Source of the DNA: Clostridia bacterium
GTDB lineage: Bacteria > Bacillota > Clostridia > Christensenellales > Borkfalkiaceae
Direction of reading: 5' to 3'
Length of the DNA: 64,000 nt
NCBI GenBank assembly: GCA_017466825.1
Contig: JAFTTJ010000006.1
Coordinates: 33,368-97,367, forward strand
Shown here: positions 1 through 64,000 of the stretch, one piece after another
How the letters are laid out: every line of letters begins with the position of its first letter
How positions within the stretch are numbered: the stretch's first letter is position 1
Notes under the pieces: generated by a model
Database searches by the model: none
Seen by the model: the letters and a program-made list of their open reading frames with translations, nothing else
Told to the model about the DNA's origin: nothing
Program-made: the position numbers and the translations under genes

Positions 1-12
1 TTAAAAGAATTT

Positions 13-960
13 ATGAGCTATGGCGGTAATCCAATTTATATTTATGATTTTGATTGCGATTCAAATAAAATGGATTTTTATATAAAAATCATAAAACGTT
101 TAAAAGAGTATGAATGGCTAGACAAACAAGAACAATATATTAAATCTGCAAATGATACATATTGGTTAGATTATGATTGGAAATGCGATTGTGAGAAACG
201 AGAAAGACTATCTGTAATTTTTAATGCTCAGAATAATGAAATAAAACAAGTAGTCAAAAAAGGTAATGTGGATTTTATTCCATATTACGATGATGATTTA
301 AATGTGATACGCATTGATGATGCGGAGTATCTTGATGGCGAAACATTCAATTGCCGAATAGCAATCAAACTAACTGATAAACATATTCTTTTTTATGATT
401 ATGAGACCAAAGAAGAACTGTATTATAAATCTACTATTGAAGATTGTGAGGTCGAAGTCCTTGGTTCTACTAAATTCTTCACTTTGATTTTAAATGATGT
501 TGATGTGGCAACTAAGAGTAACGAATTAGAGAAAGTACAATGTTTTTATAATGCGCATAATGCTCGTATTCAAAATAGAAGCAAACAATTGTATGGAAAT
601 ATCAATTCTTTAACAGGCGTTGAATTTGAAAAAGTTTGTCAAAGATTGTTAGAGAAGATGGGTTTTTCAGTAGAAACCACAAAAACAACAGGCGATGGCG
701 GTATTGATTTAATAGCGTATAATTCTCAGCCCTTGCTTTCGGGTAAATACATAATACAATGCAAAAGATATACTGGTAGTGTTGGCGAACCTATTATTAG
801 AGATTTGTATGGTGTTATTACTTCGGAAAGAGCCAATAAAGGCATTTTAATGACCTCAGGTGTATTTACCAAACAAGCACAGGCTTTTGCTGAGGATAAG
901 CCAATCGAATTAATTGATGGAGTAAAATTAAAAGAGTTGTTAGAAAATTACTTTAATTAA
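13..960 (+). CDS. Mrr-type (type IV-like) restriction endonuclease domain protein with uncharacterised N-terminal region
   Basis: 315-aa ORF. The C-terminal ~120 aa carry an Mrr_cat / PD-(D/E)xK-like signature (GDGGIDLIAY ... YIIQCKRY ... GILMTSGVFT). I recognise no motif in the N-terminal ~190 aa. The region is visibly AT-rich. Confidence 0.6.
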   Translation: MSYGGNPIYIYDFDCDSNKMDFYIKIIKRLKEYEWLDKQEQYIKSANDTYWLDYDWKCDCEKRERLSVIFNAQNNEIKQVVKKGNVDFIPYYDDDLNVIRIDDAEYLDGETFNCRIAIKLTDKHILFYDYETKEELYYKSTIEDCEVEVLGSTKFFTLILNDVDVATKSNELEKVQCFYNAHNARIQNRSKQLYGNINSLTGVEFEKVCQRLLEKMGFSVETTKTTGDGGIDLIAYNSQPLLSGKYIIQCKRYTGSVGEPIIRDLYGVITSERANKGILMTSGVFTKQAQAFAEDKPIELIDGVKLKELLENYFN

Positions 961-982
961 GTGAATTTACCGGGAGATACTT

Positions 983-1168
983 ATGGAACATATTATTTTA
1001 GAAATTAAAGAAAATTTTGGAGACGGGAAAATAAAGATGAAAGTTATTAGCCGTGAGCCTCTTTCAGATTATCAAAAAGAGTATATGAAATCGTTAAGGC
1101 GCGATAAAGCGATTGAGTATGGAAACCTCATGGGGTGGATTGTTTTAGATATAGAGGATTGGGTGTAA
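983..1168 (+). CDS. small hypothetical protein (61 aa)
   Basis: ORF 22 nt downstream of the Mrr-like gene, preceded by GGGAGA. No recognisable motif. Confidence 0.3.
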   Translation: MEHIILEIKENFGDGKIKMKVISREPLSDYQKEYMKSLRRDKAIEYGNLMGWIVLDIEDWV

Positions 1169-1331
1169 AGTGCTATTATACGAAGTTCGATTTAGCATAT
1201 TATTTGCTTGATATTAATATGTAGGGAAATCTTTTATAAAAATAGGCAGATGTCCAAGAATGTGGATATCTGCCTACTGTTTTTATATAACAAAAAAAGA
1301 ACTACCCTAAAAGGCTCGGATAGTTCCCGTC

Positions 1332-1415
1332 TGGTGCGGACAACAAGACTTGAACTTGCACGGGGTTGCCCATAGGCGTCTGAAACCTACGCGTCTGCCA
1401 TTCCGCCATATCCGC
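1332..1415 (-). tRNA. tRNA-Leu (anticodon CAG), class II with long variable arm, CCA encoded
   Basis: The reverse complement folds by hand into a cloverleaf. Acceptor GCGGATA/TGTCCGC, 3-bp D stem GCG/CGC, anticodon stem TAGGT/GCCTA with loop TTCAGAC, long variable arm, T arm GCAAG-TTCAAGT-CTTGT, discriminator A plus CCA. Confidence 0.85.
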
Positions 1416-1461
1416 AAAATTTGGTGTAGACGGGTTTGCCGTCCCCAAAATTTTTTAAACG

Positions 1462-1737
1462 TTAAAGTAATATTGCAAGGGCTAAAAAACCGCCAGCGTG
1501 TAAAACTATGCCTAGAATATTCAAGGCGTAAAAATACCAATGCTTCGTCTTGTGCCTAACAAGTAGCATTGCAATCAGTCCGCCAATCGCTCCGCCTAGT
1601 AGCGAAAGCCCTAAAAGGACTTTTTCGGGTACACGCCAAGCGTCGTTTTTTGCCAAGAATTTATCAATCGCATACACGATAAAAGTTATTGCGCTAAGCG
1701 CTAAAACAAAAATGCCAAAAATAAAGTGAAATTCCAT
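1462..1737 (-). CDS. DUF1294-family small membrane protein
   Basis: 91 aa with three hydrophobic segments and the DKxxAKxxxWRVPE ... LLGGxxG ... RHKTKHxxF pattern typical of DUF1294. Confidence 0.7.
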   Translation of the reverse strand: MEFHFIFGIFVLALSAITFIVYAIDKFLAKNDAWRVPEKVLLGLSLLGGAIGGLIAMLLVRHKTKHWYFYALNILGIVLHAGGFLALAILL

Positions 1738-1757
1738 AAAACGAGCCTATAAGTCGA

Positions 1758-2432
1758 TTATTTATCAATTTCTTGATTAGTGTCTTCGGTTTTTTCCTGC
1801 TTTTTAAGTTTTTTAACAGGGTTTTGAATAATGCCGTAACTCATCAAAATTATTATTTGCGCAGGCACGCCTATTGCAAAAATCAACCAGTAAGCGTTTG
1901 CCGTTGCGATAAGGGCTATGCAAAAAGCAACTAGCAAAACCGACCAAACGAGCAATGAAACTGAAAAGATTTTCCAAACCTTCTTTTTAGACCAAAGAGA
2001 AGTAAAAATGATTAGCAAAATGGAATAGATAGGCAACGGAAAAATGATGCACGTTTGAAAATTCGTCCAAAAATCGTCGGGGTAAGCCGACTGAAGGGCT
2101 ACGAAAACTATTATCGAGCAAACGAGCACGGCGCAAAGGGTGATAGCCGCAATAAAAAACCTGTTTTTATTGTTGACAGCCTTTACGTAGTTAGTTTTTT
2201 CTTCAATGGGGGCGTTTGCAGGGCGCTCGGTTATTAAAAAATCCACCGTTACGCCAAAAAAGACGGCAATGTTTTTAAGCACGGCTACGTCGGGTATAGA
2301 CTCACCGCGTTCCCATTTAGAAACGGCTTTATCAGAGTAATTTATTTTTTCGGCAAACTCAATTTGCGTGAGTTTTGCTTGCTTCCTAAGTTGAGCCAAA
2401 TTTTGGGCAAAAATTATTTTAACGTCGTCCAC
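1758..2432 (-). CDS. membrane-anchored XRE-family helix-turn-helix transcriptional regulator
   Basis: HTH_3 signature (LRKQAKLTQIEFAEKINYSDKAVSKWERGESIPD) followed by about four TM segments. I chose the GTG at 2432 because an AGGAG lies 5 nt upstream. The track ORF extends to 2534 without an RBS. Confidence 0.7.
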   Translation of the reverse strand: MDDVKIIFAQNLAQLRKQAKLTQIEFAEKINYSDKAVSKWERGESIPDVAVLKNIAVFFGVTVDFLITERPANAPIEEKTNYVKAVNNKNRFFIAAITLCAVLVCSIIVFVALQSAYPDDFWTNFQTCIIFPLPIYSILLIIFTSLWSKKKVWKIFSVSLLVWSVLLVAFCIALIATANAYWLIFAIGVPAQIIILMSYGIIQNPVKKLKKQEKTEDTNQEIDK

Positions 2433-2656
2433 TTGCGCTCTCCTACTAACATTTTTATTTAATTCTACCATAAACGGGGCAAAAAGGCAAGCATATTTGC
2501 CAATTCTACTGTGAGTAGAGTTGAAAAACGACAAATTCTACCGCCAGTTTATCAATCGTAGCGTTAGTTCGCTTTAAAGTGGGTTGTAAAAATAGCCTAA
2601 ACGGGGTAAAATTTAAGTGTCAAAAACAAAAATCTTAGCAACAAGGACGGTGCAGT

Positions 2657-3361
2657 ATGAAAAATTTTGAAAACTTTAAAATTACACTTTTTGGCGATTC
2701 AATCGGCAGGGGAATCGTTACCGACAACGGAAAACTCGAACTTATAAAAGATAGCGCCGTAGGGCTTTTTGAAAGTGGTTACGGAATAAAGATTGACAAT
2801 CGTTCGGCATACGGACAATCTTTAAAAAAAATTTATCAAAGGGGGCTTATCGATAGGTATATTCAAACCCTTGATTTAAGTCAAAAAAACGTTGCCGTAC
2901 TAGAGCTCGGCGGAAACGACGCCGACTTTGATTGGAAAACGGTAGGGCTTCACCCCGAAATGGAACACGACGCAAACACCCCCGTAAAAGAATTTGCCCG
3001 TATTTACGGCGAAATTTTGCAAAAGTTAAAGCGCGCCAACGTGGAAGTAATCGTTTGCACGATAGTACCTATCGACTCAAAAAGGTTCTTTAATCGCGTT
3101 ATAGGCGGACTTACGGACAAAAGTAGGGTGCTAGATTTCTTTAACGGGGACTTTAACACCATACACCGCCATCAAGAGATGTTTAATAACGAGATTTTAA
3201 AAGTTGCCTACGGTTACGGCGCAAAAGTCATTGATTTAAGGCAAAAGTTTTTATCAACGAACACCTTTGAAAGTTTTATGTGTCAAGACGGAATTCACCC
3301 CAACGGCGACGGCCACGCCCAAATTTTCAGCGCCGTAAACGAATTTTTAGCAACCGCCTAA
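2657..3361 (+). CDS. SGNH/GDSL-family hydrolase
   Basis: Block I FGDSIGRG, block III GGNDADF and block V DGIHPNGDGH are all present in the 234-aa ORF. Confidence 0.75.
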   Translation: MKNFENFKITLFGDSIGRGIVTDNGKLELIKDSAVGLFESGYGIKIDNRSAYGQSLKKIYQRGLIDRYIQTLDLSQKNVAVLELGGNDADFDWKTVGLHPEMEHDANTPVKEFARIYGEILQKLKRANVEVIVCTIVPIDSKRFFNRVIGGLTDKSRVLDFFNGDFNTIHRHQEMFNNEILKVAYGYGAKVIDLRQKFLSTNTFESFMCQDGIHPNGDGHAQIFSAVNEFLATA

Positions 3362-3366
3362 GTTTT

Positions 3367-3396
3367 GTTGACCTTTTGCCCGTAATGGTATATAAT
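3367..3396 (+). promoter_or_regulatory. sigma-A type promoter (TTGACC, 18-nt spacer, TGgTATATAAT) ending 6 nt before the gtrA-like ATG
   Basis: -35 at 3367-3372 and -10 TATAAT at 3391-3396. The ATG at 3403 has no Shine-Dalgarno sequence, which suggests a leaderless mRNA. Confidence 0.5.
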
Positions 3397-3402
3397 TTTA
3401 GC

Positions 3403-3903
3403 ATGTGGACAAAGTTAAAGGAATTAATTGTAAAACTTTATAACGATAAGCGAATAAGGTTTTTATTCGTGGGTTGTTTAAATACGCTAGTCGGCACGGG
3501 TACTACTATGCTCGTATATTATTTTATGGGCTACGGGCTGTTTGACCAAACCAACATAACCGATATTGAAACTTTTATCGGAACGGTAATAGGCTACGCC
3601 GTAGGTACGGTGCACAGTTATATTTGGAACAAATTTTTCACTTTTCAATCAAAGGAAAAATCGGTTTTGGAATTTTTGCGTTTCGTGGGAGTTTGCGCAG
3701 TGCAGTACACCCTTAACTACCTACTTACCTTACTTGCAAAACAGTTTATTTCAATGCACTTAATTTATACTATCGCAGTTACGCTAGTATGTATGGTAAT
3801 TTCTTTCGTTGGGCACAGTCTTTTTTCGTTTGGTAAAAAATTTGCTAAAAAGGATAGCGAAGAGTTAAACGAACCTATCGAAACCGACCTTGATGAAAAA
3901 TAG
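3403..3903 (+). CDS. GtrA-family membrane protein
   Basis: The N-terminus IRFLFVGCLNTLVGTGTTMLVYY and four TM segments match the GtrA-like family. The track ORF start at 3280 overlaps the preceding gene and was rejected. Confidence 0.7.
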   Translation: MWTKLKELIVKLYNDKRIRFLFVGCLNTLVGTGTTMLVYYFMGYGLFDQTNITDIETFIGTVIGYAVGTVHSYIWNKFFTFQSKEKSVLEFLRFVGVCAVQYTLNYLLTLLAKQFISMHLIYTIAVTLVCMVISFVGHSLFSFGKKFAKKDSEELNEPIETDLDEK

Positions 3904-3949
3904 TGAAAAGGGGGTTAAAATTTATTTATAAAATAAATACGTTAAATAT

Positions 3950-3993
3950 AAAGGTGGGCGGAACGCTTTTTTTAAAGCATTCCGCCCACCTTT
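3950..3993. terminator. bidirectional rho-independent terminator hairpin
   Basis: 16-bp stem AAGGTGGGCGGAACGC / GCATTCCGCCCACCTT with one mismatch, and A/T runs on both sides. Confidence 0.6.
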
Positions 3994-4263
3994 AATCAAT
4001 TGTCGTGTTGTCGGTCACGTTGGGTTATGAACCATGCAAGATTTCGACTACTCTTCTATAGAGGTTGTGTCTTCTGGTGTCGTGCTAAGTTTCTTCAAAT
4101 AATAAATATAATTGAGTTCGCATTACTATTTTACCACAAAAGCCGTTTATAATGCAAGTGTTTGATAAAAAATATAATAAGCGCTAATTTAATTGCAAAG
4201 GTTAAATATTTGTGTTAAAATTATTTATATAATAAGAAAAGCGCTACGCTAAAAGGAAAAGAT

Positions 4264-5211
4264 ATGAAGTTTACCGAATTTACCATTTCTACAACGACCG
4301 AAGCCCAAGAACTCGTTGCCGATATTTTATGGCAATATACGTCATACGGTGTTGCAATTAGCGACGTAAAGGACGTGGTTGAACTAATCAATGACAGAAA
4401 GTCCACTTGGGATTATTTAGACGACGCCGTTTTAAAGGAATTAAACCGCCAAGTAACCTTGGTTAAGGCTTACGTTTCGCTTGATATTTCCGACGAAACC
4501 TTAGTCAAAATCGAAAACGACCTTGCAGTTTTAAAGGAAAATTGCAAAGGCTTTACCGAAACGGGCAGTTTAGAGATAGTAAAAAGAATTGTCGACGGCG
4601 ACGATTGGATAGAAATTTGGAAAAAACATTATCGTCCCATAGAACTTGGCAAAGTGGTCGTTTGTCCCGCTTGGATAGAGCACGCTGTAAAGGACGGTCA
4701 AGTTTCGGTTTTAATCGACTCTAACATGGCTTTCGGCACGGGCGAACACGAAACGACTTCAATGGTTATCGAACTTATGCAAGACTATTTATCTTCGGCA
4801 AAGAGCGTAATCGACGTCGGTACGGGTAGTGGAATACTCGGCATTGCCGCGGCTAAACTCGGCGCTGAAAAAGTGTTTATGACGGATATAGATTACGTTG
4901 CCGTAAAGTCCGCAAAGCACAACTGCGAATTAAACGGCACGGCGGACAAGTGCGAAGTGGCGCTCAATAACCTTTTAGACGACAAGGCGGTAAAGGGCGA
5001 ACTAGTGCTTGCAAACATAACGGCGGACGTCCTTTTGGTACTCTCTAACACCATTACGGAAAACGTCGTTTGCGGTGGCGTAATGATAATGAGCGGAATT
5101 ATAAAAAGTCGCGAAAATGAAGTTATAGACAGGTATTCGTCGCTCGGCTTTAAACTTGAAAGGCGTATCGGCAAGGGCGAATGGGTAGCAATCGCCATGA
5201 GAAAATTATGA
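4264..5211 (+). CDS. prmA: ribosomal protein L11 methyltransferase
   Basis: PrmA architecture, with the SAM motif IDVGTGSGILGIAAAKLGA and the typical N-terminal domain. Followed by mtaB, as in Bacillus. Confidence 0.85.
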   Translation: MKFTEFTISTTTEAQELVADILWQYTSYGVAISDVKDVVELINDRKSTWDYLDDAVLKELNRQVTLVKAYVSLDISDETLVKIENDLAVLKENCKGFTETGSLEIVKRIVDGDDWIEIWKKHYRPIELGKVVVCPAWIEHAVKDGQVSVLIDSNMAFGTGEHETTSMVIELMQDYLSSAKSVIDVGTGSGILGIAAAKLGAEKVFMTDIDYVAVKSAKHNCELNGTADKCEVALNNLLDDKAVKGELVLANITADVLLVLSNTITENVVCGGVMIMSGIIKSRENEVIDRYSSLGFKLERRIGKGEWVAIAMRKL

Positions 5212-6476
5212 TTGAAACTAATTTAAGCCCAATAAAAAACGGTAAAAAAGCGGTAGTGTTTACGCTCGGTTGTAAGGTAAATTCTTGCGAGAGCGCGTCC
5301 CTTATGACGGGGCTTAAAACGCTCGGCTATACGGTTAGTGACGAACTTTCCTATGCAGATTTATACATAATCAACACCTGCGCCGTAACGGCGGAAGCCG
5401 AAAAAAAATCACGTCAAACGGTCGCAAGGGTTAAAAAGTTTAACCCAAACGCACAAATTATCGTAACGGGATGCGCTTCGCAAAAGGCCCCGCAAGACTT
5501 TTTGAAAAAACAGGGCGTAACGCTCGTTACGGGTACTAATTCAAAGGATAAAATCATAGGCGCAATAAACGAGCGTGGCAATATCGTTTGGGAAGAGAAC
5601 GAATATTACGAAGAGTTTATGCCCGAAAACCCCGACAAGACAAGGGCGTATATTAAAGTGCAAGATGGGTGCAACAACTTTTGCAGTTACTGCATTATCC
5701 CTTATTTAAGGGGGCGTTCACGCTCTCGAAACGTAGAAAAAATCGTTGAAGAAATCGAGCGGTTATCACCCGTTGAAGCGGTCGTTACGGGCATCAATTT
5801 GTCGGCTTATAACTACCAAGGAATAGGACTTAAAGGGCTTATAGACCGACTTTCTGCCGTAAATTGCCGAATTAGACTAGGCTCTTTGGAAGTCGGCGTT
5901 ATCAACGAAGAGTTTTTGACTGCGCTTAAAAACTTAAAGGATTTCGCCCCACATTTTCACCTTTCGCTACAATCCGGTTCTAACGCCGTTTTAAAGTCTA
6001 TGAACAGAAAGTACACGAGAGAAGAATATCTTGAAAAGTGCTTGCTTATCAAAAAGCATTTTCCTTCGGCTGCTATAACTACGGACGTAATAGTCGGGTA
6101 TTCCACCGAGAGCGAAAAGGACTTTAAAGACAGTTTAGACCTTTGCAAAGCCGTCGGTTTTGCCGACGTGCATTGTTTTCCTTACTCTAAAAGAGAAGGG
6201 ACGGTCGGGGCAAAACTCAAAGAGTTACCGCCGAGCGTAAAAGACGAACGCATGGGCGAAATTTTAGCCCTTAAAAAGCAGTTGAAAGATAGTTTTATTC
6301 AACAAAATTTGGGCAAGGAATTTTGGGTTATCCCCGAAGACTGCCAAGGGAACTTTACAGTTGGATACACCGAAAACTACGTAAAAACCTACCTTTTAGG
6401 CAAGGTCGAAGATAAAAAGGTTAAGGTCGTTTTAAAAGAGCCTTTTGAAGACGGCGCAATAGCCGATATATTATAA
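5208..6476 (+). CDS. mtaB: MiaB-like radical-SAM tRNA methylthiotransferase (MtaB type)
   Basis: N-terminal UPF0004 cysteines, a radical-SAM CNNFCSYC motif and a C-terminal TRAM-like domain. The ATG at 5208 overlaps the prmA stop (ATGA). Confidence 0.75.
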   Translation: MIETNLSPIKNGKKAVVFTLGCKVNSCESASLMTGLKTLGYTVSDELSYADLYIINTCAVTAEAEKKSRQTVARVKKFNPNAQIIVTGCASQKAPQDFLKKQGVTLVTGTNSKDKIIGAINERGNIVWEENEYYEEFMPENPDKTRAYIKVQDGCNNFCSYCIIPYLRGRSRSRNVEKIVEEIERLSPVEAVVTGINLSAYNYQGIGLKGLIDRLSAVNCRIRLGSLEVGVINEEFLTALKNLKDFAPHFHLSLQSGSNAVLKSMNRKYTREEYLEKCLLIKKHFPSAAITTDVIVGYSTESEKDFKDSLDLCKAVGFADVHCFPYSKREGTVGAKLKELPPSVKDERMGEILALKKQLKDSFIQQNLGKEFWVIPEDCQGNFTVGYTENYVKTYLLGKVEDKKVKVVLKEPFEDGAIADIL

Positions 6477-6490
6477 GGAGATGTGATATT

Positions 6491-6832
6491 ATGGAAAATT
6501 GTTTATTTTGCAAATTCGTAAGCGGAGAGTTCAGCGTTGACAAAGTTTTTGAAAACGACGACTTTATTATAATTAGAGATATCGCCCCGCAGGCGAAAAA
6601 TCATTTTTTGGCAATACCTAAAAAACATTTTAAATACCTTGCCGAAATGGGCGAAGAAGACGCGTCCATGGTTGGTCGAATACTTAAAACCATACCCACG
6701 CTTAGCGACCTTTTAGAGTTAAAAGGGGGCTATAGGTTGGTTATCAACCAAGGTGACGACGCAGGGCAGACCGTTCCGCACCTTCATATACATATATTGT
6801 CGGGGCAAAAAATGGAGTGGAATCCCGCTTAA
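6491..6832 (+). CDS. HIT-family (histidine triad) nucleotide-binding protein
   Basis: 113 aa with the histidine triad HLHIHIL. Confidence 0.85.
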   Translation: MENCLFCKFVSGEFSVDKVFENDDFIIIRDIAPQAKNHFLAIPKKHFKYLAEMGEEDASMVGRILKTIPTLSDLLELKGGYRLVINQGDDAGQTVPHLHIHILSGQKMEWNPA

Positions 6833-6935
6833 AAAGTTTTTGAACGGCGTATAAAAACGCTTGACATAGGCTTTGCCGTTTGGTATAATAATCAGGCTTT
6901 AATTAACTTGCCGTAGGGCGAAGGAGGGTTGAAAA

Positions 6936-7115
6936 ATGTCTACTATCAGAGTTGGTGAAAACGAATCGTTAGACAACGCTTTAAGAAGATTTAAGAGAAA
7001 GTGTTCAAGAGACGGTATTATCGGCGATTTACGTAAGAAGGAACATTACGAAAAGCCTTCCGTAAGACGCAAGAAAAAGGCTGAAGCCGCAAGAAAGAGA
7101 TCGGTTAAAGGCTAA
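6936..7115 (+). CDS. rpsU: 30S ribosomal protein S21
   Basis: 59-aa ORF absent from the track (too short): [68 protein letters not shown] upstream. Confidence 0.9.
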
Positions 7116-7130
7116 TTAACTAAAAGATTT

Positions 7131-7161
7131 ACACCCGAAGAAATTTCGGGTGTATTTTTTT
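7131..7161 (+). terminator. rho-independent terminator after rpsU
   Basis: Stem ACACCCGAA / TTCGGGTGT followed by a T run. Confidence 0.75.
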
Positions 7162-7205
7162 ATTCCCGAAACGAGTCTTAGCAAAATAAAAGCAAGGAGT
7201 GTTTT

Positions 7206-7610
7206 ATGCAGGAAAGAAGTATAAAAAGCGTTGCAAAAGAAGCCAAAAGGCGTATGAAAAACAAGTTTTGGGAAGATTATAAAAAAGAAGTTGAAAGCGG
7301 AGTAAAAACCGCCGAGCAAGAAGGTTTAAAGCCGTCGGGCGTGGAAAAATATTTTAAAAATCTAGTTATTAAAAACCTGCGTGGCGTAAGCAAAGAAGAC
7401 GAAGAATTTTACGAAACGGTAAAGCAAATGCTCGACCAAGAAGGGGCGCGTCCAAGCGACGCTTTGGCAAGGCTTATCGACGAAAAAGCCTTTGAAAAAC
7501 TTGCTTATCCCGATAGGGAAAGGTACTTGTTTAGGCTATCCGAAAGATACTTAAAAGCCGTTGCGCGCTACGATAGCGAGCGCGGAATTGAAAAGGCGCT
7601 CGGTAGGTAA
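7206..7610 (+). CDS. hypothetical charged helical protein (134 aa)
   Basis: ORF with an AAGGAG RBS. No recognisable motif. Confidence 0.45.
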   Translation: MQERSIKSVAKEAKRRMKNKFWEDYKKEVESGVKTAEQEGLKPSGVEKYFKNLVIKNLRGVSKEDEEFYETVKQMLDQEGARPSDALARLIDEKAFEKLAYPDRERYLFRLSERYLKAVARYDSERGIEKALGR

Positions 7611-7858
7611 AATAGGGTAAAGCAGGCTTTTTATAGCGACTGAAAACCGCCTTATACGCCGACTAAATTTTTAGGCTTTACAAAAAACCGCCTTATAGGT
7701 CGATTTGCGTGGGGCTTGCCTACCGCAAAAACGGGCAAAATTTTAAAAAATTGCTTCAAAAAACTTTTTCAAAAGGGTAAAAATACTAAAAAATAGGGCA
7801 ATAGGTTGAAAAAAGCGAAAAAAATTTAAAAAATTTTAATATTTTTTCGTCAGAACGC

Positions 7859-7887
7859 TTGATAAATTTCAAATCATAGTATATAAT
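7859..7887 (+). promoter_or_regulatory. sigma-A type promoter (TTGATA-17-TATAAT)
   Basis: Near-consensus hexamers with a 17-nt spacer, about 38 nt upstream of the ATG at 7925. Confidence 0.55.
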
Positions 7888-7924
7888 AGGTATATACGTA
7901 AATTTTTACATGCGAGGTTTAGAA

Positions 7925-8590
7925 ATGAGAACTTATCTTGGCAAATTCATTGACGAAAGTTTGGTAAACGAAAAGGGCTTCACCGCAACCGTACGTGAAG
8001 AAGGTTTTGACGTAGACGAAACCCTTCGCGAGGCAGCGCTTAGAGACGAGCAGAAATATTATCCTGCCGATTACGCCGCTTACGAAGAACTCGCCGCAAT
8101 GGACGCTACCGCTCAACTCGATGCAACTTTTGATAAGCCGGTATACGTTCCTTCGCCCACCTTCGCTCAAAAGATGCTTAGAGCCGACGAAGTTATTCAA
8201 GACAGATACGACGAACTTAAAAACTACGCTCTTCGCTTTAAAAAGCTCAAGACGAGAATTTCTAAGAAGTTTGACAGTATCAACATGGGTAGACTTCATT
8301 TCGTTAAACTCTCGGTTGCAGGCAAAACTTTAAAACTCTATCTTAACATGGACATTAACGAAACTGATCCTAAGTTCCATTGTAAGGATGTGAGCGACAA
8401 AAAGACTTACGTTACCGTACCTGTTCTTCTTCGTATTAAATCGGGTAGAGCGGTAAGATACGCAAAGATGCTTATCGACCAATGCGCGGCAATTCACGGA
8501 CTTAAGGAAAATCCCAAGTTTGAAGAAGTTGACGCAATCGCAATGGTAGAGGATTTTCTTTACGGTGGCGACGAAGGCGACGCAGAATAA
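7925..8590 (+). CDS. hypothetical protein (221 aa)
   Basis: The ATG at 7925 follows GAGGT. The acidic N-terminal half and basic C-terminal half carry no motif I recognise. Confidence 0.5.
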   Translation: MRTYLGKFIDESLVNEKGFTATVREEGFDVDETLREAALRDEQKYYPADYAAYEELAAMDATAQLDATFDKPVYVPSPTFAQKMLRADEVIQDRYDELKNYALRFKKLKTRISKKFDSINMGRLHFVKLSVAGKTLKLYLNMDINETDPKFHCKDVSDKKTYVTVPVLLRIKSGRAVRYAKMLIDQCAAIHGLKENPKFEEVDAIAMVEDFLYGGDEGDAE

Positions 8591-8774
8591 AACGCATGGA
8601 GTTGAGTCTTTTTTAAGGCTTAACTCCTTTTTTATCAACTAGAAATTATAAATTTGCCCCAAAAGGAGCAGGAATTTATAAAATATAATGAAAAATGATT
8701 GACAAAAGCCCAAAGGTAGTGTAAAATAGGTTAGCACTCCTTGGGGGTGTTAATTTTTTGGGAAGGCGAAAGAT

Positions 8775-8936
8775 ATGGCAAAAGGAAGTAGAACCAGAAT
8801 CACTTTGGCGTGCACCGAATGCAAGCAGAGAAATTACGACGATTACAAAAATAAGAAAAACGATCCGGATAGACTTGAAATGAGCAAGTATTGTCCTTTC
8901 TGCAAAAAGCACACCGTTCACAAAGAAACGAAGTAA
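8775..8936 (+). CDS. rpmG: 50S ribosomal protein L33
   Basis: 53-aa ORF absent from the track: [53 protein letters not shown], with the CxxC...CxxC zinc knuckle typical of L33. Sits upstream of secE-nusG. Confidence 0.9.
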
Positions 8937-8970
8937 TAGTTTCTTAAATTTTCGGCAGAGGTAACAGTTA

Positions 8971-9267
8971 ATGGAAAACAAAAAGGATACCGCAGGCAAG
9001 AAGGTCGAAAAAAAGGCAAAGAACAAGAAACCTAATATATTTGTACGCGCATGGGGAAAGATTAAAGAGGTTTTCTCAGAGCTCAAAAAGGTTACTTGGC
9101 CTTCGTTTGCGACCGTACTTAAACAACTCGGATGCGTTATAGCAATCGTAGTTATCGTTCTTGCAATAATAATGCTTATGGACTTCGGTCTTCAACAACT
9201 CCTTATTTTAGTAAGGGGCGGTCAGTCGGCGTCTAGCGCAATAGCAACGCTTCTCGGGGTGCTTTGA
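8971..9267 (+). CDS. secE: preprotein translocase subunit SecE
   Basis: Lys-rich N-terminus, the ELKKVTWPS motif and a single TM segment. Canonical position between rpmG and nusG. Confidence 0.8.
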   Translation: MENKKDTAGKKVEKKAKNKKPNIFVRAWGKIKEVFSELKKVTWPSFATVLKQLGCVIAIVVIVLAIIMLMDFGLQQLLILVRGGQSASSAIATLLGVL

Positions 9268-9269
9268 TT

Positions 9270-9806
9270 ATGAGCCAAGAAACGGCAAAATGGTACGTTA
9301 TTCATACCTATTCGGGTTATGAAGCACTCGTAAAAGACTCTTTGGAAAAACTTATTGAAAACAACAACTTAAGCAACGTTATTTTAGATATTAAAATTCC
9401 TATGGAAGAAACGATTGAAGAAAAGAACGGCAAGAAAAAGGTTGTTTTAAGGAAGATTCTTCCTTGTTACGTTTTCGTTAAGATGGTATATTCAAACGAC
9501 ATGTGGTTTTTGATTACCAATTCAAGGGGTGTTACGGGTTTCGTTGGCCCGCAAGGCAAAGCAGTTCCGCTCGGTGAAGACGAAGTAAGAAAGATGCGCC
9601 TTGAAGAAAGGGTTGAGTCTTTTGATATTTGCGTTGGCGATATGGTTAAAATCATTTCGGGCGCAATGGAAGGCTACCTTGGCGCTGTTGAAGAACTCAA
9701 CGCTGAAGCCCAAAAGGCTAAGGTAAGAGTAGAGATGTTCGGCGGAAGAGAAATGAGCGTTGAAGTTGATTATATCCAACTTGAAAAACTCGTTGGCGAG
9801 AACTAA
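9270..9806 (+). CDS. nusG: transcription termination/antitermination factor NusG
   Basis: NGN start KWYVIHTYSGYE and a C-terminal KOW domain (GDMVKIISGAMEGYLG). The ATG at 9270 lies just after the secE stop. Confidence 0.9.
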   Translation: MSQETAKWYVIHTYSGYEALVKDSLEKLIENNNLSNVILDIKIPMEETIEEKNGKKKVVLRKILPCYVFVKMVYSNDMWFLITNSRGVTGFVGPQGKAVPLGEDEVRKMRLEERVESFDICVGDMVKIISGAMEGYLGAVEELNAEAQKAKVRVEMFGGREMSVEVDYIQLEKLVGEN

Positions 9807-9974
9807 TTCGCAACAAAAGCGATAATCATTATTATATAATAAATAATACCGAACTTCGCTTCGGTATTTTATCACGGTTAAAAGCAAGCAATGGCTTGGT
9901 TTTATATAAGTGGGAGGAGCGTTAAATTTATTCTATGGCGCTTTCGTTAAAACCACAATCTATGGAGGAGAAAA

Positions 9975-10400
9975 ATGGCTAAAAAAGTTACTGCAGTAGT
10001 AAAATTGCAATTAGCAGCCGGAAAAGCAACCCCAGGACCACCTGTTGGTTCAACCTTAGGACCTTACGGTATCAACATACCCGGTTTCACTAAGGAATTC
10101 AATGCAAAGACAGCAAACGACGTAGGTTTGATTATTCCCGTAGTAATCACTATTTATCAAGACCGTTCGTTCACGTTCATCCTTAAGACCCCCCCTGCTC
10201 CCGTTCTTATTAAGAAGGCATGCGGTCTTCAGTCGGCAAGCGCTAAGCCCAACAAGGAAAAAGTTGCAAAACTTACTAAAGCGCAAGTTGAAGAAATCGC
10301 TAAGCAAAAAATGCCCGACCTTAACGCAGCGTCTTTAGAAGCGGCTATGAGCATGATTAAAGGTACTGCCCGCAGTATGGGTGTTACCGTAGAAGAGTAA
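9975..10400 (+). CDS. rplK: 50S ribosomal protein L11
   Basis: Full-length L11 sequence ([25 protein letters not shown]...). Confidence 0.95.
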
Positions 10401-10455
10401 AATAGACGTGGGAGAGATTTATTCTCGCATGAACCACAAGGAGGACTTTTAAATA

Positions 10456-11145
10456 ATGAAACACGGAAAGAAATACGTCGACAGTGTAAAGACTTTCGAC
10501 CATACTAAACAATATGAAGTAGGCGAAGCGCTTGATATAGTTATAGCAAACGCAAAGGCAAAATTTGACGAGACCGTTGAGTTCCATTGCAGACTCGGCG
10601 TTGACCCCAAGCAAGCAGACCAACAAGTTAGAGGCGTTATCGTCCTTCCTAACGGTACCGGTAGAAGCGTAAAAGTTTTAGTACTTGCAAAGGGCGAAAA
10701 GGCAGACGCTGCTCAAGCAGCAGGCGCAGATTACGTTGGCGCAGAAGAACTCGTTGCTAAGATCCAAAAGGAAAACTGGTTCGATTTCGACGCAGTTATC
10801 ACCACCCCCGATATGATGGGTGTCGTTGGTAGAATTGGTAAACTCTTAGGTCCTAAAGGCCTTATGCCTAACCCCAAGTCGGGTACCGTTACTAACGACG
10901 TAGCAAAGGCTATTGCCGATATTAAAGCAGGTAAAGTTGAATACAGACTTGACAAACAAGCAATTATTCACTGTGCAATCGGTAAAAAGAGTTTCGGCAG
11001 AGAAAAACTTGCTGAAAACTACAACGCTTTAATCGACGCAATCATCAAAGCAAAGCCGGCAGCAGCAAAAGGTCAATACGTCAAAGGTATCTCTATCACC
11101 AGCACTATGGGCCCCGGTGTAAAAGTTTTACCTAAAAACGCTTAA
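10456..11145 (+). CDS. rplA: 50S ribosomal protein L1
   Basis: Full-length L1 sequence (...[24 protein letters not shown]...). Confidence 0.95.
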
Positions 11146-11151
11146 TTTCGT

Positions 11152-11180
11152 TTGACAAAGTACCGTATCGGTGCTATAAT
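11152..11180 (+). promoter_or_regulatory. consensus sigma-A promoter for rplJL (TTGACA-17-TGcTATAAT)
   Basis: -35 at 11152-11157, 17-nt spacer, extended -10 at 11172-11180. Confidence 0.65.
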
Positions 11181-11334
11181 ACAATAGTTCAATAACCGAA
11201 GACAGCAGGTTTTAAAGCATTACGCTACCCGCCGAGGTACTTTTAAGACGCATTTTAGCATGCTAATTATGCCCTTGATTGCCTTGCGCGGTCAAGGGCT
11301 GTTTTCATCTAAAAAAATAACGGAGGTAAATAAG
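11181..11334 (+). promoter_or_regulatory. ribosomal protein L10 leader-like 5' UTR with terminator-like hairpin
   Basis: About 150-nt untranslated leader between the promoter and the rplJ start. It ends in the hairpin GCCCTTGA...TCAAGGGC followed by TGTTTT, the position and form expected for the Firmicute L10(L12)4 autoregulatory attenuator. Confidence 0.55.
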
Positions 11335-11826
11335 TTGTCAGCAAATCTTGAGGCAAAAAAGCAAATTGTTGAAGACATCGTTGCTAAGATTAAGGCAAGT
11401 AAGTCAATCATTTTAATTGACTACAAAGGCTTAACCGTAGCAGAAGATACCGAATTCCGTTGCAACATGAGAAAGTCGAATACCGAATACAGGGTTTTGA
11501 AAAACACCTTGCTTAAAAGGGCATTCAACGAACTCGGCATTACTGATTTTGACGCAGACCTTAACGGAGCAACTTCCGTAGCATTCGGTTCTGATGAAAC
11601 CGCAGCCGCAAAAGTTGCTTGCGATATGTGCAAAAGCACTAACGATAAGATTTCTGTAAAAAGCGGTTACGTCGATGGCGCTTATGTTGACGCTAACGGA
11701 GTAAAAGCACTCGCATCGATTCCTTCAAAGGAAGTTCTCGTTGCAAAACTCGCTGGTGCATTATCCAGCATTATCGGCGGCTTAGCTATTGCTCTTAACG
11801 CAGTCGCAGAACAAAAAAACGCATAA
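11335..11826 (+). CDS. rplJ: 50S ribosomal protein L10
   Basis: L10 sequence begins at the TTG at 11335, 8 nt after GGAGG. The track ORF start at 11260 runs through the leader hairpin and was rejected. Confidence 0.85.
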   Translation: MSANLEAKKQIVEDIVAKIKASKSIILIDYKGLTVAEDTEFRCNMRKSNTEYRVLKNTLLKRAFNELGITDFDADLNGATSVAFGSDETAAAKVACDMCKSTNDKISVKSGYVDGAYVDANGVKALASIPSKEVLVAKLAGALSSIIGGLAIALNAVAEQKNA

Positions 11827-11862
11827 TTAGAGCAAAAAATAATTAAAAGAGAGGATATTAAA

Positions 11863-12234
11863 ATGGCTGATATCGCAAAGTTTATTGAAGAAATCAAAGG
11901 TATGACTGTTATGGAACTTAACAGTTTAGTTAAAGCAATCGAAGAAGAATTCGGCGTAAGCGCTGCTGCTGTAGTTGCTGGCCCTGCTGCTGGCGCTGCT
12001 GAAGCTGCTCCCGCTGTAGAAGAAAAGACTGAATTCAACGTTGTTCTTAAAGAAATCGGCGCTGAAAAGGTTAAAGTTATTAAAGCAGTTAAGGACATCA
12101 CCGGCGCAGGCCTTATCGAAGCAAAAGGCTTGGTTGAAAAGTGTGGCGTTATTAAAGAAAACGTACCCAAGGAAGAAGCTGAAAAGATGGTTGAAACCCT
12201 TAAAGCTGCAGGCGCAACCGCTGTTTTGGAATAA
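11863..12234 (+). CDS. rplL: 50S ribosomal protein L7/L12
   Basis: Full-length L7/L12 with an Ala-rich hinge and the C-terminal domain [22 protein letters not shown]. Confidence 0.95.
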
Positions 12235-12250
12235 GATAAATTTCAACTTT

Positions 12251-12280
12251 AAAGAGCACTCGTTTGAGTGCTCTTTTTTG
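12251..12280 (+). terminator. rho-independent terminator after rplL
   Basis: Stem AAAGAGCACTC / GAGTGCTCTTT followed by a T run. Confidence 0.8.
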
Positions 12281-12433
12281 TTGGTGAAAATAATTGCCGT
12301 TGCTATCGCTGCTCCCTTTTAGTAAAAACATAAAGGGCGGAGTTTAGCCCCGCCCTTAAAAAAGTTTATTTAAATAAAATTTTATCGCGACAAAAGTCGC
12401 TCAAACGTGATAGTTAAAAAGCCCTTTATTTGA

Positions 12434-12640
12434 TTATTTGCCAAATAATTCGGTTGCAGAAACTTCAAAGATTTCAATAATTTTATAAATATCGCTTATA
12501 TTTGGTTCTCTTCGACCTTGTTCCCAGTTTGCATACGTGCTAACGGGAATTTTTAATAGTAAAGCAACTTGTTTTTGAGATAGATTTTTATCAATGCGCA
12601 GTTCTTTAAGATTGTCGCAAAAGCGTAGTTTATTTTCCAT
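12434..12640 (-). CDS. small XRE/Cro-CI family HTH transcriptional regulator (68 aa)
   Basis: HTH_3 signature LSQKQVALLLKIPVSTYANWEQGRREP. Confidence 0.8.
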   Translation of the reverse strand: MENKLRFCDNLKELRIDKNLSQKQVALLLKIPVSTYANWEQGRREPNISDIYKIIEIFEVSATELFGK

Positions 12641-12674
12641 TTTTTTGCCCCCTACTTTATAATAATACCATAAA

Positions 12675-12716
12675 GTAGTCGAAATGACTTGACAATAGTC
12701 AAAATGACCACTATAA
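12675..12716 (+). promoter_or_regulatory. perfect sigma-A promoter (TTGACA-17-TATAAT) flanked by two direct 13-bp repeats (candidate operators)
   Basis: -35 at 12688-12693 and -10 at 12711-12716. TAGTCGAAATGAC (12675-12687) and TAGTCAAAATGAC (12695-12707) bracket the -35. The XRE gene diverges from this region. Confidence 0.5.
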
Positions 12717-12745
12717 TATTATTATCAAACAAGGTGGTGGTAATA

Positions 12746-13033
12746 ATGAATAAAATGTCAGCGATAGAAGAACTTTTCTTTAATAACTGTGGTATAGACG
12801 AAAGTTTAAAGGGTAAAAAAGCCGAATATTTGACAAGCCTAGATAAGGTCATTGAAAGGGAAGAGAACTTACTTGAAAAGTTAAGGAAAACACCTGCTAT
12901 TTTTGATTTATATCAAAATTTTCAGATCGAGCAAAGTAAACTACAAGAAGAAGAAAGAAAAAGTTTGTATGAGCAAGCCTTTAAATTTGGGATAATTTTA
13001 GGTCTTGAAATTGCGGGCTTTTGGTGTAAATAG
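12746..13033 (+). CDS. small hypothetical helical protein (95 aa)
   Basis: The ATG at 12746 follows AAGGTGGTGG. Divergent from the XRE regulator. No motif recognised. Confidence 0.4.
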   Translation: MNKMSAIEELFFNNCGIDESLKGKKAEYLTSLDKVIEREENLLEKLRKTPAIFDLYQNFQIEQSKLQEEERKSLYEQAFKFGIILGLEIAGFWCK

Positions 13034-13044
13034 GTTTTTGCTTA

Positions 13045-13149
13045 AATTTTGTTAACGCCCCGAAAAATTCGGGGCGCGTTTTTATGCTAAAAAACGATTA
13101 TTCGTAAAATAACTCTTTAATAAAAAGCAAAAATATCTTTTTGTAAAGA
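13045..13149 (+). repeat. copy 1 of a ~105-bp direct repeat containing a terminator hairpin
   Basis: Near-identical, with a few substitutions and one indel, to 13875-13980. Includes GCGCCCCGAAAAATTCGGGGCGC followed by a T run. Confidence 0.85.
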
Positions 13150-13342
13150 CTAAAACGCTCCTAAAAACAGGCAAAAATAAGCAAAATTCCGCAAAAAACG
13201 CTTATTTTTGTCGATTGACTTGTGTAAATTGTGAAAAATTTTAGTAAAGTATTGACAAGCGCAGTATTATATTGTATTATTTTACCATCCAAACCAACCA
13301 AGTTTGGAAAGGGATAGATTATTCAAAATAAAGGAGAGTAAA

Positions 13343-13867
13343 ATGGAAAACAAAACTAAAATGAAAGAAAAAACTATAAAGATTCATAGCACGGGATATA
13401 AAATAATGCTTGTGATGCTATTAGTATTTTATCTAATTAGTTGTCCGATTTTTTGTATGTTGCCGGACGATTTGTTTTTGCCTACTAAAGTCATAGTATT
13501 TTTAATAGAAACGGCAGGCGTTATTTTTATGTTATTATTTACCGTTTTTGAGCCTGCAAGCAAAGGGCAAATGTTGTTTGCTAGCGAAGAGAATCCAACT
13601 AAGATCCCCATAAAAAGGACTTTAATATTTATACTTTTAACGTCGCTAATTTTTGGGTTTGGGTATACTTATTTATCAACTTTGATGCTAATTTTATTTG
13701 GGGATAAATCGGTTTTTGTAAAATTGGATGTAGTATTACTTTTAAGAATATTCTTCGCTCTTTTTTTAGTGGTGTCGTCATTTATAATTATGTTGACTAC
13801 CTTTATAATTTCATGGACTGTTGCAAAGAAAAAACAACGCAATGAAGAAGTTGCGCAAGACGAATAA
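13343..13867 (+). CDS. hypothetical polytopic membrane protein (174 aa)
   Basis: The ATG at 13343 follows AAAGGAGAG. About four hydrophobic segments. No motif recognised. Confidence 0.5.
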   Translation: MENKTKMKEKTIKIHSTGYKIMLVMLLVFYLISCPIFCMLPDDLFLPTKVIVFLIETAGVIFMLLFTVFEPASKGQMLFASEENPTKIPIKRTLIFILLTSLIFGFGYTYLSTLMLILFGDKSVFVKLDVVLLLRIFFALFLVVSSFIIMLTTFIISWTVAKKKQRNEEVAQDE

Positions 13868-13874
13868 TAATAAA

Positions 13875-13980
13875 AATTTTGTTAGCGCCCCGAAAAATTC
13901 GGGGCGCGTTTTTATGCTAAAAAAAGATTATTCGCAAAATAACTACTTTAATAAAAAGCAAAAATATCTTTTTGTAAAGA
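13875..13980 (+). repeat. copy 2 of the ~105-bp direct repeat containing a terminator hairpin
   Basis: See 13045-13149. Confidence 0.85.
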
Positions 13981-14073
13981 GAGAAATAATCATTAAAAAA
14001 AGAACAAAATTACAAAAAATTAGGCAAAAACGCCCTAAATTTAACTTTTTTAAAGGGTTTTTTTGTTTTTATA

Positions 14074-14102
14074 TTGACTAAATCGATTTTATTATATATA
14101 AT
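14074..14102 (+). promoter_or_regulatory. sigma-A type promoter (TTGACT-17-TATAAT) upstream of the SPFH/ESCRT-III-like operon
   Basis: -35 at 14074-14079 and -10 at 14097-14102, about 80 nt upstream of the ATG at 14183. Confidence 0.55.
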
Positions 14103-14182
14103 ATATATAATAATCGCCAAAAGTCGACTTATTTCGGTTGTATTATAAGCGATTAAAAAAATATTTTATAGTGGAGGGTTTT

Positions 14183-15217
14183 ATGGGACTTTTTGGACTT
14201 TTTTCCGGTAAACCACAAGTAATTAAATTTGAACAAAATCTTTGTAATGCAAACGTAAACGACAACAGCGTTTTATTCGTAAGGGTAAACGACCTTGTTA
14301 AGAGTAAAGACGCAATGCTTGAAGTTCCTTTCACGCACAACGCTTTTCTTATTAAAGGCGGTGGTGACTGCCGTTTTTATAAGAGCGGTACTTACGACGT
14401 ATTCGACGACAAAAAGGAAATCAAGGCTTGGAAACAAGGTATTTCAGTAGAAGTAGTATATATTCCTAAGGAAACGTCCGTACTTATTCGTTGGGGCACT
14501 AGCGAAAAGGTTACTTACCGTGATCCTAAGTCTGCAAAAGTAGTACAAGTAGGCGCGCGCGGTCAATTTGGCGTAAGCATTTCTAACCCCGAACAATTTT
14601 TAAGAAAAGTAGTCGGCGCAAGAAAGGAATTTGACCTTCGTGATTTCAGCAACCGTTTCTCGGCGGCTGTTGTTGACGAATTTGCAGACGTATTTTTACA
14701 CGTAGTTACTGCAAACGATATTTCTTACGACTTATTCGACGCTAACAGAAAGAGAATTGCATCTTTAGCAGGCGCAGCGCTTAGCGAAAAGTTTGATAAA
14801 GACTGGGGTATTTCTCTCGTTGACTTCATCATTGAAAGTTTCAATATGGCCGAAGGCGACAAAGAAAAAGTCGAAGCGATTTTGGAAGAAAGAATCAACG
14901 AAGATAAGATTAAAAAGCATCTTGAAGAACTTGAAAGACTCGACGACAAGCAATGGGAAAGAGATAAGTATCTTCTTGGTCTTCAACAAAGCGACAGAGA
15001 AGCGTATTACGAAGTTATCAAGGCAATCGGCAAAAAGGACGACGCTAGAAAGGGCGGAAATTTCTGTCCTAAGTGCGGACATAGCGTAGAATCTACTCAG
15101 GCTTTCTGCCCCCATTGTGGCAACAGAATGGGTCAAGTAGAAGTTGCTTGCCCCAAGTGTGGTAAAATCAACAAGGGCGACGCAAAATTCTGCGGTGGTT
15201 GCGGAAATAAACTTTAA
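14183..15217 (+). CDS. SPFH-superfamily protein of the YdjI type (COG4260-like) with C-terminal double zinc ribbon
   Basis: From memory, the body aligns with B. subtilis YdjI-type SPFH proteins (VLIRWGT..., GARGQFGVSISNPEQF, ISLVDFIIESFNM). The C-terminus has two CPxCG...CxxCG ribbons. The ATG at 14183 follows GGAGGG. Confidence 0.7.
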   Translation: MGLFGLFSGKPQVIKFEQNLCNANVNDNSVLFVRVNDLVKSKDAMLEVPFTHNAFLIKGGGDCRFYKSGTYDVFDDKKEIKAWKQGISVEVVYIPKETSVLIRWGTSEKVTYRDPKSAKVVQVGARGQFGVSISNPEQFLRKVVGARKEFDLRDFSNRFSAAVVDEFADVFLHVVTANDISYDLFDANRKRIASLAGAALSEKFDKDWGISLVDFIIESFNMAEGDKEKVEAILEERINEDKIKKHLEELERLDDKQWERDKYLLGLQQSDREAYYEVIKAIGKKDDARKGGNFCPKCGHSVESTQAFCPHCGNRMGQVEVACPKCGKINKGDAKFCGGCGNKL

Positions 15218-15235
15218 TTTAAAGGGGGAATAAAT

Positions 15236-15568
15236 ATGTTCTTTTTTAAGAAAAAAACTAATGCGGAAAAAAACAAAAACGATAGAGATATGATCGAAGC
15301 CAACAGCAAAATGATGGAAGCGCTTATCGTTTTGACTGATAACGCCGACTTAAAGGCTGAATTTAAGGCTATTGAAGAGCAAATTAAGTACATAATTCCG
15401 CTCGTAGACGACAAAGCGGCTGAAATGGACAAAAAGATTAAAAACGCTATCAGCGACATTAAAATCGAACTCGTTAAAGACAGAGCGGACGACAAGGCGA
15501 CTGCAAAACTCAACGGACTTGTAAAAGACCTTAAAGTTTTAATCGCTGAAAGAAAGGCTCTCGTATAA
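15236..15568 (+). CDS. small coiled-coil protein (110 aa), unknown family
   Basis: Entirely helical and charged in composition. Lies 18 nt after the SPFH gene and 10 nt before the next gene. Confidence 0.45.
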   Translation: MFFFKKKTNAEKNKNDRDMIEANSKMMEALIVLTDNADLKAEFKAIEEQIKYIIPLVDDKAAEMDKKIKNAISDIKIELVKDRADDKATAKLNGLVKDLKVLIAERKALV

Positions 15569-15578
15569 GGAGAACAAA

Positions 15579-16202
15579 ATGGGTTTTTTCAGTAAAATTA
15601 TCGAATTTTTCACGGGTGGCAATAAGTTTAACAAACTCACCAGAGAAGAAGTAGTTGACTCTATTTGCTCTCTTGAAAAAGAACTCGACAATATCGAAAA
15701 GAGTATAGAAGACACCCAGCCGAGAATCGACGCTATTATGGCAAAAGGAAAGGCGACCAAAGAGCAACAAATGCGCCTTTTCTACGCTAAAAAAATCAAC
15801 TCGATTAGGGCTGAGCGTACGGCGAATATCCAAAGGGCAACCTATCTTGCCTACAATATTCAACTTCTTGAAAAACTTAAAAAGGCAATCGACGATAAGA
15901 CCTTCTTCGGCTCGAAGAGTAAGCAATCTTTAAACCAACTTTTGTCAGACCAAAAGGCTCTTGCGGTATTTTTAAACGACGCTTTAGACACTAGAATTAC
16001 GGCTGAACAAGTGCTTACCGACGCGGACGAAGTGTTTAAGGAAGTTGAAGAATCTTACGTTGAAAACGATACTATTTACGGCATTAAAGATCAAGACAAC
16101 GAACTTATGGCTATGTTTGAAACCGAAGAGATGGTAAACGATACCGCTCCGCTTGCAAGCCAACCTGCCGACACACCTAAAAACGGAAATTTAGAAGGTT
16201 AA
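15579..16202 (+). CDS. ESCRT-III superfamily (PspA/Snf7-like) protein, 207 aa
   Basis: MGFFSKI N-terminus like PspA and CHMP proteins, a long helical-hairpin-type heptad region, and a strongly acidic C-terminal third with a Pro-containing tail. Assigned by eye only. Confidence 0.5.
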   Translation: MGFFSKIIEFFTGGNKFNKLTREEVVDSICSLEKELDNIEKSIEDTQPRIDAIMAKGKATKEQQMRLFYAKKINSIRAERTANIQRATYLAYNIQLLEKLKKAIDDKTFFGSKSKQSLNQLLSDQKALAVFLNDALDTRITAEQVLTDADEVFKEVEESYVENDTIYGIKDQDNELMAMFETEEMVNDTAPLASQPADTPKNGNLEG

Positions 16203-16206
16203 GAAA

Positions 16207-16779
16207 ATGGGAATTTCAAAAAAAGAAATAGAAAAGAAGATGCTTATTAAAAAGACTATCAACTCTATGAATAAGCAAATTCAAAAGTTAGAAGAACAAA
16301 AGCAAGTCTATATCCAAGCGGGAAGAGAAGCGAAGGCTAAAGGTCTTTCGGCTCAATACAACTTAGCGCTCAGCGGTCTTAGAATGACTATCGCTCAACA
16401 AAAGAGAGTTTACGAAATGAAACTCAATTTTGAAATCACTTCGCAAATGAAAGATATGACGATGATGACTTCGGAATTTTTGAAGGGCATGGGCGTTTTG
16501 AGCAAGGATATGATGAAACTTTCAAAGGAAAAAGATTTCTACACAGTTCAAAAGCAATTTGAAGAAGCAATGATGGGCGCGGAAATGCAAACCGAACAAC
16601 TCGAAACGTTTATGGACTCTACTCAAAGCGCGTTTGAATCTAACACGCCTATGAGTTTAGAAGACAACAAAGAACTCGACGCTATTATGGGCGTTTCGCT
16701 TACCGACGGCTTAAACGACGATTTAGGCTCTTCGATTGAAAAGGAATTAGAAGCCCTTAAAAAACTCTCTAATCTTTAA
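16207..16779 (+). CDS. ESCRT-III/Snf7 (CHMP/Vps2-Vps24-like) protein with MIM1-like C-terminal helix, 190 aa
   Basis: Basic N-terminal half and acidic C-terminal half. The core aligns by eye with CHMP3-type sequences (REAKAKGLSAQYNLALSGLRMTIAQQKRVYEMK ... FLKGMGVLSKDMMKL). The tail SSIEKELEALKKLSNL fits the MIM1 pattern. Confidence 0.6.
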   Translation: MGISKKEIEKKMLIKKTINSMNKQIQKLEEQKQVYIQAGREAKAKGLSAQYNLALSGLRMTIAQQKRVYEMKLNFEITSQMKDMTMMTSEFLKGMGVLSKDMMKLSKEKDFYTVQKQFEEAMMGAEMQTEQLETFMDSTQSAFESNTPMSLEDNKELDAIMGVSLTDGLNDDLGSSIEKELEALKKLSNL

Positions 16780-16789
16780 TAGGTGATTT

Positions 16790-18931
16790 ATGGCAAGCGC
16801 GGATTTATTATACGAAACCTTTAATCTTCATTTAAACAAAGCGAAGAGTTGTCAGGCAGGCGGTGATTACGTTACCGCTAAAAAGTATTATATACTTGCC
16901 GCAGAACAAATGTTAAAACTTGCTAAAGAGTCGACGGGGGATTTGCAAAAAGCGAGATATTTGCGCGCGCAAAACGTTTTGGAAGAAGCCAAAAAAATGG
17001 ATACTATCGCTCCAAAACAAGCGGTGTTAAACCCCGCTCCGCAAAGCGACGTTAAGCCGACCGTTCCTGCTCAAAAGGTTTCTTTAGCAGAAGCCTTGGC
17101 AAAACTCAATTCCTTAGTCGGTCTTGAAAACGTAAAAAAGCAAGTCAACGCTTGGGTAGACCAAATCCAAACCTTTAAAAAGAGAAAGGAACGCGGACTA
17201 GTCGTGCCGGAAATTACCTATCACATGGTATTTTCGGGCAATCCCGGTACGGGCAAGACTACGGTTGCGCGTATTATGGCGGAAATTTACTGCGCTCTCG
17301 GCGTGGTAACCGACGGTCAACTCGTTGAAGTTTCTAAACCCGACTTGGTTGCAGGACACGTAGGTCAAACGCCTATTAAAACCCAAGAAGTTCTTAAAAA
17401 AGCGTATGGTGGCGTTCTTTTCGTAGACGAAGCCTACTCACTTTTAAAGGGTGGCGATTTCGGTCAAGAAGCAATCGACACTATGCTTAAATATATGGAA
17501 GACCACAGAGATAACATAGTAGTTATCGTTGCCGGTTACGAAAAGCCTATCGAAAGGTTTATTTCGGCTAACCAAGGTCTTCGTTCACGCTTTAACAACT
17601 TTATCAAGTTTGACGACTATACTCAAGAAGAACTATGCGCAATTTTTGAAGGATTGTGCTCAAAAAATCAATATAAACTCATCCCCGAGTCAAGGACTTT
17701 GGTAAGGGCGTACCTTAAACACATTTACGACAACCGCACGCCCGAATTTGCAAACGGTAGAGAAGTGCGTAACCTTTTTGAAGGTATAGTAACCCGTCAG
17801 TCGAGAAGGGTAAACTTAATACCCAACCCCACCGACGAAGACATGGTTACCATTTTACCCCAAGATTTGGCGTTTAGCGTACCCGTTGAACCCACGCCCG
17901 CGCCCGTTCAGCCCGTTCAACCTGTTCAGCCTGCGCAACCCGTTACCCCCGCTCCCACTCCGAGCGAAAACGGTATAGACGTGATAATTGGCAAAAAGGA
18001 AGAAGAAAAGGTTGAAAAACCGCCTATGCCCGAAGATAAGGTCTTAGAAGAAGGCGTTACTTTCGACAGTGAGTTTAAGTTCGACTGGGATAGTCTTCCT
18101 TGCATAACTTTTGACGACGTCGCAGGGCTTGAAAGCGTAAAAGAAGCGGTAAAAATTAAAGTATTGCTTCCCCTTAAAAACCCCGACGCCTTTAAAGGCT
18201 ACGTCAAAAAGAGTGGCGGTGGACTTTTACTTTACGGCCCTCCGGGCACGGGTAAGACCATGATTGCCGCCGCTATCGCAAACGAAATAGGCGCAAAATT
18301 CTGTTCGGTAAAACCGTCCGACCTTTTGCACCAAGGCGCAGGTCAGTCTGAAAAGGCTATAAGGACGTTGTTTGCGCAAGCGCGGCAGTTTAAGTGCGCG
18401 GTAATTTACTTTGACGAAATGGATTCTATTTCGCCTAAGAATACCCGTTCGCAATACGCAAAGCAACTTCGTTCGGAATTCTTATCACAACTTCAAGGCA
18501 TTGAAAGTTACGGCAAAGATACGGGCAACATCCTATTTTTAATCGCCGCAACCAACAAGCCGTGGGATATTGACAGCGCGTTTGTTAGACCGGGCAGATT
18601 CGGTACGAGAATTTACGTAGGACTTCCCGACGACGACGCGAGAAGATATATCGTCGTAAGCAAAATTGACAAGATTAAAGAGCAAGGCGAAGTTAAAATC
18701 GCCGACGATATCCCCTACGACGATATCGTTGCTAAAACCGAAGGCTATAACGGTTCGGACATAGCAAACCTTATGGACGAAATACAAGAAACTTCTATTA
18801 TTCGTGGCGTTTTAACGGGCGAAAAGTGTATTTTGGCAGAAGATTTTGAAAAAGCATTTGCTAAAATTAAGTCGTCCGTTCAAAAAGACGACATTGAAAA
18901 ACTTATGGCTTGGACGGAAGAAAATAACTAA
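16790..18931 (+). CDS. MIT-like domain / SpoVK-CbbX-type AAA+ / Pro-rich linker / classical (Vps4-katanin-FtsH clade) AAA+ ATPase, 713 aa
   Basis: The N-terminal 70 aa resemble the Vps4 MIT three-helix bundle. AAA1 has Walker A GNPGTGKT and Walker B LFVDEAY. The linker is PVEPTPAPVQPVQPVQPAQPVTPAPTP. AAA2 has GPPGTGKT, IYFDEMD and the SRH ATNKPWDIDSAFVRPGRF. Confidence 0.8.
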   Translation: MASADLLYETFNLHLNKAKSCQAGGDYVTAKKYYILAAEQMLKLAKESTGDLQKARYLRAQNVLEEAKKMDTIAPKQAVLNPAPQSDVKPTVPAQKVSLAEALAKLNSLVGLENVKKQVNAWVDQIQTFKKRKERGLVVPEITYHMVFSGNPGTGKTTVARIMAEIYCALGVVTDGQLVEVSKPDLVAGHVGQTPIKTQEVLKKAYGGVLFVDEAYSLLKGGDFGQEAIDTMLKYMEDHRDNIVVIVAGYEKPIERFISANQGLRSRFNNFIKFDDYTQEELCAIFEGLCSKNQYKLIPESRTLVRAYLKHIYDNRTPEFANGREVRNLFEGIVTRQSRRVNLIPNPTDEDMVTILPQDLAFSVPVEPTPAPVQPVQPVQPAQPVTPAPTPSENGIDVIIGKKEEEKVEKPPMPEDKVLEEGVTFDSEFKFDWDSLPCITFDDVAGLESVKEAVKIKVLLPLKNPDAFKGYVKKSGGGLLLYGPPGTGKTMIAAAIANEIGAKFCSVKPSDLLHQGAGQSEKAIRTLFAQARQFKCAVIYFDEMDSISPKNTRSQYAKQLRSEFLSQLQGIESYGKDTGNILFLIAATNKPWDIDSAFVRPGRFGTRIYVGLPDDDARRYIVVSKIDKIKEQGEVKIADDIPYDDIVAKTEGYNGSDIANLMDEIQETSIIRGVLTGEKCILAEDFEKAFAKIKSSVQKDDIEKLMAWTEENN

Positions 18932-19023
18932 TTTACAACTAATATTAAGGGACGTCCCGTATTTAATTATGCGGGACGTTTCTTGAATAAGGCAAAATTC
19001 GATTTGCCTATATGGAGAAAGGA

Positions 19024-22000
19024 ATGAGCGAACTTAAAACTTTAGAAGTGTGTCTTCAATGTGGCGGTGAACTGCAAGCCGACCCAAGAACGGGTGTGCT
19101 TGAGTGTATTTATTGTCACAGAAAGCACGTTGGGGGAACGGAGAGTTTTAGCGACGATTTAAAGAGAATCGTCGAGCAAAGACAACTTCGCGAATTTATA
19201 AAAGCCGAAGAACTTTGCGAAGAACTCATCAAAAAACAACCGAACAGCCCCGAAGCCCATTGGCAAATGGTGCTTGCTAAACTCGGCGTAGTTTACGTAA
19301 ACGAAGGCGGAGATAGTAAGCCAACCTTTTTTAGCTGTTCGTATAGCGACCGTGAAAGTATTTTAAACGATATCAACTATAAAAAAGCGTTAGACAATGC
19401 AAAAAGTGGAGCGGATAGGCTTTATTACGAAGATAAGGCAAAGGAACTCGACGAACTTTTGCAGGAATTTTTCATGCTCATTAAAAAGGAAAAGAACTAC
19501 GATATTTTTATTTCCTTTAAGCATTTAGAAGAAGTTACCGACGCTCACGGCGCAAAGAGAAAAATCGAAACTAAGGACTGCCGTAAAGCGAGAGAAATTT
19601 ACGAGCAGTTAAAAGATAAATATCACGTATTCTTCTCACCCGTATCAATAGGTCAAGACACGGGTATTCAAGGCGAAAAGTACGAGCCGAGAATTTTAAA
19701 GGCAATTCAGAGTTCGCAAGCAATGATTTTGGTAGGTTTTACCGAAGAAAACATTAAATCGCAATGGGTTGAAAACGAGTGGAGAAGATATAAATATCAA
19801 ATAGATAAGGGCAAGAAACTTAAAAAGTCGCTCATCTACGTTTACGACGAAACCCCCGTCCTTTTCAGACTTCCCGCATTTAGAGATATTCAAATGCCCA
19901 ACGTCGACGTCGACAAGGGTAAATATCTTGAAGAGATTGAAAAGGCGGTAGCCTTCGTAAGTTCGAGTAAGGGCTTAAAATCGGCTCTTTCGGGCAAAAA
20001 GGTAAACGTCGACTTTGAGTCGGAAGAAAACGACTCAATGTTTTCAAATAATATCCGTTCGGTAATTTCTATCGGTGGCTCTGGCGGTAAAGAGCAGATA
20101 AAAATTTCGGCAAATGAAGAGCGTTCTCTTCAATCGGCAGAGTCCGATATGGCGAGAGAGCGTTTTGGCGAAGCCATAAACACCTTTAAGGAAATTATAA
20201 AGAATAACCCCCGTTCTGCGCCTGCGCATTGGGGTTGGTTTAAGGCAAAAATCGGCGCAAAGAGCGATCAACTCGTGCCCGACAAACTTGCATCAGGCAA
20301 ACTTGCGTCAAGCGACTTAAATCTTTTGGATAAGGCTATCGAGTATTCCACCGACGCTGATTTTTCTTGGAGCATTATCGACACTATTATAGAGTGTTTT
20401 AAAAAGCAAAGCGATTGGAATAAGGTTAAGCCCTTATACGGTTTTTTAATCAATTACATAGACGAAAACCGTATCAAAAGATTACTTAAAATATTAGAGC
20501 ATACATGTGAAGTTGCCGTAGCGGACGGTAAACCTAAGGTTAGTGAAGACGTTTTTGAAAACGCTAAAAAGATATTTATAGAAGAAGTTAAGCGTTATAG
20601 TATGCAATTTATGGATACTTACGCTACTAATTTGGCTAAATATGGATATTACGACTACGCGCGTAAATATTTCGAGCAACTAGCGTCTGCAAGGAATTCG
20701 AGTTACGCTTACATAAAATTGCTCGCTTGTAGAATTAAATCTTCTTCAATTGCGCAAGCGGTTATCAAACTCGACAAGCCTAAAAACGAGCCCGAGGAAG
20801 GCGTTGTTAAAAAGGTTTCCGAACTCACGATTGCTGAAATTCTTGAAAGAATAGTCGTTTGCGACAATAAGGAAAACAAGTCCTTACCCGTACTTAAATA
20901 CGACGGAACGGACGGCTATGAGACCGGTTCATTTAAGACCTTGCGCGAGTGTTTAGTTTATCAAGCGCGCTATAATAAAGGCGGTGTGCACGGACTTGTT
21001 GAGATTGTTGCAGGCACGTATAAAGAACTCGGCTCGAAAGAAGCGACTAGAGATATTCTTTTCACCGTCGCTGAAGAACTCGTTCTTTCAAGGAACTTTA
21101 CCGAAGCCGAAATTTGGTATAGAGAAATTTTAGCCGACGATCCCAACGATGCTTTAGCCCATTGGGGTACGCTAAAATGTAGGCTTAAAGCCGTTGATGA
21201 CTACGCCGTTTCAAAACACGGTAAAAAACTTCAGGAAATTCTTGAATATAACAACGCTAAAAACTGCGCCGACAACGAACAATTTGAATATTTTGAAAAA
21301 GTTCGTTACGGCGAAATAGCCCCGCCGAGCGGTGGTGACGGCTCTAATAAAAAAGCGCCCGCAAGGTCTTATGAAGAAGTAAAGACTATTTCAGTTTCGG
21401 AAATTTTATTCGGTACTTTAAAGCTTGCCCTTTATGCGATTATAGCGATATTCTCGCTACTTACCATTTTAGAGCCTAAGGTGATTTTTGCAAATATCCA
21501 CTTCGGCGTTGCAATAGCAGTTTTCGTAGGTTTATGGATAGTCGTGCCGATAGTCCTTTCAAGGCATAAAGGTGGCTCGGGCGACGATCTCGACTCGCAT
21601 ATTTTAAATAATAGAAAGACTTCGGAAAAGGCTATGGTTTGGGCTGTTTCTCTCGTAACTACTTTTATCTTCTGTATAGGTATGTTTACGGCAGGGCATC
21701 GCTCTTACCACCTTACCACCGCAAACGATTTAAACCTTCTTGCTAACCTTCCCAGCGCTAACACGGCAGACTATATCCTTGAAAACGATATCGATTTTGA
21801 AGGTAACGAGTTTGGCGCGTTTGGCAAAATGGGCGAGTTTGAAGGAACTTTCGACGGTCAAGGCTACGTTATTTCAAATTTCGTGGTAAACGCGCAAATC
21901 GGCGAAGTTAGCGATTCTTATCAAGGCGTCAACAAGTACAGTTTTGGTTTTATCACTTCTATTACGAGCGGTGAAATCAAAGACGTAACCTTTGATTCAT

Positions 22001-22467
22001 GCGTGGTAAAAATCGATTATCAAAGAGAAGAACAGAGAAGTTATATCGGTTTTGTAACGGGCGTAAACGGCGGTAGCATTGCTAATTGTCACGTTATAGA
22101 CTGTTATATCGCTTTAAGACCGCAAATCGGCTCGGTTGAAAACTTCTTAGTAGGCGGAATTTCTGCTTGTCTTGGACAAGACGTTTACAGTACGCCTAGC
22201 GTAGACAACGCTACTTACGGAAAGGGAAGTATAACTAATTCGTCCTTCGTATGCGTAAACGACGCCGACGATTTTGACGACGACGACAACTACGCTTATG
22301 CGATTATCATTAGTAAAAAAATTCCCGAGCATCGCTACACCGTAAACGGAATTACTTGCACTAACGCAACGGATGCGCTCGTGGGTACGGTAAGTAATTG
22401 TCAAATTATTACTTTAGATAACGGCAAAGTGTTTGAAGTAAACTTTTTAGGCGAAAAGGAGGATTAA
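19024..22467 (+). CDS. zinc-ribbon / TIR / TPR-like / 3-TM / extracellular GLUG-like beta-helix protein (~1147 aa)
   Basis: N-terminal CxxC...CxxC. TIR_2-like block YDIFISFKH ... SQWVENEW (nt ~19495-19881). Three repeats of the type P..AHW...K.G. Hydrophobic helices at nt ~21400-21700. C-terminal DIDF..N.F....EF.GTFDGQGY.ISN plus G-rich GLUG-like repeats. An alternative ATG lies at 19012. Confidence 0.75.
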   Translation: MSELKTLEVCLQCGGELQADPRTGVLECIYCHRKHVGGTESFSDDLKRIVEQRQLREFIKAEELCEELIKKQPNSPEAHWQMVLAKLGVVYVNEGGDSKPTFFSCSYSDRESILNDINYKKALDNAKSGADRLYYEDKAKELDELLQEFFMLIKKEKNYDIFISFKHLEEVTDAHGAKRKIETKDCRKAREIYEQLKDKYHVFFSPVSIGQDTGIQGEKYEPRILKAIQSSQAMILVGFTEENIKSQWVENEWRRYKYQIDKGKKLKKSLIYVYDETPVLFRLPAFRDIQMPNVDVDKGKYLEEIEKAVAFVSSSKGLKSALSGKKVNVDFESEENDSMFSNNIRSVISIGGSGGKEQIKISANEERSLQSAESDMARERFGEAINTFKEIIKNNPRSAPAHWGWFKAKIGAKSDQLVPDKLASGKLASSDLNLLDKAIEYSTDADFSWSIIDTIIECFKKQSDWNKVKPLYGFLINYIDENRIKRLLKILEHTCEVAVADGKPKVSEDVFENAKKIFIEEVKRYSMQFMDTYATNLAKYGYYDYARKYFEQLASARNSSYAYIKLLACRIKSSSIAQAVIKLDKPKNEPEEGVVKKVSELTIAEILERIVVCDNKENKSLPVLKYDGTDGYETGSFKTLRECLVYQARYNKGGVHGLVEIVAGTYKELGSKEATRDILFTVAEELVLSRNFTEAEIWYREILADDPNDALAHWGTLKCRLKAVDDYAVSKHGKKLQEILEYNNAKNCADNEQFEYFEKVRYGEIAPPSGGDGSNKKAPARSYEEVKTISVSEILFGTLKLALYAIIAIFSLLTILEPKVIFANIHFGVAIAVFVGLWIVVPIVLSRHKGGSGDDLDSHILNNRKTSEKAMVWAVSLVTTFIFCIGMFTAGHRSYHLTTANDLNLLANLPSANTADYILENDIDFEGNEFGAFGKMGEFEGTFDGQGYVISNFVVNAQIGEVSDSYQGVNKYSFGFITSITSGEIKDVTFDSCVVKIDYQREEQRSYIGFVTGVNGGSIANCHVIDCYIALRPQIGSVENFLVGGISACLGQDVYSTPSVDNATYGKGSITNSSFVCVNDADDFDDDDNYAYAIIISKKIPEHRYTVNGITCTNATDALVGTVSNCQIITLDNGKVFEVNFLGEKED

Positions 22468-22468
22468 T

Positions 22469-22993
22469 ATGGTATTAAGAATTTTAAAAGCAACCTTTAA
22501 AATAGTCCTTCTTTTTGCGTTTGCGTTTGCAGTAGCGTTTGGCTTTAATATGGCAATGGATAACCTGCTTTTTAGCGATTTCGATATCTACGGCGTGGCT
22601 TTTATAGTCCCCGTTGAAACGGAATTTGGGTACAATATAATTCGCGCGTTGTTCTTTTTGTTTTACGATACAACGGTAAGATACGTCGTTATTTTAGCCT
22701 TAATTTTAGTTCCGTATTCCTTAATTTCTTTAAATACGGTAGACGAATTTGGCCGTTCTTTTAGCAATACCGTTTTAGCCGACGTTAAGTATTATATCGG
22801 CAAGGTTATCACTTTTGAAAAAGAAGCTTGGTTTTGGGGACTTTGCTTTTTTACAGGTTTCGTACCAATTTTAGCCCCGCTCGTCCTTTGGATAATTCTT
22901 CGCGTTTTATACGCCGTAGTACTTATCGTATTGTCGCCTATTATCTTTATAATAGTGCAGGGGGTTAATGCGGTGCGTGGTAGCGTAGCATAA
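22469..22993 (+). CDS. hypothetical 4-TM membrane protein (174 aa), translationally coupled to the TIR gene
   Basis: The ATG lies 1 nt after the upstream stop. Four long hydrophobic segments. Confidence 0.5.
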   Translation: MVLRILKATFKIVLLFAFAFAVAFGFNMAMDNLLFSDFDIYGVAFIVPVETEFGYNIIRALFFLFYDTTVRYVVILALILVPYSLISLNTVDEFGRSFSNTVLADVKYYIGKVITFEKEAWFWGLCFFTGFVPILAPLVLWIILRVLYAVVLIVLSPIIFIIVQGVNAVRGSVA

Positions 22994-22994
22994 T

Positions 22995-23070
22995 TTAAAG
23001 GCTTATCTACTTCGTTAGCCTACGTTACTGTGTCGCCTTCAAAACCTTGGTGACCAACAAGGTCTACCAA
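22995..23070 (+). repeat. intergenic repeat, A-type copy 1 (shared left end TTTAAAGGCTTAT.TAC.TCG and a covarying hairpin)
   Basis: Begins immediately after the stop codon at 22993. Similar to 35656-35735. The hairpin lies at 23047-23070. Confidence 0.7.
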
Positions 23071-23200
23071 AATAAAGGCTAAATTTCCTTAATATTAAAA
23101 AGGGCGACTGTAACGGCTTACAAGCCAAAAAGTCGTCCTTTTTTAATTCAAATAATATACGGCTTTTGCCATAACAACTCTTTATTTAGGAGAAAAACAC

Positions 23201-24103
23201 TTGAAAAATAAACTAATAACGACTATTTGTATATTAGTCGCCTTAACCCTATCTATTTTGGCGTTTGCGCCGTTTGACTGTGGTAAGTTGGACGGCTCTA
23301 ATTGGATGAGTCGATTAAATAGAGATTTAGAATTAAATCAAGTTTCTATTCCCGGCTCGCACGATTCGGGCGCAACCCATTCAATCGGCGACGTTGCAGG
23401 TAAATGCCAATCGCTTAGCGTTGGCGAGCAACTTAAAATCGGCGTAAGGTTTTTTGATATAAGGTTGCAACAAAGAAAGGGCGTTTTGCATCTCGTTCAC
23501 AGTTTCGTTGACCAAAACTTGCGTTTTGATGACGTCGTAAGCGAGTTTAGCGCCTTTTTAGACCAAAACCCCACGGAATTTTTGTTAATTTCTATTAAGG
23601 AAGACGCCGACCCCGTCGGCTCTACCGTAGATTTTGCAACCGCCGTAAAAACAGCCCTTGAGAAGAGAAAAGAAAGGGTAAATTTCGGCAATTCCTTGCC
23701 TAGCACGGTTGGTCAGGCACGGGGCAAAATGCATATTCTTTCAAGATTTAACGGTGATTTTGGGTTTGCGGTACATAGTGGTTGGCGAGATTCGACTAGT
23801 TTTGAAGTAAACGGCGCTTTCGTGCAAGACAACTACTGCATTTCGGACGAAAACGCTAAGATAAACGATATTATAGCCTGCTTTAAAGAGAGCGCTACTC
23901 AAAAGCACGTTCTTACCTTAAACTTTACGAGTTGTTACTTTGACTATGGTTTTCCGCCACTTTATGCAGGCTCTACGGCTAAAATTATCAACGCTTGGCT
24001 ACTTGAAAATTTAGACTCTCATAAAGGTTGTCTTGGGTTGGTAATAAGCGATTTCGTCACGAGCGAACTCGTCCAAAAGGTGTATAGGAGAAATTATTTA
24101 TGA
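23201..24103 (+). CDS. secreted phosphatidylinositol-specific phospholipase C X-domain protein
   Basis: Signal peptide, then IPGSHDSGA and RFFDIRL motifs like bacterial PI-PLC (PlcA type). TTG start after AGGAG. Confidence 0.7.
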   Translation: MKNKLITTICILVALTLSILAFAPFDCGKLDGSNWMSRLNRDLELNQVSIPGSHDSGATHSIGDVAGKCQSLSVGEQLKIGVRFFDIRLQQRKGVLHLVHSFVDQNLRFDDVVSEFSAFLDQNPTEFLLISIKEDADPVGSTVDFATAVKTALEKRKERVNFGNSLPSTVGQARGKMHILSRFNGDFGFAVHSGWRDSTSFEVNGAFVQDNYCISDENAKINDIIACFKESATQKHVLTLNFTSCYFDYGFPPLYAGSTAKIINAWLLENLDSHKGCLGLVISDFVTSELVQKVYRRNYL

Positions 24104-24480
24104 AAAAATTTAGCGATATAATTTGCGCCGTTTTGGCAGTGGTAACCATAATAATTTTTGCGCTCTTTTTAGTAATTGAAGGGCGAATACTCTTTTCGGG
24201 CGATTGGCTTTTACACGAAAATAAGGTCCTTGCCTTTTTGCAATATTTTTTAAAAACGGCGTTCAGTCTTTTTGCAATATTTACGGGCGTAGCCGTATTC
24301 ATTAAAAATTTTCAAGGCGTAATAGGGCTTTTATGCGACTGTCTAGTAGTCGTAGCCTTACCTGCGTTCTTGTTTTTGAGCAACGGTTTTGGTCTTTATA
24401 TACTAATACTTGTGGTATCGCTTGAACTTGCCGTAAAGTTTAAAACTCTAAACGCCGAAGACGAAAATTTGGCGCAGTAA
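24100..24480 (+). CDS. hypothetical 4-TM membrane protein (126 aa)
   Basis: Start overlaps the PI-PLC stop (ATGA). Hydrophobic throughout. Confidence 0.5.
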   Translation: MKKFSDIICAVLAVVTIIIFALFLVIEGRILFSGDWLLHENKVLAFLQYFLKTAFSLFAIFTGVAVFIKNFQGVIGLLCDCLVVVALPAFLFLSNGFGLYILILVVSLELAVKFKTLNAEDENLAQ

Positions 24481-24527
24481 CTTAAAAAGATAGCCCCTGC
24501 GGTTTAACCGCAGGGGCTTTACAATAT

Positions 24528-24746
24528 TTAAAGGCTTATATACATCGCAAAAGTGCGTTACTGCATTAAAGTCTAAACCGCGTCGCAAATCGGCTAAAAA
24601 TCAAACGGCAACCAAAGGTAGCCGTTTAGACCTAAAAGCCGTTTGCTCCTTTCCCCGAAAATTCTTTTACAGAGCAAAATTATTTTCGGGATGATATTAA
24701 AGCATACCGTAGGGGAATGCTTCTCCTGTCAAACCAAGGTTTGTTT
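24528..24746 (+). repeat. intergenic repeat, B-type copy 1 (~220 bp, two long imperfect hairpins)
   Basis: Roughly 90 percent identical by eye to 35770-35995. Hairpins at 24591-24641 and 24654-24690. Confidence 0.8.
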
Positions 24747-27620
24747 TTAGTCGGGTAAAACGGTGGGGTCTAAAAGTTCGTCTTCATAGACGAAGAAAGA
24801 TTCCACACCCATCATATCGCTACTATACAAGTTGCCGTCTTTATCGACGGTAAGCCTAACCGTAAGCGCGGTAACGCTCAAAGTGATTTGATCGCCGTCG
24901 ACCGAGTAAGAGCAGTTTTCGTAAACGCTTTCGCCAATATAAAAGTCTGCAACGCCGTTGCCGTAGGAAACGATAGTAAACATTTTATAATCGTTAGCGC
25001 CGAAACATACGTAAGTTCCGTAAAGTTTTTCTTCTTCTACGGTAGCGTAATTTGAACGCACGAAACTAGCGGTATAGGTAATAATTTCTTCGTAATCGTT
25101 AAGCATAAACGCAACCGAAATGCTATCCGTAAACGGGTCGTAAGTTCCCGTATATTCAACTACGCCAGCGTATTCGGGGTGGGTTTTGTTATTGCCGTCG
25201 ATTTTGAGTTTAAAGGTAGTACCGCTAATCGACCACTCAAACGGGGTAAGGAAAGATCCGTACATATCAAAAGTACCTTTGCCCGCGCCTTTTTCGTAGT
25301 TGTAAAGTACGAAATTAGTCCAGTTGTAGGAGTCGTAAAATTTCTTTGGCTCGCTAAGGGTATGTACAACGCCGTCTTTATTAAAGGTGATAACCCTATT
25401 GCCGTAAATTGCGTTAATCGTGCCAAACTCTTCAAAAGTTATGTTGAGCATTGCGCCGTTTAAGGTATAGTCGCCGTATTCCTTTTTATATTCGTATTTG
25501 CTACCGCGCATAGACGAAGTGTCTTCGGCGCATTCTGCGATAGTATATACGGTAGCCCTATTGCACCCGTCAAGGTCAATATAAAAATCTCCGTCGCCGT
25601 AGTGTCCTACTTCAGCCCCGTCGGGGGAAGGTTTAACGAATTGCGCAAAGTCTTTAAAGCCGTCGGCGTTTATAAAAATTTCGTGGTAGGACTTGCCTGC
25701 GTTTTCGCCCGTTTGGCATTTGCCCGACGGTACGTAAATAACCGTTTTTGCCGAGTTTACCATAGAGAAGAAGTTTCTGTCAACGTCTTCAATCTTATTG
25801 TCGTAAAAACCTACTTCGGGGGGAGTGGTAGCCCTAAAATACATTCTTTCAAGGTTGTTTGCCATACCGAAAGAAAGGTAGCCCATATACTTAATAGTCG
25901 ACGGAATATCTATAATTTTAAGGTTAAAACTACTTAAAAACGCTCCGTCGCCTATCCTTTCAAGTCCTTCGGGGAAGTATAATCTTGAAAGATAGTTACC
26001 TACGAAAAAGCCCGCAAAAGCGTAATCGTCAATCTCTTTAAGCGTTGACGACATATATAAGTTTTTAACGCTCGTACAGTTGTAAAAAGCGTATTTACCT
26101 ATTTTGGTAAAGCCTTCGGGAAGGGTGATTTTTTGGATTTTAGCGCAGTTATAAAAAGCGAAGTCCGAAATTTCCTTAACGCCGTCGGGAACGGCTACGG
26201 TAGTAAAATCTTCGCCGTCGGCTTTTATATAACCGATAAGAATATCGTTTTCAATAATATAACCCGTCGTATTTTCGTATTCAATAGAGAATATTCCCGA
26301 AGCGTAATCACGCATGAAAAGGTCTTTGCGGTACTCTCTATACGGCGAAGTTTCGCCGTCGTCTGCAGGTACGAAAACGAGTAAATCACTATAATACAAA
26401 AGGTCGCCTTCTACCGCCGTGAAAATCGTTTCGCCTATATCGCAAGGGGTGGGACTTTCAAAATAAACTCTTTTAAGGTTGTTACAAGCGTAAAAGGCAA
26501 GGTCACCTATCGACTCGATATTTTCAGGGAAATAAATTGTTTCAAGTTGGGTAAAGCCGAAAGCGCCGTCGCCGATAGTCGTTAATTCTTCGCCGAAAAC
26601 AAAGTCCGCAACGGGGGTTTCCCAAAAGGCGTAATTGCCGATAGATACGAGATTGGCAAAATCTAAACCCGTAAAGCCCGAGCCAAAAAAGGCTCTGTCT
26701 AGTATAAACATAGCGTCTTCAATGCCCGTTACGTCCGCATTTTTACATCCTTCAAAGGCGTATTTTCCTATCGAGATTAGATTACTAGACTTTACGATTA
26801 TCTCTTCAAGGTAAAAACAGTTGTAAAAGGCGGCGTCAGGGATTAAATCGCCACACCCTACGGTAACTTTTTTAAGGGACTCGGGAATTACGTTATAAAG
26901 GTTAATCTTTATCGTTTCGCCCTCGTGCGTAAAGTCAAAACTTTCGGCGCTATAACGGTTTTTAGCGGGAGAAGTAACGCCAAACGTAAACGCAAAAAAC
27001 GAGTAAGCCGAAACGCTTTTAGTTTCACCGATAAAAGGAATATAGAGTTCGGTTAAAGCGCTATCAGCCGTGGTTACGCCGACTTCGCCGTTTTCAAAAT
27101 CTTTCAAAACGAGAACGTTTCCGAGCGCTCCGCAACCTAATTTTTCAAGCGAGTTGGGGAAAGATATTTTTTCAATCTTGGGGCAGTCGAAAAACGCGCC
27201 TTCGCCTACCGTTTTTAGCCCTTCGCTAAAATTGACTTTGGTTAAATCGTGGCAGTAGCCGAAAGAGTATTCGCCGATATCCGTTATTGAAGACGGGATA
27301 GTAACCGATTGTATTTTGCTTTCTTTAAATGCGTTTGAAGCAATTTCAGTAACGGGCTCGCCTTGGTATACGGACGGAATAACTACGTCGGTTTGGCTTC
27401 CGCTATAACTTATAACAACGCCGTTTTCAATAGTCAAGCCGTCTGCAATAGGGCTTTCGCTTTCGGGGTTGCTTTCCACAATCGACTCGCTTTCAGATTG
27501 GCTAGTTGAAATGAATTCCGAAGTTTGCCCGTCGCTTTGGCTAGTATCTTGTGGAACGCACGCTACGAAAAAACAAAATAATATAGCCGTAAATAAGAGT
27601 AATATAGTCTTTAATTTCAT
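24747..27620 (-). CDS. BspA-type leucine-rich-repeat surface lipoprotein (957 aa)
   Basis: Lipobox signal (LFCFFVAC), a Ser/Glu-rich linker, and many repeats of the type I.IP.S(V/I)..IG..AF..C..L. Confidence 0.75.
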   Translation of the reverse strand: MKLKTILLLFTAILFCFFVACVPQDTSQSDGQTSEFISTSQSESESIVESNPESESPIADGLTIENGVVISYSGSQTDVVIPSVYQGEPVTEIASNAFKESKIQSVTIPSSITDIGEYSFGYCHDLTKVNFSEGLKTVGEGAFFDCPKIEKISFPNSLEKLGCGALGNVLVLKDFENGEVGVTTADSALTELYIPFIGETKSVSAYSFFAFTFGVTSPAKNRYSAESFDFTHEGETIKINLYNVIPESLKKVTVGCGDLIPDAAFYNCFYLEEIIVKSSNLISIGKYAFEGCKNADVTGIEDAMFILDRAFFGSGFTGLDFANLVSIGNYAFWETPVADFVFGEELTTIGDGAFGFTQLETIYFPENIESIGDLAFYACNNLKRVYFESPTPCDIGETIFTAVEGDLLYYSDLLVFVPADDGETSPYREYRKDLFMRDYASGIFSIEYENTTGYIIENDILIGYIKADGEDFTTVAVPDGVKEISDFAFYNCAKIQKITLPEGFTKIGKYAFYNCTSVKNLYMSSTLKEIDDYAFAGFFVGNYLSRLYFPEGLERIGDGAFLSSFNLKIIDIPSTIKYMGYLSFGMANNLERMYFRATTPPEVGFYDNKIEDVDRNFFSMVNSAKTVIYVPSGKCQTGENAGKSYHEIFINADGFKDFAQFVKPSPDGAEVGHYGDGDFYIDLDGCNRATVYTIAECAEDTSSMRGSKYEYKKEYGDYTLNGAMLNITFEEFGTINAIYGNRVITFNKDGVVHTLSEPKKFYDSYNWTNFVLYNYEKGAGKGTFDMYGSFLTPFEWSISGTTFKLKIDGNNKTHPEYAGVVEYTGTYDPFTDSISVAFMLNDYEEIITYTASFVRSNYATVEEEKLYGTYVCFGANDYKMFTIVSYGNGVADFYIGESVYENCSYSVDGDQITLSVTALTVRLTVDKDGNLYSSDMMGVESFFVYEDELLDPTVLPD

Positions 27621-27681
27621 AATAATACCTATAAATAAACCGCAGAAAAAGTTTATTTCCTGCGGTTTAGCATTTCGTCAA

Positions 27682-29760
27682 TTAGTCGGCGTTTTTAGTA
27701 AGAGTAACCGCACCGCCCATAACGCCTGCTTGGCTTGAAAGAGAGCCGTCGTCAGTTAAGGTGAAAACGTAAGACATTTCGTAAGAGTCGGTCAAGGTTA
27801 AAACTCCGTCTTCAAAGGTAGCCGAAATAATACCTGCATCCGTTTCGTAGCCGAAAGAACGGTAGTTAAGGGTAACCGTGCCGTTTTCGGTAATTACCAT
27901 AGTGTAATCGGCGGTGCCGTAAGCAGATTCTTCAACGCCCGACCAAGTGCCTGCGATATCCGCAAAGGTAATTTCAACGGCGGGTTCGTCTGCTTGTAAA
28001 AGAGTAACCGCACCGCCCATAACGCCTGCTTGGCTTGAAAGAGCGCCGTCGTCAGTTAAGGTGAAAACGTAAGTCGTTTCGTAAGAGTCGGTCAAGGTTA
28101 AAACTCCGTCTTCAAAGGTAGCCGAAATAATACCTGCATCCGTTTCGTAGCCGTAATAAAGGTAGCTAAGGGTAACCGTGCCGTTTTCGGTAATTACCAT
28201 AGTGTAATCGGCGTTGCCGTAAGCAGATTCTTCAACGCCCGACCAAGTGCCTGCGATATCCGCAAAGGTAAGGTCAAAGTCAGGAGTTTCTTCTTGCTTG
28301 GTAAGAGTAAGTTTGCCCCTAAGAGCGCCAGATTCGGTAGTTAATTTACCGTCTTTAAAGGTAAAGACGTAAGCGTCAACGTAGTTGCCAGAAACGCAGT
28401 TTAAAGTAACGGTACTTCCGCTAACGACTACTTCTTGAATACCTAAATCAGAGAAGGTTTCGCCGTCGGTAGAATATTGTCCGATAGCCATGCCGTTTTC
28501 CATAAATATGATTGCGTGAACTGCGGTGTAAGAAACTCCGGAGTATTCTACCATTTCAAAACCAACCCAAGTACCGACGAGTTCTTCGTAAGTGACGTCA
28601 ACAGCAGGGGTGTCAACCTTTATTTTTAAGGTAACGGGGTCTTGCATAAAGCCTAATCCCACGAATTTTTCATTTGCGTACACGAGCGAAAATTCTACGC
28701 CGTAGCAAGAAAGAACGAGCCTATTAGAGAGCGCAACGAAGGTAAAATCGTATGCGTAGCCGTACATTTCGGCTTTGCCTATTACTGAGTCTTGAGTAAT
28801 TTCTACGGTGTAGTCCATCTTCACGCCTTGATAGTCGGAAGTGCCTACCCAAGTGCCGATAACTTCAGCGCGGTCAACGTTTTTTGCGGTAAGGGTTAAT
28901 TGTCCGCCGTTGGTTGCTTGAGCGCAAACGAGCGAGCCGTTTTCAAGAGTAAATACTATGCTCTTTGGAGAGCCGTAGTTGTCGTAAGTCATAACTAAAG
29001 TGTCTTCAACACCTTCAAACTTAACGTCTGCAAGCGGGATTTCATAACCTTGCATATTGCAGATTACTTCACCCGTGCCGTCGGCAAAAATAGCAACGTC
29101 GTAAATAGCCATTTCGTAGCCGTAAGCGCTTTCAACGCCCGTCCACGCGCCTACTACTGCGGAGTAGTCAAGGGGAATAACGACGTCGGGAGTGCTTTCG
29201 ATAACAGAATCGCTTTCGCTCTCACTTTCGCTTGCAGATTCCGATTCAGACTCACTTTCGATAACTGAGTCGCTTTCGCTCTCACTTTCGATAACCGAAT
29301 CACTTTCGCTTTCACTTTCGATAACTGAATCGCTTTCGGGTTCGCTTTCGATAACCGAATCACTTTCGGGTTCGCTTTCGATAACTGAATCGCTTTCAGG
29401 TTCGCTTTCGATAACTGAATCGCTTTCAGGTTCACTTTCGATTACCGAATCACTTTCAGACTCAATGGGCGTTTCTTCTATATTTTCTTCCCAAATAGCG
29501 GTTAAAGTAAGGTTTTCGGTAATGGGGGTTGCAAAATCGAATTCCGCATTGCCTAAATACCAAGCCACGAATTCGTAGCCGTCTTTAGTGGGAGCGGTGG
29601 GAATTTGCGCAGTTTCGCCGTCTAAAACCTTTTGGGCTTCAACGCGAGTTCCGCCGTCGGTGTTAAAACTAACGGTGTGTTTTGGGGTAACGGTCGTACA
29701 AGCCATCGCAAACGCTGCGATAAGGACGAGTACGAGTGTTGTAAGTAGTGATTTTTTCAT
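27682..29760 (-). CDS. repeat-rich surface lipoprotein (Listeria-Bacteroides repeat domain, SESDSVIE linker, ~100-aa beta-rich modules)
   Basis: Lipobox (AAFAMAC). An Flg_new-like domain (HTVSFNTDGG ... GYEFVAWY). Decapeptide repeats, then about six related ~100-aa modules, the last two nearly identical. Confidence 0.7.
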   Translation of the reverse strand: MKKSLLTTLVLVLIAAFAMACTTVTPKHTVSFNTDGGTRVEAQKVLDGETAQIPTAPTKDGYEFVAWYLGNAEFDFATPITENLTLTAIWEENIEETPIESESDSVIESEPESDSVIESEPESDSVIESEPESDSVIESEPESDSVIESESESDSVIESESESDSVIESESESESASESESESDSVIESTPDVVIPLDYSAVVGAWTGVESAYGYEMAIYDVAIFADGTGEVICNMQGYEIPLADVKFEGVEDTLVMTYDNYGSPKSIVFTLENGSLVCAQATNGGQLTLTAKNVDRAEVIGTWVGTSDYQGVKMDYTVEITQDSVIGKAEMYGYAYDFTFVALSNRLVLSCYGVEFSLVYANEKFVGLGFMQDPVTLKIKVDTPAVDVTYEELVGTWVGFEMVEYSGVSYTAVHAIIFMENGMAIGQYSTDGETFSDLGIQEVVVSGSTVTLNCVSGNYVDAYVFTFKDGKLTTESGALRGKLTLTKQEETPDFDLTFADIAGTWSGVEESAYGNADYTMVITENGTVTLSYLYYGYETDAGIISATFEDGVLTLTDSYETTYVFTLTDDGALSSQAGVMGGAVTLLQADEPAVEITFADIAGTWSGVEESAYGTADYTMVITENGTVTLNYRSFGYETDAGIISATFEDGVLTLTDSYEMSYVFTLTDDGSLSSQAGVMGGAVTLTKNAD
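27700..28299 (-). repeat. two tandem 300-bp coding repeats (near-identical)
   Basis: 27701-27970 aligns base-for-base with 28001-28270 apart from scattered substitutions, giving a period of exactly 300 bp. Confidence 0.9.
29195..29465 (-). repeat. 30-bp tandem coding repeat (~9 units) encoding (E/S)SE(P/S)ESDSVI
   Basis: Periodic CGATAAC(T/C)GA(A/G)TC(G/A)CTTTC(G/A)GGTTCGCTTT units lying in frame inside the lipoprotein gene. Confidence 0.9.
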
Positions 29761-29972
29761 TTCCTATCCACCTTTTTGGTTTTATTTTTACTTAAAAAGT
29801 AAATATACGAAATATTATAAAGTATACTACGTGCGCTTGTCAATAATATAATAGGGGGAATTGTAAAAAAATAGGCTAAATAGTCAAAAAAATAATAAAA
29901 AGCCGTTTATTTACACTTAAAGTATTGATAATAACGGTTTTTTGTGGTAAAATTAAAGTACTTTTTTAGCAG

Positions 29973-32900
29973 GTGAACGATTTGGAAAAAGAAGTTGTCT
30001 TTAGTCAAAATACGGAAGCGCTCGTCGAGTTAGATAGGGCAGAGCCTACCGCCGAAAATACGCAGTCAAGCGAAATTGAAAAGGATGGTTTTTTGCGTAA
30101 AGCCAAAAACTTTTTTAAGAGTTTTTACGGATATTTCGTAATACCGCTCTTTATCCTTTTAATTTTTGGCGTGGCGTACGTGTGCTATAATATTTGGCCC
30201 TTTGGCACGGCAATAGTGTCAAGTTACGATATGCTCGCTCAAATTTGCCCTATAATCGAGCATTTCTTTGACGTTTTTCAAGGTGAAAGCGGGCTTTTCC
30301 ATACCTTCCATCTAGGCGCGGGCATGGATATGTTCGGCATTTTGGCGTTTTGCGCGATAAGTCCGTTTACCCCATTGCTTTTGCTTGCTGGCGAGAGTGG
30401 ATCGCTCTATATGGTAAGCATAGTGTTGCCCCTTAAATACGTTTGCATAGCCCTTTCGGCGTTTATATTTTTAAGGAAGTATTTTAGTAAACTTCCGCAG
30501 TATATTCAGGTTGTTTTAGCCCTTTTATATGCGTATTCGGGCTATTCTTTCGTTGCGAACACCTATATTATTTGGATGGACTTGATGATTTATATGCCAC
30601 TCGTCGGCGCTGGAATTATCGAGTTTTCTAAAACGAAAAAAATAAGGCTACTCGTAATAGGGCTTGCGCTTTGTATTTATACTTGCTTTTCGATAGTTTG
30701 TTTTTCCTTTTTTACACTTTTCCCCGTGCTCGTTTGCTACGTGCTTATTTGTAAGGATAGGGGAGAGTGGAAGGAACTTTTATCAAAACTCGCCCTTGCT
30801 TTCGTGGTGGCGGTAGGGGTTAGTTTGCCCGTACTTATACCGTCTTTGCTCGCTTATTTGCAGGCAGGCAGAAACACGGGTATTTTTTCAAGCGTGTTTA
30901 AAATTTTAGACGCCGATAAAATAAACGTGCATATTTATGAAAAATTTTCTTACGTTTTGAGCGACGCAGGGCTTATCGCTCTTATGGTAACCTACTTTTT
31001 CCGCTCTAAAAAAGGGGATAAACTCTCGGTATTTTTACTAGTTGCACTCTTATTTTTACTAATTCCTTGTCTTGTCGACGAGAGCATGATGCTACTCAAT
31101 ATGGGCTCGTACAATAGTTACGCCCTAAGATTTGGCTTTTTGCTCAGTTTTTACCTGCTTTTCGTGTCGGCAAAAGCCGTTGAAGAGTATATTGAAGACG
31201 GCGCTGACGATTTTGAAGTAAACTCGACTAAGGCTAATATTGCCATGACTATCATCATGGTGCTTTCGGTCATCGCGATACTGTTTACCTTTGGGCTTTA
31301 TAGGTTTATTGAAGACGGCGGTTGGAAGGATAACCCCATAATAGAGCACTTTTTCGGCGAATATCACTCAGGGATAAAAATCTATCCTTTCCAATCTTTT
31401 TTCGCTGCCTTTGCCCATAGCGAAGGCGGACTTGAAGGCGTTTCGCTCTTATTCGTAGTCGTATCAATAGTATTCATTATATCGGCAATAGTAATTAAAC
31501 TAAAATTTGTAAAATTTAAGGACGTAATTTGCTTTTTATGTATACTTTGCCTTTCGCAAACGGTATTTTATAACTTTTCGCTCGTAAAGGGCGATCGTCA
31601 GTCGGGCAGTAAACAAAATTACGAATATTATTCTCAAATGATTGAAGACGTCGGCGACGACGAAATTTATAGGTTAAAGAGTTTTGATTACTACATTTCG
31701 TCCGACTCACCCATGATTTTAGGCAATTACGCGCATACCTTGTTTAGTTCAATGGCGGACGCTAAAAACATAACCGCGCCTAAATTCTTCGGCTACGGCG
31801 GTAGCCTTACCAACTCGACTAGGCCTAATCGCGGAACGGTATTTTCGGACGCCTTTTTGGGTTATAAATACACGGTTTTTTCCGCCGCGCACGCAAGTTC
31901 GGCTAAAACGGACTATTATACCGACGTCGGCGTGTCGGCTCATAAAACCCCGTCTATAAAAATTTCCTATACCATGAACGGCAAAACGAAGACCAAAATT
32001 TGGAAGGATATAGACGCAAACGCGCACGGCAAGGACAAGTGGACGAGCCTTAAAATAACGCTTGACGGCAGTACCTTCAAAGGCTATCTTGGCAACCAAC
32101 TTATAAGTTCGTTTAAAATGGTCAATTCTACCATAAAAGGGATTTCCGCCGTTACTCAAAAGGCAACGGGCTCGTTTAAAAACCTTTCCGTAAAAGACGA
32201 TAACGGAAACGAATTATCCGGCATTTGGCGCGCGTCGTCAACTTGCAAAATTGAAGACGGCGTTTACACAACGATTAAGGAAACGGACAAAATTACTTTT
32301 AGCGGAGATTTTTCCGCCGTTAAACAAATAAGCGCGGACGTTTCGTTTAGTCAAGGTTTTGCAAGCGACGACTTTATCGGCATAGCCGTAACCGTTTACG
32401 ATTCGGACGGCAAGGACGTCGTGTATAGAATAGTCGTCGAGCCCAACGTAAATTACTTATTGTATCAAAACGATTTAGCCTTCCCCTTGGCGGCGGTTGT
32501 AAAAAGCGGAGAGTTAAAATTCGACGTTGACAACAAAACGGAGGGCTATAAGGCGATTACCGCCATGTTAAACGACGGCGTGCCCATGTGGGGCGTAAGC
32601 GGAACGAGCGTTGAAAACGGCGCTATAAAGTACTTGCAACAAAAATTGACGGAGAGTAAAGTCGAGTATAGGTTAGAGAAAAACGCTATCGTAGCTGAGC
32701 CTTTTACGGCAGAAAAAGGTCAAATGCTATACCTAAACTACGTCAACTTAAAAGGCTATACCGCCTACGTAAACGGCGTTGAAAGAGAGTTAAAAGACAA
32801 CTCTTTAGACCTAATGTTAATTGATCTTGACGAAGGCGAAAACGTAGTCGAAATTAGGTATAAGTCCCCCTATGCGTCGTTTATCTTGGTAGGACTAGTA

Positions 32901-33095
32901 CTTGCAATCGCAATTTTTATCCTTGCTTGGCTAGCGTATAAGGTTAAACCTATCGTATTTGAAAAGGTTAGCGTAGTTTTGCCTTACGCCGTAGTTTTAC
33001 TCGCCTTGGCAGTAACTATTTTCTTCTTTATATTTCCGACAGGAGTGTATTTTAGTAAACTGTTTTCAAGTTATATAGGTTACGCTTTCGTATAA
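29973..33095 (+). CDS. YfhO-family polytopic membrane protein (putative glycosyltransferase) with large extracytoplasmic C-terminal region
   Basis: More than 12 TM segments with YfhO-like organisation. A soluble region of ~350 aa precedes the final TM segments. GTG start. Confidence 0.6.
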   Translation: MNDLEKEVVFSQNTEALVELDRAEPTAENTQSSEIEKDGFLRKAKNFFKSFYGYFVIPLFILLIFGVAYVCYNIWPFGTAIVSSYDMLAQICPIIEHFFDVFQGESGLFHTFHLGAGMDMFGILAFCAISPFTPLLLLAGESGSLYMVSIVLPLKYVCIALSAFIFLRKYFSKLPQYIQVVLALLYAYSGYSFVANTYIIWMDLMIYMPLVGAGIIEFSKTKKIRLLVIGLALCIYTCFSIVCFSFFTLFPVLVCYVLICKDRGEWKELLSKLALAFVVAVGVSLPVLIPSLLAYLQAGRNTGIFSSVFKILDADKINVHIYEKFSYVLSDAGLIALMVTYFFRSKKGDKLSVFLLVALLFLLIPCLVDESMMLLNMGSYNSYALRFGFLLSFYLLFVSAKAVEEYIEDGADDFEVNSTKANIAMTIIMVLSVIAILFTFGLYRFIEDGGWKDNPIIEHFFGEYHSGIKIYPFQSFFAAFAHSEGGLEGVSLLFVVVSIVFIISAIVIKLKFVKFKDVICFLCILCLSQTVFYNFSLVKGDRQSGSKQNYEYYSQMIEDVGDDEIYRLKSFDYYISSDSPMILGNYAHTLFSSMADAKNITAPKFFGYGGSLTNSTRPNRGTVFSDAFLGYKYTVFSAAHASSAKTDYYTDVGVSAHKTPSIKISYTMNGKTKTKIWKDIDANAHGKDKWTSLKITLDGSTFKGYLGNQLISSFKMVNSTIKGISAVTQKATGSFKNLSVKDDNGNELSGIWRASSTCKIEDGVYTTIKETDKITFSGDFSAVKQISADVSFSQGFASDDFIGIAVTVYDSDGKDVVYRIVVEPNVNYLLYQNDLAFPLAAVVKSGELKFDVDNKTEGYKAITAMLNDGVPMWGVSGTSVENGAIKYLQQKLTESKVEYRLEKNAIVAEPFTAEKGQMLYLNYVNLKGYTAYVNGVERELKDNSLDLMLIDLDEGENVVEIRYKSPYASFILVGLVLAIAIFILAWLAYKVKPIVFEKVSVVLPYAVVLLALAVTIFFFIFPTGVYFSKLFSSYIGYAFV

Positions 33096-33140
33096 AAGTT
33101 TAGTTAAAAACCCCCGCCTAAAAAGGCGGGGGTTAATTCG

Positions 33141-34001
33141 TTATTTTATTAAAGTCTTTTTGTATTCGGTTGGCGTCATGCCCGTAACGTGCTTGAACAC
33201 TCTTGAAAAATATCGTTGGTCGGCAAAGCCGAGACCGCTTGCAATTTGCGAAAAACTCTCACCGCGCTTTATAAGTTTTTTGGCGCGCTTTATTTTCAGT
33301 TCGTTAAAAACTTGAATAATAGATTTGCCTGTATGCTTTTTAAAAGTTGTTTTAACGTATGAAACTGAAAAGAAAAGTTCGTCTGCCACTTCTTCCAAAC
33401 TTACGTTTCGGTGAACGTTTTTAGTTAAATATTCGTAAATTTTACTTGCCGTTTTAGAGCCTTCGCCCTTGCCTGAAATCGGGTAATTTCCGTCGATAAT
33501 CGACTTATCGGCAGGTTTTACGCACTCAATAAGCAGTAATTCAAGGCAGTTTTTAACGGTGTGCTCGTCAACGGGGCTATAAAAAGGCGCAACTACGTCG
33601 GTGTTCTTTTGTGGAAAGATTTTACTTGAAGACCGCGCAAGTCTTTTAAGTAGCGGTAGTTTTAATCCGCTTGCAAAAAACACGTTGTCGAAAAGGTCTA
33701 GCGGTATTTTTGAAGCGATAGTAAACTTGCACACGAAAACTCTTGCCGTAAGCCCTTTTACAAAAAAACGGCAGGGGGTTGACGGTGGCAAAAAGGCGAA
33801 GCAACTTTCCTTTACGGCTAAAAGCGAGCCTTGGTGGTTAATTGAAAAGTTCCCACTTTCGGCAAATAAAAGGGTTATGAAAGGTCCGCTTTCAAAAACG
33901 TATTCCCCTTTGGCAAAGTTGTCGTAGCCCGAATAATATAAATTGTTTAGCGACAAGGCGTCTTTAATAACCCTTCCGCTTGCAGTAATATCGTTTAACA
34001 T
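33141..34001 (-). CDS. AraC-family transcriptional regulator
   Basis: C-terminal double HTH (VSLEEVADELFFSVSYVKTTFKKHTGKS ... IASGLGFADQRYFSRVFKHVTGMTPTEYK). The ATG at 34001 sits 6 nt after a TATAAT on the minus strand (TTGATT-17-TATAAT), so the mRNA is probably leaderless. The track start is at 34049. Confidence 0.75.
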   Translation of the reverse strand: MLNDITASGRVIKDALSLNNLYYSGYDNFAKGEYVFESGPFITLLFAESGNFSINHQGSLLAVKESCFAFLPPSTPCRFFVKGLTARVFVCKFTIASKIPLDLFDNVFFASGLKLPLLKRLARSSSKIFPQKNTDVVAPFYSPVDEHTVKNCLELLLIECVKPADKSIIDGNYPISGKGEGSKTASKIYEYLTKNVHRNVSLEEVADELFFSVSYVKTTFKKHTGKSIIQVFNELKIKRAKKLIKRGESFSQIASGLGFADQRYFSRVFKHVTGMTPTEYKKTLIK

Positions 34002-34106
34002 GCTTTTATTATATACTTTACGCTCAAAAAAATCAACAAAATACAGCAAAGATAAAAAGCCTATTAACTTGACAAAGATAAAAAATACTGTTAAAATATA
34101 GCCGTT

Positions 34107-34622
34107 ATGATAGCCTATTTAAAAAACAACAAAACAGGGCAACCCGCAAAATATCCCACCGTACTTGAGTATTCGCGAGTTGGCAATAGCCTTAGGTTTA
34201 AATTTACGTGTGAAGACTCTAAACTTTTTTCGGCTTATAGTGAAGATAACGAGCCTATCTACGACGGCGACGTGTGTGAAGTGTTTTTGAGTACGGGCGG
34301 TAAAATGAACGAGTATTACGAACTCGAAGTAGCCCCTAACGGCACGATATTTTTTGCTAAAATTATCAACGACAACGGCTTAAAAACGAGTTTTTTGCCA
34401 AAGAATTTTTCATCAAGCGTAACCCTTACGGATATTGGATACGAAGTGGAAATCGTAATACCTTTCGAGTCTGTTGCAATCGGCAAATACCCAGTGTATT
34501 TTAATGCGTTTAGGATAGAAACGCAAGGGGATGAAGAGCATAGACTAATGGCTCTTAACCCAACCCTGTGCGGAAATTTCCACCGCTACGACAAGTTTAT
34601 ACAGTTCGATTTAACCATTTAA
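34107..34622 (+). CDS. CBM9/DOMON-like carbohydrate-binding-fold protein (171 aa)
   Basis: YDGDVCEVFL ... YYELEVAPNG pattern resembles family-9 carbohydrate-binding modules. Weak, by-eye assignment. Confidence 0.4.
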   Translation: MIAYLKNNKTGQPAKYPTVLEYSRVGNSLRFKFTCEDSKLFSAYSEDNEPIYDGDVCEVFLSTGGKMNEYYELEVAPNGTIFFAKIINDNGLKTSFLPKNFSSSVTLTDIGYEVEIVIPFESVAIGKYPVYFNAFRIETQGDEEHRLMALNPTLCGNFHRYDKFIQFDLTI

Positions 34623-34868
34623 CAGTTAGCTCTATCATACGCTGTTAGAGTTTAATAGTTTTAGAATAAATATCCAAAAATTAGTCGTTTAATACTTTTC
34701 TTTTTATAGACTTTATTCGCTCCGCTTTTGGCGGAGCGTTTTTTATTAATTTGCCTTTTAAAAAGAGTCTTGCAAATGACAATATATATTATATGCCGTC
34801 AAAACTCGCTCTTTTTTGATTAAAAAAAGGATATATAATAAACCCTACTATCTCAAAAGGGGGGCAGT

Positions 34869-35654
34869 ATGGCAAGAAAAATAGTTATAACTTCAGGTAA
34901 GGGCGGAGTTGGTAAAACTTCGCTCCTTGCAAACTTGGGGCTAAGGCTTGCTAGCGTTGGAAAGAGCGTTTGTCTAGTCGACGCCGATTTTGGACTTAAC
35001 AATTTAGATATGGTTACTGCTTGCGAAAATCTCGTTACTTACGACGTTGCCGACTGCATTGAAGGCAGATGTCGCCCAAAACAAGCTCTTATTCAATGTA
35101 AAGTTAGCAAAAATGCCTATCTTTTACCGTCCGTGCATACTTTTTCTCGCACGGAAATCCCCCCCGATAGGCTTAACCAACTTATTTCGGGGCTTGCTAC
35201 TTCGTTTGATTTCGTCTTAATCGACTGCCCTGCAGGCGTGGGCGAAGAGTTTAAAAAGGCTATTTCTTCCGCGGACGAAGCCCTAGTCGTAACGACGCCC
35301 CACCTTTCGGCTTTGCGTGATGCCGACAAGGTGCTTGCTAGTTTGCGAAGTATGAAAATTGAAAAGGTTAAAATAATCGTAAACAGGGTGCGTGGCGATT
35401 TAGTCGTAGGCGGTTTGGCTCTTTCCCCCGAAGAAATCGAATCGGCGCTTTGCACTCCGCTTGCAGGTGTCGTCCCCGACGACGACCAAGTTTTTTTGTG
35501 CAACGCAGGCGAACTTCCACCCGATTCAAAAGCCTTTAAAGCCTTTAAAATTCTAGCGAATAACGTCCTTTTCAACAAGCGAAAAATCTTCGACTATTCC
35601 AAAGATTATTTGGGGTTTTGGGGTGGGATAAAGCGGGGTTTAAAAAACCTATAA
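34869..35654 (+). CDS. minD: septum site-determining ATPase MinD
   Basis: Deviant Walker A SGKGGVGKTS, MinD-like body and a C-terminal amphipathic membrane-targeting helix (FWGGIKRGLKNL). Confidence 0.9.
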   Translation: MARKIVITSGKGGVGKTSLLANLGLRLASVGKSVCLVDADFGLNNLDMVTACENLVTYDVADCIEGRCRPKQALIQCKVSKNAYLLPSVHTFSRTEIPPDRLNQLISGLATSFDFVLIDCPAGVGEEFKKAISSADEALVVTTPHLSALRDADKVLASLRSMKIEKVKIIVNRVRGDLVVGGLALSPEEIESALCTPLAGVVPDDDQVFLCNAGELPPDSKAFKAFKILANNVLFNKRKIFDYSKDYLGFWGGIKRGLKNL

Positions 35655-35655
35655 T

Positions 35656-35995
35656 TTTAAAGCCTTATATACTTCGCCCCGCGTCGTTTACTGCAAGTGC
35701 TTGCCGACTGGGATGACCAACAAGGTCTATCCCATCCGTCAACCCCTTGCGAGCCTAGCGGTGCTTGTATCTAAGCCTTTAAAACACTTGAAAAGTGCGT
35801 TACTGCATTAAAGTCTAAACCACGATGACCGCGTCGCAAATCGGCTAAAAGTCAAACGGCTACCAAAGGTAGCCGTTTAGACCTAAAAGCCGTTTGCTCC
35901 TTTTCCCAAAAATTCTTTTGCAGAGCAAAATTATTTTCGGGATAGTGTTAAAGCATACCGTAGGGGTTTGCTTCTCCTGATAAACTAAGAGTTGT
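35656..35995 (+). repeat. composite intergenic repeat (A-type copy 2 followed by B-type copy 2) between minD and minE
   Basis: 35656-35735 resembles 22995-23070. 35770-35995 resembles 24528-24746. Confidence 0.8.
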
Positions 35996-36185
35996 TTTAA
36001 TTGACTTTTTATAAACAGCGAGATTATAAAGGATGCAACGTCACGTTGCCGTAGGGGAGGGGCTTGCTCCCCCTATCAAACGAAAAACATATTGGGCGGA
36101 ATACAACTCCGCCCTACGAAATCTTATTTAATAAGATTTTAAAAAAACAAGACGAAAGAGCGTTAGTTTGCAAAAAGGAGAAAAT

Positions 36186-36410
36186 ATGAAAAAAGAAGAC
36201 GCGTTAAGATTAAAAAGAGTGATTGAAAGCGACCGAATGAGCGTTACTGCCGAAAGCGCGCAAATTATTATCAACGATTTAGAAGGGGTTTTAGCCGACT
36301 ATTTTTGCTTAGATAGTAAACCTAGTTTAAAAATCACTTCAAAAAACGGCAAATATAGCGTAGAAATTTCCTTTTTGGCTACTGCGCTCAAATCATTTTT
36401 AAGTTTATAA
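36186..36410 (+). CDS. minE: MinE-like cell division topological specificity factor (74 aa)
   Basis: ALRLKRVIESDRMSVTAESAQIIINDLEGVLADYFCLD aligns by eye with the MinE core (KERLQ..L..DR......L..L..D...V...Y..ID). The ATG follows AAAGGAG. It lacks an obvious N-terminal membrane-targeting sequence. Confidence 0.5.
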   Translation: MKKEDALRLKRVIESDRMSVTAESAQIIINDLEGVLADYFCLDSKPSLKITSKNGKYSVEISFLATALKSFLSL

Positions 36411-36498
36411 AGGTAAATAGCGGTTCGCCGTTAAAAAGGAAGGGTATAAATATTCGCCGTTCCTTTTGCTAATTTTAACCTAATTTTCACTTAAACAC

Positions 36499-36555
36499 TT
36501 GCAATGGTCGGCGTTTAGTAGTATAATATTAGCAGTCGAGCACGGAGAGTGCTAA
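36499..36555 (+). promoter_or_regulatory. sigma-A promoter (TTGCAA-17-TATAAT) followed directly by a CIRCE-like inverted repeat (HrcA operator)
   Basis: TTAGCAGTC-N9-GAGTGCTAA at 36529-36555 has one mismatch to the CIRCE consensus TTAGCACTC-N9-GAGTGCTAA. -10 at 36522-36527. Confidence 0.75.
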
Positions 36556-36616
36556 AATAAAGCGACGCCAAAATGAGTTTTTTAAGGGCGGTCGCAAATA
36601 AAATGCAGGTGATATT

Positions 36617-38497
36617 ATGAAAAGTTTTAAAACGCAATCAAAAAGAGTTTTGGACCTTATGATCAACTCGATTTACACCAACAAGGAAATTTTCCTTAGG
36701 GAACTCGTTTCGAACTGTTCGGACGCTATCGATAAACTTTATTTTAAAGGACTTAAAGAAGGGCTTTCGGGACTTACGAGAAACGACTTTGCAATTACCG
36801 TTATTGCCGACAAAGACAAGCGAACTTTGACCATTTCGGACAACGGTATCGGTATGAACAAAGAAGATTTAGAAAATAATCTCGGCACGATTGCAAGAAG
36901 TGGCTCGCTTGCCTTTAAAACCGAAAACGCCGACGGCTTAAAGGCTGACGATTTGAGCGTTATCGGGCAATTTGGCGTAGGTTTTTATTCGGCGTTTATG
37001 GTTGCTGAAAAGGTCGAAGTTTACTCAAAGGCGTACGGTGAGGACTGCGCTTATCTTTGGGTTAGCAAGGGTACGGAAGGCTACGACGTTTTACCCACTC
37101 AAAAGGAAAGTCACGGTACGGATATCGTACTTTATATAAAGCCCGATACCGACGACGATAATTTTTCGCGTTATTTAGAAGAATACGAAATAAGAAGTTT
37201 AATCAAAAAGTATTCCGACTATATTCGTTATCCCATAAAGACCGAAGTTACCGAACACAAAGACCTTACCGAAGAAGAAGAAAAAGAAGGCAAGCAAAGA
37301 GAGAGCGTAAAAGTGCTTAAAACTCTCAATTCTATGACGCCACTTTGGAAAAAGAGTAAGAGTGAAGTGACTAAAGAAGAGTACGACGGTTTTTACAAGG
37401 ATACGTTTTTCGATTACGAACCGCCTTGCAAACAGATTCACGTTTCTGTCGAAGGTAGCGTAAACTATAAGGCGCTACTGTATATCCCGTCCAAAATTCC
37501 CTACGATTTTTACAGTAAAAACTACGAAAAAGGCTTAAAACTTTATACCGACGGCGTTTTAATCACGGATAAATGCGCCGACCTTTTACCCGATTATTTC
37601 AGTTTTGTAAAGGGGGTAGTCGATAGCGAATTAACCCTTAATATTTCTCGTGAAACTATTCAGCAGAGCCGTCAACTTAAAGTAATCGGCTCTAATATAG
37701 AAAAAAAGATTAAAAGCGAACTTTTAAACATGCTTAAAAACGAGCGTGAAAGTTATGAAAAGTTCTTCGACAACTTCGGCTTGCAGTTAAAATACGGAGT
37801 TTATAGCGGTTTTGGCATGAATAAGGAACTTTTGCAAGATTTACTCATGTTTAAATCTGCGTCAAACGGCAAATATATCACTTTAAAAGAGTACGCCGAC
37901 GCCTTGGGTGAAGACGATAAATTTATCTATTACGGTTCGGCAAAAACCGTCGACGGCGTTAAAAATTTACCCCAAAGCGCAAATTTATTAGAGTTGGGTA
38001 AAGACGTGCTTTGCTTTACCGACGAAGTTGACGAGTTTGCTATCAAAATGATTGGCGAATATCAAGGCAAGACCTTTAAAAACGTTTTATCTGAAACCGT
38101 TTTAGGCGAAGACGACGAGAAAATCAACCTTGAAAACAAGGGGCTTTTAGACGAGATTGCAGGTTGTTTAGATGGTAAAGTTGCAAAAGTAAAACTCTCA
38201 TCCGCCCTTAAAAATCGTCCGGTCAGCCTTTCGTCCGAAGGAGAAATTTCGATTGAAATGGAAAGAGTTTTATCTCGCATGCCAAACGGTGGCAACGGCG
38301 TTAAAGCGGAAAAAGTGCTTGAAATTAGCCCTTGCCATCCTATCTTTGAAAAGATAAAAACCGTTTATTTAAGCCAAAAAGAACAAATTAAAGACTACGC
38401 CGAAGTGCTGTTTACGCTCTCGTCGTTATCGCTCGGACTTGAAGTGGAAAACTTGTCGCTCTTTAGCGAAAAAATTATCGAAATGCTTGCAAAATAA
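36617..38497 (+). CDS. htpG: molecular chaperone HtpG (Hsp90 family)
   Basis: Hsp90 N-terminal ATPase signature NKEIFLRELVSNCSDAIDKL, GQFGVGFYSAF, and full length of 626 aa. Confidence 0.95.
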   Translation: MKSFKTQSKRVLDLMINSIYTNKEIFLRELVSNCSDAIDKLYFKGLKEGLSGLTRNDFAITVIADKDKRTLTISDNGIGMNKEDLENNLGTIARSGSLAFKTENADGLKADDLSVIGQFGVGFYSAFMVAEKVEVYSKAYGEDCAYLWVSKGTEGYDVLPTQKESHGTDIVLYIKPDTDDDNFSRYLEEYEIRSLIKKYSDYIRYPIKTEVTEHKDLTEEEEKEGKQRESVKVLKTLNSMTPLWKKSKSEVTKEEYDGFYKDTFFDYEPPCKQIHVSVEGSVNYKALLYIPSKIPYDFYSKNYEKGLKLYTDGVLITDKCADLLPDYFSFVKGVVDSELTLNISRETIQQSRQLKVIGSNIEKKIKSELLNMLKNERESYEKFFDNFGLQLKYGVYSGFGMNKELLQDLLMFKSASNGKYITLKEYADALGEDDKFIYYGSAKTVDGVKNLPQSANLLELGKDVLCFTDEVDEFAIKMIGEYQGKTFKNVLSETVLGEDDEKINLENKGLLDEIAGCLDGKVAKVKLSSALKNRPVSLSSEGEISIEMERVLSRMPNGGNGVKAEKVLEISPCHPIFEKIKTVYLSQKEQIKDYAEVLFTLSSLSLGLEVENLSLFSEKIIEMLAK

Positions 38498-38600
38498 ATT
38501 TTTACTCGGGGATAAAAGTGGGGCTATAAGTCGATTAAAAGTAGTATTTTATTAAAATTGGGGCGTTTAAGGAAGTCAAACGCTCAAAAAAAGGAAATAA

Positions 38601-40133
38601 ATGAAGAGTAAAAAACCTATAGTTTTTGCATCTCGTTTCGTCATAATACTCGGTAGTATTTTTGCTCAACTAATAATGATGATGGGGCTATTTTTTGCGC
38701 TCGGCAAAAAATACGCTTGGGTAGAGATCGTTTTAAACGTCGTCGGTGCGTTACTGTTTTTATATCTCGTAAACAAAGATCAACCTGCCGTTTTTAAACT
38801 ACCTTGGCTAATTTTAATTTTGCTCGCGCCCCTTTGCGGTATAATACTTTATTTTACCTTTGGCAACGTAAAACTCACAAAAAAACAGTTGTCTAGGTTT
38901 CGTAAAATATACGACGAGCGTCATGACGAATACTACCGCCAGAGCGAAATTTTAAAAAGGATGGCGGATGAAAATTGCAAAGGGTTATCTACCGTAAAAT
39001 ATTTGCGTAGCGCAACGTCCCTTCCCGTTTTCGACAATACTAAATGTGAGTACTTAAAAAGTGGCGAAGCCTTTTTTCAAACCCTTTGCGAGCAGATTGC
39101 AGGGGCGGAGAAATACGTTTTTTTAGAGTATTTTATCATTGAAGAAGGGGTTATGCTCGGCGGAGTCCTATCTGCTGTAAAAGAAGCCGTCGCCCGTGGG
39201 GTTGAAGTTTATTTTATGTACGACGACGTCGGCAGTATCGCAAAAGTTCCGTTAAAGTTTGAAAAAGAACTTTTAGATATGGGCATAAACGCCAAACGCT
39301 TTTTTAAATTCGTGCCGATAGTTTCCGTTCGCCACAACAATCGCGATCACCGTAAAATTGCGGTTATCGACGGCAGGGTAGGGTTTATGAGCGGGGCTAA
39401 TATCGCCGACGAATATATCAACGAAAAAAGACCTTTTGGCAGGTGGCTAGATAACGCCGTTAAAATCGAAGGGCAGGCGGTTGACAGTTTAGTCAGGCTT
39501 TTCGTACAACTTTACAATATGTCGGGCGGTGAACTTAACGAAGAAGATTTTATTATTAAAGACCACCAACCTTTTATTGGTGGTTACGTGATGCCTTTCG
39601 GCGACTCGCCCGCGCCTATTGACGACGATAAGGTGTTTGAAAACGTTTATCTTGACTTGATTTCGCGCGCGGACAAATATTTATATATCACGACGCCCTA
39701 TTTAATCGTCGACACAAACCTAACCGACGCTTTAAAAAGCGCTGTAAAAAGAGGGGTTGACGTAAGGATAATCGTACCGCAAATTCCCGACAAAAAAGCC
39801 GTCTACACAATGACCAAAAAGTCGTGCTTAAACTTGATGGAATCGGGCGTAAAAGTGTATGCGTATAAAGGCGGTTTCGTGCATTCAAAGACCTTTATAT
39901 CCGACGGAGAAGTTGCTACCGTCGGAACGGCTAATCTTGACTTTCGTTCGCTAGTTCATCACTTTGAGTGTGGATTGCTAATGTGCAATACGCCGTCGAT
40001 AAACGACTTATACGCCGACTTTTTGAATTTGTTTGAGTGTGAAACCGAACTTTGCACGCAGGAAAAAATGAAACTTAACTTTTTTGAAAGGTTAATTTCA
40101 TCACTTTTAGGCTTGGTTTCACCGCTAATGTAA
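38601..40133 (+). CDS. cls: cardiolipin synthase
   Basis: Two N-terminal TM segments and two PLD HKD motifs (HRKIAVIDG..., HSKTFISDG...). Confidence 0.9.
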   Translation: MKSKKPIVFASRFVIILGSIFAQLIMMMGLFFALGKKYAWVEIVLNVVGALLFLYLVNKDQPAVFKLPWLILILLAPLCGIILYFTFGNVKLTKKQLSRFRKIYDERHDEYYRQSEILKRMADENCKGLSTVKYLRSATSLPVFDNTKCEYLKSGEAFFQTLCEQIAGAEKYVFLEYFIIEEGVMLGGVLSAVKEAVARGVEVYFMYDDVGSIAKVPLKFEKELLDMGINAKRFFKFVPIVSVRHNNRDHRKIAVIDGRVGFMSGANIADEYINEKRPFGRWLDNAVKIEGQAVDSLVRLFVQLYNMSGGELNEEDFIIKDHQPFIGGYVMPFGDSPAPIDDDKVFENVYLDLISRADKYLYITTPYLIVDTNLTDALKSAVKRGVDVRIIVPQIPDKKAVYTMTKKSCLNLMESGVKVYAYKGGFVHSKTFISDGEVATVGTANLDFRSLVHHFECGLLMCNTPSINDLYADFLNLFECETELCTQEKMKLNFFERLISSLLGLVSPLM

Positions 40134-40235
40134 AAGGTTAAGATTTTGCAACGTTTATCAAAAATTTTTAAAAATCTATTGACAATAAATTTGGGTAATA
40201 TTATAATAAAATTAACAATATAAAGGAGAATATTC

Positions 40236-40769
40236 ATGGAACTTAAAGGCTCAAAAACTGAAAGAAATTTAAGGGAAGCATTTGCAGGCGAAAGCCAAGC
40301 AAGAAACAAGTATACCTTCTTTGCAAGCGTTGCTAAAAAAGCAGGTTACGAACAAATTGCCGAAATCTTTTTAAAGACTGCCGATAATGAAAAGGAACAC
40401 GCTAAACTTTGGTTTAAAGCGCTTGGCGAACTTGGCGACACCGCGCAAAACCTTCTTCATGCAGCCGAAGGCGAAAATTACGAATGGACTGATATGTATG
40501 CAAAGTTTGCTGAAGACGCCGAAGAAGAAGGCTTCAAGGAACTTGCGTACAAGTTTAGAGAAGTTGCTAAAATCGAAAAGAGTCATGAAGAAAGATATCG
40601 CGCTCTTTTAAACAACGTTGAAATGCAAGCCGTTTTTGAAAAGGCTGGCGAAACCATGTGGGAATGCCGTAATTGCGGACATTTAGTAATGGGCAAAAAA
40701 GCCCCCGTCGTTTGTCCCGTTTGCGCGCATCCGCAAGCATACTTTGAAGTAAGAAAAGAGAATTATTAA
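40236..40769 (+). CDS. rbr: rubrerythrin
   Basis: Ferritin-like diiron domain ([15 protein letters not shown]) plus a C-terminal rubredoxin CxxC...CPVC. Confidence 0.9.
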
Positions 40770-40973
40770 GAGAAAAAGTAGCGGGCTTGGAAGTCAAACC
40801 TTCCAAGCCCGTTTTGCGTATAAAGCGCCGATAATCGACTTATAAGGTGACTTTTGTGAAAATATTGCAAAAATTTTTAAATAGATATTGATTTTTTTGA
40901 GTTTTCGTAGTAAACTAAATTTAGAAGGTTAGCAGTAATCTTTGGAGATATCAATTTAAATTAGGAGAAGTTT

Positions 40974-41381
40974 ATGGAAGAAAACACCAAATTAATAATA
41001 GACGACAATATTTTAGAAGAGAGCGCCAATCAAAAAAAGAAGGGCGAACTTACCGCCTTAAAAGTTGTTAGCGCTATTTTATACGCGCTCGTTACGGGTT
41101 TTTTGCTCTTTGAGTTTTTTTGGATACTTTTTACAGAGCAGTCTAACGTGGGTTTGGGGCTTGCCGTATATCTTGTAATTATTCTTGCCGCAATAGGCAG
41201 TATTGCAAACGCCGTACCCACGATACTATCTTTAATAGGGCTTATCATAACGGTGGTCAAACGCAAAAAAGGCGAGTTTTCTATTTCAACACTCGTGTAC
41301 TTTATCGTGTTTACGGCTCTTCCGTACGTTACTGAAGGGATACTGTTTTTGACTTGCTATATAGTAGCACAAACTATTTAA
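40974..41381 (+). CDS. hypothetical 3-TM membrane protein (135 aa)
   Basis: AGGAG RBS and hydrophobic segments. No motif recognised. Confidence 0.45.
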   Translation: MEENTKLIIDDNILEESANQKKKGELTALKVVSAILYALVTGFLLFEFFWILFTEQSNVGLGLAVYLVIILAAIGSIANAVPTILSLIGLIITVVKRKKGEFSISTLVYFIVFTALPYVTEGILFLTCYIVAQTI

Positions 41382-41532
41382 AAGACTATTTTGTGGGCGG
41401 TTAATTTACCGCCCATTTTTGTTTGTAAGCGCAATAATCGACTTATACAAGGACTTTTTTAGTTTCATCTTTGTAAATTTACAAAAATCTACTTAAAAAT
41501 TTAAAAAAAGAATAAAAAGGGCTTAAAAACAG

Positions 41533-41561
41533 TTGATTTTTTGAAAGGGTTAATATATAAT
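41533..41561 (+). promoter_or_regulatory. sigma-A promoter (TTGATT-17-TATAAT) ~135 nt upstream of tRNA-Ser
   Basis: -35 at 41533-41538 and -10 at 41556-41561. Confidence 0.5.
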
Positions 41562-41697
41562 ATAAAGGATTGTTAGGGTAGTACCGACGTTCGTCGGTTA
41601 AATCTAAAAAGTTTTCCAAAAGTTCATAATATACGTAGGATTCAACTGACGTTCGTCAGTTGAATTTAGAAAACTCTGTTCATAGTACATAGTTTGT

Positions 41698-41785
41698 GGA
41701 GGATTATCGAAGCGGTCACAACGAGGCGGTCTTGAAAACCGTTTGCCCAAAAGGCACGGGGGTTCGAATCCCTCATCCTCCGCCA
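41698..41785 (+). tRNA. tRNA-Ser (anticodon UGA), class II, CCA encoded
   Basis: Hand-folded cloverleaf. Acceptor GGAGGAT/ATCCTCC, anticodon stem GCGGT/ACCGT with loop CTTGAAA, long variable arm, T arm GGGGG-TTCGAAT-CCCTC, discriminator G plus CCA. Confidence 0.9.
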
Positions 41786-42041
41786 ACCAAAAGCCTATAT
41801 CCACTCGGGTATAGGCTTTTTGGTTTTGAAAATTTAAAGTGGGATTCGAACGGGTGGGTAGTCGCAAACTAACGGGGCTATTGTTTCGTAGTAAGAGTTT
41901 GCGACCAAACAACCGATGAAACGGTTGTTTGCCACACTGGCGTGATAGTGAACAACGAAACTTTTTACGAGTTAGATGAAAAGCCCGCGCGTGCAAGGGC
42001 GAACAACCTTAAAACGAGAACTCAACTTAAAGCGAACGGCG
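41765..42041 (+). repeat. unit 1 of a 277-bp tandem duplication starting inside the tRNA-Ser T loop
   Basis: The first 100 bp (41765-41864) are identical to 42042-42141. A second conserved block at 41902-41966 matches 42199-42264. Confidence 0.9.
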
Positions 42042-42264
42042 CGAATCCCTCATCCTCCGCCAACCAAAAGCCTATATCCACTCGGGTATAGGCTTTTTGG
42101 TTTTGAAAATTTAAAGTGGGATTCGAACGGGTGGGTAGTCGGCAACGTGACGTTGCATCCGCTTTATTTTTTCATCTTCCACAAAGAACGGCGCAAAGCC
42201 GACCAAACAACCGACGGAACGGTTGTTTGCCACACTGGCGTGAAAGTGAACAACGAAACTTTTT
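42042..42264 (+). repeat. unit 2 of the tandem duplication (pseudo tRNA-Ser 3' end, terminator hairpin and conserved blocks)
   Basis: See unit 1. It carries only the last 21 nt of the tRNA, so it is not a functional tRNA. Confidence 0.9.
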
Positions 42265-42424
42265 TCTTTTTCATAATAGCCGAGCCGACTTGTATCAAGA
42301 CAAGCACACGCCGTAGTGCCAAATTAAAAATAAAAGTGAATAACGTGTCATTTTTAACAAGATTTTGCTTGCTATTATTCGAGATTTGGAATATAATATA
42401 TGTATCATATTTGAGGTGATATTT

Positions 42425-43492
42425 ATGCTTAGTTATATGTCAGCAAAAGAGGCAGCAGAAAAATGGAATATTTCTCAAAGACGTGTTGCAATTTTATGTG
42501 CGGAAGAACGTATTAGTGGTGCAATGATGGTCGGCAATATGTGGATTATTCCAAGCACAGCGGAAAAGCCTATTGATAAGCGCACTATTAGATACGAAAA
42601 ACAAAAAGTTCTTGAGTTAAAGCCTTTTGTCAAATGGGTTGGCGGTAAAGGTCAACTTATTGAACAGTTGGAAAAATATATTCCTGCGGACGGCGAAAAG
42701 GTTTTAACTAAGTATGCAGAGCCATTTGTTGGTGGCGGTGCATTGCTTTTTAATATTCTTTCCAAATACAACTTTGAAAGTTTATATATTAGCGATATTA
42801 ATGCAGAACTTGTCAATGCCTATAACGTTGTAAAAAACAATGTTGACGAACTTATAAAGAAGTTAACCGAAATGCAACTTGCGTTCGTTCCTATGGATGA
42901 AAACGGACGTAAATATTATTACTATACAGCAAGAGATAGATTTAATTCTTTACAAATCACGGAAGAAACAGCAGTCGAAAAAGCCTCTTTGTTTATCTTC
43001 TTAAACAAAACTTGCTTTAATGGGCTTTATCGTGTGAACAAGAAAGGACAATTTAATGTTCCTATGGGCGCATATAAAAACCCGACTATTTGTGATGAAA
43101 ACAATTTGCGCAACGTATCTGAGGCTTTACAAAACGTCACTATCGTTTGTGGAGATTATACTCTTTCAAAAGATTTTATCGATAAAGATACTTTTGTTTA
43201 TCTTGATCCGCCTTACCGTCCTATTTCTGAAACAGCAGGCTTTACAGCGTATAATGCCGATTGCTTTGACGATAACGAGCAAATACGCCTTGCTAGATTT
43301 ATTGATGAAATTAATTTAAGCGGTGCAAAAATAATGTTAAGTAATTCAGATCCGCAAAACGTAAACCCCGAAGATACTTTCTTCGAGGAACTTTATAAAT
43401 CATATACAATAAACAAGGTTGAGGCGACAAGAGCAATAAACAGTAAAGGCGACAGCCGTGGCAAGATAAAAGAATTGCTGATTTGCAATTAA
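42425..43492 (+). CDS. Dam-family (alpha class) N6-adenine DNA methyltransferase with N-terminal excisionase-type HTH domain (GATC specificity inferred)
   Basis: FVKWVGGKGQL (Dam motif), EPFVGGGA (motif I) and LDPPY (motif IV). The N-terminal ~50 aa SAKEAAEKWNISQRRVAILC...WIIP form an HTH. The ATG at 42425 follows GAGGTGA. Confidence 0.85.
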   Translation: MLSYMSAKEAAEKWNISQRRVAILCAEERISGAMMVGNMWIIPSTAEKPIDKRTIRYEKQKVLELKPFVKWVGGKGQLIEQLEKYIPADGEKVLTKYAEPFVGGGALLFNILSKYNFESLYISDINAELVNAYNVVKNNVDELIKKLTEMQLAFVPMDENGRKYYYYTARDRFNSLQITEETAVEKASLFIFLNKTCFNGLYRVNKKGQFNVPMGAYKNPTICDENNLRNVSEALQNVTIVCGDYTLSKDFIDKDTFVYLDPPYRPISETAGFTAYNADCFDDNEQIRLARFIDEINLSGAKIMLSNSDPQNVNPEDTFFEELYKSYTINKVEATRAINSKGDSRGKIKELLICN

Positions 43493-43507
43493 GGGAGAAT
43501 TACACTT

Positions 43508-44371
43508 ATGAAAAGAGATTTTAAGGAATGGTTAAAAACGTTTAGAAACAGCATTTGCGATTATAGTTATTACGTTGACTTTAACAAGGTTTACGGAAAC
43601 GTAGAAACAATTAAGGTTGAACTTAATATTCTTAATTCGCTTATCGGCTCTAAAAATATAGAGGCAGATTTTGAAAAATTGCTTACGGATTATCCGCAAG
43701 TATTAAAATGTATTCCCGTATTACTAGCTGTGAGAGGTCGTGAAATTTATACAATTGATGGCGACGGCGAATATCTTTTCAACTTTAAGAAAATGAACTA
43801 TTCCGTTGATGAATATAAAATGTTTATGAGAAAAACAGGGCTTTTCTCTTTGATTTCTGAACACGTTATAAATAATCTCGTTGATTACGTTACAGGTGTT
43901 GAAGTTGGTCTTGATAGCAATGGTCGTAAAAACCGTGGCGGTCATTTAATGGAAAACCTTGTTGAAGATTATTTACAAAAAGCAGGTCTTGTTAAAGGCG
44001 TTGACTACTTCAAAGAAATGTACATATCAGACATTGAGAAAAAGTGGTCTATTGACCTTTCAAACATTTCAAATCAAGGCAAAGCAGAAAAACGTTTTGA
44101 TTTCGTTGTTAAAAAAGGTGCTACTATTTACGGCATTGAAACTAATTTTTATTCAAGTGGTGGCTCTAAGCTTAATGAAACAGCAAGAAGTTATAAAACG
44201 ATTGCGTTAGAGGCAAAAGAAATTCAAGGTTTTGCGTTTGCGTGGTTTACCGACGGACAAGGTTGGCAGTCTGCGCGCCACAATTTAGAAGAAACGTTTG
44301 ACGTAATGGATAATATCTATTGCATTTCCGATATGGAAAACGGCGTTGTTGATACGCTTTTCGCTGAATAA
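43508..44371 (+). CDS. type II restriction endonuclease, DpnII/MboI family (GATC)
   Basis: Collinear similarity, from memory, to R.DpnII along the whole length (ALNI.NSLIGSKNI, NLVDYVTGVEVG.D.NGRKNR, KRFDFV, GSKLNETARSYK, TDGQGW). Confidence 0.85.
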   Translation: MKRDFKEWLKTFRNSICDYSYYVDFNKVYGNVETIKVELNILNSLIGSKNIEADFEKLLTDYPQVLKCIPVLLAVRGREIYTIDGDGEYLFNFKKMNYSVDEYKMFMRKTGLFSLISEHVINNLVDYVTGVEVGLDSNGRKNRGGHLMENLVEDYLQKAGLVKGVDYFKEMYISDIEKKWSIDLSNISNQGKAEKRFDFVVKKGATIYGIETNFYSSGGSKLNETARSYKTIALEAKEIQGFAFAWFTDGQGWQSARHNLEETFDVMDNIYCISDMENGVVDTLFAE

Positions 44372-44372
44372 T

Positions 44373-45110
44373 ATGGCAAAGAAAATCCCTTTACAACCCG
44401 AAAATTTCGAGCTTGAAACAAATACCGTTTGGGCGTTCCCTAATCGTGGGAAATGGGCAACTCACGACGCTAAATATCGTGGTAATTGGTCACCTTATAT
44501 TCCCCGAAACGTTATTTTAAGATATTCTAACGAGGGCGATACAGTTTTAGATCAATTTGTGGGCGGAGGCACGACTGCCGTTGAAGCTAAACTTACAGGC
44601 AGAAATTTTATAGGTGTTGATATAAACCCTAATGCGGTAGAATTATCTCGTAATAAATGTTTTTTTGACTTTGACTCTAACGTAGATATTTCTATTCGCC
44701 TTGGCGATGCTCGAAAGTTGGATTTGCCCGACGAAAGCGTTGACTTAATTTGTGCCCACCCACCTTATGCCGATATTATAAAGTATAGCGAGGATATTGA
44801 CGGCGATTTGTCGCATTTACCTATTAAGTCATTTTTAATGGAAATAGGCAAAGTTGCGGAAGAAAGTTTTAGAGTTCTAAAAAAAGGTAAATTTTGCGCT
44901 ATTTTAATGGGCGATACTCGTAAAAAAGGAATGGTGCAACCACTTGCATTTGAAACAATGCGAATTTTTGAACTTGCAGGCTTTAAGACAAAAGAAATTA
45001 TTATAAAAGAACAACACAACTGCAAAGCGACAGGCTTTTGGAAAACAAACAGTATAAAACACAACTTTTTACTACTCGCCCACGAGTATTTGTTTGTTTT
45101 TAAAAAATAA
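44373..45110 (+). CDS. second SAM-dependent DNA methyltransferase of the R-M cassette
   Basis: Motif I VLDQFVGGGTTAVEA precedes the motif IV-like CAHPPYADII. The ATG lies 1 nt after the endonuclease stop. Confidence 0.7.
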   Translation: MAKKIPLQPENFELETNTVWAFPNRGKWATHDAKYRGNWSPYIPRNVILRYSNEGDTVLDQFVGGGTTAVEAKLTGRNFIGVDINPNAVELSRNKCFFDFDSNVDISIRLGDARKLDLPDESVDLICAHPPYADIIKYSEDIDGDLSHLPIKSFLMEIGKVAEESFRVLKKGKFCAILMGDTRKKGMVQPLAFETMRIFELAGFKTKEIIIKEQHNCKATGFWKTNSIKHNFLLLAHEYLFVFKK

Positions 45111-45144
45111 AAAAAATTACATAAGACATAAAAGGAGCACTATT

Positions 45145-46617
45145 ATGATGGATATTAACATACTTGAGAAAATTAATTTTGGTGAAATTGATGGATACGG
45201 AGATCCAAATTTGGAAAAATATTTTTTGGATAATGATTATTGGAATAAAATTGTTGAAAATGATATATTTTTTGTTGTGGGCAAAAAAGGCACTGGAAAA
45301 TCATCAATATATAGAATGTTAGAAAAAGAAGCTATTAAACGTGGTAGTTTAGTAATTAATAAAGATTTTGGAGATTTTCCTTTTGAGAAATTACTACAAT
45401 TAAAGGACGATAATTTTGCTAAACCAAATCAATATCAAACCATTTGGAAAAACTTAATATTAAATTTATTTATTCATAATATAGCTAAGCTTCCTATAGA
45501 AAATAATGAGTTTTTCGATCAAATAGTTAAATACGATAATACATATTTGAAAAATGCTATTGATTTACATAAAGAAGTTGTAATAAAAACAATTAAAAAA
45601 CAAGGAAACTTAGTTTTTAAAAACATAGGTTACGCTGGGGAGTCATCCTCTAATGATACTTTTGGGCGAGGTGAAGAAAATATCTCACAAATAAATATCG
45701 CTCTCAGTGAGTTAATTCTTAATTTCTTTATCACATCAAATTATGAGAATAACATCATTATACAATTTGATCGTCTAGATGATAACTATAATCAATATCA
45801 GGATATTGAAGAGTATTATCAAGCAATAATAAGTCTATTTAAAACTGTTTATGGCTTTAACCAGTTGTTAAGATCGAAATCAATTAAAAATGCTAAAGTT
45901 GTATTGTATATCAGATCTGATATAATGAAGGCTATGGGTAATAGAGATGCAGAAAGTGCACGATGGGATGATTTTAGATATGATTTGTCATGGAATGTTA
46001 ATAATATGAAAGATATAAATAATTCCGATCTATTAAAAATGATTGATAAAAGAATTAGAACATCTTCTTTAGATACGACAAACCTAACATTTGCAAAAGT
46101 TTTTGAGATTCCAACTTCTGAATTGAAAAAATGTGGAATAAAATACACCTTATTTGGGTCGCTTGTTCTTCAAACACTTTTTAGACCGCGAGATTTAATA
46201 AAGTTTGCAAAAACTTTACAAATGGAAGTTGTGAGAGAAAAAACTTTTAATGATTCGATTTACAAAACTGCTTTAAAAAAATATTCGAATTGGCTTGTTA
46301 ATACAGAAATCGCAAATGAAATCAATCCAGTTTTAGGTGTAGATTATAAATATGTAATAGAGTTGTTACGTTTGTGTGGCAGTAGGACTTTAAGCGTAAA
46401 AGTTTTTACGGAAAGATATCTTTCTATAAAACATCAATTCAAATTTAAGCCATTAGAACTTTTAGAATTTTTGTATAGCGTAGGAATTATTGAAAACATA
46501 TGGAAGGATAAGTTTGGAAAATATATGCATCGCTCAATTTTTCGTAACGAAGGTGATTTCGATAGGAATTTACAATTAAGAATTCTTCCTGCTGTTTGGA
46601 CTGGATTAACAGTGTGA
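45145..46617 (+). CDS. orphan P-loop NTPase (490 aa), family not assigned
   Basis: Walker A GKKGTGKS. A possible Walker B IIIQFDRLDD. The rest is unrecognised. Very AT-rich. The ATG at 45145 follows AAGGAG. Confidence 0.6.
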   Translation: MMDINILEKINFGEIDGYGDPNLEKYFLDNDYWNKIVENDIFFVVGKKGTGKSSIYRMLEKEAIKRGSLVINKDFGDFPFEKLLQLKDDNFAKPNQYQTIWKNLILNLFIHNIAKLPIENNEFFDQIVKYDNTYLKNAIDLHKEVVIKTIKKQGNLVFKNIGYAGESSSNDTFGRGEENISQINIALSELILNFFITSNYENNIIIQFDRLDDNYNQYQDIEEYYQAIISLFKTVYGFNQLLRSKSIKNAKVVLYIRSDIMKAMGNRDAESARWDDFRYDLSWNVNNMKDINNSDLLKMIDKRIRTSSLDTTNLTFAKVFEIPTSELKKCGIKYTLFGSLVLQTLFRPRDLIKFAKTLQMEVVREKTFNDSIYKTALKKYSNWLVNTEIANEINPVLGVDYKYVIELLRLCGSRTLSVKVFTERYLSIKHQFKFKPLELLEFLYSVGIIENIWKDKFGKYMHRSIFRNEGDFDRNLQLRILPAVWTGLTV

Positions 46618-46655
46618 TTAAGTAATCTTTCCCAAGTAGTTTTACGTTTCACACG

Positions 46656-46760
46656 CTCCGCCACAAAACCCCTATCACCATTTGGTGGTAGGGGTTTTGT
46701 TTGTAAAAAATCAAAGATGGATTCGAACGGGTGGGTAGTCGGCAACGTGACGTTGCATCC
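46656..46760 (+). repeat. diverged third copy of the tRNA 3'-end / hairpin / conserved-block module
   Basis: CTCCGCCA (46656-46663), hairpin AAAACCCCTA...TAGGGGTTTT (46666-46698), then the 42-bp block identical to 42119-42160. Confidence 0.8.
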
Positions 46761-46926
46761 ACTCTATCCATTTCATTTTTTACAAATAGAAAGGCTTTTT
46801 GCTTAGAAAATTTTGCTTTTATAAAATTTTTCAAAATTTCTTTGCGCAGTAAACCTTGACTTGTGAATATCTTATGTTACACTCAAATTGCGCCTAAAAA
46901 TAAAATTTATGGAGGTTTAATAAAGT

Positions 46927-47511
46927 TTGTTTGAAAATTTTGTTTACAAAAACGGAGAAATAGTAGATAATAGTTGGGTAAAGTGGTGTCACTTTGGTGT
47001 TCCCGATAAAGAAGGGGAACGGCGAAATATAATACGTGCAAAATTAGCAGAGCTTAGACATTGTGAAGAATGTACAGCCCTATCAGGATGTTATTTTGTT
47101 AAATCTCTTTTGCCCAAAAATAAGGGTGAAGGAAAAGGGTTTTTACACGATAGTTGCCATTGTTATTTGACTAATAGAGAAAAGCCTAAATTTACAGCGT
47201 TTTGTGATATACGTAAATTTGAGAACTACGTGTTTTCTGATAAATATAAAGATAATGGTAAAATTCAATTATTTAAATCTTTGGGTTTTAAAGTGTCTGA
47301 TTCTAATTTGTTAAAACAAGAGTTTGAACGTCAGGCAGAACGCGAATACAAATCGGGCAATTATACCCTCGGTAAATTGGACAGATACGGACAACGAATA
47401 AATATTTCTATAATTATAACAAATAAAAACGACAGACAAGTTGAATTTGTTTCTGGGTGGATGATTCACCCGTTAGGGCTAATTACTTGTAATACGCCAT
47501 TAGGAGGGTAA
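46927..47511 (+). CDS. fusion-like protein: phage Mu F/SPP1 gp7-type Cys/His motif plus DUF6883-like C-terminal domain
   Basis: RHCEECTALSGCYF...LHDSCHCYL resembles the conserved C-terminal motif of Phage_Mu_F head-morphogenesis proteins. The C-terminal half (KF.NYVFS...GK..LF..LGF ... YGQR ... VSGWMI) resembles DUF6883. By-eye assignment. TTG start. Confidence 0.45.
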   Translation: MFENFVYKNGEIVDNSWVKWCHFGVPDKEGERRNIIRAKLAELRHCEECTALSGCYFVKSLLPKNKGEGKGFLHDSCHCYLTNREKPKFTAFCDIRKFENYVFSDKYKDNGKIQLFKSLGFKVSDSNLLKQEFERQAEREYKSGNYTLGKLDRYGQRINISIIITNKNDRQVEFVSGWMIHPLGLITCNTPLGG

Positions 47512-47512
47512 A

Positions 47513-48001
47513 ATGAATCTTTGGGATGAAGTTGAATTAATAGCAAACCTAGAAGAATTAAGCAAAAAAGGAATCTTTAAAGGCTATGGCGGTACGGTTG
47601 TTAAAGTTTACAACTGCTCTTGTTTAGTTTGGTTTTCAAACCCCAAAAACGTAGGAGAGTTTGCTTTTGCCAAAGTAAAGAAAGAATTCTTAAAGTTTAA
47701 ATTTAGCAAGATTTTTTCTGCCGAAATAATAGAAGAAATGAAAGAAACGATGGAAAATATAGATATTGACAAATACGATTCTTTATCTATTATAAACGTA
47801 GAAGAATACGATAAAATTGAACTTTTAGTAGATAAGCCCGAATACAACGAAGAAGGCATTTTTAAAGGTATGACTGGATGTGTTTTAAAGCCTTACGCTA
47901 TAAATGGCAAGTGGGCTATATTGTTTGATAACGTAGGCGAAAATGCTGACGAAAGCGTTGAAATTTTAGTTTCTCAAAAAGACTTTAAAGTAATAGCTTA
48001 A
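47513..48001 (+). CDS. protein with two tandem DUF4926-like (SH3-like) domains
   Basis: Two copies of the pattern D.VEL....pe.GIFKG..G.V.K.Y......V.F. Start lies 1 nt after the upstream stop. Confidence 0.45.
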   Translation: MNLWDEVELIANLEELSKKGIFKGYGGTVVKVYNCSCLVWFSNPKNVGEFAFAKVKKEFLKFKFSKIFSAEIIEEMKETMENIDIDKYDSLSIINVEEYDKIELLVDKPEYNEEGIFKGMTGCVLKPYAINGKWAILFDNVGENADESVEILVSQKDFKVIA

Positions 48002-48242
48002 ATGTAAAAATTCGGATTAGGTTTTTAGCCTTCCGCCATAAAGAGCCTGCACCCCATTGGGCGCAGGCTCTTTGTTTTTTATTAAGAATTATTTCGCCAT
48101 ACGGCGAAAGTTTTGAATCGCTCTTAAGCAAAAGGATTGCACAATATGAAAACGGATGATTGACGTCATAAACCAAAAGGACACCTATTTTAGGTGTCCT
48201 TTTCGCTTTCGCGTAAAATATATAAAGTTAAGTGTTGCAGTA

Positions 48243-49163
48243 TTAACCTTTGAAAGGGTTTTTCCCGTAATACTCTTTATAGAGTTTGTTTAAATTCCTT
48301 GCCGATTGGTAAATAGACTGTGGACTTAAAAAATGTGAAAATTCAAAAGTGATATATTTTTTAACGTATGGTTTAACCTTGTTAATTTTTGCTTTTAAAA
48401 CGTCGAAACTAACGGGGGCGAAAACTTTTGGAATATCTCTATCTAGGCCTTCTACGTTAGACCAAAGTTCAATGCCGTATTTGTCGCAAACTCTCTTTGC
48501 TTGCGCAAAATATTCGTCCATTTTGTCAAATGGGGCAGAGCCGTCTTGAAAAGCGCAGTAATCGATATAGCCCCCCGATTTTGCCAAAATTTTATCCCAT
48601 TCTTCAAAAGTTTGTTCGGGGGATAATGCGCCTTCGTTTACCATGACCGTAGTGTAAAAGAACGGACTGATTAAAATAGGTTTTTCAGGTGATTTTTCCT
48701 TGCAAAGTTTACCAAGACCGTTAAACACGTCGGAAATGTTAAAGACGTCGTTTCCAACTTCGTGGGGGATATACCAACCTTTAAATGAAGTAAAATGAGA
48801 GTATCTTTCTAATACTTCGTCAATGAAAAGTCTGTTTCTTTCAATTTCGGTTTGTGCGTCGCCGTCGTTCCAAGTTAAAGTTGAAATATAAAGACCGAAA
48901 AAGATATTTATCCCACGTTTTTGCGCTTCTTCTAAAATAAAGCCGGCAAAATCGTCAGTTTCGTCTTTTATATGCGGAAAATGTTTAGAAGGGAAAATCG
49001 TTTTATTGTAAAAACCACCGCGAATAAATATTGCGGTATCTATACCTACTTCCATCATATTGTCAAGGTCTTTAGCCCATTCTTCTCTCGACCAATTGGA
49101 AGATGGGATATCATAGGTGATTTCGTCGATAAACGTTCCCGAAATAGGATAGATCGATTTCAT
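48243..49163 (-). CDS. TIM-barrel glycoside-hydrolase-like protein (DUF4434-like)
   Basis: ISGTFIDEITYDIPSSNWSREEWAKDLDNMMEVGIDT resembles the DUF4434 N-terminus. Weak assignment. Confidence 0.4.
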   Translation of the reverse strand: MKSIYPISGTFIDEITYDIPSSNWSREEWAKDLDNMMEVGIDTAIFIRGGFYNKTIFPSKHFPHIKDETDDFAGFILEEAQKRGINIFFGLYISTLTWNDGDAQTEIERNRLFIDEVLERYSHFTSFKGWYIPHEVGNDVFNISDVFNGLGKLCKEKSPEKPILISPFFYTTVMVNEGALSPEQTFEEWDKILAKSGGYIDYCAFQDGSAPFDKMDEYFAQAKRVCDKYGIELWSNVEGLDRDIPKVFAPVSFDVLKAKINKVKPYVKKYITFEFSHFLSPQSIYQSARNLNKLYKEYYGKNPFKG

Positions 49164-49388
49164 TTTGGTTCCTCACTTGCAATTTGTGATAAGAATATTA
49201 TAACTCAAAATTAAGTCGTTGTAAATACTAAATTTTAATTTTATTTATCAATTTTTGACAAATAATTTATTGTTTTTTTGCAAAATATAAAAAGTCATAA
49301 ATTGTTAAATAGAGAGTGCTTTTTTGTTATTGAAAAAGAAGTGGAAAATTAGTATTCTTTTAAAAGAATACTATCTAAAGGGGAAAAA

Positions 49389-51281
49389 ATGAAAAAGATA
49401 TTCAAACTAATAGTTGTGAGTTTGGCGATATGCCTTTTACCTTTAGCTAATTCTATTAGCGCCATAGCTGAAACGGAGAGCGCGATAAACGTATATTCAA
49501 CCAGTAGTGGACTTATTGCGCCTGCTTCAGTAATTATGGAATACGACGACGGAGACGATTTGTCGCCGTTTACCAAAACGGTATCTTCAAAAATGGTTCG
49601 TCCTGCAACGATGATAGTTGAAGTGGATGAAAACTTTACCGTTTTATGCGGTGGGGAAAGAATAGATTACGATATTTTTCGTACCACGTATATAAAATCT
49701 AAAATGATTCCTGCCGTACGAGTTGAAACTGAAGGCGCTGCTGATGCGCTAATTGACTATCTCTCGACAAGGGGATACGACTTTATTGACTTTTCGGTAG
49801 TATCGACTTCGCCTGCGCTAGTCAAAAAAGTAAGGGACGATAGGAAGAGTATTCGCGGTGTTATCGACTATACTAAAACGGACGTTTCAAACATGTCTGC
49901 AGGGCAAATTGCAAACCAAATGAGCGTAAATAAGTCGATTATCGGCATTTTTGACCAAAATCAGGTTGACGCAAAAAAGGTTTTTGAGTTGCAAGGTAGA
50001 TTTAAATCCGTGTGGCTTAAATCAAATATTGATAGCGCGCACGACGTGTACGCGTGTATAGCGAGCGGGGCGGTAGGCTTTGTTACTGATAATTACGCTA
50101 CCGTTTACGAAACCTATTTAAGCATTGAGGGAAAAACCTTGTCTAGGGGCTTTTACGGCATTGGACATAGGGGGCTTCCAAGCGTCGCTGGCGAAAATAC
50201 GTTAGAAGGCATGATTGCGGCGTATGAAAGTGGCGCAACGCACGTTGAACTCGACACGAAGGTTTGCAAGAGCGGTGAAATCGTGATAATGCACGACGAT
50301 GGATTATCTTCTACTACCGACGGAACTGGTAACGTGTTACAAATGACTCTTAGTGAAATTCGCAAGTATAAAGTCGTCAAAAATTCAAACGGGCAAGCCG
50401 TTACCCCATGTGAAATACCTACTTTAGAAGACGTTTTCAAATATTTCAAGGGTAAAGACGTCGTTTTAGTAGTTGAAACGAAAAATGCGCAGTCGCATTA
50501 TCCCGCGCTCTTGGGTAAACTTATTGAAAAGTACGATATTGCAGATCAAGTCGTTGCGATAGGCTTTGGGTTAACGGAACTCGGGCTTGTGAGAGATCAA
50601 GTTCCCAATATACCTACTGCCAACTTAAACGGCACGACTAAATCGGATTTTCTCGTATATATGGCGCAAGTAAACGCTTTAAACACAACGCCAAATCCGT
50701 CGAAGTCTACGTTTATGTCGGACACGTGGGTGTTTAAAAACAGTCTTGCAAGGGGCTATTTGCCATATTGTTGGACGTTTTCTTCAACGGGCGATACTGA
50801 AGGCGCAGTTGCAAGGGGTATAGTTGGTATAACGACTGACCGAGTCGATTATTTAGGTAAATACGTCGAAAAAATAGACGAAACTTCGTTGGCGCTCACC
50901 CAAAGCGAGTTTTCAGGAACTTTTGAAATTGGAGTTATTACTTATAAAGGAATCACCGAAACGCGAGTAGCAAAGGTTTTGTCGTATGAGGAAACTGGCG
51001 AAAACACCTATTCAGCAATTATTGTTTATCAAGATAATTCGTATAACCGTTTGACTGAAGAATTATCCGTTGCGGTGGCTTTAGATGCGGAAGAGAGTAG
51101 TTCTTCGCAAGAAAGTCAAAGCGAGAGCGCAGGTCAAAATTTACACGAATCGACATTGCAAAGCGACGTAAACGAGCAATCTGACGGCGGGTGTGGTGGA
51201 AGTATTGCAGGAGCGGAAATAGGTTGTATTTTGATTGTTGCTGCGACTTTTGTAATAAGACAAAAAGTCAAAAAAAGTTAA
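49389..51281 (+). CDS. secreted glycerophosphodiester phosphodiesterase (GDPD) domain protein with C-terminal Cys-motif/TM anchor
   Basis: Signal peptide. GDPD signature GHRG...ENTLEGM...G...VELD...IVIMHD. C-terminus GGCGGSIAG plus a TM helix plus RQKVKKS. Confidence 0.7.
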   Translation: MKKIFKLIVVSLAICLLPLANSISAIAETESAINVYSTSSGLIAPASVIMEYDDGDDLSPFTKTVSSKMVRPATMIVEVDENFTVLCGGERIDYDIFRTTYIKSKMIPAVRVETEGAADALIDYLSTRGYDFIDFSVVSTSPALVKKVRDDRKSIRGVIDYTKTDVSNMSAGQIANQMSVNKSIIGIFDQNQVDAKKVFELQGRFKSVWLKSNIDSAHDVYACIASGAVGFVTDNYATVYETYLSIEGKTLSRGFYGIGHRGLPSVAGENTLEGMIAAYESGATHVELDTKVCKSGEIVIMHDDGLSSTTDGTGNVLQMTLSEIRKYKVVKNSNGQAVTPCEIPTLEDVFKYFKGKDVVLVVETKNAQSHYPALLGKLIEKYDIADQVVAIGFGLTELGLVRDQVPNIPTANLNGTTKSDFLVYMAQVNALNTTPNPSKSTFMSDTWVFKNSLARGYLPYCWTFSSTGDTEGAVARGIVGITTDRVDYLGKYVEKIDETSLALTQSEFSGTFEIGVITYKGITETRVAKVLSYEETGENTYSAIIVYQDNSYNRLTEELSVAVALDAEESSSSQESQSESAGQNLHESTLQSDVNEQSDGGCGGSIAGAEIGCILIVAATFVIRQKVKKS

Positions 51282-51382
51282 AAGCATAGTTCAATAATGC
51301 TATTTATATTTTAGATTTTGCGATGTATACTAAATTTGTTAAGTTGTTAAATTTATCATAAAACAACAAAAAGGAGAAGAAA

Positions 51383-53821
51383 ATGAAAAAGAAAATACTT
51401 ATTGCTATTTTGACGGCATTATGTATCGTTGCTTCTGCTTTTGGCTTTACTTCTGCTTATGCAAGTGGCGAAAAGTACGACGGCGAAACTAACCTTGCCA
51501 TTGATTCCAGTCTTTGGACGCCAAGTTGGTTTACCAGTCATTACGGATTCGTAACGATGGACGAAAACGGAATCTTATTCGATTCGTATGGTACGGATAC
51601 TGCAGTTGGCGCTGTTGCTTTAAAGGACGCTCTTCCTTACGAAGGCAAGATAAGCATCACTTTCAATTCTGAAAACGCTAATGCAAACGGCTTTTTGAAA
51701 GTTGTATTTGCCGACGCTTCAGGCACTGCTGACGGTGGCGCAATGAAGTTCTGGGAAATCGCTCAAGGCGCAGAGCACCTTGCACTTGAAATTCAAACTA
51801 ATTCGGTTTGCGCTTGGCAATATCAAATAGGCGGAGCATCGTCAGGCGTACACAATCAATTGGTTGTTGCCGAAGCTACCACTAACTATATTGACGGAAA
51901 AGATCACGTTATAACTATTGAATATAAGACGAGCGAAACCGCATACGATCTTAAGCTTTCTATCGACGAAACCGTACACTATGACGGTTCTATTGCAAGC
52001 ACTTCTTTGTACTGCGGAAGCGTTTTAACTTTAGGTGGATATGGCAACTCAACCGTTACCGATAATCTCCATATTGAGTCTGTTACCGTTAAGCAAGAAG
52101 GCGAAGCTCCCGCTCCCGTTATCGACGAAGATAACCTTTTAGGTAAAGCAGACCTTTGGGAAGTTGCTGAAGCTGACGGCGTTACTTACGATGCAACTAC
52201 CGCTACTTTAAACGTAGGCGCAAACGGCGGCGCTGCCGCAACTTTAATTGACGGCGTTCCCGCAGAGGCAAAAATCACTTTCAAAGTAGAGTTGAAGGAT
52301 GTTCCCGATCCCGCTGAAGCTATTCATAGACCTATTTTAAAGGTTAGAATTATCGATATTCCTACCGCAAGCGTTTATTTAAGTTTAGACGACGACGGTA
52401 ACGCTTGGTTACAACACGACGATAAAAACGGAAAGATAACTGCTCAAGGTGACTGGGCTCCCGCTATGTTAGCTGCGGCAAGCGACGTTGTTATCACCAT
52501 TACCCCTGAACTTACCGACGGTGACGAAGGCGTTTACGTCGAAGCTTTAGTCGGCGGAAAGGTTATCGGTCTTATGGTAAACGACGTTAACGTCGTTGCT
52601 AAAAACCAATTAGAGTTTGGTTTTGGCGAAACGTGCTCAGCGGTTATTACAAGCGTTAAGGTTGAAGATTTACTCGTAGAAAAAGAAGGTGCGGCTATGG
52701 ATACCACCGACCTTTTAGCAAGCGCGTCTAACTGGAGCTGCGTTTCTTCAACAATCGAAAGCGATAAAATTAAACTTGGTGGTCAAGATTACCTTGACGG
52801 TCAAGTTGCCATCCCCGTTGACAGCGTAGTAGAATTCACTATTAACGGAACGGCTGACGCAAACGCTTGGTATTATTTAGGTTTTGGTAACTTCCATTCG
52901 CAATTATGGGATGGATTAACCTTTGCTGAAGGTCAAGCAAGATTCAGAATAACTACTACCGGAACGTCGGAGTATTACGTTGTAGATATGAACTATACTA
53001 CTATTGCTAAAACGACTCCTGACGTAACTAAAATTTTCGACGGAACAGACCAACACTTCAAGTGGGTTACCGAAAGTCTTGAAGAAGGATTAAAGATTAC
53101 TTTATTCCGCAACGACGTTGAAGAATTTTCACAAGTTTACGCATACGATACGGCAATGGGCGCATCTGAAGAATTCTATCTTATGTTTAGAGCAACCGGC
53201 GCTCACAACGTAGATCCTATCATTAGTAACGTTAAATATAGCGTAGAAAGCACCATTGATTACACCGCTTACAATGAAGCAGTTGCAATTAAGAGAGCAA
53301 TTTACGGTTTAGAAGTTCCTACCGAAGAAAACGCTGCAGACGTTAAGGCTCAAGCTGAAGCGCTTATTGCTGACCTTGACAACGAGTTCGTTGACAACGT
53401 TTTATACGCTGAACACATTATCGCGCTTGCAAACGCTCAACTCGTAATCGTTGCAGATAAGGCAGCGGCAAAGCCCGTTATCGACTTTATCGACGGATTG
53501 GCAGAAACCTACGCAACTATTACTGCAGACAACGTAGAACAAGCAGAAATCGACTTGGTTGACGCTCAAGATATGATAGACGCGCTTACCGACGCTCAAA
53601 AGGCTTACGTAGACGTTCAAAAACTTGAAGATATCCAAATTGCTATCGACGAATATAAACTTACACTTCAACCGTCAGAGTCTACGCCAGAGTCTACGCC
53701 AGAATCTACGCCAGAAAGCAAACCCGCTAAAAAAGGTTGTACGGGCGCAGTAGGTCTTCCCGCTGTGTTCTCTTTACTCGCTTTAGTAGGCGCAGTAGCG
53801 TTATTTAGAAAGAAAGACTAA
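51383..53821 (+). CDS. large secreted surface protein (812 aa) with C-terminal Cys-motif/TM anchor
   Basis: Signal peptide, jelly-roll-like N-terminal module related to that of the 59413 product, a (PEST)n linker, then KKGCTGAVG plus a TM helix plus RKKD. Confidence 0.55.
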   Translation: MKKKILIAILTALCIVASAFGFTSAYASGEKYDGETNLAIDSSLWTPSWFTSHYGFVTMDENGILFDSYGTDTAVGAVALKDALPYEGKISITFNSENANANGFLKVVFADASGTADGGAMKFWEIAQGAEHLALEIQTNSVCAWQYQIGGASSGVHNQLVVAEATTNYIDGKDHVITIEYKTSETAYDLKLSIDETVHYDGSIASTSLYCGSVLTLGGYGNSTVTDNLHIESVTVKQEGEAPAPVIDEDNLLGKADLWEVAEADGVTYDATTATLNVGANGGAAATLIDGVPAEAKITFKVELKDVPDPAEAIHRPILKVRIIDIPTASVYLSLDDDGNAWLQHDDKNGKITAQGDWAPAMLAAASDVVITITPELTDGDEGVYVEALVGGKVIGLMVNDVNVVAKNQLEFGFGETCSAVITSVKVEDLLVEKEGAAMDTTDLLASASNWSCVSSTIESDKIKLGGQDYLDGQVAIPVDSVVEFTINGTADANAWYYLGFGNFHSQLWDGLTFAEGQARFRITTTGTSEYYVVDMNYTTIAKTTPDVTKIFDGTDQHFKWVTESLEEGLKITLFRNDVEEFSQVYAYDTAMGASEEFYLMFRATGAHNVDPIISNVKYSVESTIDYTAYNEAVAIKRAIYGLEVPTEENAADVKAQAEALIADLDNEFVDNVLYAEHIIALANAQLVIVADKAAAKPVIDFIDGLAETYATITADNVEQAEIDLVDAQDMIDALTDAQKAYVDVQKLEDIQIAIDEYKLTLQPSESTPESTPESTPESKPAKKGCTGAVGLPAVFSLLALVGAVALFRKKD

Positions 53822-53910
53822 TACAATCTTAAAACGGTTTAACTAAAACTAAAAACGCCCCGTTAATTCGGGGCGTTATTTTTTTGCTTTTATTAGAACG
53901 GCGCAACTAA

Positions 53911-54834
53911 TCACTCTTGTTGTTTTTTCTTTTCTAAATGGGCGTTTCTGTATTCGGTAGGCGAAACGCCGTATTTGTTTTTAAACGCGCGTGAAAAAAC
54001 GTAAATAGTAGAGTAGTTGAGTTTCGTCGCAATTTCGGTGATGGGTAAACTCTCGCCTTCGAGTAGGTTTCTAGCCATATTTAACTTTTTATCGTTAAAA
54101 TATTGAGAGATTGACGTTTGCATACATTTTTTAAAACAACGCGAAAGATAAGAATAATTGTAGTTAAAAACTTCGGCTAGACAGGACGTGTCGTCCATTG
54201 TGGTGAGATTTATGTCAATATAATTTGCAATGTTAAAGGTGAGCAACTGAAAATTATTTACTTTTGGCGGATGGTATTCTTGATTTGACGATTGCGCCCT
54301 ATGCGCTACGCGTATGATTAAGGTTAAAAGTTCGTATTCAAGTAGTTTTGTCATGAGTGGCGCAGTCATGGTGTTTATGTAGTGTAATGCGTTGGAAAAG
54401 TACTTTTCATAGTGTGGGGAATGCAAAACTCTCGATTTTGGATGTCTAAACTTTTCCCAAGACTCTACAACTTCTGCAAATCGCTCTTTGTCGGTAAAAT
54501 TAAAAGCAAAAAAGCAGTAGCGCAAAGGGTTTATGTTGTCGCTAACTATTTTATGTATTTCTCTAGGGAAAGAAACGTAAACGTCACCTTCGTTAACTTG
54601 AAGAGAAACGTCGTTGGTATAAATCGTGCCTGATCCTTGAAAAACGTAGGTTAATTCAAACCAATCCAAATGAACGTGTGGCTCGACTACGGTCGTAGAG
54701 TCGCACAACATTTCACCAAGTTGATATAACACTAAATCCCCTAAAGTTTTAGGGTCAGTTGTAAAGTTGTTGTCAAAATGATATTTCGTTCTCATAGAGT
54801 ACCTATTGGGGGTTGATGATAAAAATAATAACAT
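53911..54834 (-). CDS. AraC-family transcriptional regulator (cupin plus double HTH)
   Basis: C-terminal IATKLNYSTIYVFSRAFKNKYGVSPTEYR. The start is uncertain (ATG at 54834 or 54795) and neither has a clear RBS. Confidence 0.75.
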   Translation of the reverse strand: MLLFLSSTPNRYSMRTKYHFDNNFTTDPKTLGDLVLYQLGEMLCDSTTVVEPHVHLDWFELTYVFQGSGTIYTNDVSLQVNEGDVYVSFPREIHKIVSDNINPLRYCFFAFNFTDKERFAEVVESWEKFRHPKSRVLHSPHYEKYFSNALHYINTMTAPLMTKLLEYELLTLIIRVAHRAQSSNQEYHPPKVNNFQLLTFNIANYIDINLTTMDDTSCLAEVFNYNYSYLSRCFKKCMQTSISQYFNDKKLNMARNLLEGESLPITEIATKLNYSTIYVFSRAFKNKYGVSPTEYRNAHLEKKKQQE

Positions 54835-55040
54835 AAAATCAGCCGTATGTCAAGTGCTCTTTAAAAAGTCACAAAATGCAAAATTTTAAAGGTTTTCTCT
54901 AAAAAAACACAGCAAATGTCAAAAAGTGTTAAATAAATAGTATTGTAATACTATTCGTTTTAAACCTAGTTTAATGTATAATATACTCATACTGAATTAC
55001 CATGTAGATTTATTTCACAAATTACGATAGGAGGCTTTGC

Positions 55041-56840
55041 GTGAAATTAAAGAGCATAATAAAAACAATCGTAATAATGACTATCGCCCTAGCAATTTTA
55101 ACGATGACGGGATGTATAAACGTGCACACCACGTTTGAAAAAGACGGCTCGGGCGAGTGTACCGTCGTTATCCAAAAACAGGAAGGGGTAGACAAATCTG
55201 CCATAGAAAAAAACCTTGAAAAAATCTGTTCGGGTGTGGCAACGCAGTCGCAAAGAGAAAGGTTAGAAATCAAATCTTTAGAAGAAAAAGGCGACTCATT
55301 CGTTGCCGTAATAAAATTTAAACCTATTGCAGACACCAAAGGTCTAGGTAGTTTTTCTTTTGAAACGGGCACTAGTTTCGGCACTCAACTCGTTCAACGC
55401 AATCTTTTTTCGCAACTATCAAAAGGCGTTATACCAACTAGAAATTTAGTAAATTACAACAACAGTACTTTTAAGATAAGTGAAAAGGTTGCAGTAAACC
55501 CCAAGACCACGTCTGGCGAAGAAATATTAGCCGACGACTTTAAATCAAACACCAACGCATATTATACCGAAGAAAATTACTTTTTTACTTTTGTAATTTG
55601 CGGTATTGAAAACGTAACGTCTTTAACGTTTGAATTTCCCGGCGAAATACTTGTTTATAGCGATTTTAACGCGACGATTGACGGAAACAAACTTACAGTC
55701 CTTCCTCAAAAGGTCACTGCTCAAGAAACGGGTATAAAAAACGGCGAGCCGTTTATACAGGTCGGTGAGTACAGCGCTTTCATAGGCTACGTTGTATTTA
55801 AGCCTTCATTTGATTTTACGCCTTATATCATAATCGGCGCAATTGTACTTATAGTCGGCGCTCTTATAACCTTAGGTTTTACGACAGGGGCGTTTAAAAA
55901 ATTCTTCAAGAGTAAAACTTGGGGAAAAATGGTCAAGAATAAGGTATTATATCTGTTCGTTCTTCCTGGGCTTATAATTTTTGCGCTATTTAACTACGCG
56001 CCTATGGTGGGTATTATAGTAGCCTTTAAAAATTATACGGTTGACGGTGGCATTTTTGGTAGCGAATGGGCAAACAATTTTGGGTTTGAGCATTTCATAA
56101 CCTTATTTACTCACCCGGGTTCGGAATTCGGTATGATTTTAAGAAACACCGTTTTAATGGCTATTTTAAAATTCGTTGTATGTTTCCCCGCTGCTATAAT
56201 ATTAGCGCTTATGTTCAACGCTTTAAAAAACGGTTTTTTCAAAAAGGCGGTACAAACGATTTCCTACTTGCCCTACTTTGTATCGTGGGTAGTAGTTTCA
56301 AACATAGTATATCTTCTTTTAACGTCAAACGGCGGTATTATCAATCAGGTAATAGTGGCGTTTGGTGGAGAAAAGATTAGGTTTTATAGCGAACCACAAT
56401 ATTGGTGGGGTATAATCACGATTACTTCGCTTTGGAAATCCGTTGGATGGGGAACTATAGTTTATCTTGCGGCGATAACCGCAATAAATCCCGACCTTTA
56501 CGAAGCGGCGTCGATAGACGGCGCAACCCCGTGGCGACAGTTGTGGACGGTAACCTTGCCGGGTATGATGCCCGTTATAGGTATACAACTTATACTCAAC
56601 GCCGGCAATTTGATAAAAGACGATTTCGATCAAATCTTTTCACTCGTTGGAGAATCGAACTATGAGCTTAGAGAAGTAACCGAAGTCTTCAGCAGTTTAG
56701 TTTATAGAAATTTGCAAGGAGGTCCAAAGGGTTTCAGTTCGTCGACGGCAATATCCTTAGTTCAAAGTATAATTTCGCTCGGATTGGTAGTTGGAGCAGA
56801 CGTTATAGTCCGCAAAACCGACAACCCCGGATTATGGTGA
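55041..56840 (+). CDS. carbohydrate ABC transporter permease (LplB-like) fused to a ~290-aa N-terminal lipoprotein-like extracytoplasmic domain
   Basis: GTG start after AGGAGG. Lipobox LTMTGC. After the extra domain and one TM segment, the sequence from VLYLFVLPGLIIFALFNYAPM onward is a typical LplB/MsmF-type permease. Confidence 0.65.
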   Translation: MKLKSIIKTIVIMTIALAILTMTGCINVHTTFEKDGSGECTVVIQKQEGVDKSAIEKNLEKICSGVATQSQRERLEIKSLEEKGDSFVAVIKFKPIADTKGLGSFSFETGTSFGTQLVQRNLFSQLSKGVIPTRNLVNYNNSTFKISEKVAVNPKTTSGEEILADDFKSNTNAYYTEENYFFTFVICGIENVTSLTFEFPGEILVYSDFNATIDGNKLTVLPQKVTAQETGIKNGEPFIQVGEYSAFIGYVVFKPSFDFTPYIIIGAIVLIVGALITLGFTTGAFKKFFKSKTWGKMVKNKVLYLFVLPGLIIFALFNYAPMVGIIVAFKNYTVDGGIFGSEWANNFGFEHFITLFTHPGSEFGMILRNTVLMAILKFVVCFPAAIILALMFNALKNGFFKKAVQTISYLPYFVSWVVVSNIVYLLLTSNGGIINQVIVAFGGEKIRFYSEPQYWWGIITITSLWKSVGWGTIVYLAAITAINPDLYEAASIDGATPWRQLWTVTLPGMMPVIGIQLILNAGNLIKDDFDQIFSLVGESNYELREVTEVFSSLVYRNLQGGPKGFSSSTAISLVQSIISLGLVVGADVIVRKTDNPGLW

Positions 56841-56844
56841 TATC

Positions 56845-57708
56845 ATGGTAAAGTCAAAATCTGCAAGAGTTGCTAACGTCTTAAATATTGCCGTAATATC
56901 TTTGCTTACGCTAACCTTTATAATTCCAGTAATACTCATACTTTCGGCATCCGTATCGACGGCAAATTCGTTTGCTCAGTACGGGTATACTTTAATCCCA
57001 CAAGAAATCGACTTTTTTGCGTATCAATACGTATTGTTTTCTAACTCATTATTCGTAAGGGCTTTAGGCAACTCTATTTTCGTAACGGTAGTCGGAACTT
57101 TAATGATGGTTGCAAACTGCGCTCTATACGCGTTTGCGCTCGTTCAAAAAGACTTCGTGGGTAAAAAACTTTGTTCAATAATAGCCATTTTTACTATGCT
57201 TTTTGCAGGCGGAACAATTCCTTACTATCTCGTAGTAACGGGGCTTGGACTTGAAAACTCGCTTTGGTCGATTATTTTACCCGGCTCGATAAGCGCGTGG
57301 AATATCTTACTTATGCGAAACTTCTTTAACAATATTCCCCCGTCGCTTACCGAAGCGGCAGGGCTTGACGGAGCGTCGCACGTTCAAGTTCTTGTAAAAG
57401 TCGTATTGCCTACGAGTTTCCCCGTAATTGCTACTGTAATTCTTTTTACGGCAGTAGGTTTTTGGAACAACTGGTTTGGACCTTTGCTTTTCATTGATAA
57501 AAACCATAGAGAAATCGCGCCTATTCAGTCAATCCTTCGTGAAGTCGTTCAAGACGCGTCGGCTATAGTTGGGCAAAATACCGATCTTCCTACTGAAGCA
57601 ATCAAAAACGCAACCGTAGTAGTTGCAACCTTGCCAATAGTTATCGTTTACCCCGTTCTTCAAAAGTATTTCATAAATGGGGTAATCTTGGGTTCGGTAA
57701 AAGAATAG
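56845..57708 (+). CDS. carbohydrate ABC transporter permease (LplC-like)
   Basis: Six TM segments and the EAA-type loop LTEAAGLDGASHVQVLVKVVLP. Confidence 0.8.
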   Translation: MVKSKSARVANVLNIAVISLLTLTFIIPVILILSASVSTANSFAQYGYTLIPQEIDFFAYQYVLFSNSLFVRALGNSIFVTVVGTLMMVANCALYAFALVQKDFVGKKLCSIIAIFTMLFAGGTIPYYLVVTGLGLENSLWSIILPGSISAWNILLMRNFFNNIPPSLTEAAGLDGASHVQVLVKVVLPTSFPVIATVILFTAVGFWNNWFGPLLFIDKNHREIAPIQSILREVVQDASAIVGQNTDLPTEAIKNATVVVATLPIVIVYPVLQKYFINGVILGSVKE

Positions 57709-57757
57709 TTTTTAAAATCTTAAAATCACTAATATGCAAAAAAAGAAGGAGGAAATT

Positions 57758-59398
57758 ATGAGAAAACTTTTAATTTTAATCTTAACTCTCATTATGGCGT
57801 TGTCTGCAGTTGCTTGCGGTGAAGAATCCGTTCAATCGGGAAGTTCTGACTCCGCTGGTGGCGACGACACCGTACACACCGTAACTATTTACGTTTCGTC
57901 AGGCGAAATGTCTGCTAAAAACGACGACGCTTACGTAAAATCTAAAATTGAAGAAAAGTTCTATCAAGATAGGGGCATAAAAATCAATTTAGACGTTCAA
58001 GTTTATAGCGAAAGCGACTTCAACGACGTTATGTCTAACAAAATGGCTTCAAACAGTTGGGACGCTGCCGTTGGTTATATTGGGCAAGCGGGCATTGACG
58101 AAATCGTTATAAGTCAAAACGTATGTATGGAACTTAGCGACATGATTCCCCTTTACGATAATTTATATTCTCTCGTTCAAGACGAACTCACCGCAACGAC
58201 GACTATCGACGGTTCAGTTTGGGGTATTCCTTCGTTAGAATTTTCTAATCAATACGGCGTATTGGTTAGAACTGACTATATGGCAAGAGTAGGATATACC
58301 GTAGAAGCAGGTCACAGCGACGATTTAGGTCCTATTGACGCAAAGCCCAATGGTAAATTAAAAACTCTTGTAACAATCGCAGATTTTGAAGATATGATGT
58401 ATAGAATGAAGGCTCAAATTCCCGAGATTACCGCACCCCTTAGCGGATATCCTTGGGACGTTGAATCTACTCTCACCGTAGGTCCATTCTCAAACAGCGG
58501 TTACACTTTCAAAGTCGTTGAATCGACGGGCGATAGCGGAGCGGCAACTTCGGTCGTTCCCGGTCAAATAGCCGAAAGTTATTACGAAACTATTTGCCTT
58601 GAATACAAATGGTCGCACGACGGTCTTTGGGAAGAAGAATGTTATACCGGTCAAAAGGACAAAAAGATACAGTCGTTTGTAAATGGTAAAACTGCTATTT
58701 TTACCGTTGACCCCGAAATAACTAAACTCATCTCGGTTGCAAGAAAGTGCAAGGCTGCAAACCCCAACGCAACCTTTACCATTTTAGAACCTTTGTACGG
58801 CGTTGACGAAAACGGAAACAAGACCGACAAACGCGGTTATATGGCAAAGCAAAAGGCAAGCAGTTGTTTAGTAATCAACAAGAGATCTAGTAAAAACGAA
58901 GTTATTTTAGAATATCTCGATTGGCTTGCAAGTGAAAAGGCAAACTACGACCTTGCAACATACGGCGTTGAAAACGAACATTGGATCAGTTCGGGTGAAG
59001 GTAAGTACGTTTACCCTGCAAATAAAAAGGATAGATACGAAACAAATCCCCCGTATTCGGGTATGTACGGGCTTTTAAAATGGCAAGAGTATTCGTATAA
59101 ACTTTACGATCATTATACTGCGGAAGAATACGGTTGGATTGATACCGTAAGAAACGCGCCCACCTTTAAAAACGTTTGCGAAAATATGCTCTTTATAGGA
59201 GAGCCTACCGATATGGCGCTTAATCACCAAACTGCTGAAAACGACTTTTTCCAAGACTGTTTAGTTAAAGCGTGGAACGGCGTAGTAGATCCGTCAACCA
59301 CTTTCATTGCGCAAGCGCAAAGGTATAGGACTACGGCTGCTGAATATTTGACTTGGCTTACAAATCAATATAACTTATACACAATTTCAAGAAAGTGA
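57758..59398 (+). CDS. extracellular solute-binding lipoprotein (LplA-like, large family-1 SBP)
   Basis: Lipobox LSAVAC. About 545 aa, the size and position typical of LplA-type binding proteins. The ATG at 57758 follows GAAGGAGG. Confidence 0.7.
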   Translation: MRKLLILILTLIMALSAVACGEESVQSGSSDSAGGDDTVHTVTIYVSSGEMSAKNDDAYVKSKIEEKFYQDRGIKINLDVQVYSESDFNDVMSNKMASNSWDAAVGYIGQAGIDEIVISQNVCMELSDMIPLYDNLYSLVQDELTATTTIDGSVWGIPSLEFSNQYGVLVRTDYMARVGYTVEAGHSDDLGPIDAKPNGKLKTLVTIADFEDMMYRMKAQIPEITAPLSGYPWDVESTLTVGPFSNSGYTFKVVESTGDSGAATSVVPGQIAESYYETICLEYKWSHDGLWEEECYTGQKDKKIQSFVNGKTAIFTVDPEITKLISVARKCKAANPNATFTILEPLYGVDENGNKTDKRGYMAKQKASSCLVINKRSSKNEVILEYLDWLASEKANYDLATYGVENEHWISSGEGKYVYPANKKDRYETNPPYSGMYGLLKWQEYSYKLYDHYTAEEYGWIDTVRNAPTFKNVCENMLFIGEPTDMALNHQTAENDFFQDCLVKAWNGVVDPSTTFIAQAQRYRTTAAEYLTWLTNQYNLYTISRK

Positions 59399-59412
59399 TA
59401 AAGGAGAAATAA

Positions 59413-60717
59413 ATGAAGAAGATTTTAAGTTTAGTTACAGTCTTTGCATTGCTTTTCGGTTTAACTTTGAGCGTTTTTAGACCTGTAAATACCGTCCGTG
59501 CGGACGAGTATACGGTTGAATGCTCGGATGAAGAAAACCTTGCTATCAACAAGCACAACTGGTTTTTCCCTACTTTAAACTCGGCGCAATTTACGGTTGA
59601 CGAAACGTCTGGTATGAAGTTTGACAACTTTATTAAAGACCAACAATGCGTTACCTATTTTAGGGGTGGCAATTTTAGCGAATTTAAACTTTCTCTTTTG
59701 GTAAACGCCAACCTTAATATCCCCGAAAAGGGCGCTCAATGGAAGTATTCTGAAGCGTATATAACCTTCCTTATCGACCGTGCTCCCGAAGACGCTTTGG
59801 CAGAGGACGGCAAACCTTGGTATGCAAACAAGGTATACGGTTCGTTCTGCTTTGGTCTTACTTCGGGTGGATTGCCCATTTCAAGATTTATGTATTACAA
59901 CGCCTTTGCAAGCAACTGCCAAACGTCTGGTCAATTTTATCAACCTTCTGGCTATACCGACGTAAACGTAGTTGACGGCAAAGACCATTGGATTGAAATT
60001 GAAATCAAAAACTATAATAACGATGGCGTAACGGGTAAAAAGTGGATTGCTTATATCGATGGCGTTAAAGTTGCCGAATTTGACCGTGACGACGACTATT
60101 ATTACGATTCTGATACGGCAAGAGAATACGAAGTAAAATATTCCGAACTTTCGGGCGGTATCGGTATTTATACCAATTCCGACTGGCCGGGCGGATACGC
60201 TCCTTCAAGAATGAACAACTTCCTTGAAGTAAAAAAGGCAAAACTCATTTCTTACGACGATAACCCCGAAGGTGAAGTAGTAGGTCAATGCGCAGCGCCC
60301 GTATTCAAAATTACGGCAAACGAATATCAAGTAGCGCCTTCTTATGATGCAGGCGACCCCGTCGAAATTCAACTCTCTGACCTTTTTGTCTACGAAGGAA
60401 CGGACGAGGTGACTTATGAAGTTACTTGTAACGGTGAACCTATCGGTGAAATTATTAACGGTTTCTGGGCTTGGATTCCTACTACTGAAGGTTCTTACGA
60501 TATTGACTTTACCGCAACGGTAAGTGAAGACAACCTAGCAAAGAATTATCTTACCATAAGAGTAAACGGTAGCGTTGAGCCTGAAAGTTCTACTAATACC
60601 GAAAGCAACGCTGAATCCGTTGCAGAAGGTTGCGGTGGTTCTATTGCAACAACTTTCTTTCCCATTGCTTTACTTGCTGGCGTAGTCTTAATTATTAAAA
60701 GGAGAAATAATGAATAA
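59413..60717 (+). CDS. secreted protein with jelly-roll-like domain and C-terminal Cys-motif/TM anchor
   Basis: Signal peptide. The N-terminal module is related to that of the 51383 product (NLAI...W ... DGKDH.I.IE). C-terminus EGCGGSIAT plus a TM helix plus KRRNNE. Confidence 0.55.
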   Translation: MKKILSLVTVFALLFGLTLSVFRPVNTVRADEYTVECSDEENLAINKHNWFFPTLNSAQFTVDETSGMKFDNFIKDQQCVTYFRGGNFSEFKLSLLVNANLNIPEKGAQWKYSEAYITFLIDRAPEDALAEDGKPWYANKVYGSFCFGLTSGGLPISRFMYYNAFASNCQTSGQFYQPSGYTDVNVVDGKDHWIEIEIKNYNNDGVTGKKWIAYIDGVKVAEFDRDDDYYYDSDTAREYEVKYSELSGGIGIYTNSDWPGGYAPSRMNNFLEVKKAKLISYDDNPEGEVVGQCAAPVFKITANEYQVAPSYDAGDPVEIQLSDLFVYEGTDEVTYEVTCNGEPIGEIINGFWAWIPTTEGSYDIDFTATVSEDNLAKNYLTIRVNGSVEPESSTNTESNAESVAEGCGGSIATTFFPIALLAGVVLIIKRRNNE

Positions 60718-62296
60718 AAAAATACTTAGCGTTATGTCGCTTATTCTATCGTTCGGCATATTTACCGGGTGTACGATAGGTGGCGGTGGTGGCGAAGACG
60801 ACGAGTCTACACCTATTATCGAATCCGTTGAAAAAGACGTCATGTTAGATTTAACGCCAACCGTTCCCGATGGCTACTTACAACTTTCCGTAGGTGACTC
60901 AAACGGCTATAAAACCGAAGGTTACGGATGTCAAGTTGATACTCATATCTTTAAAACGGCGTACAATAACTTTTACGGTGAAGAAGAGATGAACGAGTGG
61001 CTTGCTCGTGTGGACGATATGGAACTTCAGTCCATCAGAACGCAAATTTTCCCCGAATGGTACGAAAGGGGTAACGACAACGGATCGCCCAACGTGTTTA
61101 AAAAGACGAGTGAAAACGTAGATTTCAACTCTATCGAAATGCAACAACTTTATAGACTTTTAGATATCTGTGAAGAAAGAAACATCAAGGTTGATTTGAG
61201 TTTTTACGGCTGTAATAGAAATTTTGTGTCACAAGACGGTTTAATAAAAGGTTCTTGGCTTGCAAATTCTTATCAAAACAACTGGATAACAGCACCTAAA
61301 CTTGAAGATGAAAACGGCAATCCGTACCCAGGCTATGAAGAATTTGCCGAAGCTGTTTACGCTGCGTTAGATCATTTGCTAAACGTTAAAAAATATACTT
61401 GTTTATACGTTTTTAGTATTTTCCCCGAGCCAAACGGCTCTTTCCCTGATAAAAACGGATATTGCGACGACAACGAATATTTTAAACTTTGCAAAATTGT
61501 AAAAGAAAAACTCGTCGCAAAAAATCTTTGGGGTAAAGTTACTATGGCTGGACCGGGAGACTGCGCTAACGACCTTGAAAGATATAAAAATTACGTCAAC
61601 AACTTAAAGGACGTTTGCGAAACTAATACTTCTTCAGTATATAAATTTAACGACGAAAGCACCAACGCCGAAATGTACGAGTACGCTTACAATAACGTTC
61701 AAGCGTGTAAAGCAGTAGGCTGTACTTGGGGAGTGTGCGAAAGTGGTTCAAATAGGTTTATAGACCCTGCAAACCAGTCTGATATCGATACTTATAACAG
61801 AGCGATTTTTCTTGCGAGAACGGTAATAAACTATACTAACGCAGGTTGCACCAATATTAAATATTGGGTATTAAACGACGTAAATTACGGCGGTTATATA
61901 ATGCGTTTGGGACTTTGGAAGGAAATCGGCGAAGAATTTAACGCCGTCGCTCGTCCGCAGTTTTATACTTGGTCGCTCATCACTAAGTATACGGAATTTG
62001 GTAGCGATATTTATCCCGTTCAATCGTCTGATCCCGACGTGTGTATGGTAGCATATCGTTTGCCTAACGGCGCGTGGTCCTATTTGATTGCTAATAGCGG
62101 AAAATCAACCAAGAGAATTAGTATAACTAGTCTTCACAGTTCGGCTCAAAAGGTTATGAACGTATATTCGGTGTCGGGGACGACTTTGCCCAATAATAAC
62201 AGAACGGTTACGGCGTCGACTACAGCGCAGATGCAAGGTGGAATATTAAATATTACCCTTCGTTCTAACAGTTTTACTGTAATATCTAACAAATAA
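60710..62296 (+). CDS. lipoprotein, putative clan GH-A-like glycoside hydrolase (paralog 1)
   Basis: Lipobox FTGC. TIM-barrel-like pattern with candidate catalytic Glu residues in FPEPNG and CESGSN. About half of the residues are identical, by eye, to the next gene. Confidence 0.45.
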   Translation: MNKKILSVMSLILSFGIFTGCTIGGGGGEDDESTPIIESVEKDVMLDLTPTVPDGYLQLSVGDSNGYKTEGYGCQVDTHIFKTAYNNFYGEEEMNEWLARVDDMELQSIRTQIFPEWYERGNDNGSPNVFKKTSENVDFNSIEMQQLYRLLDICEERNIKVDLSFYGCNRNFVSQDGLIKGSWLANSYQNNWITAPKLEDENGNPYPGYEEFAEAVYAALDHLLNVKKYTCLYVFSIFPEPNGSFPDKNGYCDDNEYFKLCKIVKEKLVAKNLWGKVTMAGPGDCANDLERYKNYVNNLKDVCETNTSSVYKFNDESTNAEMYEYAYNNVQACKAVGCTWGVCESGSNRFIDPANQSDIDTYNRAIFLARTVINYTNAGCTNIKYWVLNDVNYGGYIMRLGLWKEIGEEFNAVARPQFYTWSLITKYTEFGSDIYPVQSSDPDVCMVAYRLPNGAWSYLIANSGKSTKRISITSLHSSAQKVMNVYSVSGTTLPNNNRTVTASTTAQMQGGILNITLRSNSFTVISNK

Positions 62297-62348
62297 AGAG
62301 TATTTTGCCACGTTGAATTTCACCGTGGCAAAATTAACAGGAGTAAAA

Positions 62349-63914
62349 ATGAAAAAAGTTTTTTTAAAGGCGTTGGCATTAATATGTTGCGCTATAATGC
62401 TGTTATCAGTGTGTTTTAGTTGTGGAGATCCTACTTCGGAAGTTGAATCAATCGAGCCACCTGTCGTTCCTGAAGGGTATACTCAACTTACCATAGGGGA
62501 AAGTAACGGTGTAAAAACCGAAGGTTACGGCGCTCAAATAGACACTCATATTTATAAGGCGTACAACAATATGTCTGACGTTGAGTTAAACGAAGCGTAC
62601 AGAAGAATTAAAGAAATGAATCTTCAAGCAATAAGGACGCAAGTTTTCCCCGAATGGTTTGAAAGGGGAAATGACAACGACGATTACAATAAATTTAACT
62701 ACGATAGCAAAAACGTAGATATGAATTCTATTGAAATGGAACAACTCTATCGTCTTTTAGATTTTTGCGAAGAGAACGGTATTTTAGTCGACCTTAGCGT
62801 TTACGGCTGTTGTGCAACGTTTGAATCTCAAGATTTAGATGAAAACGGATTGCCTAACGTACAGGGTACTTGGCTTGGAGTCCCCTTTACTAGAAGTTGG
62901 ATAACTTCGCCTAAACTCGTTGATGAACAAGGAAATCCTTTCCCGGGGCTTCAAGAATTTGCTGAAAACGTATACGCGCTTTTAAATTATATTTTAAACG
63001 TAAAACAATATACTTGCGTTTCTGAGTTTAGTATTTTCCCCGAGCCAAATCTTTCGTATTTTACGGCAGAACAAAGGGTAAGTCACAGTGAATTCGTTCA
63101 ACTTGCTAAAATTGTAAACGACAAGTTAAAGGCAGAAGGCATAAGAGATAAAATTAAATTCTCAGGACCTGCAGTTGCCCTTCAAAGCGCGATAGGCTTT
63201 AATATTTACGTTAACGACCTTGACGACGTGTTTGACAAATATACTATTTCATCTTATACCTACGACGATAAGGATAAGAACGAAACTTTATTGGATTATG
63301 GTTGGGCTATTAACGATATAGTAAGCGTTACGGGCAAAGAATGGGCAATCGCCGAATTTGGAAGTAAAAACGTTATCGACTCGGCAAACCAAACGGATAT
63401 TGATACTTACGACAGAGCGTTGTTTTTGGCAAGATATATGATTTCACTTGCAAACCAAGGTTGTTCGAGTATGAAATATTGGGAAATTTTCGATATGATG
63501 TATGGTTCGTTTATGATGAATCTAGGTCTTTGGAAGTTTAGAAATAACGATTGGGAAGCAAGACCGCAATATTACACTTGGTCTCTTATAACTAAGTATA
63601 CCGAAATCGGTAGCGAAATATATCCCATTACGACGGACGTTAAAAAAGACGGTGACGTCGTATCCGTTGCTTATAAACTTCCCGACGGAAAGTGGACTTA
63701 TATGATTTGTAACGTGGGTAGTTCAACTAAGAAAATTTCTTTTGTAAATACTAACTTTGGCGCGCCTTCTCAAATGAATCTCTATGAAGTAAGAGCGTCT
63801 AAATGTTCGGGCGAATGTACGCCTATTGAGGCAAGCGCAGTTTTAAACAGAGAAAAGGGCGCAATCAATTTAAAGGTTTATGCAAATAGTTTCGTAGTTT
63901 TATCTGAAAAATAA
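62349..63914 (+). CDS. lipoprotein, putative clan GH-A-like glycoside hydrolase (paralog 2)
   Basis: Lipobox-like CFSCG. Collinear with 60710-62296 (GVKTEGYGAQIDTHIYK, IRTQVFPEWFERGNDN, FPEPN, AEFGSKN). The ATG at 62349 follows AGGAG. Confidence 0.45.
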   Translation: MKKVFLKALALICCAIMLLSVCFSCGDPTSEVESIEPPVVPEGYTQLTIGESNGVKTEGYGAQIDTHIYKAYNNMSDVELNEAYRRIKEMNLQAIRTQVFPEWFERGNDNDDYNKFNYDSKNVDMNSIEMEQLYRLLDFCEENGILVDLSVYGCCATFESQDLDENGLPNVQGTWLGVPFTRSWITSPKLVDEQGNPFPGLQEFAENVYALLNYILNVKQYTCVSEFSIFPEPNLSYFTAEQRVSHSEFVQLAKIVNDKLKAEGIRDKIKFSGPAVALQSAIGFNIYVNDLDDVFDKYTISSYTYDDKDKNETLLDYGWAINDIVSVTGKEWAIAEFGSKNVIDSANQTDIDTYDRALFLARYMISLANQGCSSMKYWEIFDMMYGSFMMNLGLWKFRNNDWEARPQYYTWSLITKYTEIGSEIYPITTDVKKDGDVVSVAYKLPDGKWTYMICNVGSSTKKISFVNTNFGAPSQMNLYEVRASKCSGECTPIEASAVLNREKGAINLKVYANSFVVLSEK

Positions 63915-63926
63915 TTGGAGTAGAGC

Positions 63927-64000
63927 ATGAAAGATTTAAGAGCAAAATATTACGATTTATTTAAGAGCGAATTGTTTGATTCTTGCGTACCGTTTTGGCT
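63927..64000 (+). CDS. partial ORF (N-terminus only), possibly N-acylglucosamine 2-epimerase-like
   Basis: MKDLRAKYYDLFKSELFDSCVPFW... follows GGAG. Only 24 codons are visible, so the assignment is very tentative. Confidence 0.25.
   Translation, partial: MKDLRAKYYDLFKSELFDSCVPFW

Follow-up and report, generated by a model that had tools for sequence, protein, structure and literature searches.

The window, by which we mean the whole stretch of 64,000 nucleotides that was analysed, contains a block of seven genes, designated g1 to g7, that forms one operon in an uncultured gut Clostridia bacterium (Table 1). The first five ORFs are co-directional and are separated by gaps of 18, 10, 4 and 10 nt, as the initial annotation had described, and products of 344, 110, 207, 190, 713 and 1147 aa were recovered identically by independent gene calls in two other assemblies. 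The 344-aa product of g1 starts at an ATG that follows a GGAGGG ribosome-binding site. The near-consensus promoter that had been proposed for the block was confirmed as a consensus match; it lies 80 nt 5' of g1 and downstream of a terminator-like hairpin (13885-13907). The gap between g5 and g6, described earlier as 92 nt with a weak hairpin, does measure 92 nt to the g6 start at 19024, a start served by a GGAG ribosome-binding site and in agreement with those of homologues (80 nt when counted from the first ATG, at 19012), but the hairpin proved strong. An 18-pair stem (18945-18986) and a second hairpin (18990-19009) fold at -35.3 kcal/mol (z = -6.4), a value equalled by 0 of 200 shuffles, and may form an attenuator or processing site. 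The hairpin downstream of g7 likely marks the end of the operon; it was missed by a consensus scan because its loop exceeds 8 nt.

Table 1 Features of the operon and their positions in the window. Residue numbers for g6 follow the ORF counted from 19012.
Feature	Position	Strand	Basis
Sigma-70-type promoter-like site, TTGACT-17-TATAAT	14074..14102	+	Consensus match alone, 11/12 positions
g1, SPFH (Band_7_1, YdjI-type) protein, C-terminal double zinc ribbon	14183..15217	+	Pfam
g2, 110-aa protein, N-terminus MFFFKKK	15236..15568	+	ORF; homologues in 31 loci
g3, 207-aa probable divergent ESCRT-III-like subunit	15579..16202	+	AF2, hhalign, Foldseek
g4, 190-aa Snf7/CHMP-type ESCRT-III protein, C-terminal MIM1-like helix (IEKELEALKK)	16207..16779	+	Pfam, profile, Foldseek
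g5, 713-aa tandem AAA+ ATPase	16790..18931	+	NCBIfam, Pfam, PDB matches
g5 N-terminal domain, conserved, helical by sequence pattern	residues 1-75		
g5 AAA1, CbbX/EccA/SpoVK-like	residues ~104-360		PDB match to CbbX, 1e-55
g5 Pro/Gln-rich linker	residues ~361-430		
g5 AAA2, classical, Vps4_C-type terminal helix	residues ~436-713		
Two intercistronic hairpins between five-gene core and TIR gene, then T-rich stretch	18945..19009	+	RNA fold
g6, 1147-aa protein: zinc ribbon, TPR, TIR, TPR, three TM, C-terminal ectodomain	19024..22467	+	
g6 TIR	residues ~160-335; nt 19489-20016		TIR_2
g6 TM region	residues ~793-892; nt 21388-21687		TM prediction
g7, 174-aa multi-TM (4-TM) protein	22469..22993	+	TM prediction; start 1 nt past g6 stop
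Terminator-like hairpin, 10-pair stem, then TTTTTT	~23100..23146	+	Direct sequence reading

The product of g4, which had been predicted to be ESCRT-III-like, is a Snf7/CHMP-type ESCRT-III protein. Pfam Snf7 was matched by 12 of 37 close g4 homologues (best E = 2.1e-5) and by 13 of 114 wider relatives (best 1.4e-9); g4 of the window itself reached only E = 0.074. The g4 family profile matched CHMP2A at 3.2e-5, and the ESCRT-III superfamily accounted for 18 of the top 19 Foldseek matches in the PDB, among them CHMP1B, CHMP2A/3, Asgard ESCRT-IIIB, Snf7 and CdvB; confidence in the AF2 models was modest (pLDDT 63-66), and the E-values from Foldseek were marginal. Since Pfam Snf7, the CHMP2A profile match and Foldseek concur, the possibility that g4 is PspA or a generic coiled coil was rejected, and PspA_IM30 was never among the Pfam matches listed for g4, its close homologues or its wider relatives. 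A C-terminal (E)xxI(E/D)KELExLKK motif is conserved in g4 and fits the MIM1 pattern. Elsewhere, g4-like domains are fused to RuvB-like, FtsK-like and NERD domains, and the domain is therefore possibly a general adaptor.

The evidence for the ESCRT-III-like character that had also been assigned to g3 was suggestive. The protein begins with a short hydrophobic helix, followed by a long helical hairpin (residues 22-59 and 63-105 in the AF2 model, pLDDT 85-94), shorter helices and an acidic C-terminal helix, DDxLLAMFETEE, that is conserved in the alignment. Comparison of g3 with the wider g4 (Snf7-like) family by hhalign gave P = 5.4e-4, co-linear across 162 columns; no significant similarity between g3 and g4 was found in a narrow profile comparison, and g3 has no family in Pfam. 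The Foldseek matches to CdvB2 filaments were weak (E ~0.4) and interspersed with unrelated helical bundles. These results point, if weakly, to g3 as a probable second, more divergent ESCRT-III-like subunit.

Each of the two g5 cassettes keeps intact Walker A and B motifs and looks active from its sequence. AAA1 of the window protein carries a His at a position where most homologues have a CbbX-type Tyr. The terminal helix of AAA2 scored 26.8 bits against Pfam Vps4_C (gathering cut-off 21.3). The aromatic residue of the pore loop is the substrate grip in Vps4; in g5 the AAA2 pore loop reads QGAG, as against KWMG, and the aromatic residue was missing in every homologue examined. When AAA2 was scored alone, it gave 186.7 bits with the CDC48 model, where its best region was D2 (positions 447-725 of 733), 172.9 with CdvC and 165.3 with PAN, and by these scores it is equidistant from Cdc48-D2, CdvC and PAN. 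Of the Vps4-like MIT-AAA-AAA ATPase described earlier, the AAA-AAA layout stood, but g5 was rejected as a Vps4 orthologue or family member because of its two cassettes, its non-aromatic pore loop and an AAA2 that is not CdvC-specific. The MIT domain claimed for its N-terminus was not upheld: Pfam gave E = 0.044 and hhalign against the VPS4 MIT gave E = 0.024, MIT was matched by 2 of 29 N-termini related to that of g5, and a PDB profile search found nothing.

The product of g1 matched Pfam Band_7_1 (8.8e-17) and DZR (4.4e-10), in agreement with its description as a YdjI-type SPFH protein with zinc ribbons. TM prediction gave no segment in g1, whose N-terminus is MGLFGLF. For g2, no family match was found in Pfam, NCBIfam or PADLOC, and profile comparison with g3 and g4 showed no similarity. 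TIR_2 was matched by 20 of 20 g6 homologues (best 1.2e-12), the g6 TIR profile matched the RUN1 TIR at 7.2e-6, and the glutamate of an invariant WxxNE motif aligned with the E of the RUN1 WCLDE motif. Sequence comparison confirmed that the TIR domain is real and that the Glu at the catalytic position is conserved. The zinc ribbon (CxxC...CxxC) is conserved as well, and of the giant protein first described, the zinc ribbon, TIR, TPR and TM parts stood, but Pfam gave no confirmation of a GLUG-like region. Of the loci other than the window, 30 have the N-terminal part of g6 and only 5 have its ectodomain.

A pattern scan of 185,579 species representatives, limited in sensitivity, yielded 58 related loci. 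The g1 family was found in 44 of 59 sources searched (the window and the 58 loci) and is represented in each of the three versions of the system. In 28 of the 58 loci, from species-representative genomes other than that of the window, the SPFH, 110-aa, 207-aa and 190-aa genes lie in order with the ATPase, and this conservation of gene order is far above chance. In 10 related loci the Snf7-like (g4-like) domain and this AAA(Vps4_C) ATPase domain are joined directly in one fusion protein. Co-localisation in other genomes, which the initial annotation had made a check of its proposal, was borne out. A Firmicutes locus further encodes a Snf7 protein (32.2 bits; Pfam cut-off 27.3), and an ATPase with a g5-type AAA domain is encoded two genes downstream of it. 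The gene order in 28 genomes, the 10 fusions, this Firmicutes locus and the MIM1-like motif argue for a functional link between the ESCRT-III-like proteins and the ATPase. Throughout one clade, the five-gene core keeps its order at 50-70% identity and therefore looks vertically inherited. Two divergent versions of the system both include TIR proteins and zinc-ribbon trypsin-like proteins; the protease adjoins the ATPase in 31 loci, and group-2 loci show this arrangement too.

We propose, with a probability of roughly 55%, that the operon encodes an ATP-driven ESCRT-III-like machine for membrane remodelling or repair, set on an SPFH scaffold and coupled to immune-type effectors (TIR, protease). 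By analogy with YdjI-PspA in Bacillus subtilis, g1 would associate with the membrane as a scaffold and recruit both ESCRT-III-like subunits, whose hydrophobic-basic N-termini would insert in the membrane as the subunits polymerise. The N-terminal domain of g5 would bind the conserved C-terminal helices of the subunits (MIM1-like in g4), and g5 would extract or remodel them to give turnover and force, in the manner of archaeal and eukaryotic Vps4/CdvC. The transmembrane TIR protein, plus the protease in most relatives, may serve as zinc-ribbon-tagged sensor or effector partners through which damage to the envelope from a phage, a bacteriocin or a pore-former would be linked to NAD+ cleavage or proteolysis.

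The operon resembles archaeal Cdv (CdvB with CdvC/Vps4) and eukaryotic ESCRT-III/Vps4 in that Snf7/CHMP-type gene(s) adjoin a classical-clade AAA ATPase gene, this ATPase combines an N-terminal domain with a terminal helix of the Vps4_C type, the C-terminal helix of the ESCRT-III subunit is MIM1-like, and more than one ESCRT-III paralogue is probable. It differs in its bacterial host, extra CbbX/EccA-like cassette, non-aromatic pore loop, unproven MIT and lack of specific CdvC kinship in AAA2; CdvA, ESCRT-I and ESCRT-II were not seen, and SPFH, TIR and protease partners are added. The archaeal 'Meth_adaptin' ESCRT variant includes an SPFH + coiled-coil + zinc-ribbon protein (Makarova et al. 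2024, PMC10936438). This is the architecture of g1, the SPFH proteins being compared by description only, and zinc ribbons recur on partners; however, that variant is archaeal, and its adaptin-appendage, GOLD and ProX components were not seen here. YdjI is an SPFH protein linked to PspA (PMC10936438), and, like PspA-YdjGHI of B. subtilis, the operon combines a YdjI-type (Band_7_1) SPFH protein with an ESCRT-III superfamily protein and zinc-ribbon partners, in a presumed envelope-stress role. In contrast to PspA-YdjGHI, its ESCRT-III protein is of the Snf7/CHMP type and not PspA_IM30, it has a dedicated tandem AAA ATPase, and neither YdjH/TPM nor a regulator of the LiaRS or PspF type was seen.

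The initial annotation had held that bacterial ESCRT-III relatives lack a dedicated Vps4-type partner, a view that must be qualified. Ravi et al. 2024 (PMC11237479) proposed that some PspA or divergent Snf7 proteins of bacteria act together with AAA+ ATPases in ATP-dependent membrane remodelling, noted some such associations, and described a two-AAA ATPase beside PspA in a Clostridium. Those cases involve PspA or a TM-anchored Snf7 and an ATPase with an inactive N-terminal cassette, whereas here the ESCRT-III proteins are soluble and of the Snf7 type, and both cassettes look active; the bacterial MIT+Vps4 genes of that study have no adjoining Snf7, and the SPFH, TIR and protease partners distinguish the present operon from its associations. 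In the literature, no description was found of a bacterial operon that joins ESCRT-III-like proteins and a dedicated double ATPase with SPFH and TIR.

Alternatively, and more tentatively, the main role of the operon may be in conflict, as an anti-phage or abortive-infection system, with the TIR protein as effector, joined in relatives by the zinc-ribbon trypsin-like protease, and with the SPFH/ESCRT-III-like/AAA part acting as sensor, regulator or protection of the cell's own membrane and not in general repair. The conserved catalytic-position Glu, a likeness to TIR defence systems such as Thoeris, fits such a role, as do the protease beside the ATPase, a TIR protein that varies between loci in position, copy number and C-terminus, and the NERD, FtsK-like and RuvB-like fusions of the g4-like domain. 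Related loci also recall Ter stress-response clusters, with TerD and PRTase_2/TRSP genes in group-2 loci and a kinase/PP2C/vWA triad in one locus (L030); the window itself has no Ter genes. Significant PADLOC matches were restricted to g5 and were generic AAA matches to the defence ATPases IetA and TRIP13, but the six non-ATPase proteins had no match in PADLOC v2 or only marginal ones (E ~0.01 or weaker). Unlike in Thoeris, a ThsA-like or other known signal-receiver partner was not seen, and the TIR is set within a large zinc-ribbon, TPR and TM protein. The vertical-looking core also speaks against a conflict system, no matches were found in phage, plasmid and viral-contig collections, the flanking genes scanned in the window showed neither an integrase nor a known defence gene, and the GC content of the block (0.39-0.43) resembles that of its surroundings.

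A housekeeping role in membrane organisation within the clade (division, vesicle release or lipid-domain maintenance), with the TIR as oligomerisation scaffold and the ectodomain as surface anchor, is improbable. The core is conserved clade-wide and chromosomal, archaeal ESCRT-III/Vps4 systems serve in division and in forming vesicles (PMC10936438, PMC7619361), and the window has genes for surface proteins close by (BspA-type LRR, Listeria-Bacteroides repeat, YfhO). However, the invariant TIR Glu, the relatives with protease, TerD or a stress-type signalling triad, a genomic context that differs in each genome, and the absence of the system from most Clostridia (58 loci among 185,579 representatives in the limited-sensitivity scan) all argue against it. 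That the small proteins are generic coiled coils beside a Cdc48/SpoVK/EccA-type quality-control or secretion chaperone is very unlikely: the Snf7 E-value of the window's own g4, the want of a family for g2 and g3, the EccA/SpoVK/CbbX-like AAA1, the preference of AAA2 for the CDC48 D2 region and the unproven MIT would suit it, but the g4 family is assigned to ESCRT-III by three independent kinds of evidence, the fusions and the Snf7 protein above the Pfam gathering score tie it to the ATPase, gene order is strictly conserved, and T7SS genes and a WXG100-like motif were not seen.

The usual rplL-rpoB synteny is broken near the operon, as had been noted; rplL lies at 11863-12234, and neither an rpoB-sized ORF nor an rpoB-like product was seen in the remainder of the window. 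At the other end, g7 is not a conserved member of the system and has a homologue in a single locus (L002) among those searched; its start lies directly behind the g6 stop and its ribosome-binding site (AAAGGAGGA) within the 3' end of g6.

The operon consists of five close-packed genes on the forward strand (g1 to g5), followed by a giant gene (g6) and a small multi-TM gene (g7). The ORF map reproduced the layout proposed for the five-gene core in the initial annotation, including the gaps of 18, 10, 4 and 10 nt. Upstream of g1, the promoter-like site is flanked by a terminator-like hairpin on one side and by a GGAGGG ribosome-binding site on the other. Separate gene calls in two other assemblies gave products of the same sizes for g1 to g6, which places the start of g6 at 19024 and sets the gap between g5 and g6 at 92 nt. 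The hairpin in this gap, previously described as weak, proved to be strong: RNA folding returned an 18-pair stem and a second hairpin with an energy of -35.3 kcal/mol (z = -6.4). These hairpins are a possible attenuator separating the five-gene core from the last two genes. A break in the usual rplL-rpoB synteny had also been noted, and indeed neither rpoB nor rpoC follows rplL, with no rpoB-sized ORF or rpoB-like product seen in the remaining 50 kb of the window. The composition of the operon block was not unusual, no Rfam family was found in 12200-24800, and no tRNA adjoins the block.

Coordinates of the operon genes and of sequence features in and around the operon
Feature	Coordinates	Strand	Description
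rplL	11863-12234		
Direct repeat, ~140 nt	13044-13186 and 13874-14017		78-88% identity
Multi-TM ORF	13304-13867		187 aa
Terminator-like hairpin	13885-13907		Upstream of the promoter-like site
Promoter-like site	14074-14102		TTGACT-17-TATAAT, 11/12 consensus positions
g1	14183-15217	+	344 aa, SPFH protein with zinc ribbons
g2	15236-15568	+	110 aa
g3	15579-16202	+	207 aa
g4	16207-16779	+	190 aa, Snf7-type
g5	16790-18931	+	713 aa, ATPase with two AAA cassettes
AAA2 pore loop	18317-18355		g5 residues 510-522
Intercistronic hairpins	18945-19009		Between the five-gene core and g6
g6	19024-22467	+	1147 aa, TIR/TM protein
g7	22469-22993	+	174 aa, multi-TM
Repeat, 38 nt	22993-23030 and 24526-24563		79% identity
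Hairpin and T-run	~23100-23146		Closes the unit
PI-PLC-X-domain gene	23201-24103		
4-TM gene	24100-24480		
Cell-surface gene cluster	24747-33095		

The g4 product matched the whole of the Pfam Snf7 domain (PF03357), although with an E-value of only 0.074, below the gathering score. The domain was also matched by 12 of 37 close homologues (best 2.1e-5) and by 13 of 114 wider relatives (best 1.4e-9). A profile of the narrow g4 family returned nothing useful from the PDB; only a broadened profile of 69 diverse members reached human CHMP2A (3.2e-5), followed by CHMP1B, Vps24, CdvB and CHMP3. The AF2 model (pLDDT 62.8) contains helices at residues 5-45, 48-105, 108-145, 151-162 and 173-188, which is the helix pattern of ESCRT-III, with a long helix 1/2 hairpin, helices 3-5 and a C-terminal helix. 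When this model was searched against the PDB with Foldseek, 18 of the 19 top matches belonged to the ESCRT-III superfamily (best E = 3e-3), and CHMP and Snf7 proteins ranked above Vipp1 and PspA. PspA_IM30 was absent among the listed Pfam matches of g2-g4 and their homologues. The Snf7 and CHMP2A matches, the Foldseek result and the lack of a PspA_IM30 match together identify g4, by profile and modelled fold, as a Snf7/CHMP-type ESCRT-III protein that is predicted to polymerise on membranes. The ESCRT-III-like character assigned to g4 in the initial annotation was thus borne out. The possibility that g4 is a generic coiled coil or an ordinary PspA was checked; a PspA-type identity was rejected, as the Pfam and structure matches favored Snf7/CHMP proteins. 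The operon is likewise not a Psp system, since in addition to the missing PspA_IM30 match it carries no PspB, PspC, PspF or Lia genes.

The C-terminus of g4, (E)xxI(E/D)KELExLKK, is near-invariant across the family and agrees at five of six positions with the MIM1 pattern, (D/E)xxLxxRLxxL(K/R). The family comprises 364 clusters at 50% identity, so that some 360 sequence clusters of bacterial Snf7-like proteins, 'hypothetical' in standard annotation, are now defined. Some longer proteins (among relatives P0404-P0485) likewise start with the Snf7-like domain; what follows it is RuvB-like (11), FtsK/SpoIIIE (12), a NERD nuclease (3) or a TnsA-like endonuclease (2).

The ATPase encoded by g5 begins with a conserved domain of ~75 residues that is helical by sequence pattern. 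This is followed by a first cassette (AAA1) that is CbbX/EccA/SpoVK-like (TIGR02881, 2.5e-82; CbbX in the PDB, 1e-55), a Pro/Gln-rich linker, and a second cassette (AAA2) of the classical AAA type with a terminal helix of Vps4_C type. The Vps4_C match (PF09336, residues 681-711) scored 26.8 bits against a cut-off of 21.3 and recurred in the ATPases of two divergent versions of the system, designated group 2 and group 3. Walker A and Walker B are intact in both cassettes. AAA2 alone scored 186.7 bits with CDC48, 172.9 with CdvC (cut-off 650) and 165.3 with PAN, all well under the family cut-offs, and the first matches of its lid region were AFG2, Cdc48 and VAT. Pore loop 1 of AAA2 reads SDLL[HNQ]QG[AVL]G in all 50+ homologues from all three locus groups, in which the aromatic residue is replaced; the corresponding loop of yeast Vps4 is SDLVSKWMG. 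The N-terminal domain matched Pfam MIT at E = 0.044, as did 2 of 29 related N-termini at 0.027 or weaker, and hhalign against the MIT domains of VPS4A, VPS4B and Vps4 gave E = 0.024 with helices 1-2 in register. A profile of the domain found nothing in the PDB, and none of 120 g5 homologues carried a precomputed PF04212 match. Assignment as MIT was marginal in every test and is unproven.

Membership of g5 in the Vps4/CdvC family was rejected because of its two cassettes, the AAA2 and lid scores and the replaced pore-loop residue. The Vps4_C helix and the gene coupling to ESCRT-III do fit a Vps4-like ATPase. g5 is thus Vps4-like in layout and context without being a Vps4 family member; the analogy is weakest at the pore loop, which has lost its aromatic residue, and at the N-terminus, where MIT is unproven. 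The EccA-like AAA1 and the FtsK fusions found elsewhere also prompted a T7SS reading, which was rejected as no WXG100-like protein and no Ess/Ecc genes were seen in the window or the loci. AAA2 shows unusual conservation, being ~60-70% identical across the three groups, compared to 20-30% for the partner proteins. AAA1 of the window has His (AGHVGQT) where most homologues have the CbbX-type Tyr (AGYVGQT).

The g1 product, which has a double zinc ribbon and lacks a predicted TM segment, is an SPFH protein of YdjI type; its match to PF13421 (Band_7_1) scored 61.9 bits (E = 8.8e-17; cut-off 24). g2 has no recognisable family and no similarity to g3 or g4. For g3, the AF2 model shows a helical hairpin (pLDDT 85-94) followed by shorter helices and a conserved acidic C-terminal helix. 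Foldseek placed CdvB2 filaments at E ~0.4 amid unrelated bundles, and hhalign against the broad g4 family was co-linear across 162 columns (P = 5.4e-4), but not significant against the narrow g4 profile. g3 had no Pfam match, and its family profile found nothing in the PDB. The model and the broad-family alignment suggest that g3 is probably a second ESCRT-III-like subunit. The N-termini of g1, g2 and g3 are alike in being hydrophobic-basic (MGLFGLF, MFFFKKK, and MGFFSK or MWPFKSK, the last two in homologues), and may be akin to the N-termini with which eukaryotic ESCRT-III proteins insert into membranes.

The g6 family combines a TIR domain with a conserved zinc ribbon at the N-terminus, as first annotated: TIR_2 was matched by 20 of 20 homologues, and the profile matched the TIR domain of plant RUN1 at 7.2e-6. 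An invariant WxxNE glutamate aligns to the E of the RUN1 WCLDE motif. g6 thus has, by alignment, a TIR fold and a conserved glutamate at the catalytic position, and is a candidate TIR NADase. Its N-terminal part was found at 30 other loci, in variable position and sometimes twice, and its ectodomain at five; g7 was found at only one. A zinc-ribbon trypsin-like protease, absent from the window, is encoded in 31 loci; in those inspected, its gene comes right after that of the ATPase or next to that of the TIR protein. In group-2 loci, a TIR protein and a trypsin protease, each bearing a zinc ribbon, recur together with TerD and PRTase_2/TRSP genes. The recurrence of both in two divergent versions argues that the TIR protein and the protease are functional partners of the system, and points towards a role in stress or conflict.

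Our preferred reading, to which we assign a probability of roughly 0.55, is that the whole forms an ESCRT-III-like machine for membrane remodelling or repair. The SPFH scaffold would recruit the ESCRT-III-like polymer, and the dedicated ATPase, its N-terminal domain recognising C-terminal helices, would drive polymer turnover. The zinc-ribbon-tagged TIR and protease effectors would respond to envelope injury as the putative trigger. A system acting primarily in abortive infection would also accommodate these effectors. With PADLOC v2, however, only the ATPase gave significant matches, to generic AAA proteins (IetA, TRIP13); g1, g6 and g7 had no match, and g2, g3 and g4 had marginal ones only (E 0.0088 or weaker). 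No relatives were found in viral contigs, phage genomes or plasmids, so that the operon does not correspond to an anti-phage system catalogued in PADLOC v2, and we regard a primary role in abortive infection as unlikely. A housekeeping membrane system, set against effectors that point towards stress or conflict, is improbable.

Conservation of the proposed remodelling machine was surveyed in one genome per species, which returned 58 loci, nearly all from uncultured gut Clostridia (Christensenellaceae-like, Candidatus Stercoripulliclostridium) and some from Bacilli. The co-localisation anticipated for homologues in other genomes was found: apart from the window, 28 loci have the ATPase and an ordered g1-g2-g3-g4 set, 21 in strict order and seven with one or two TIR genes separating g4 from the ATPase. 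Of 58 tabulated sources, 22 (the window and 21 loci) have g4 and the ATPase as direct neighbours. In group 2 (10 loci), the g4-family HMM matched a stand-alone ~190-aa protein and, in addition, the first 190 residues of the ATPase (E 1e-8 to 1e-16). AAA and Vps4_C make up the remainder of this ATPase. In group 3 (Firmicutes/Bacilli), a Snf7 protein scoring 32.2 bits against the Pfam gathering score of 27.3 is encoded two genes ahead of an ATPase that combines a helical N-domain with AAA and Vps4_C. The SPFH and zinc-ribbon protein was found in all three groups (44 of 59 sources searched). No other finding speaks as strongly for joint action of the Snf7-like protein and the ATPase domain as their fusion in 10 loci. 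A non-ESCRT coincidence of coiled coils beside a chaperone ATPase is highly improbable.

According to a 2025 review, a Vps4-like ATPase appears to be absent from bacteria (PMC7619361), which has left open how bacterial ESCRT-III relatives are disassembled. Makarova et al. (PMC10936438) described an archaeal ESCRT variant with a protein that unites SPFH, coiled coil and zinc ribbon, and noted a YdjI-PspA link. In bacteria, Ravi et al. 2024 (PMC11237479) reported PspA next to an ATPase with two AAA cassettes, the first of them inactive, along with divergent Snf7 proteins that are TM-anchored and MIT+Vps4 genes acquired by transfer without Snf7, and proposed ATP-dependent remodelling. Our literature search, which included these three sources, found no account of an SPFH/Snf7-like/tandem-AAA/TIR operon. 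The system is real, conserved and apparently undescribed, and adds unusual partners and an unusual ATPase to the theme of ESCRT-III with an AAA ATPase. The operon provides a compact, conserved bacterial case in which a dedicated classical AAA ATPase is tied genetically to a Snf7-type subunit and, in relatives, fused to it. The SPFH scaffold, already linked to PspA in Bacillus, is encoded in that same cassette. This makes it possible to test in bacteria how ATP-driven ESCRT-III turnover evolved, whether it needs an aromatic pore loop or an MIT-MIM contact, and whether membrane repair is mechanistically tied to TIR-type immunity in prokaryotes.

A bolder proposal, which we hold only tentatively and consider rather doubtful, is that of a genuine bacterial ESCRT machine. 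In it, Snf7-type polymers would nucleate on the SPFH scaffold, a dedicated MIT-like AAA ATPase would drive their turnover, and the machine would be connected to effectors of TIR NADase and protease type; it would have been transferred from the archaeal SPFH-containing ESCRT variants or would share an ancestor with them. If true, prokaryotes would have their own version of the opposition between ESCRT-III-mediated membrane repair and immune cell death.

Several loci depart from the window-type arrangement. A larger related system (L036:4786-17493; similar layouts in L033, L038 and L040) runs, among the genes scanned, through TerD, ZnR-TIR-ZnR, TerD-like, Snf7-like, Snf7-like::AAA(Vps4_C) and helical-N plus AAA. 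Next come ZnR-trypsin, SPFH-ZnR, a protein of 112 aa, one with coiled coils, and TPR-AAA-lid6-DUF4145; the locus also has two more TerD-like genes, and L033 has in addition PRTase_2/TRSP genes of the Ter-cluster type. Besides an SPFH-like protein, the Bacilli/Firmicutes version (L045:4122-12173; L046 and L057 similar) encodes a pair of Snf7-like proteins, of which one exceeds the Pfam gathering score. Its three ATPases are separate; each combines an AAA cassette with a helical N-domain, and the last also carries Vps4_C. At L030:13754-17490, genes for a protein kinase, PP2C phosphatase and vWA protein directly follow a Snf7-like and tandem-AAA pair that lacks g1-g3.

Both flanks of the operon carry repeats. 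Just 5' of it, the copies of the ~140-nt direct repeat, which contains the terminator hairpin GCGCCCCGAAAAATTCGGGGCGC, flank the multi-TM ORF, an arrangement that points to duplication of an intergenic module or to a small insertion. On the 3' side, one copy of the 38-nt repeat lies right after the g7 stop and the other after a 126-aa membrane gene, so that the pair flanks the PI-PLC-X-domain and 4-TM genes, neither of which was found with the system in other genomes. g7 and the PI-PLC-X gene were rejected as conserved parts of the system, as no homologues lie beside it elsewhere. The products of the cell-surface gene cluster further downstream are a BspA-type LRR protein of 957 aa, a protein of 692 aa with Listeria-Bacteroides repeats, and a YfhO-family membrane protein of 1040 aa.

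Follow-up and report, generated by a model that had tools for sequence, protein, structure and literature searches.

The window, that is, the whole 64,000-nt stretch of DNA from a gut Clostridia bacterium that was analysed, carries a cassette of five forward-strand genes (14183-18931), which would form a single operon for a bacterial ESCRT-III/Vps4-like membrane-remodelling module. The locus is chromosomal and adjoins the nusG-rplKAJL operon. A terminator-like hairpin at 13885-13907 on the forward strand (10-bp stem, 8 of its pairs G-C, with a T-run behind it) closes the upstream unit, and the best promoter-like site (TTGACT-17-TATAAT, forward strand, 14074-14102) lies shortly 5' of the cassette and agrees with 11 of 12 consensus positions, a consensus match only. 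The first gene (14183-15217) encodes an SPFH protein (Pfam Band_7_1, E=1e-16) that also has a double zinc ribbon (DZR/Zn_ribbon, E=1e-10 to 1e-12) and a coiled coil. It likely starts at ATG 14183 (MGLFGLFSGK...), which is preceded by GGAGGG, rather than at TTG 14138. The product of the second gene (15236-15568) is helical, 110 aa long and hydrophobic-basic at its N-terminus (MFFFKKK); its position is kept in most related loci, and it matched no Pfam family.

The third product, E3A (15579-16202), is a 207-aa helical protein with the N-terminus MGFFSK and an orthologue in nearly every locus. Past its conserved IYG..DDxLLAMFE motif the tail is acidic and variable, and sequence searches gave no tie to ESCRT-III. 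The preliminary description had tentatively called its Pro-containing end, APLASQPADTPKN, MIM2-like. This stretch is unique to the window and is conserved in none of about 50 orthologues, whose tails are acidic and unalignable past DDxLLAMFE; the MIM2 reading of E3A is thereby not supported. The fourth gene (16207-16779, stop codon 16777-16779) encodes E3B, a 190-aa protein ending in NDDLGSSIEKELEALKKLSNL, and the fifth (16790-18931) a 713-aa ATPase beginning with MASADLLYETFNLHLNKAKSCQAGGDYVTAKKYYILAAEQMLKLAKESTGDLQKARYLRAQNVLEEAKKM. The spacer between the two (16780-16789) contains an AGGTGA ribosome-binding site and is exactly 10 nt long, as had been stated; the segment 16714-16999 comprises E3B residues 170-190 and ATPase residues 1-70. 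Downstream of the cassette lies a gene (19012-22467, forward strand) for a protein with a Zn-ribbon, TPR, a TIR-like domain and three TM segments, which scores 25.3 bits against TIR_2, under the cut-off of 28.

Judging from its predicted fold and from profile matches, E3B belongs to the ESCRT-III superfamily and is of the Snf7/CHMP type: AF2 topology, Foldseek ranking and Pfam matches among relatives all point to this family. The core (aa 1-145, 16207-16641) is modelled as the alpha1-alpha2/3 hairpin followed by alpha4, and the complete set of predicted helices (residues 5-45, 48-105, 108-144, 151-162 and 172-188) reproduces the ESCRT-III order of alpha1 to alpha5 plus a C-terminal element. 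All of the best 12 Foldseek matches are ESCRT-III proteins (probability 0.80-1.00), including Asgard ESCRT-IIIB, CHMP2A/3, CHMP1B, CdvB and Loki CHMP4-7, with PspA and Vipp1 ranking lower. Foldseek E-values for E3B and the ATPase N-domain are weak (0.03-0.6), which is usual for small all-helical folds. Against Pfam Snf7 (PF03357), the window E3B scores 13.2 bits (E=0.074; cut-off 27.3). Of the Pfam families, Snf7 alone recurs as a meaningful match among 40 E3B relatives, in 27 of them at E<=1 and with a best E of 2.1e-5, and one relative carries a precomputed PF03357 match; PspA_IM30 matched none of the 40. The earlier naming of this product as ESCRT-III-like is thus borne out, and it is more than a coiled coil. 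Furthermore, a hydrophobic-basic N-terminus of the MG(L/F)F..K type, resembling those of ESCRT-III, PspA and Vipp1, is present in the other three non-ATPase products and in E3B of distant relatives (MGLFKSK); the window E3B begins with MGISKK.

Behind the core, E3B continues with a short alpha5 helix and a variable acidic linker (aa 146-171, 16642-16719; pLDDT 41-59, with the linker below 50), in which column identity is about 0.61 versus 0.86 in the core across 120 homologues, and closes with the nearly invariant amphipathic helix IEKELEELKKKM. This MIM1-like C-terminal element (aa 172-190, DLGSSIEKELEALKKLSNL, 16720-16776) is helical in both AF2 models, at residues 172-188 in E3B alone and 115-135 in a fusion to the MIT domain, and has a hydrophobic moment of 0.44. 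Residues I177, E180, L181, L184, K185 and K186 are 93-100% conserved in the 120 homologues (66-100% identical). The MIM1 consensus used here is (D/E)xxLxxRLxxL(K/R), and a MIM1 is further defined by docking in the MIT alpha2/alpha3 groove. The hydrophobic positions (I177, L181, L184) and basic K185 agree with it and are 96-100% conserved. The most diagnostic residue, Arg, is replaced by an invariant Glu (E180), and the acidic first position is G174 in the window and E in 72% of homologues. Some distant relatives have R or K at the Arg position (IDRRLSQL, IERRLQEI). The MIM1 pattern previously proposed for the end of E3B therefore stands in its conserved I/L/L hydrophobics and KK pair, but not in the Arg or, for the window protein, the acidic first residue.

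The long ORFs of the window, 17,684 aa in all, contain the relaxed core [LIVM]xx[RKE][LIVM]xx[LIVM][KR] six times, and the E3B copy is the only one no more than 20 aa from a C-terminus. In the wider family, represented by 92 full-length members of 50%-identity clusters, the generalised motif [LIVM][DE]xx[LIVMF]xx[LIVM] is found in the last 30 aa of 55 proteins and in 5.6% of their other 30-aa windows, a roughly 10-fold enrichment at C-termini. Conserved, C-terminal, helical and set after a variable linker, the E3B tail shows behaviour that supports a short linear docking motif. It is also similar to generic amphipathic helices, and the Bro1-binding C-terminus of yeast Snf7 is an amphipathic helix resembling it.

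The first 70 residues or so of the ATPase (16790-16999) are predicted to form an MIT-type three-helix bundle, an assignment supported by AF2, Foldseek and a profile search of PDB sequences. The three helices (residues 2-23, 27-47 and 50-69) are modelled with pLDDT above 90 as the asymmetric bundle of about 70 aa typical of MIT domains. The best Foldseek matches are VPS4A/B, spartin, yeast Vps4, katanin p60, MITD1 and the MIT domain of Sulfolobus CdvC, with NRBF2 and calpain-7 also among them (TM up to 0.85, rmsd 1.3-2.5 A); the values are TMt 0.80 and rmsd 1.3 for VPS4A (1yxr), and 0.85 and 1.4 for CdvC (2w2u_B). A profile of 22 N-domain family sequences reached an MIT domain of solved structure, that of an oomycete chitin synthase (2mpk, E=7.9e-5), and gave sub-threshold matches to Vps4 MIT domains (2w2u, 0.024; VPS4A, 0.18-0.23). 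The likeness to the Vps4 MIT bundle, originally seen by eye, is upheld by these results. Pfam MIT (PF04212; cut-off 30) gives 14.4 bits for the window ATPase and 18.1 bits (E=0.0028) for a relative (L050). Conservation in the domain peaks in alpha2 (LAAEQML) and alpha3.

Two AAA rings follow the N-domain. D1 (aa ~101-362, 17090-17875) belongs to the SpoVK/CbbX/EccA type (TIGR02881, E=2.5e-82; AAA_lid_6, E=2e-16), has CbbX and EccA1 as PDB matches, and scores 233-276 bits against TIGR02881, TIGR02880 and TIGR03922, each under the equivalog cut-off (for TIGR02881, 276 against 423). Its Walker A (GNPGTGKT), Walker B (LFVDEAY) and Arg motif (GLRSRF) are all intact, and its pore loop reads VAGHVGQT in the window and GYVGQT in orthologues. 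A Pro/Gln-rich linker (17876-18079), variable in length and poorly conserved in an alignment of 120 orthologues, contains PVQPVQPVQPAQP at 17903-17941. D2 (aa ~431-713, 18080-18928) is a classical AAA ring (Pfam AAA) whose C-terminal helix is of the Vps4_C type (26.8 bits, exceeding the 21.3-bit cut-off) and which carries Walker A GPPGTGKT and Walker B IYFDEMD. Pore loop 1 of D2 (LHQGAGQSE; orthologue consensus NQGAG) has no aromatic residue, whereas the single ring of a relative (L054), 43% identical to D2, has SKWVGESEK at the aligned position.

Relatives of the ATPase in three loci (L050, L052 and L054) lack D1 altogether and consist of MIT, one AAA ring (pore loop KWVGES) and Vps4_C, the last above cut-off in the two that were scanned (L050 and L054); their alignment to the archaeal CdvC model runs from end to end. 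The CdvC model itself (NF041006, equivalog cut-off 650 bits) gives 208-224 bits for these single-ring relatives and 179 bits for the window ATPase, all below the cut-off. The window ATPase scores 200 bits against CDC48, and, with the CDC48 D2 score at least equal to the CdvC score, its AAA core is not closer to Vps4/CdvC than to Cdc48 D2. Vps4 and CdvC combine MIT, a single AAA cassette and a C-terminal helix, whereas the window ATPase has two cassettes. The label 'Vps4-like' consequently applies in part: the MIT head, Vps4_C and the adjoining ESCRT-III gene agree with it, but the enzyme, with its additional SpoVK-type ring and the loss of the D2 pore-loop aromatic, is no orthodox Vps4.

Of 55 related loci from species-representative genomes, mostly Christensenellales-type gut MAGs, 50 have an MIT-AAA gene together with the E3B gene; the remaining five are cut by a contig end or have no detectable ATPase. 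The two genes are usually adjacent, with a TIR-like gene in between in seven loci, and the SPFH gene is present in 43 of the 50 loci having both. The pair also occurs in three to four further contexts (L057, L059, L061 and L063) that share no other gene consistently. All four have an MIT-like head on the ATPase, and the amphipathic E3B tail is kept in L057, L061 and L063 and divergent in L059. Synteny of E3B and the ATPase holds in all genomic contexts that were examined, and, as in Vps4/CdvC systems, the ATPase is encoded beside an ESCRT-III gene.

The operon is fairly probably an ESCRT-III/Vps4-like module in which the E3B tail is a handle caught by the ATPase MIT domain so that subunits are remodelled. 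By analogy with ESCRT-III, E3B would polymerise on the inner face of the cytoplasmic membrane, probably together with the SPFH-zinc-ribbon protein and the two small helical proteins as partners. The conserved helix IEKELEELKKKM, past the flexible acidic linker, would serve as a MIM1-like handle for capture by the N-terminal MIT domain, bringing the ATPase hexamer to the polymer, from which subunits may be extracted or remodelled with ATP. Modelling gives indirect support for such a contact, as tail-helix pLDDT is 72-80 in the single-chain fusion to the MIT domain versus 55-59 in E3B alone. In the window version, a D1 ring with intact Walker motifs is placed between the MIT domain and the Vps4-like D2. 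Vps4 threads ESCRT-III by a pore-loop aromatic residue. The D1 pore loop has an aromatic residue or His and the D2 aromatic is gone, and D1 is therefore the likelier threading motor, from which we infer a division of labour between the two rings. Recent reviews describe such an ESCRT-III/MIT-ATPase pairing as absent from bacteria; contrary to this view, a gut Clostridia bacterium encodes a Snf7-type protein with a putative docking helix beside a predicted MIT-bearing ATPase.

A further proposal concerns the role of the cassette and is compatible with the MIM-MIT mechanism. It holds that the system primarily serves anti-phage defence or conflict, not housekeeping membrane repair, with an ESCRT-III-like membrane effector under the control of AAA+/BrxL-like ATPases and of a TIR/TPR protein as sensor or effector, and restrained or fired by MIT-MIM tethering. 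This appears rather unlikely. A TIR_2 protein adjoins the cassette in most loci, the L054 homologue scoring above cut-off (36.1 bits); a protein with BrxL_N and BrxL_ATPase follows the ATPase in L050, L054, L057 and L059; a phage-type integrase flanks the L057 cassette; cassette flanks vary between genomes; and the ATPase resembles the anti-phage ATPases IetA/IteA at the generic AAA level. However, PADLOC models match no non-ATPase component, and identities of 66-77% for E3B and 59-71% for the ATPase across many species are unusually high for defence genes. The chromosomal position next to the nusG-rplKAJL operon, and a related dyad that adjoins spoIVA among housekeeping genes, moreover speak against a defence role.

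It is also conceivable, and judged quite unlikely, that the parts have been recognised correctly and paired wrongly, with the E3B tail binding the TPR of the TPR-TIR protein, the SPFH protein or, autoinhibitorily, its own core, and the MIT domain binding another ligand, such as the DDxLLAMFE motif of E3A. TPR domains commonly bind C-terminal peptides, and folding-back of the C-terminal helices onto the core is known from ESCRT-III proteins. The frequent presence of the TPR-TIR gene next to the cassette, the strongly conserved C-terminal motif of E3A, to which no partner is assigned, and the missing MIM1 Arg in the E3B tail are in keeping with this view. The TPR-TIR gene is, however, missing from L001-L003, L059, L061 and L063, and the tail motif is kept in L001-L003, L061 and L063; in L061 and L063 it persists where SPFH and E3A are missing as well. 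Every complete locus pairs E3B with an MIT-AAA gene, and the rise in tail-helix pLDDT upon fusion to MIT likewise argues for the tail-MIT contact. Highly improbable is the notion that all similarities are generic (E3B an unrelated coiled coil, the N-bundle a TPR-like oligomerisation or adaptor domain as in EccA-type ATPases, which carry TPR N-domains, and no ESCRT-like substrate): Snf7 and MIT matches of the window proteins all fall under curated cut-offs, Foldseek E-values exceed 0.01, and single-sequence and first profile searches of PDB sequences found no match, but the E3B structural ranking is too specific for chance, high-probability N-domain matches are almost all MIT domains (designed TPRs, probability 0.2-0.5), the diversified profile reaches a solved MIT domain, and relatives show the full MIT-AAA-Vps4_C order co-linear with CdvC.

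The favoured ESCRT-III/Vps4-like module shares with the archaeal and eukaryotic systems (CdvB-CdvC; Snf7/CHMP-VPS4) a Snf7-type hairpin subunit whose flexible linker leads to a docking element at the C-terminus, the side-by-side arrangement of ESCRT-III and ATPase genes known from archaeal cdv/ESCRT loci, and, in the single-ring relatives, co-linearity with CdvC over the whole length. It differs from them in its bacterial (Clostridia) host, in the additional SpoVK/CbbX-type ring, active by its intact Walker motifs, in an AAA core equally close to Cdc48 D2, and in the Glu for Arg of the MIM1-like tail. D2 further has HQGAG in pore loop 1 where Vps4 has KW(M/V)G, and RPGRF in place of the RR motif that Vps4 carries. 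The docking element of Sulfolobus CdvB (PDB 2w2u) is a Pro-rich MIM2 and forms no helix.

PspA/Vipp1(IM30)/LiaH systems, including PspA-YdjGHI of B. subtilis, belong to the same ESCRT-III superfamily as E3B and resemble the cassette in the MGxF-type N-termini of its partner proteins. E3B differs from PspA/Vipp1 in matching Pfam Snf7 rather than PspA_IM30 and in the higher rank of CHMP, CdvB and Asgard structures. To our knowledge, PspF has no MIT domain. According to PMC7619361, PspA systems have no Vps4-like ATPase, and PspF is a transcription factor. The SPFH (Band_7_1) and zinc-ribbon partners recall YdjI and YdjG, of which the SPFH protein YdjI recruits PspA in B. subtilis, and an archaeal ESCRT subtype with SPFH, coiled-coil and zinc-ribbon partners has been reported (PMC11188069).

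Ravi et al. 2024 (PMC11237479) described a bacterial MIT+Vps4-like ATPase with a TPR-6TM protein, as well as an 'inactive AAA + AAA' protein associated with either PspA or a membrane-anchored Snf7. The present locus is similar in its bacterial MIT-bearing Vps4-like ATPase, in a two-ring AAA protein adjoining ESCRT-III superfamily genes, and in a neighbouring TPR and TM protein. In their MIT+Vps4 loci, however, snf7 is reported as displaced, and the N-terminal ring of their two-ring proteins is inactive, with no MIT domain noted. In the present locus, the protein encoded directly 5' of the MIT-bearing ATPase is a soluble one of the Snf7 type with a MIM1-like tail, and Walker A and B of D1 are intact. 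The one Firmicute locus among their examples is a different one, with PspA (PMC11237479). The D1 core and its AAA_lid_6 lid are shared with the SpoVK/CbbX/EccA family, from which the window protein departs in that an MIT domain precedes this ring and a classical AAA ring follows it in the same polypeptide.

The system in the window combines an MIT head on an AAA+ ATPase, an ESCRT-III partner, a conserved docking-type tail and a conserved adjacency of the two genes, and it most likely works like ESCRT-III/Vps4. These two genes close a run of five tightly packed forward-strand genes, which encode, in order, an SPFH (Band_7_1) protein with a double zinc ribbon (14183-15217), a 110-aa helical protein (CC110, 15236-15568), the 207-aa helical product E3A (15579-16202), the 190-aa product E3B (16207-16779) and the 713-aa ATPase (16790-18931). 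Ten nucleotides separate the E3B stop codon from the ATPase start, as read from the sequence in the preliminary description; an AGGTGA ribosome-binding site precedes the ATPase. The first gene likely starts at ATG 14183 (MGLFGLFSGK) rather than at the listed TTG 14138, since both the upstream GGAGGG and the N-termini of orthologues favor the shorter form. Upstream of this gene, a strong hairpin of the terminator type (13885-13907) is followed by the best promoter-like site (14074-14102), and no comparable terminator-like hairpin follows the cassette on the + strand through 22467. The locus is chromosomal, located just 3' of nusG-rplK-rplA-rplJ-rplL, and gut MAGs of Clostridia encode identical or near-identical proteins. 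PADLOC returned no system-level match.

E3B had been described as ESCRT-III-like, an assignment that is borne out by predicted topology, structural ranking and the profiles of its relatives. Pfam Snf7 matches E3B alone only weakly (E=0.074, 13 bits); among 40 relatives, however, 27 match Snf7 at E<=1 (best 2.1e-5) and none matches PspA_IM30. Neither single-sequence phmmer nor a first, narrow E3B profile found a match among PDB sequences. An AF2 model built from a 40-sequence alignment (mean pLDDT 70, 79-88 across most of the hairpin) places helices at residues 5-45, 48-105, 108-144, 151-162 and 172-188, a predicted layout that is the alpha1 to alpha5 plan of ESCRT-III plus a terminal helix. 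In a Foldseek search of the PDB, the best 12 matches to this model are all ESCRT-III proteins (Asgard ESCRT-IIIB, CHMP2A/CHMP3, CHMP1B, Sulfolobus islandicus CdvB and Loki CHMP4-7), followed by Snf7 cores, with PspA and Vipp1 lower. The E-values are weak (0.035-0.5), as is expected for long helical hairpins compared between open and closed states; the ranking is nonetheless specific. We conclude that E3B is an ESCRT-III superfamily protein, nearer to the Snf7/CHMP/CdvB branch than to the PspA branch.

The C-terminal tail of E3B (residues 170-190, NDDLGSSIEKELEALKKLSNL) had been proposed to fit the MIM1 pattern, (D/E)xxLxxRLxxL(K/R), and the fit holds in part. Its hydrophobic residues keep the MIM1 spacing (i, i+4, i+7), and the Lys after them also agrees with the pattern, whereas the Arg position is occupied by an invariant Glu in the clade of E3B and the first acidic position by Gly in the window. 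Across 120 homologues (66-100% identical), per-column identity is 86% in the core and 61% in the linker (aa 146-174), while the tail is strongly conserved at I177 (97%), E180 (100%), L181 (100%), L184 (99%), K185 (96%) and K186 (93%), and residue 188 is Met in 89%. For the family as a whole, the consensus reads xE(S/Q)xIEKELEELKKKM. In an alignment of 74 unique tail/MIT pairs, few of them distant, the motif is almost invariant within the main clade, and divergent loci retain it even where the linker is unrecognizable (IDAELEKLKKKM, IDDELKSLREKM, LDQKLNDISKKL and LDQKIDAIRQKM). An exhaustive profile search found 371 clusters at 50% identity. The pattern [LIVM][DE]xx[LIVMF]xx[LIVM] occurs within the final 30 residues of 55 of 92 full-length cluster representatives, compared with only 5.6% of other windows of the same proteins, and some distant tails, such as IDRRLSQLEQKK and IERRLQEIRGRR, again have a basic amino acid where MIM1 has Arg. 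Among the long ORFs of the window, a relaxed MIM1 core motif appears once per ~2,900 aa, and its sole C-terminal copy is that of E3B. A conserved C-terminal tail that follows a variable linker, and that is both persistent and enriched, bears the signature of a docking-type short linear motif.

The ATPase begins with MASADLLYETFNLHLNKAKSCQAGGDYVTAKKYYILAAEQMLKLAKESTGDLQKARYLRAQNVLEEAKKM, and its first ~70 aa had been aligned by eye with the Vps4 MIT domain. This assignment is upheld by structure prediction and profile comparison, although Pfam MIT stays below threshold for both the window ATPase (E=0.042, 14 bits) and a relative (E=0.0028, 18 bits). The domain was modeled as part of a single-chain fusion of ATPase residues 1-92 with E3B residues 145-190, with 32 orthologous N-domains in the alignment and only two near-identical rows for the tail segment. 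The N-domain is predicted with helices at 2-23, 27-47 and 50-69 and with a pLDDT of 91-96 for residues 11-70 and 85 for the first ten. Its Foldseek matches in the PDB at a probability of 0.95-1.0 are almost exclusively MIT domains, including those of VPS4B/SKD1, spartin, VPS4A, yeast Vps4, katanin p60, MITD1, NRBF2, calpain-7 and Sulfolobus CdvC, with close fits to VPS4A (TM 0.80, rmsd 1.3 A) and Sulfolobus CdvC (TM 0.85, rmsd 1.4 A). A few non-MIT helical proteins (a hydrolase N-domain, Wdyg1p and 14-3-3) score in the same range, and designed TPR proteins reach just 0.2-0.5. When the first 119 aa alone served as query, the homologue search returned one match, and single-sequence phmmer found none among PDB sequences. 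A 22-sequence profile that included divergent N-domains matched 2mpk, the solved MIT domain of an oomycete chitin synthase, over its whole length (E=7.9e-5) and, at E=0.02-0.5, the Vps4 MIT domains of Sulfolobus and human. AF2 and Foldseek thus both return a three-helix MIT-type bundle rather than another fold.

Contact between the E3B tail and the MIT domain of the ATPase is a putative association to which three indirect pointers lead. The tail helix is predicted with a pLDDT of 72-80 when fused to the MIT domain, where its alignment is nearly empty, versus 55-59 when full-length E3B is modeled from a deep alignment. Conservation of the N-domain peaks in helices 2 and 3 (LAAEQML; QK.R..RA), and in known MIT domains these two helices form the MIM1 groove. 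Moreover, the tail is kept where other candidate partners are missing, namely in three loci (L001-L003) without the TPR-TIR protein, a Zn-ribbon, TPR and TIR-like product, and in two (L061 and L063) that have neither SPFH nor E3A nor the TPR-TIR protein. In all five, an MIT-bearing ATPase lies directly 3' of the E3B-like gene. On these grounds the tail probably contacts the MIT domain.

The window ATPase is organized as MIT domain, linker, first AAA ring (D1), Pro/Gln-rich linker and second AAA ring (D2). D1 is a SpoVK/CbbX/EccA-type ring (TIGR02881, 2.5e-82; AAA_lid_6) with intact motifs (Walker A GNPGTGKT, Walker B LFVDEAY and GLRSRF) and a pore loop, VAGHVGQT (17348-17371), that reads GYVGQT in most orthologues. 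D2, a ring of the classical AAA type, has a terminal helix that matches Vps4_C (26.8 bits; cut-off 21.3), and its pore loop 1, LHQGAGQSE (18326-18352), is devoid of an aromatic residue. Single-ring ATPases of 379-497 aa, found in the divergent loci L050, L052, L053 and L054 as well as in L057 and L059, share the MIT-like head, and their AAA ring is 43% identical to D2 of the window; the segment aligned with LHQGAGQSE reads SKWVGESEK in these relatives. The 481-497-aa forms and the 485-aa form of L050 carry a small extra C-terminal domain, and Pfam Vps4_C is confirmed in L050 and L054. The NCBIfam CdvC model aligns end to end with the ATPases of L050, L052 and L054 (residues 8-377 versus 7-364 of 370) at only 208-224 bits; the cut-off is 650, and Cdc48 D2 scores slightly higher. 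In the simplest history, an MIT-AAA gene would have gained a SpoVK-type ring, and the D2 pore loop would have decayed afterwards. Read from pore-loop sequences, this order suggests that the threading role may have shifted from D2 to D1 after ring insertion, and it leads us to infer that D1 is the probable threading ring of the window enzyme. The earlier comparison with Vps4 stands for the MIT head and fails in the window for the single ring, the aromatic pore loop and the equivalog score; because these defining features fail, the enzyme is not filed as a Vps4 and is instead a Vps4-like design. A conserved EFKFDWDSLP (18071-18100) ends the variable inter-ring linker immediately 5' of D2, preceded in orthologues by PPxPEDKVLEEG.

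E3A is less readily placed. Pfam gave nothing consistent, its profile had no match in the PDB, and hhalign gave E=0.12-0.2; none of the three tied E3A to either E3B or ESCRT-III. The suggestion that its Pro-containing tail might be MIM2-like was rejected on conservation, as the tails of orthologues are acidic and unalignable. Just before this variable tail, E3A contains a strongly conserved motif, IYG(x4-5)DDxLLAMFE(T)EE (16090-16130, aa ~166-184), which could be a second docking element. Hydrophobic-basic N-termini recur in the SPFH protein (MGLFGLFSGK, 14183), CC110 (MFFFKKK, 15236), E3A (MGFFSK, 15579) and the distant E3B proteins of L050-L054 (MGLFKSK); E3B of the window starts with MGISKK. 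This motif resembles the N-terminal membrane-binding segment of CHMP3, PspA and Vipp1.

Related loci were identified in 55 instances among species-representative genomes, most of them labeled Clostridia, Clostridiales, Christensenellaceae or Christensenella, together with one Anaeroplasmataceae MAG and one labeled Lachnospiraceae; many come from gut or fecal MAGs, including chicken-derived Candidatus genera. The order SPFH, coiled-coil protein, E3A, E3B and ATPase is kept in most loci. Most also encode a homologue of the N-terminal ~420 aa of the window TPR-TIR protein (19012-22467), whose gene follows that of the ATPase, precedes SPFH or separates E3B from the ATPase (L009, L015, L017, L028, L031, L034 and L037), and the L054 copy exceeds the Pfam TIR_2 threshold. 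In the window protein, three TM segments are predicted and the C-terminal region is long; it may serve as a sensor, an NADase effector or a membrane anchor.

The single-ring variants are joined by a BrxL_N + BrxL_ATPase protein without a protease domain, encoded 3' of the MIT-AAA gene (L050 9833-11260; L054 9081-10523; L057 7884-9332; L059 4378-5853), and in some cases by a trypsin-like protease; the BrxL-like protein is absent from the window, whose ATPase has the extra SpoVK-type ring. A phage-type integrase (2637-3572) lies at the edge of L057. In L061 (7254-11991; also L058 and L062), der and plsY are followed by a tandem pair of E3B-like paralogues, a compact 355-aa MIT-AAA and then spoIVA, so that other Clostridia may have an ESCRT-III-like dyad linked to sporulation. 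This position beside plsY can also be taken by long relatives (429-939 aa) whose N-terminal domain is E3B-like and whose tails are of low complexity. L063 (6072-14725) lacks SPFH and E3A and encodes an N-terminally extended E3B-like protein and a 717-aa two-ring ATPase, followed by a Ser/Thr kinase, PP2C and a VWA protein; its kinase and phosphatase neighbors are shared with archaeal 'Main' ESCRT loci (PMC11188069). The dyad is widespread, and its settings number at least three (the cassette associated with SPFH, TIR and BrxL, the sporulation neighborhood of plsY and spoIVA, and the kinase/phosphatase/VWA locus); since E3B and MIT-AAA are present across all contexts, this dyad is the invariant unit.

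In the survey of Makarova et al. (2024), Vps4 was defined by its MIT domain or ESCRT neighbors, ESCRT systems were placed in archaea 'but not in bacteria', an SPFH, coiled-coil and zinc-ribbon protein was described in one archaeal subtype, and the link between YdjI and PspA in B. subtilis was noted (PMC11188069). According to a 2025 review, a Vps4-like ATPase that regulates ESCRT-III 'appears absent in bacteria' (PMC7619361), and Liu et al. (2021) asked whether any ATPase takes the role of Vps4 for the bacterial homologues (PMC8281802). Ravi et al. reported bacterial MIT+Vps4-like ATPases with a TPR-6TM protein in place of snf7, and 'inactive AAA + AAA' proteins beside PspA or membrane-anchored Snf7 (PMC11237479). 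Within the literature covered, no account turned up of a Firmicute protein of the Snf7 type that has a MIM1-like tail and lies beside an MIT-bearing ATPase. With its Snf7-type subunit, its docking helix and its MIT-bearing AAA+ enzyme, a pairing that many gut Clostridia retain, the locus offers a concrete bacterial candidate for the role of Vps4. That Clostridia possess a self-contained ESCRT-III/Vps4-type machine, in which a dedicated AAA+ disassemblase uses its MIT domain to read the C-terminal helix of the Snf7-type subunit, is a tentative proposal that we consider plausible, if somewhat short of probable. If true, ATP-driven ESCRT-III remodeling via MIT-MIM recognition would not be limited to archaea and eukaryotes, and the machine would either be older than the archaeal-bacterial split or have been acquired and then re-engineered, with the SpoVK ring here taking over threading. 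The locus, which is of real interest both for the evolution of ESCRT and for membrane biology in bacteria, makes testable MIT-MIM recognition and ATP-driven ESCRT-III turnover in bacteria, the tolerance of a Vps4-like enzyme for insertion of a second, different AAA ring, and possible roles in membrane repair, sporulation-linked fission or phage defense alongside TIR and BrxL-like proteins.

Several neighboring genes appear to lie outside the cassette. Upstream, 12434-13867 contains an XRE-type HTH gene (- strand) and genes for a DUF6809 protein and a 5-TM protein, and a PI-PLC-X-like phospholipase is encoded downstream (23201-24103); neither the phospholipase nor the 5-TM protein had a tblastn match in the related loci. 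Further downstream, 24747-29760 (- strand) encodes two large surface-type proteins that are unrelated to the system described here, one with BspA-type leucine-rich repeats and one with a Listeria-Bacteroides repeat.

Follow-up and report, generated by a model that had tools for sequence, protein, structure and literature searches.

Precedents exist for the pairing of SPFH proteins with members of the ESCRT-III superfamily. In B. subtilis such a pair is represented by YdjI and PspA, and the archaeal ESCRT system described by Makarova et al. (2024) includes an SPFH-coiled-coil-zinc-ribbon protein (PMC10936438, PMC11237479). Vps4-like ATPases are apparently absent from bacteria according to recent reviews (PMC7619361), and one survey describes transfers of such ATPases into some bacteria (PMC11237479). 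No paper was found in the literature on the combination of a TIR receptor with SPFH, ESCRT-III-like and AAA+ components, and an operon in which ESCRT-III-like proteins are encoded together with an SPFH scaffold and an AAA+ ATPase appears to be previously undescribed. Here we deal with such an operon in a window of 64,000 nucleotides, the whole stretch of clostridial DNA that was analysed, and with the TIR protein that is encoded beside it.

Architecture and topology of the TIR protein

Judged from its reading frame and its homologues, the interval from 19024 to 22467 on the plus strand is a single, genuine and conserved gene. The open reading frame also takes in an in-frame ATG further upstream (19012 to 22467, plus strand, 1151 aa). 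ATG 19024 is the likelier start because a GGAG Shine-Dalgarno-like motif is found at 19014-19017, with nothing similar ahead of 19012; an identical database protein (P0001) has 1147 aa and starts MSELK, and the orthologues start likewise. Read from its N-terminus, the protein begins with a Cys4 zinc ribbon and a TPR-like region; the TIR domain comes next, ahead of a TPR superhelix of about 400 aa, three transmembrane (TM) helices and a beta-rich domain of about 255 aa. The full-length AF2 model has a mean pLDDT of 77.1.

19024 to 22467, plus strand: whole TIR gene, 1147 aa from ATG 19024 (open reading frame, identical public protein, AF2 model)
19051 to 19116, plus strand: Cys4 zinc ribbon, CLQC ... 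CIYC (CxxC motifs, invariant Cys, short strands in the model)
19150 to 19485, plus strand: N-terminal TPR-like helices and beta-hairpin, with the first 'PEAHW' repeat (Pfam, model)
19504 to 19947, plus strand: TIR domain, from betaA YDIFISFK to alphaE (Pfam TIR_2, PDB profile matches, model secondary structure)
19777 to 19779, plus strand: candidate catalytic Glu codon, E256 from ATG 19012 or E252 from ATG 19024 (W-x-x-x-E motif)
20110 to 21306, plus strand: cytoplasmic TPR superhelix, about 400 aa, with the second and third 'AHW' repeats (Pfam TPR, model, Foldseek)
21394 to 21699, plus strand: three TM helices, with the predicted cytoplasmic loop SRHKGGSGDDLDSHILNNRKTSEK between them (hydropathy, model, charge bias)
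21700 to 22464, plus strand: predicted extracellular beta-rich GLUG-like domain, lead-in DIDFEG...GTFDGQGYVISN (alignment, Pfam in relatives, model)

The order of zinc ribbon, TIR, TPR, TM helices and outer domain proposed in the original prediction is upheld, with amendments in detail. Of three 'AHW' repeats that had all been placed after the TIR domain, two do follow it and one, at aa ~82, precedes it; the C-terminal part, given as about 330 aa, is a domain of about 255 aa past TM3. The CxxC motifs of the zinc ribbon lie at aa 14 and aa 32 (19012 numbering), and all four Cys are invariant across 19/19 homologues. Pfam TPR matches are found at aa 57-90 (TPR_14/TPR_19), 374-408 and 682-713. 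In the model, the N-terminal TPR-like region consists of helices 43-87 and 117-154 and a hairpin at 89-102, and residues 363-761 form an uninterrupted solenoid of helical repeats, for which the best Foldseek matches are the TPR proteins P58IPK, OGT-TPR and Ski3.

The TIR domain is matched by Pfam TIR_2 at aa 188-294 of the full-length protein (E=2.2e-5, 25.3 bits), which is under the gathering cutoff of 28 bits; the TIR region alone scores 30.0 bits, over the cutoff, and all 72 of the 72 family members tested match TIR_2 (best E=6.8e-17). In the order of elements given by the model, betaA is followed by a family-specific beta-hairpin insert, and the BB-loop region is modelled as flexible. The candidate catalytic glutamate lies within SQWVENEW (aa 250-257, 19012 numbering), exactly where it had been predicted, and 72/72 sequences keep both the Glu and, four residues earlier, the Trp. 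A profile search against PDB sequences aligns the motif to WCLDEL of the RUN1 TIR (6o0w, E=2.7e-5), further matches being RPV1, Roq1, AbTIR and, among the weaker ones, TcpB. The domain and its glutamate thus hold in both profile searches and alignment. PADLOC has no match for the protein.

The three predicted hydrophobic helices are present both by hydropathy and in the model (791-816, 827-846 and 856-892). No signal sequence is found at the N-terminus, where the zinc ribbon lies instead. The count of K plus R is 9 on the predicted cytoplasmic side and 2 outside, in keeping with the positive-inside rule, and of the 40 homologues whose C-terminal tail reaches 150 aa or more, 38 have either 1 or 3 TM helices, an odd number. 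These indicators support the proposed N-in/C-out topology, with the TIR domain inside and the C-terminal domain outside.

The assignment of the outer domain as GLUG-like stands in part. Pfam Glug matches 7 of 14 relatives in an alignment of the domain (best E=9.4e-12), but not the C-terminal domain of the window protein itself, whose best PDB sequence match is a weak one to a putative IgA1 protease (3n6z, E=0.15) and whose model is rich in beta-strands. Among orthologues the cytoplasmic module is constant and the outer part is exchanged for GLUG-like, LRR_5/LRR_8, Flg_new, FNIP or polytopic TM domains; several, including P0039 and P0064, carry an LRR ectodomain after a single TM helix. By these comparisons the protein belongs to a family whose ectodomains are interchangeable, a property that had been overlooked. 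Some single MAGs, such as UBA1782, RGIG6167 and JAZKYL, account for several loci each. The domain types Glug, LRR_5, Flg_new and FNIP are typical of Firmicute surface proteins.

The conserved operon

In the window, the operon is located after secE-nusG-rplKAJL and comprises the following features.

14183 to 15217, plus strand: SPFH protein of Band_7_1 type whose C-terminus carries a double zinc ribbon; the conserved operon opens with this gene (Pfam)
15236 to 15568, plus strand: p110, 110-aa helical/coiled-coil protein (position kept across the surveyed operons)
15579 to 16202, plus strand: p207, 207-aa helical protein (kept in the operon)
16207 to 16779, plus strand: p190, 190-aa Snf7/ESCRT-III-family protein (Foldseek, Pfam Snf7 in distant members)
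16790 to 18931, plus strand: tandem AAA+ ATPase (Pfam, NCBIfam, PADLOC, PDB sequence matches, orthologue alignment)
18945 to 19009, plus strand: two stem-loops between the ATPase and TIR genes (MFE -35.3 kcal/mol, z=-8.9)
22469 to 22993, plus strand: 174-aa multi-pass membrane protein (open reading frame, starting 1 nt past the TIR stop)

The original prediction had not recognised p190, which comparison of sequences and models places in the Snf7/ESCRT-III family. All of its top 14 Foldseek matches are ESCRT-III proteins, on a low-confidence model (pLDDT 58.7); distant members of the family pass Pfam Snf7 (P0320, for example, at 38.3 bits), the window protein itself reaching only E=0.074. Its C-terminal IEKELEALKK resembles a MIM1 motif, and conservation is very strong, the best 120 relatives all being 64-100% identical. 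The heptad pattern of p207 resembles Snf7 by eye only; neither PDB sequences nor the p190 profile gives a match, and p110 has no family match.

The ATPase consists of an N-terminal helical domain (MIT/TPR-like), a D1 of CbbX/EccA/SpoVK type, a Pro-rich linker and a classical-clade D2 with a Vps4_C helix (26.8 bits, cutoff 21.3). The MIT-like identity of the N-terminus is a weak suggestion. In the orthologue alignment D2 is very strongly conserved and lacks the aromatic pore-loop residue expected for a Vps4-type unfoldase. The SPFH protein has no PADLOC match, and a Pfam search of the operon finds no SLOG, Macro, SIR2, SAVED or STING domain, that is, no recognisable receiver of a TIR-made nucleotide signal. 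The stem-loops recur at L004, a 74%-identical orthologue locus, and occupy the site at which most relatives, by their gene orders, have a trypsin-like protease gene. Co-transcription of the ATPase and TIR genes could be only partial, because of this strong structure between them. The 174-aa membrane protein is kept in close relatives only (70% identity in L004, weak similarity in L013).

Across loci, the TIR gene and its five partners (SPFH, p110, p207, p190 and AAA+) vary in order and always share a strand. The block SPFH-p110-p207-p190-AAA adjoins the TIR gene over TIR-protein identities from 31% (L015) to 74% (L004). In L004, L008, L009 and L013-L016 the partners precede the TIR gene, and in L011, L019, L020 and L076 they lie downstream of it; in L088 and L089 the TIR gene sits between the p190 and AAA genes. 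Operons sampled by way of p190 have TIR genes in 2/3 cases, with none adjoining the L087 operon, and no operon accompanies the orthologue L010 in the available sequence. A distant operon (L093) encodes Trypsin, Band_7_1, Snf7-like and AAA+ proteins and a TIR protein of the same family (E=5e-30). Many distant TIR paralogues occur away from the full operon, and at 21 loci of distant paralogues an SPFH gene on the same strand lies within 10 kb; this recurrence of the SPFH partner in the wider family had also been missed. Related operons often include the trypsin-like protease that is absent from the window; a Snf7-RuvB-NERD nuclease fusion is also seen among them, and in other genomes the operon is found near spo0A, spoIIID and gpr-type genes. 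Co-occurrence with the upstream ATPase operon, which had been proposed as a check, is borne out by this adjacency, and these gene orders strongly support the TIR gene as a fixed partner of the operon, whose product may be a dedicated subunit of the encoded machine.

Possible roles

Our preferred reading, held tentatively, is that the protein may be an envelope-facing TIR receptor or effector that acts with an SPFH-scaffolded, ESCRT-III-like membrane module. The machine would consist of the SPFH-zinc-ribbon scaffold, the Snf7-type p190, p110 and p207, and the tandem AAA+ ATPase, in most relatives with the trypsin-like protease too. The ectodomain would engage an extracellular or wall-associated ligand, or report disturbance of the envelope, and so alter the clustering of cytoplasmic TPR-TIR modules upon the SPFH scaffold. 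Clustered TIR domains might then cleave NAD+, either making a signal or depleting NAD+. The TPR superhelix could recruit or position the Snf7-like polymer at the same membrane site, where its remodelling by the AAA+ ATPase would allow the membrane patch to be sealed, shed or remodelled, in the service of defence or of envelope maintenance.

The strong conservation of p190 and of AAA+ D2 looks more like housekeeping than fast-evolving defence, and a possible but less probable alternative is that the protein is a membrane or wall tether, non-enzymatic or incidentally so, whose TPR and TIR domains position the Snf7-like/AAA+ machinery. This machinery might act in division, vesicle release, sporulation-type membrane fission or membrane repair, with an ectodomain that merely binds the wall, by analogy with CdvA, ALIX/Bro1 and YdjG/H as recruiters of ESCRT-III-superfamily proteins. 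The core-gene surroundings here and elsewhere agree with such a role, as do known SPFH-PspA membrane-maintenance modules (PMC11237479) and the common wall association of GLUG, LRR_5 and Flg_new domains in Firmicutes. However, an invariant W-x-x-x-E is unexpected for a purely scaffolding TIR; the swapping of ectodomains between close orthologues and the several loci in single MAGs would be unusual for such an anchor; and the protease and the Snf7-RuvB-NERD fusion of related operons are typical parts of conflict systems.

The conserved glutamate, the intergenic hairpin upstream of the TIR gene and the many paralogues away from a full operon would also suit a stand-alone abortive-infection NADase, in which a membrane sensor-effector with Thoeris- or SARM1-like logic answers phage with NAD+ depletion and the operon is unrelated. 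This appears unlikely in view of the same-strand embedding at varied positions over 31-74% identity and in the very distant version, the SPFH genes that adjoin even distant paralogues, and the lack of PADLOC matches. A surface or secreted mimic that disturbs host TLR signalling, as TcpB/BtpA and TcpC do, might be suggested by the source, a gut or rumen Clostridia MAG, and by the TcpB match, but is highly improbable given that the TIR is N-terminal, has no signal peptide, follows a Cys4 zinc ribbon and is predicted to be cytoplasmic, and given operon partners that are cytoplasmic or membrane-proximal.

Comparison with known systems

As a proposed receptor or effector, the protein can be set beside the enzymatic TIRs (AbTIR, TcpB, ThsB of Thoeris and RUN1/RPV1/Roq1), with which it shares the TIR_2 type, the betaA motif YDIFISFK, a W-x-x-x-E whose Glu aligns to the catalytic Glu of RUN1, and a BB-loop region that is flexible in the model. 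It differs in its membrane anchor of three TM helices, which links it to an extracellular domain, in the flanking zinc ribbon and TPR superhelix, and in the hairpin insert after betaA; even its best PDB sequence match reaches only E=2.7e-5. A ThsA-type partner is absent, and PADLOC does not match the protein. Its logic is that of animal Toll-like receptors, in which a ligand-binding ectodomain that varies is connected across the membrane to a cytoplasmic TIR, and P0039 and P0064 even have LRRs. However, the orientation is reversed, with the TIR N-terminal and inside and the ectodomain C-terminal and outside. The bacterial LRRs are of LRR_5 (BspA) type, the window protein is GLUG-like with three TM helices, and the partners are SPFH, Snf7-like and AAA+ proteins instead of MyD88-type adaptors; nothing beyond the TIR fold points to a shared ancestry.

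The IetAS anti-phage system pairs an AAA+ ATPase with a serine protease, as do most of the related operons, and the ATPase D2 matches PADLOC IetA (E=8.7e-38). However, the ATPase scores 107 with NCBIfam IteA, whose cutoff is 510, the protease of related operons is trypsin-like rather than a subtilase and is missing from the window, and the SPFH, Snf7-like and TIR components have no IetAS counterpart.

The Firmicute Psp module ydjFGHI likewise encodes, beside an ESCRT-III-superfamily protein, an SPFH protein of Band_7_1 type that carries zinc ribbons at its C-terminus (PMC11237479, PMC10936438). Here that member is of Snf7 type and not PspA_IM30, no YdjG- or YdjH-like genes are seen, and the tandem ATPase, the TIR receptor and often the trypsin-like protease are added. 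In comparison with archaeal and eukaryotic ESCRT-III and Vps4 (CdvB/CdvC), the window operon has only a putative MIT domain in its ATPase, which is of two-ring type with a CbbX/EccA-like D1 and a D2 devoid of the aromatic pore loop; it has no ESCRT-I or ESCRT-II parts, and its host is a bacterium. It nonetheless shares with those systems a Snf7-family protein with a MIM1-resembling C-terminal motif, an AAA+ domain of the classical clade that includes a Vps4_C helix, and a zinc-ribbon SPFH partner, and in distant bacterial relatives the ATPase is a single, Vps4-sized AAA+ protein with Vps4_C.

Architecture and family of the TIR protein

The TIR gene lies within an uninterrupted open reading frame on the forward strand (19012-22467, 1151 amino acids). 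Its start codon is likely to be the ATG at 19024, because a GGAG Shine-Dalgarno-like motif is found at 19014-19017, with nothing similar ahead of 19012, and because an identical public protein of 1147 amino acids (P0001, which one source names 'toll/interleukin-1 receptor domain-containing protein [Clostridia bacterium]') starts with MSELK, as do the orthologues. On this numbering the candidate catalytic glutamate (nt 19777-19779), first given as E256 with 19012 as the start, becomes E252. All of the parts listed in the original prediction are present, namely a zinc ribbon, TPR repeats, a TIR domain, three transmembrane (TM) segments, seen in the sequence as three hydrophobic helices, and a beta-rich C-terminus. 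The zinc ribbon is formed by two CxxC pairs, whose four cysteines are invariant in 19 of 19 homologues, and Pfam TPR matches fall at residues 57-90, 374-408 and 682-713. Three 'AHW' repeats had been placed after the TIR domain, but the first of them actually precedes it. When the full-length AlphaFold model (mean pLDDT 77.1) is used in a fold search, only TPR proteins are retrieved, which confirms the solenoid, and nothing is returned on the TIR or beta domains. No further TIR gene was found in the 64-kb window.

The TIR domain is recognized most clearly when it is considered on its own. The TIR_2 model (PF13676) scores 25.3 bits against the full-length protein, under the gathering cutoff of 28, and 30.0 bits against the excised region (window 19459-20046). 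All 72 related TIR regions, taken from genome contigs, match the same model (best E=6.8e-17), and 17 of them also match the classical TIR model. A profile restricted to these 72 regions was needed for the PDB, because the full-length family profile gave only TPR and zinc-ribbon matches there; its top match is RUN1 (6o0w, E=2.7e-5), followed in order by RPV1, Roq1, AtTIR, TcpB, SNC1, L6, PdTIR and AbTIR. In the HMMER alignment the family motif W-V-x-N-E-W sits over W-C-L-D-E-L of RUN1, so that the flagged glutamate aligns with the catalytic glutamate of plant and bacterial TIRs, and both this residue and the tryptophan four residues upstream are invariant (72/72). The W-x-x-x-E glutamate of alphaC that is the mark of enzymatic (NADase or cyclase) TIRs is thus present in the protein. 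Failure in profile searches, or loss of the glutamate, had been named as grounds for abandoning the assignment; given the profile matches and the invariant residue, the assignment stands. In the full-length AlphaFold2 model the region follows the expected betaA-alphaA ... betaE-alphaE order, with pLDDT values of 69-90 across the block except in the BB loop, where confidence is low (model residues 208-215), and a family-specific beta-hairpin is predicted to be inserted after betaA.

The TM helices are modelled at residues 791-816, 827-846 and 856-892, behind a disordered linker. Counts of lysine plus arginine are 4 ahead of TM1 and 5 between TM2 and TM3, against 1 between TM1 and TM2 and 1 beyond TM3, a distribution that fits an N-in/C-out topology. 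The earlier argument, that an odd number of helices would leave the TIR domain inside and the beta domain outside, gains from this charge pattern and also from the family, in that a crude hydropathy scan predicts an odd number of helices (1 or 3) in 38 of the 40 homologues, drawn from 87, that have at least 150 residues after the last predicted helix (the exceptions are P0015 and P0023). The C-terminal domain is beta-rich and opens with the lead-in DIDFEG...GTFDGQGYVISN; it extends for about 255 residues after TM3, rather than the 330 or so first estimated, and can be aligned to its equivalents in 13 homologues. Pfam Glug (PF07581) matches 7 of these 14 aligned sequences (best E=9.4e-12), although the protein's own domain gives no match to it at E<=1. 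The best PDB sequence match of the domain, to the putative IgA1 protease 3n6z, is weak (E=0.15) and covers the DIDxxG...FDGxGHxIxN lead-in. The label 'GLUG-like' is therefore reasonable at the level of the family, and putative for this particular protein.

A database search returned 87 relatives of the TIR protein, and among them the N-terminal 760 or so residues, which encompass the zinc ribbon, TPR, TIR and TPR superhelix, are conserved. What follows is variable and includes three TM helices with a GLUG-like domain, one or three TM helices with LRR_5/LRR_8, Flg_new and FNIP types, 6-11 TM helices without an ectodomain, and forms from which TM helices are wholly absent. A scan of one genome per species gave 169 matches, from which 79 loci were kept. 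The hosts are nearly all gut or rumen Clostridia MAGs (Christensenellaceae, Lachnospiraceae, Oscillospiraceae and others), with a few found in Acholeplasmataceae, Treponemataceae, Coriobacteriaceae, Erysipelotrichaceae and one Myxococcales MAG. Several loci often come from a single MAG, and at locus L073 (10256-13611) three tandem TIR-family genes lie ahead of SPFH, AAA and protease genes. At another locus, L006, an ADP-ribosylglycohydrolase gene (12855-13676) directly follows the TIR gene. Just downstream in the window are two large LRR_5 plus Flg_new repeat-protein genes on the reverse strand (24747-27620 and 27682-29760), built from domain types that serve as ectodomains in TIR orthologues; they are absent from the same site in the closest relative, L004, in which a YfhO gene is found directly there.

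The accompanying operon

The genes that precede the TIR gene are transcribed from the same strand and are organized as follows.

Genes upstream of the TIR gene
14183-15217, forward strand: SPFH protein, with Band_7_1 and a double zinc ribbon
15236-15568, forward strand: p110, helical protein of 110 amino acids
15579-16202, forward strand: p207, helical protein of 207 amino acids
16207-16779, forward strand: p190, helical protein of 190 amino acids, the last of the three between the SPFH and ATPase genes
16790-18931, forward strand: tandem AAA+ ATPase of 713 amino acids

A survey of co-occurrence with the ATPase operon had been proposed as a check, and it bears out the linkage. The SPFH-p110-p207-p190-AAA set accompanies TIR orthologues whose protein identity ranges from 31% (L015) to 74% (L004), and it may stand on either side of the TIR gene, being upstream in L004, L008, L009 and L013-L016 and downstream in L011, L019, L020 and L076. 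Converse sampling, in which loci L087-L089 were entered via p190 homologues, gave a TIR gene at two of the three sites. L088 harbors one TIR gene between the p190 and ATPase genes and a second, encoding TIR plus LRR_5, after a trypsin-like protease gene, in L089 the gene that separates those for p190 and the ATPase encodes a polytopic TIR protein, and L087 contains no TIR gene. In two loci, L012 and L018, the set is reduced to SPFH-p110-protease-TIR. A same-strand SPFH gene is found within 10 kb in 21 of about 66 more distant paralogue loci, the flanks of which are often short, against a chance expectation roughly estimated at below 1%. In a very distant operon, L093, a TIR protein that matches the family HMM at E=5e-30 is encoded together with Band_7_1, Snf7-like and AAA+ ATPase proteins and a trypsin-like protease. 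SPFH appears to be the most persistent partner of the TIR gene. Independence of the gene from the operon, which had been named as an argument against functional linkage, is thus not borne out for the orthologous group.

In most relatives a trypsin-like protease gene lies between the ATPase and TIR genes. In the lineage of the window this gene is absent, and the 80-nt spacer is occupied by two strong stem-loops (18945-19009; dG about -35 kcal/mol, z=-8.9), conserved in L004 (4832-4906), that could act as a terminator or attenuator or might be what is left of a lost gene. On its downstream side the TIR gene is followed by three genes (22469-24480), conserved only in L004 as the nearest relative, at 63-70% identity. 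A 174-aa multi-pass membrane protein is the product of the first, whose start at 22469 lies 1 nt past the TIR stop codon; of the other two products, one is PI-PLC-X-like and begins with a hydrophobic segment, and one is a membrane protein of 126 amino acids. Ahead of the SPFH gene, an identical GC-rich palindrome, (G)CGCCCCGAAAAATTCGGGGCG(C), with a T-run after it, is found at 13056-13076 and 13885-13907, flanking a membrane-protein ORF (13304-13867); it could be a terminator present in two copies or a small repeat element. Further along the window, a DpnII-type restriction-modification pair (42365-44371), comprising a D12-class adenine methyltransferase and a DpnII endonuclease, sits at the edge of a low-GC stretch (44-48 kb, GC about 0.32), which is consistent with a horizontally acquired island.

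The ATPase and the helical proteins

The ATPase retains intact Walker A and Walker B motifs in both its first (D1) and second (D2) AAA+ domains. In a PDB sequence search D1 is nearest to CbbX and EccA1, while D2 belongs to the classical clade (VAT/Cdc48/p97) and finds Vps4 at E=5.5e-46; the Pfam Vps4_C domain is also matched, at 26.8 bits against a cutoff of 21.3. The D2 pore loop (window 18230-18262 region, aa ~DLLHQGAGQSEK) reads HQGAG and is without the aromatic residue of pore loop 1. This loop is H/N-Q-G-A/V-G in 12 of 12 orthologues and D1 retains Y/H-V-G, which suggests that substrate threading, if any, would be carried out by D1. The N-terminal 75 or so residues are weakly MIT- or TPR-like: Pfam MIT is the top match, though a weak one (E=0.036), MIT is matched by 2 and TPR_8 by 7 of 14 orthologues, and a PDB MIT domain, 2mpk, is found at E=0.68. 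An identity as the T7SS protein EccA or the sporulation protein SpoVK was rejected, with scores far under the NCBIfam equivalog cutoffs, and PADLOC matches to IetA and TRIP13 reflect generic AAA+ similarity. Distant bacterial operons, with L091 as the example, encode a single Vps4-sized AAA+ protein with Vps4_C beside Band_7 and Snf7 genes.

The adjacent p190 and ATPase genes are both very highly conserved in Clostridia MAGs (L004-L016, L087-L089). The p190 family comprises 663 clusters at E<=1e-3, and the best 120 of the 663 are all 64-100% identical to p190. On its own, p190 has Snf7 (PF03357) as its best Pfam match, at a non-significant E=0.074. When the family profile was run against 1.84 billion representatives, 374 proteins were recovered, and among ten distant relatives that were scanned Snf7 matches were given by P0320 (38.3 bits), P0295 (28.9), P0345 (27.3) and P0273 (27.0), for a gathering score of 27.3. 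The AlphaFold model of p190, built from an alignment of database proteins, is of low confidence (pLDDT 58.7) and has five helices in an ESCRT-III-like layout. In a Foldseek search of the PDB its 14 best matches are all ESCRT-III proteins, at E values of 4.5e-3 or weaker, including CHMP1B, CHMP2A/CHMP3, Asgard ESCRT-IIIB, Snf7, Shrub and Loki CHMP4-7, after which come Vipp1/PspA. The family profile and the Foldseek matches of this low-pLDDT model together place p190 in the ESCRT-III/Snf7 family, a link that rests on structure and transitive Pfam matches because PDB sequence-profile searches with the p190 and p207 alignments gave nothing useful. The conserved C-terminus of p190, IEKELEALKK, as read from alignment A2, resembles a MIM1 motif. 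Since the profile-profile comparison of p190 with p207 is not significant, and the p207 profile matches 0 of 150 p190-family representatives, p207 is not claimed as an ESCRT-III protein; for p110, no family match was obtained. PspA_IM30 matches none of the operon proteins. Fusions are also found among the distant p190 relatives (P0256, P0260, P0334, P0345 and L093 6001-8403), in which an N-terminal Snf7-like region is joined to a RuvB-like AAA+ (RuvB_N, RuvB_C) and a NERD or TnsA-like nuclease; the L093 fusion shares an operon with the trypsin-like protease, Band_7_1, a second Snf7-like protein, the AAA+ ATPase and the TIR protein.

Interpretation and comparison with known systems

There is firm support for a membrane-spanning TIR protein whose TIR domain is predicted to face the cytoplasm and whose variable surface domain is predicted to face outward, and equally for its place as a component of an SPFH/Snf7-like/AAA+ gene set, often with a protease. 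The architecture originally proposed is thereby upheld, and the operon context now extends beyond what was then described. In the best mechanism we can offer, which we hold tentatively and at somewhat short of an even chance, the ectodomain would sense something at the envelope, TPR-TIR modules would cluster on the SPFH scaffold and so switch on NAD+ cleavage, and the same clustering would position the Snf7-like polymer for remodelling by the ATPase. The main rival, a housekeeping anchor or adaptor, is possible at a lower probability; such a role is favoured by how extremely p190 and D2 are conserved and by the core genes nearby, and it is opposed by the invariant catalytic motif in the TIR domain, by the swapping of ectodomains, by MAGs that contribute several loci and by the conflict-type parts of related operons (protease, NERD nuclease fusion). 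Less likely readings are an abortive-infection NADase that acts alone and a TIR mimic directed at the host.

A bolder and rather doubtful proposal is that a bacterial Snf7/ESCRT-III and Vps4-like AAA+ machine on an SPFH scaffold is directed by diversifying TIR receptors with Toll-like logic, wiring TIR to ESCRT-type repair or shedding. In each receptor a membrane span would connect a variable ectodomain to an enzymatic TIR domain. If true, this coupling would constitute an envelope-level immune response and would contradict the current view of Vps4-driven ESCRT-III as absent from bacteria. We know of no organism, whatever its domain of life, in which TIR signalling is wired to membrane repair or shedding of the ESCRT type, and to our knowledge the bacterial TIR systems characterised so far act as soluble sensors or effectors. 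By joining ESCRT-type parts to TIR, a bacterial operon would connect modules for membrane remodelling with modules for immune-type signalling, two subjects usually treated apart. With only a handful of clonable genes, it makes the activation of a membrane-tethered TIR, the role of a bacterial Snf7 and the question of what SPFH scaffolds organize approachable.

ESCRT homologues have been described as identifiable in archaea 'but not in bacteria', and the archaeal system includes an SPFH-coiled-coil-zinc-ribbon protein (Makarova et al. 2024, PMC10936438). A 2025 review states that a Vps4-like ATPase 'appears absent in bacteria' (PMC7619361), and both reviews regard ESCRT components besides PspA/Vipp1, notably Vps4-like ATPases, as missing from bacteria. 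A survey of PSP systems reports Vps4-like ATPases transferred to some bacteria, where they are found beside a TPR+6TM protein, a Clostridium dyad of PspA and a two-AAA+ protein with a different gene set, and the coupling of PspA with a band-7 plus zinc-ribbon protein in the B. subtilis ydj operon (PMC11237479). None of these three papers mentions a TIR partner or the operon of the window, and literature searches on bacterial TIR with SPFH, ESCRT or transmembrane receptors gave no account of the system. The PspA plus two-AAA+ operon of Clostridium sp. BNL1100 was rejected as a counterpart, as it has no SPFH and no TIR, and its N-terminal AAA+ is inactive, in contrast to the ATPase of the window with both of its sites intact.

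By their defining features, the system is outside Thoeris, IetAS, Toll-like receptors, the ydj Psp module and canonical Vps4 systems, and it is best described as known parts in a combination that we have not found described. PADLOC assigns the TIR protein to 0 families of catalogued TIR defence, Thoeris included, and gives no match for the SPFH protein; Pfam and locus annotation find no ThsA-type SIR2 or Macro/SLOG protein, and no CBASS/Pycsar cyclase, among the neighbouring genes. IetAS is distinguished both by score (107.3 bits to NCBIfam IteA, for a cutoff of 510) and by its partner, the subtilase IetS; the operon has no subtilase, and its relatives have a trypsin-like protease instead. The Firmicute PspA-YdjI module (ydjFGHI) shares Band_7_1 and a zinc ribbon, but its partner is PspA_IM30 whereas here it is of Snf7 type. 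The Vps4/CdvC type, with a single classical AAA+ domain, an aromatic pore loop 1 and Vps4_C, shares Vps4_C and the classical-clade D2 with the ATPase, which differs in its two AAA+ domains, CbbX/EccA-like D1 and HQGAG loop.

An apparently catalytic TIR behind interchangeable surface domains, including LRRs, amounts to Toll-like receptor design from first principles, and the family offers a tractable bacterial model for outside-in TIR activation. The arrangement is nevertheless not that of the Toll-like receptors themselves, in which LRRs form an N-terminal ectodomain and one TM helix leads to a cytoplasmic TIR at the C-terminus, whereas the TIR protein has an N-terminal TIR, three TM helices and a GLUG-like C-terminal domain. 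Some orthologues come closer, with one TM helix and LRR_5, yet their order is reversed with respect to Toll-like receptors.
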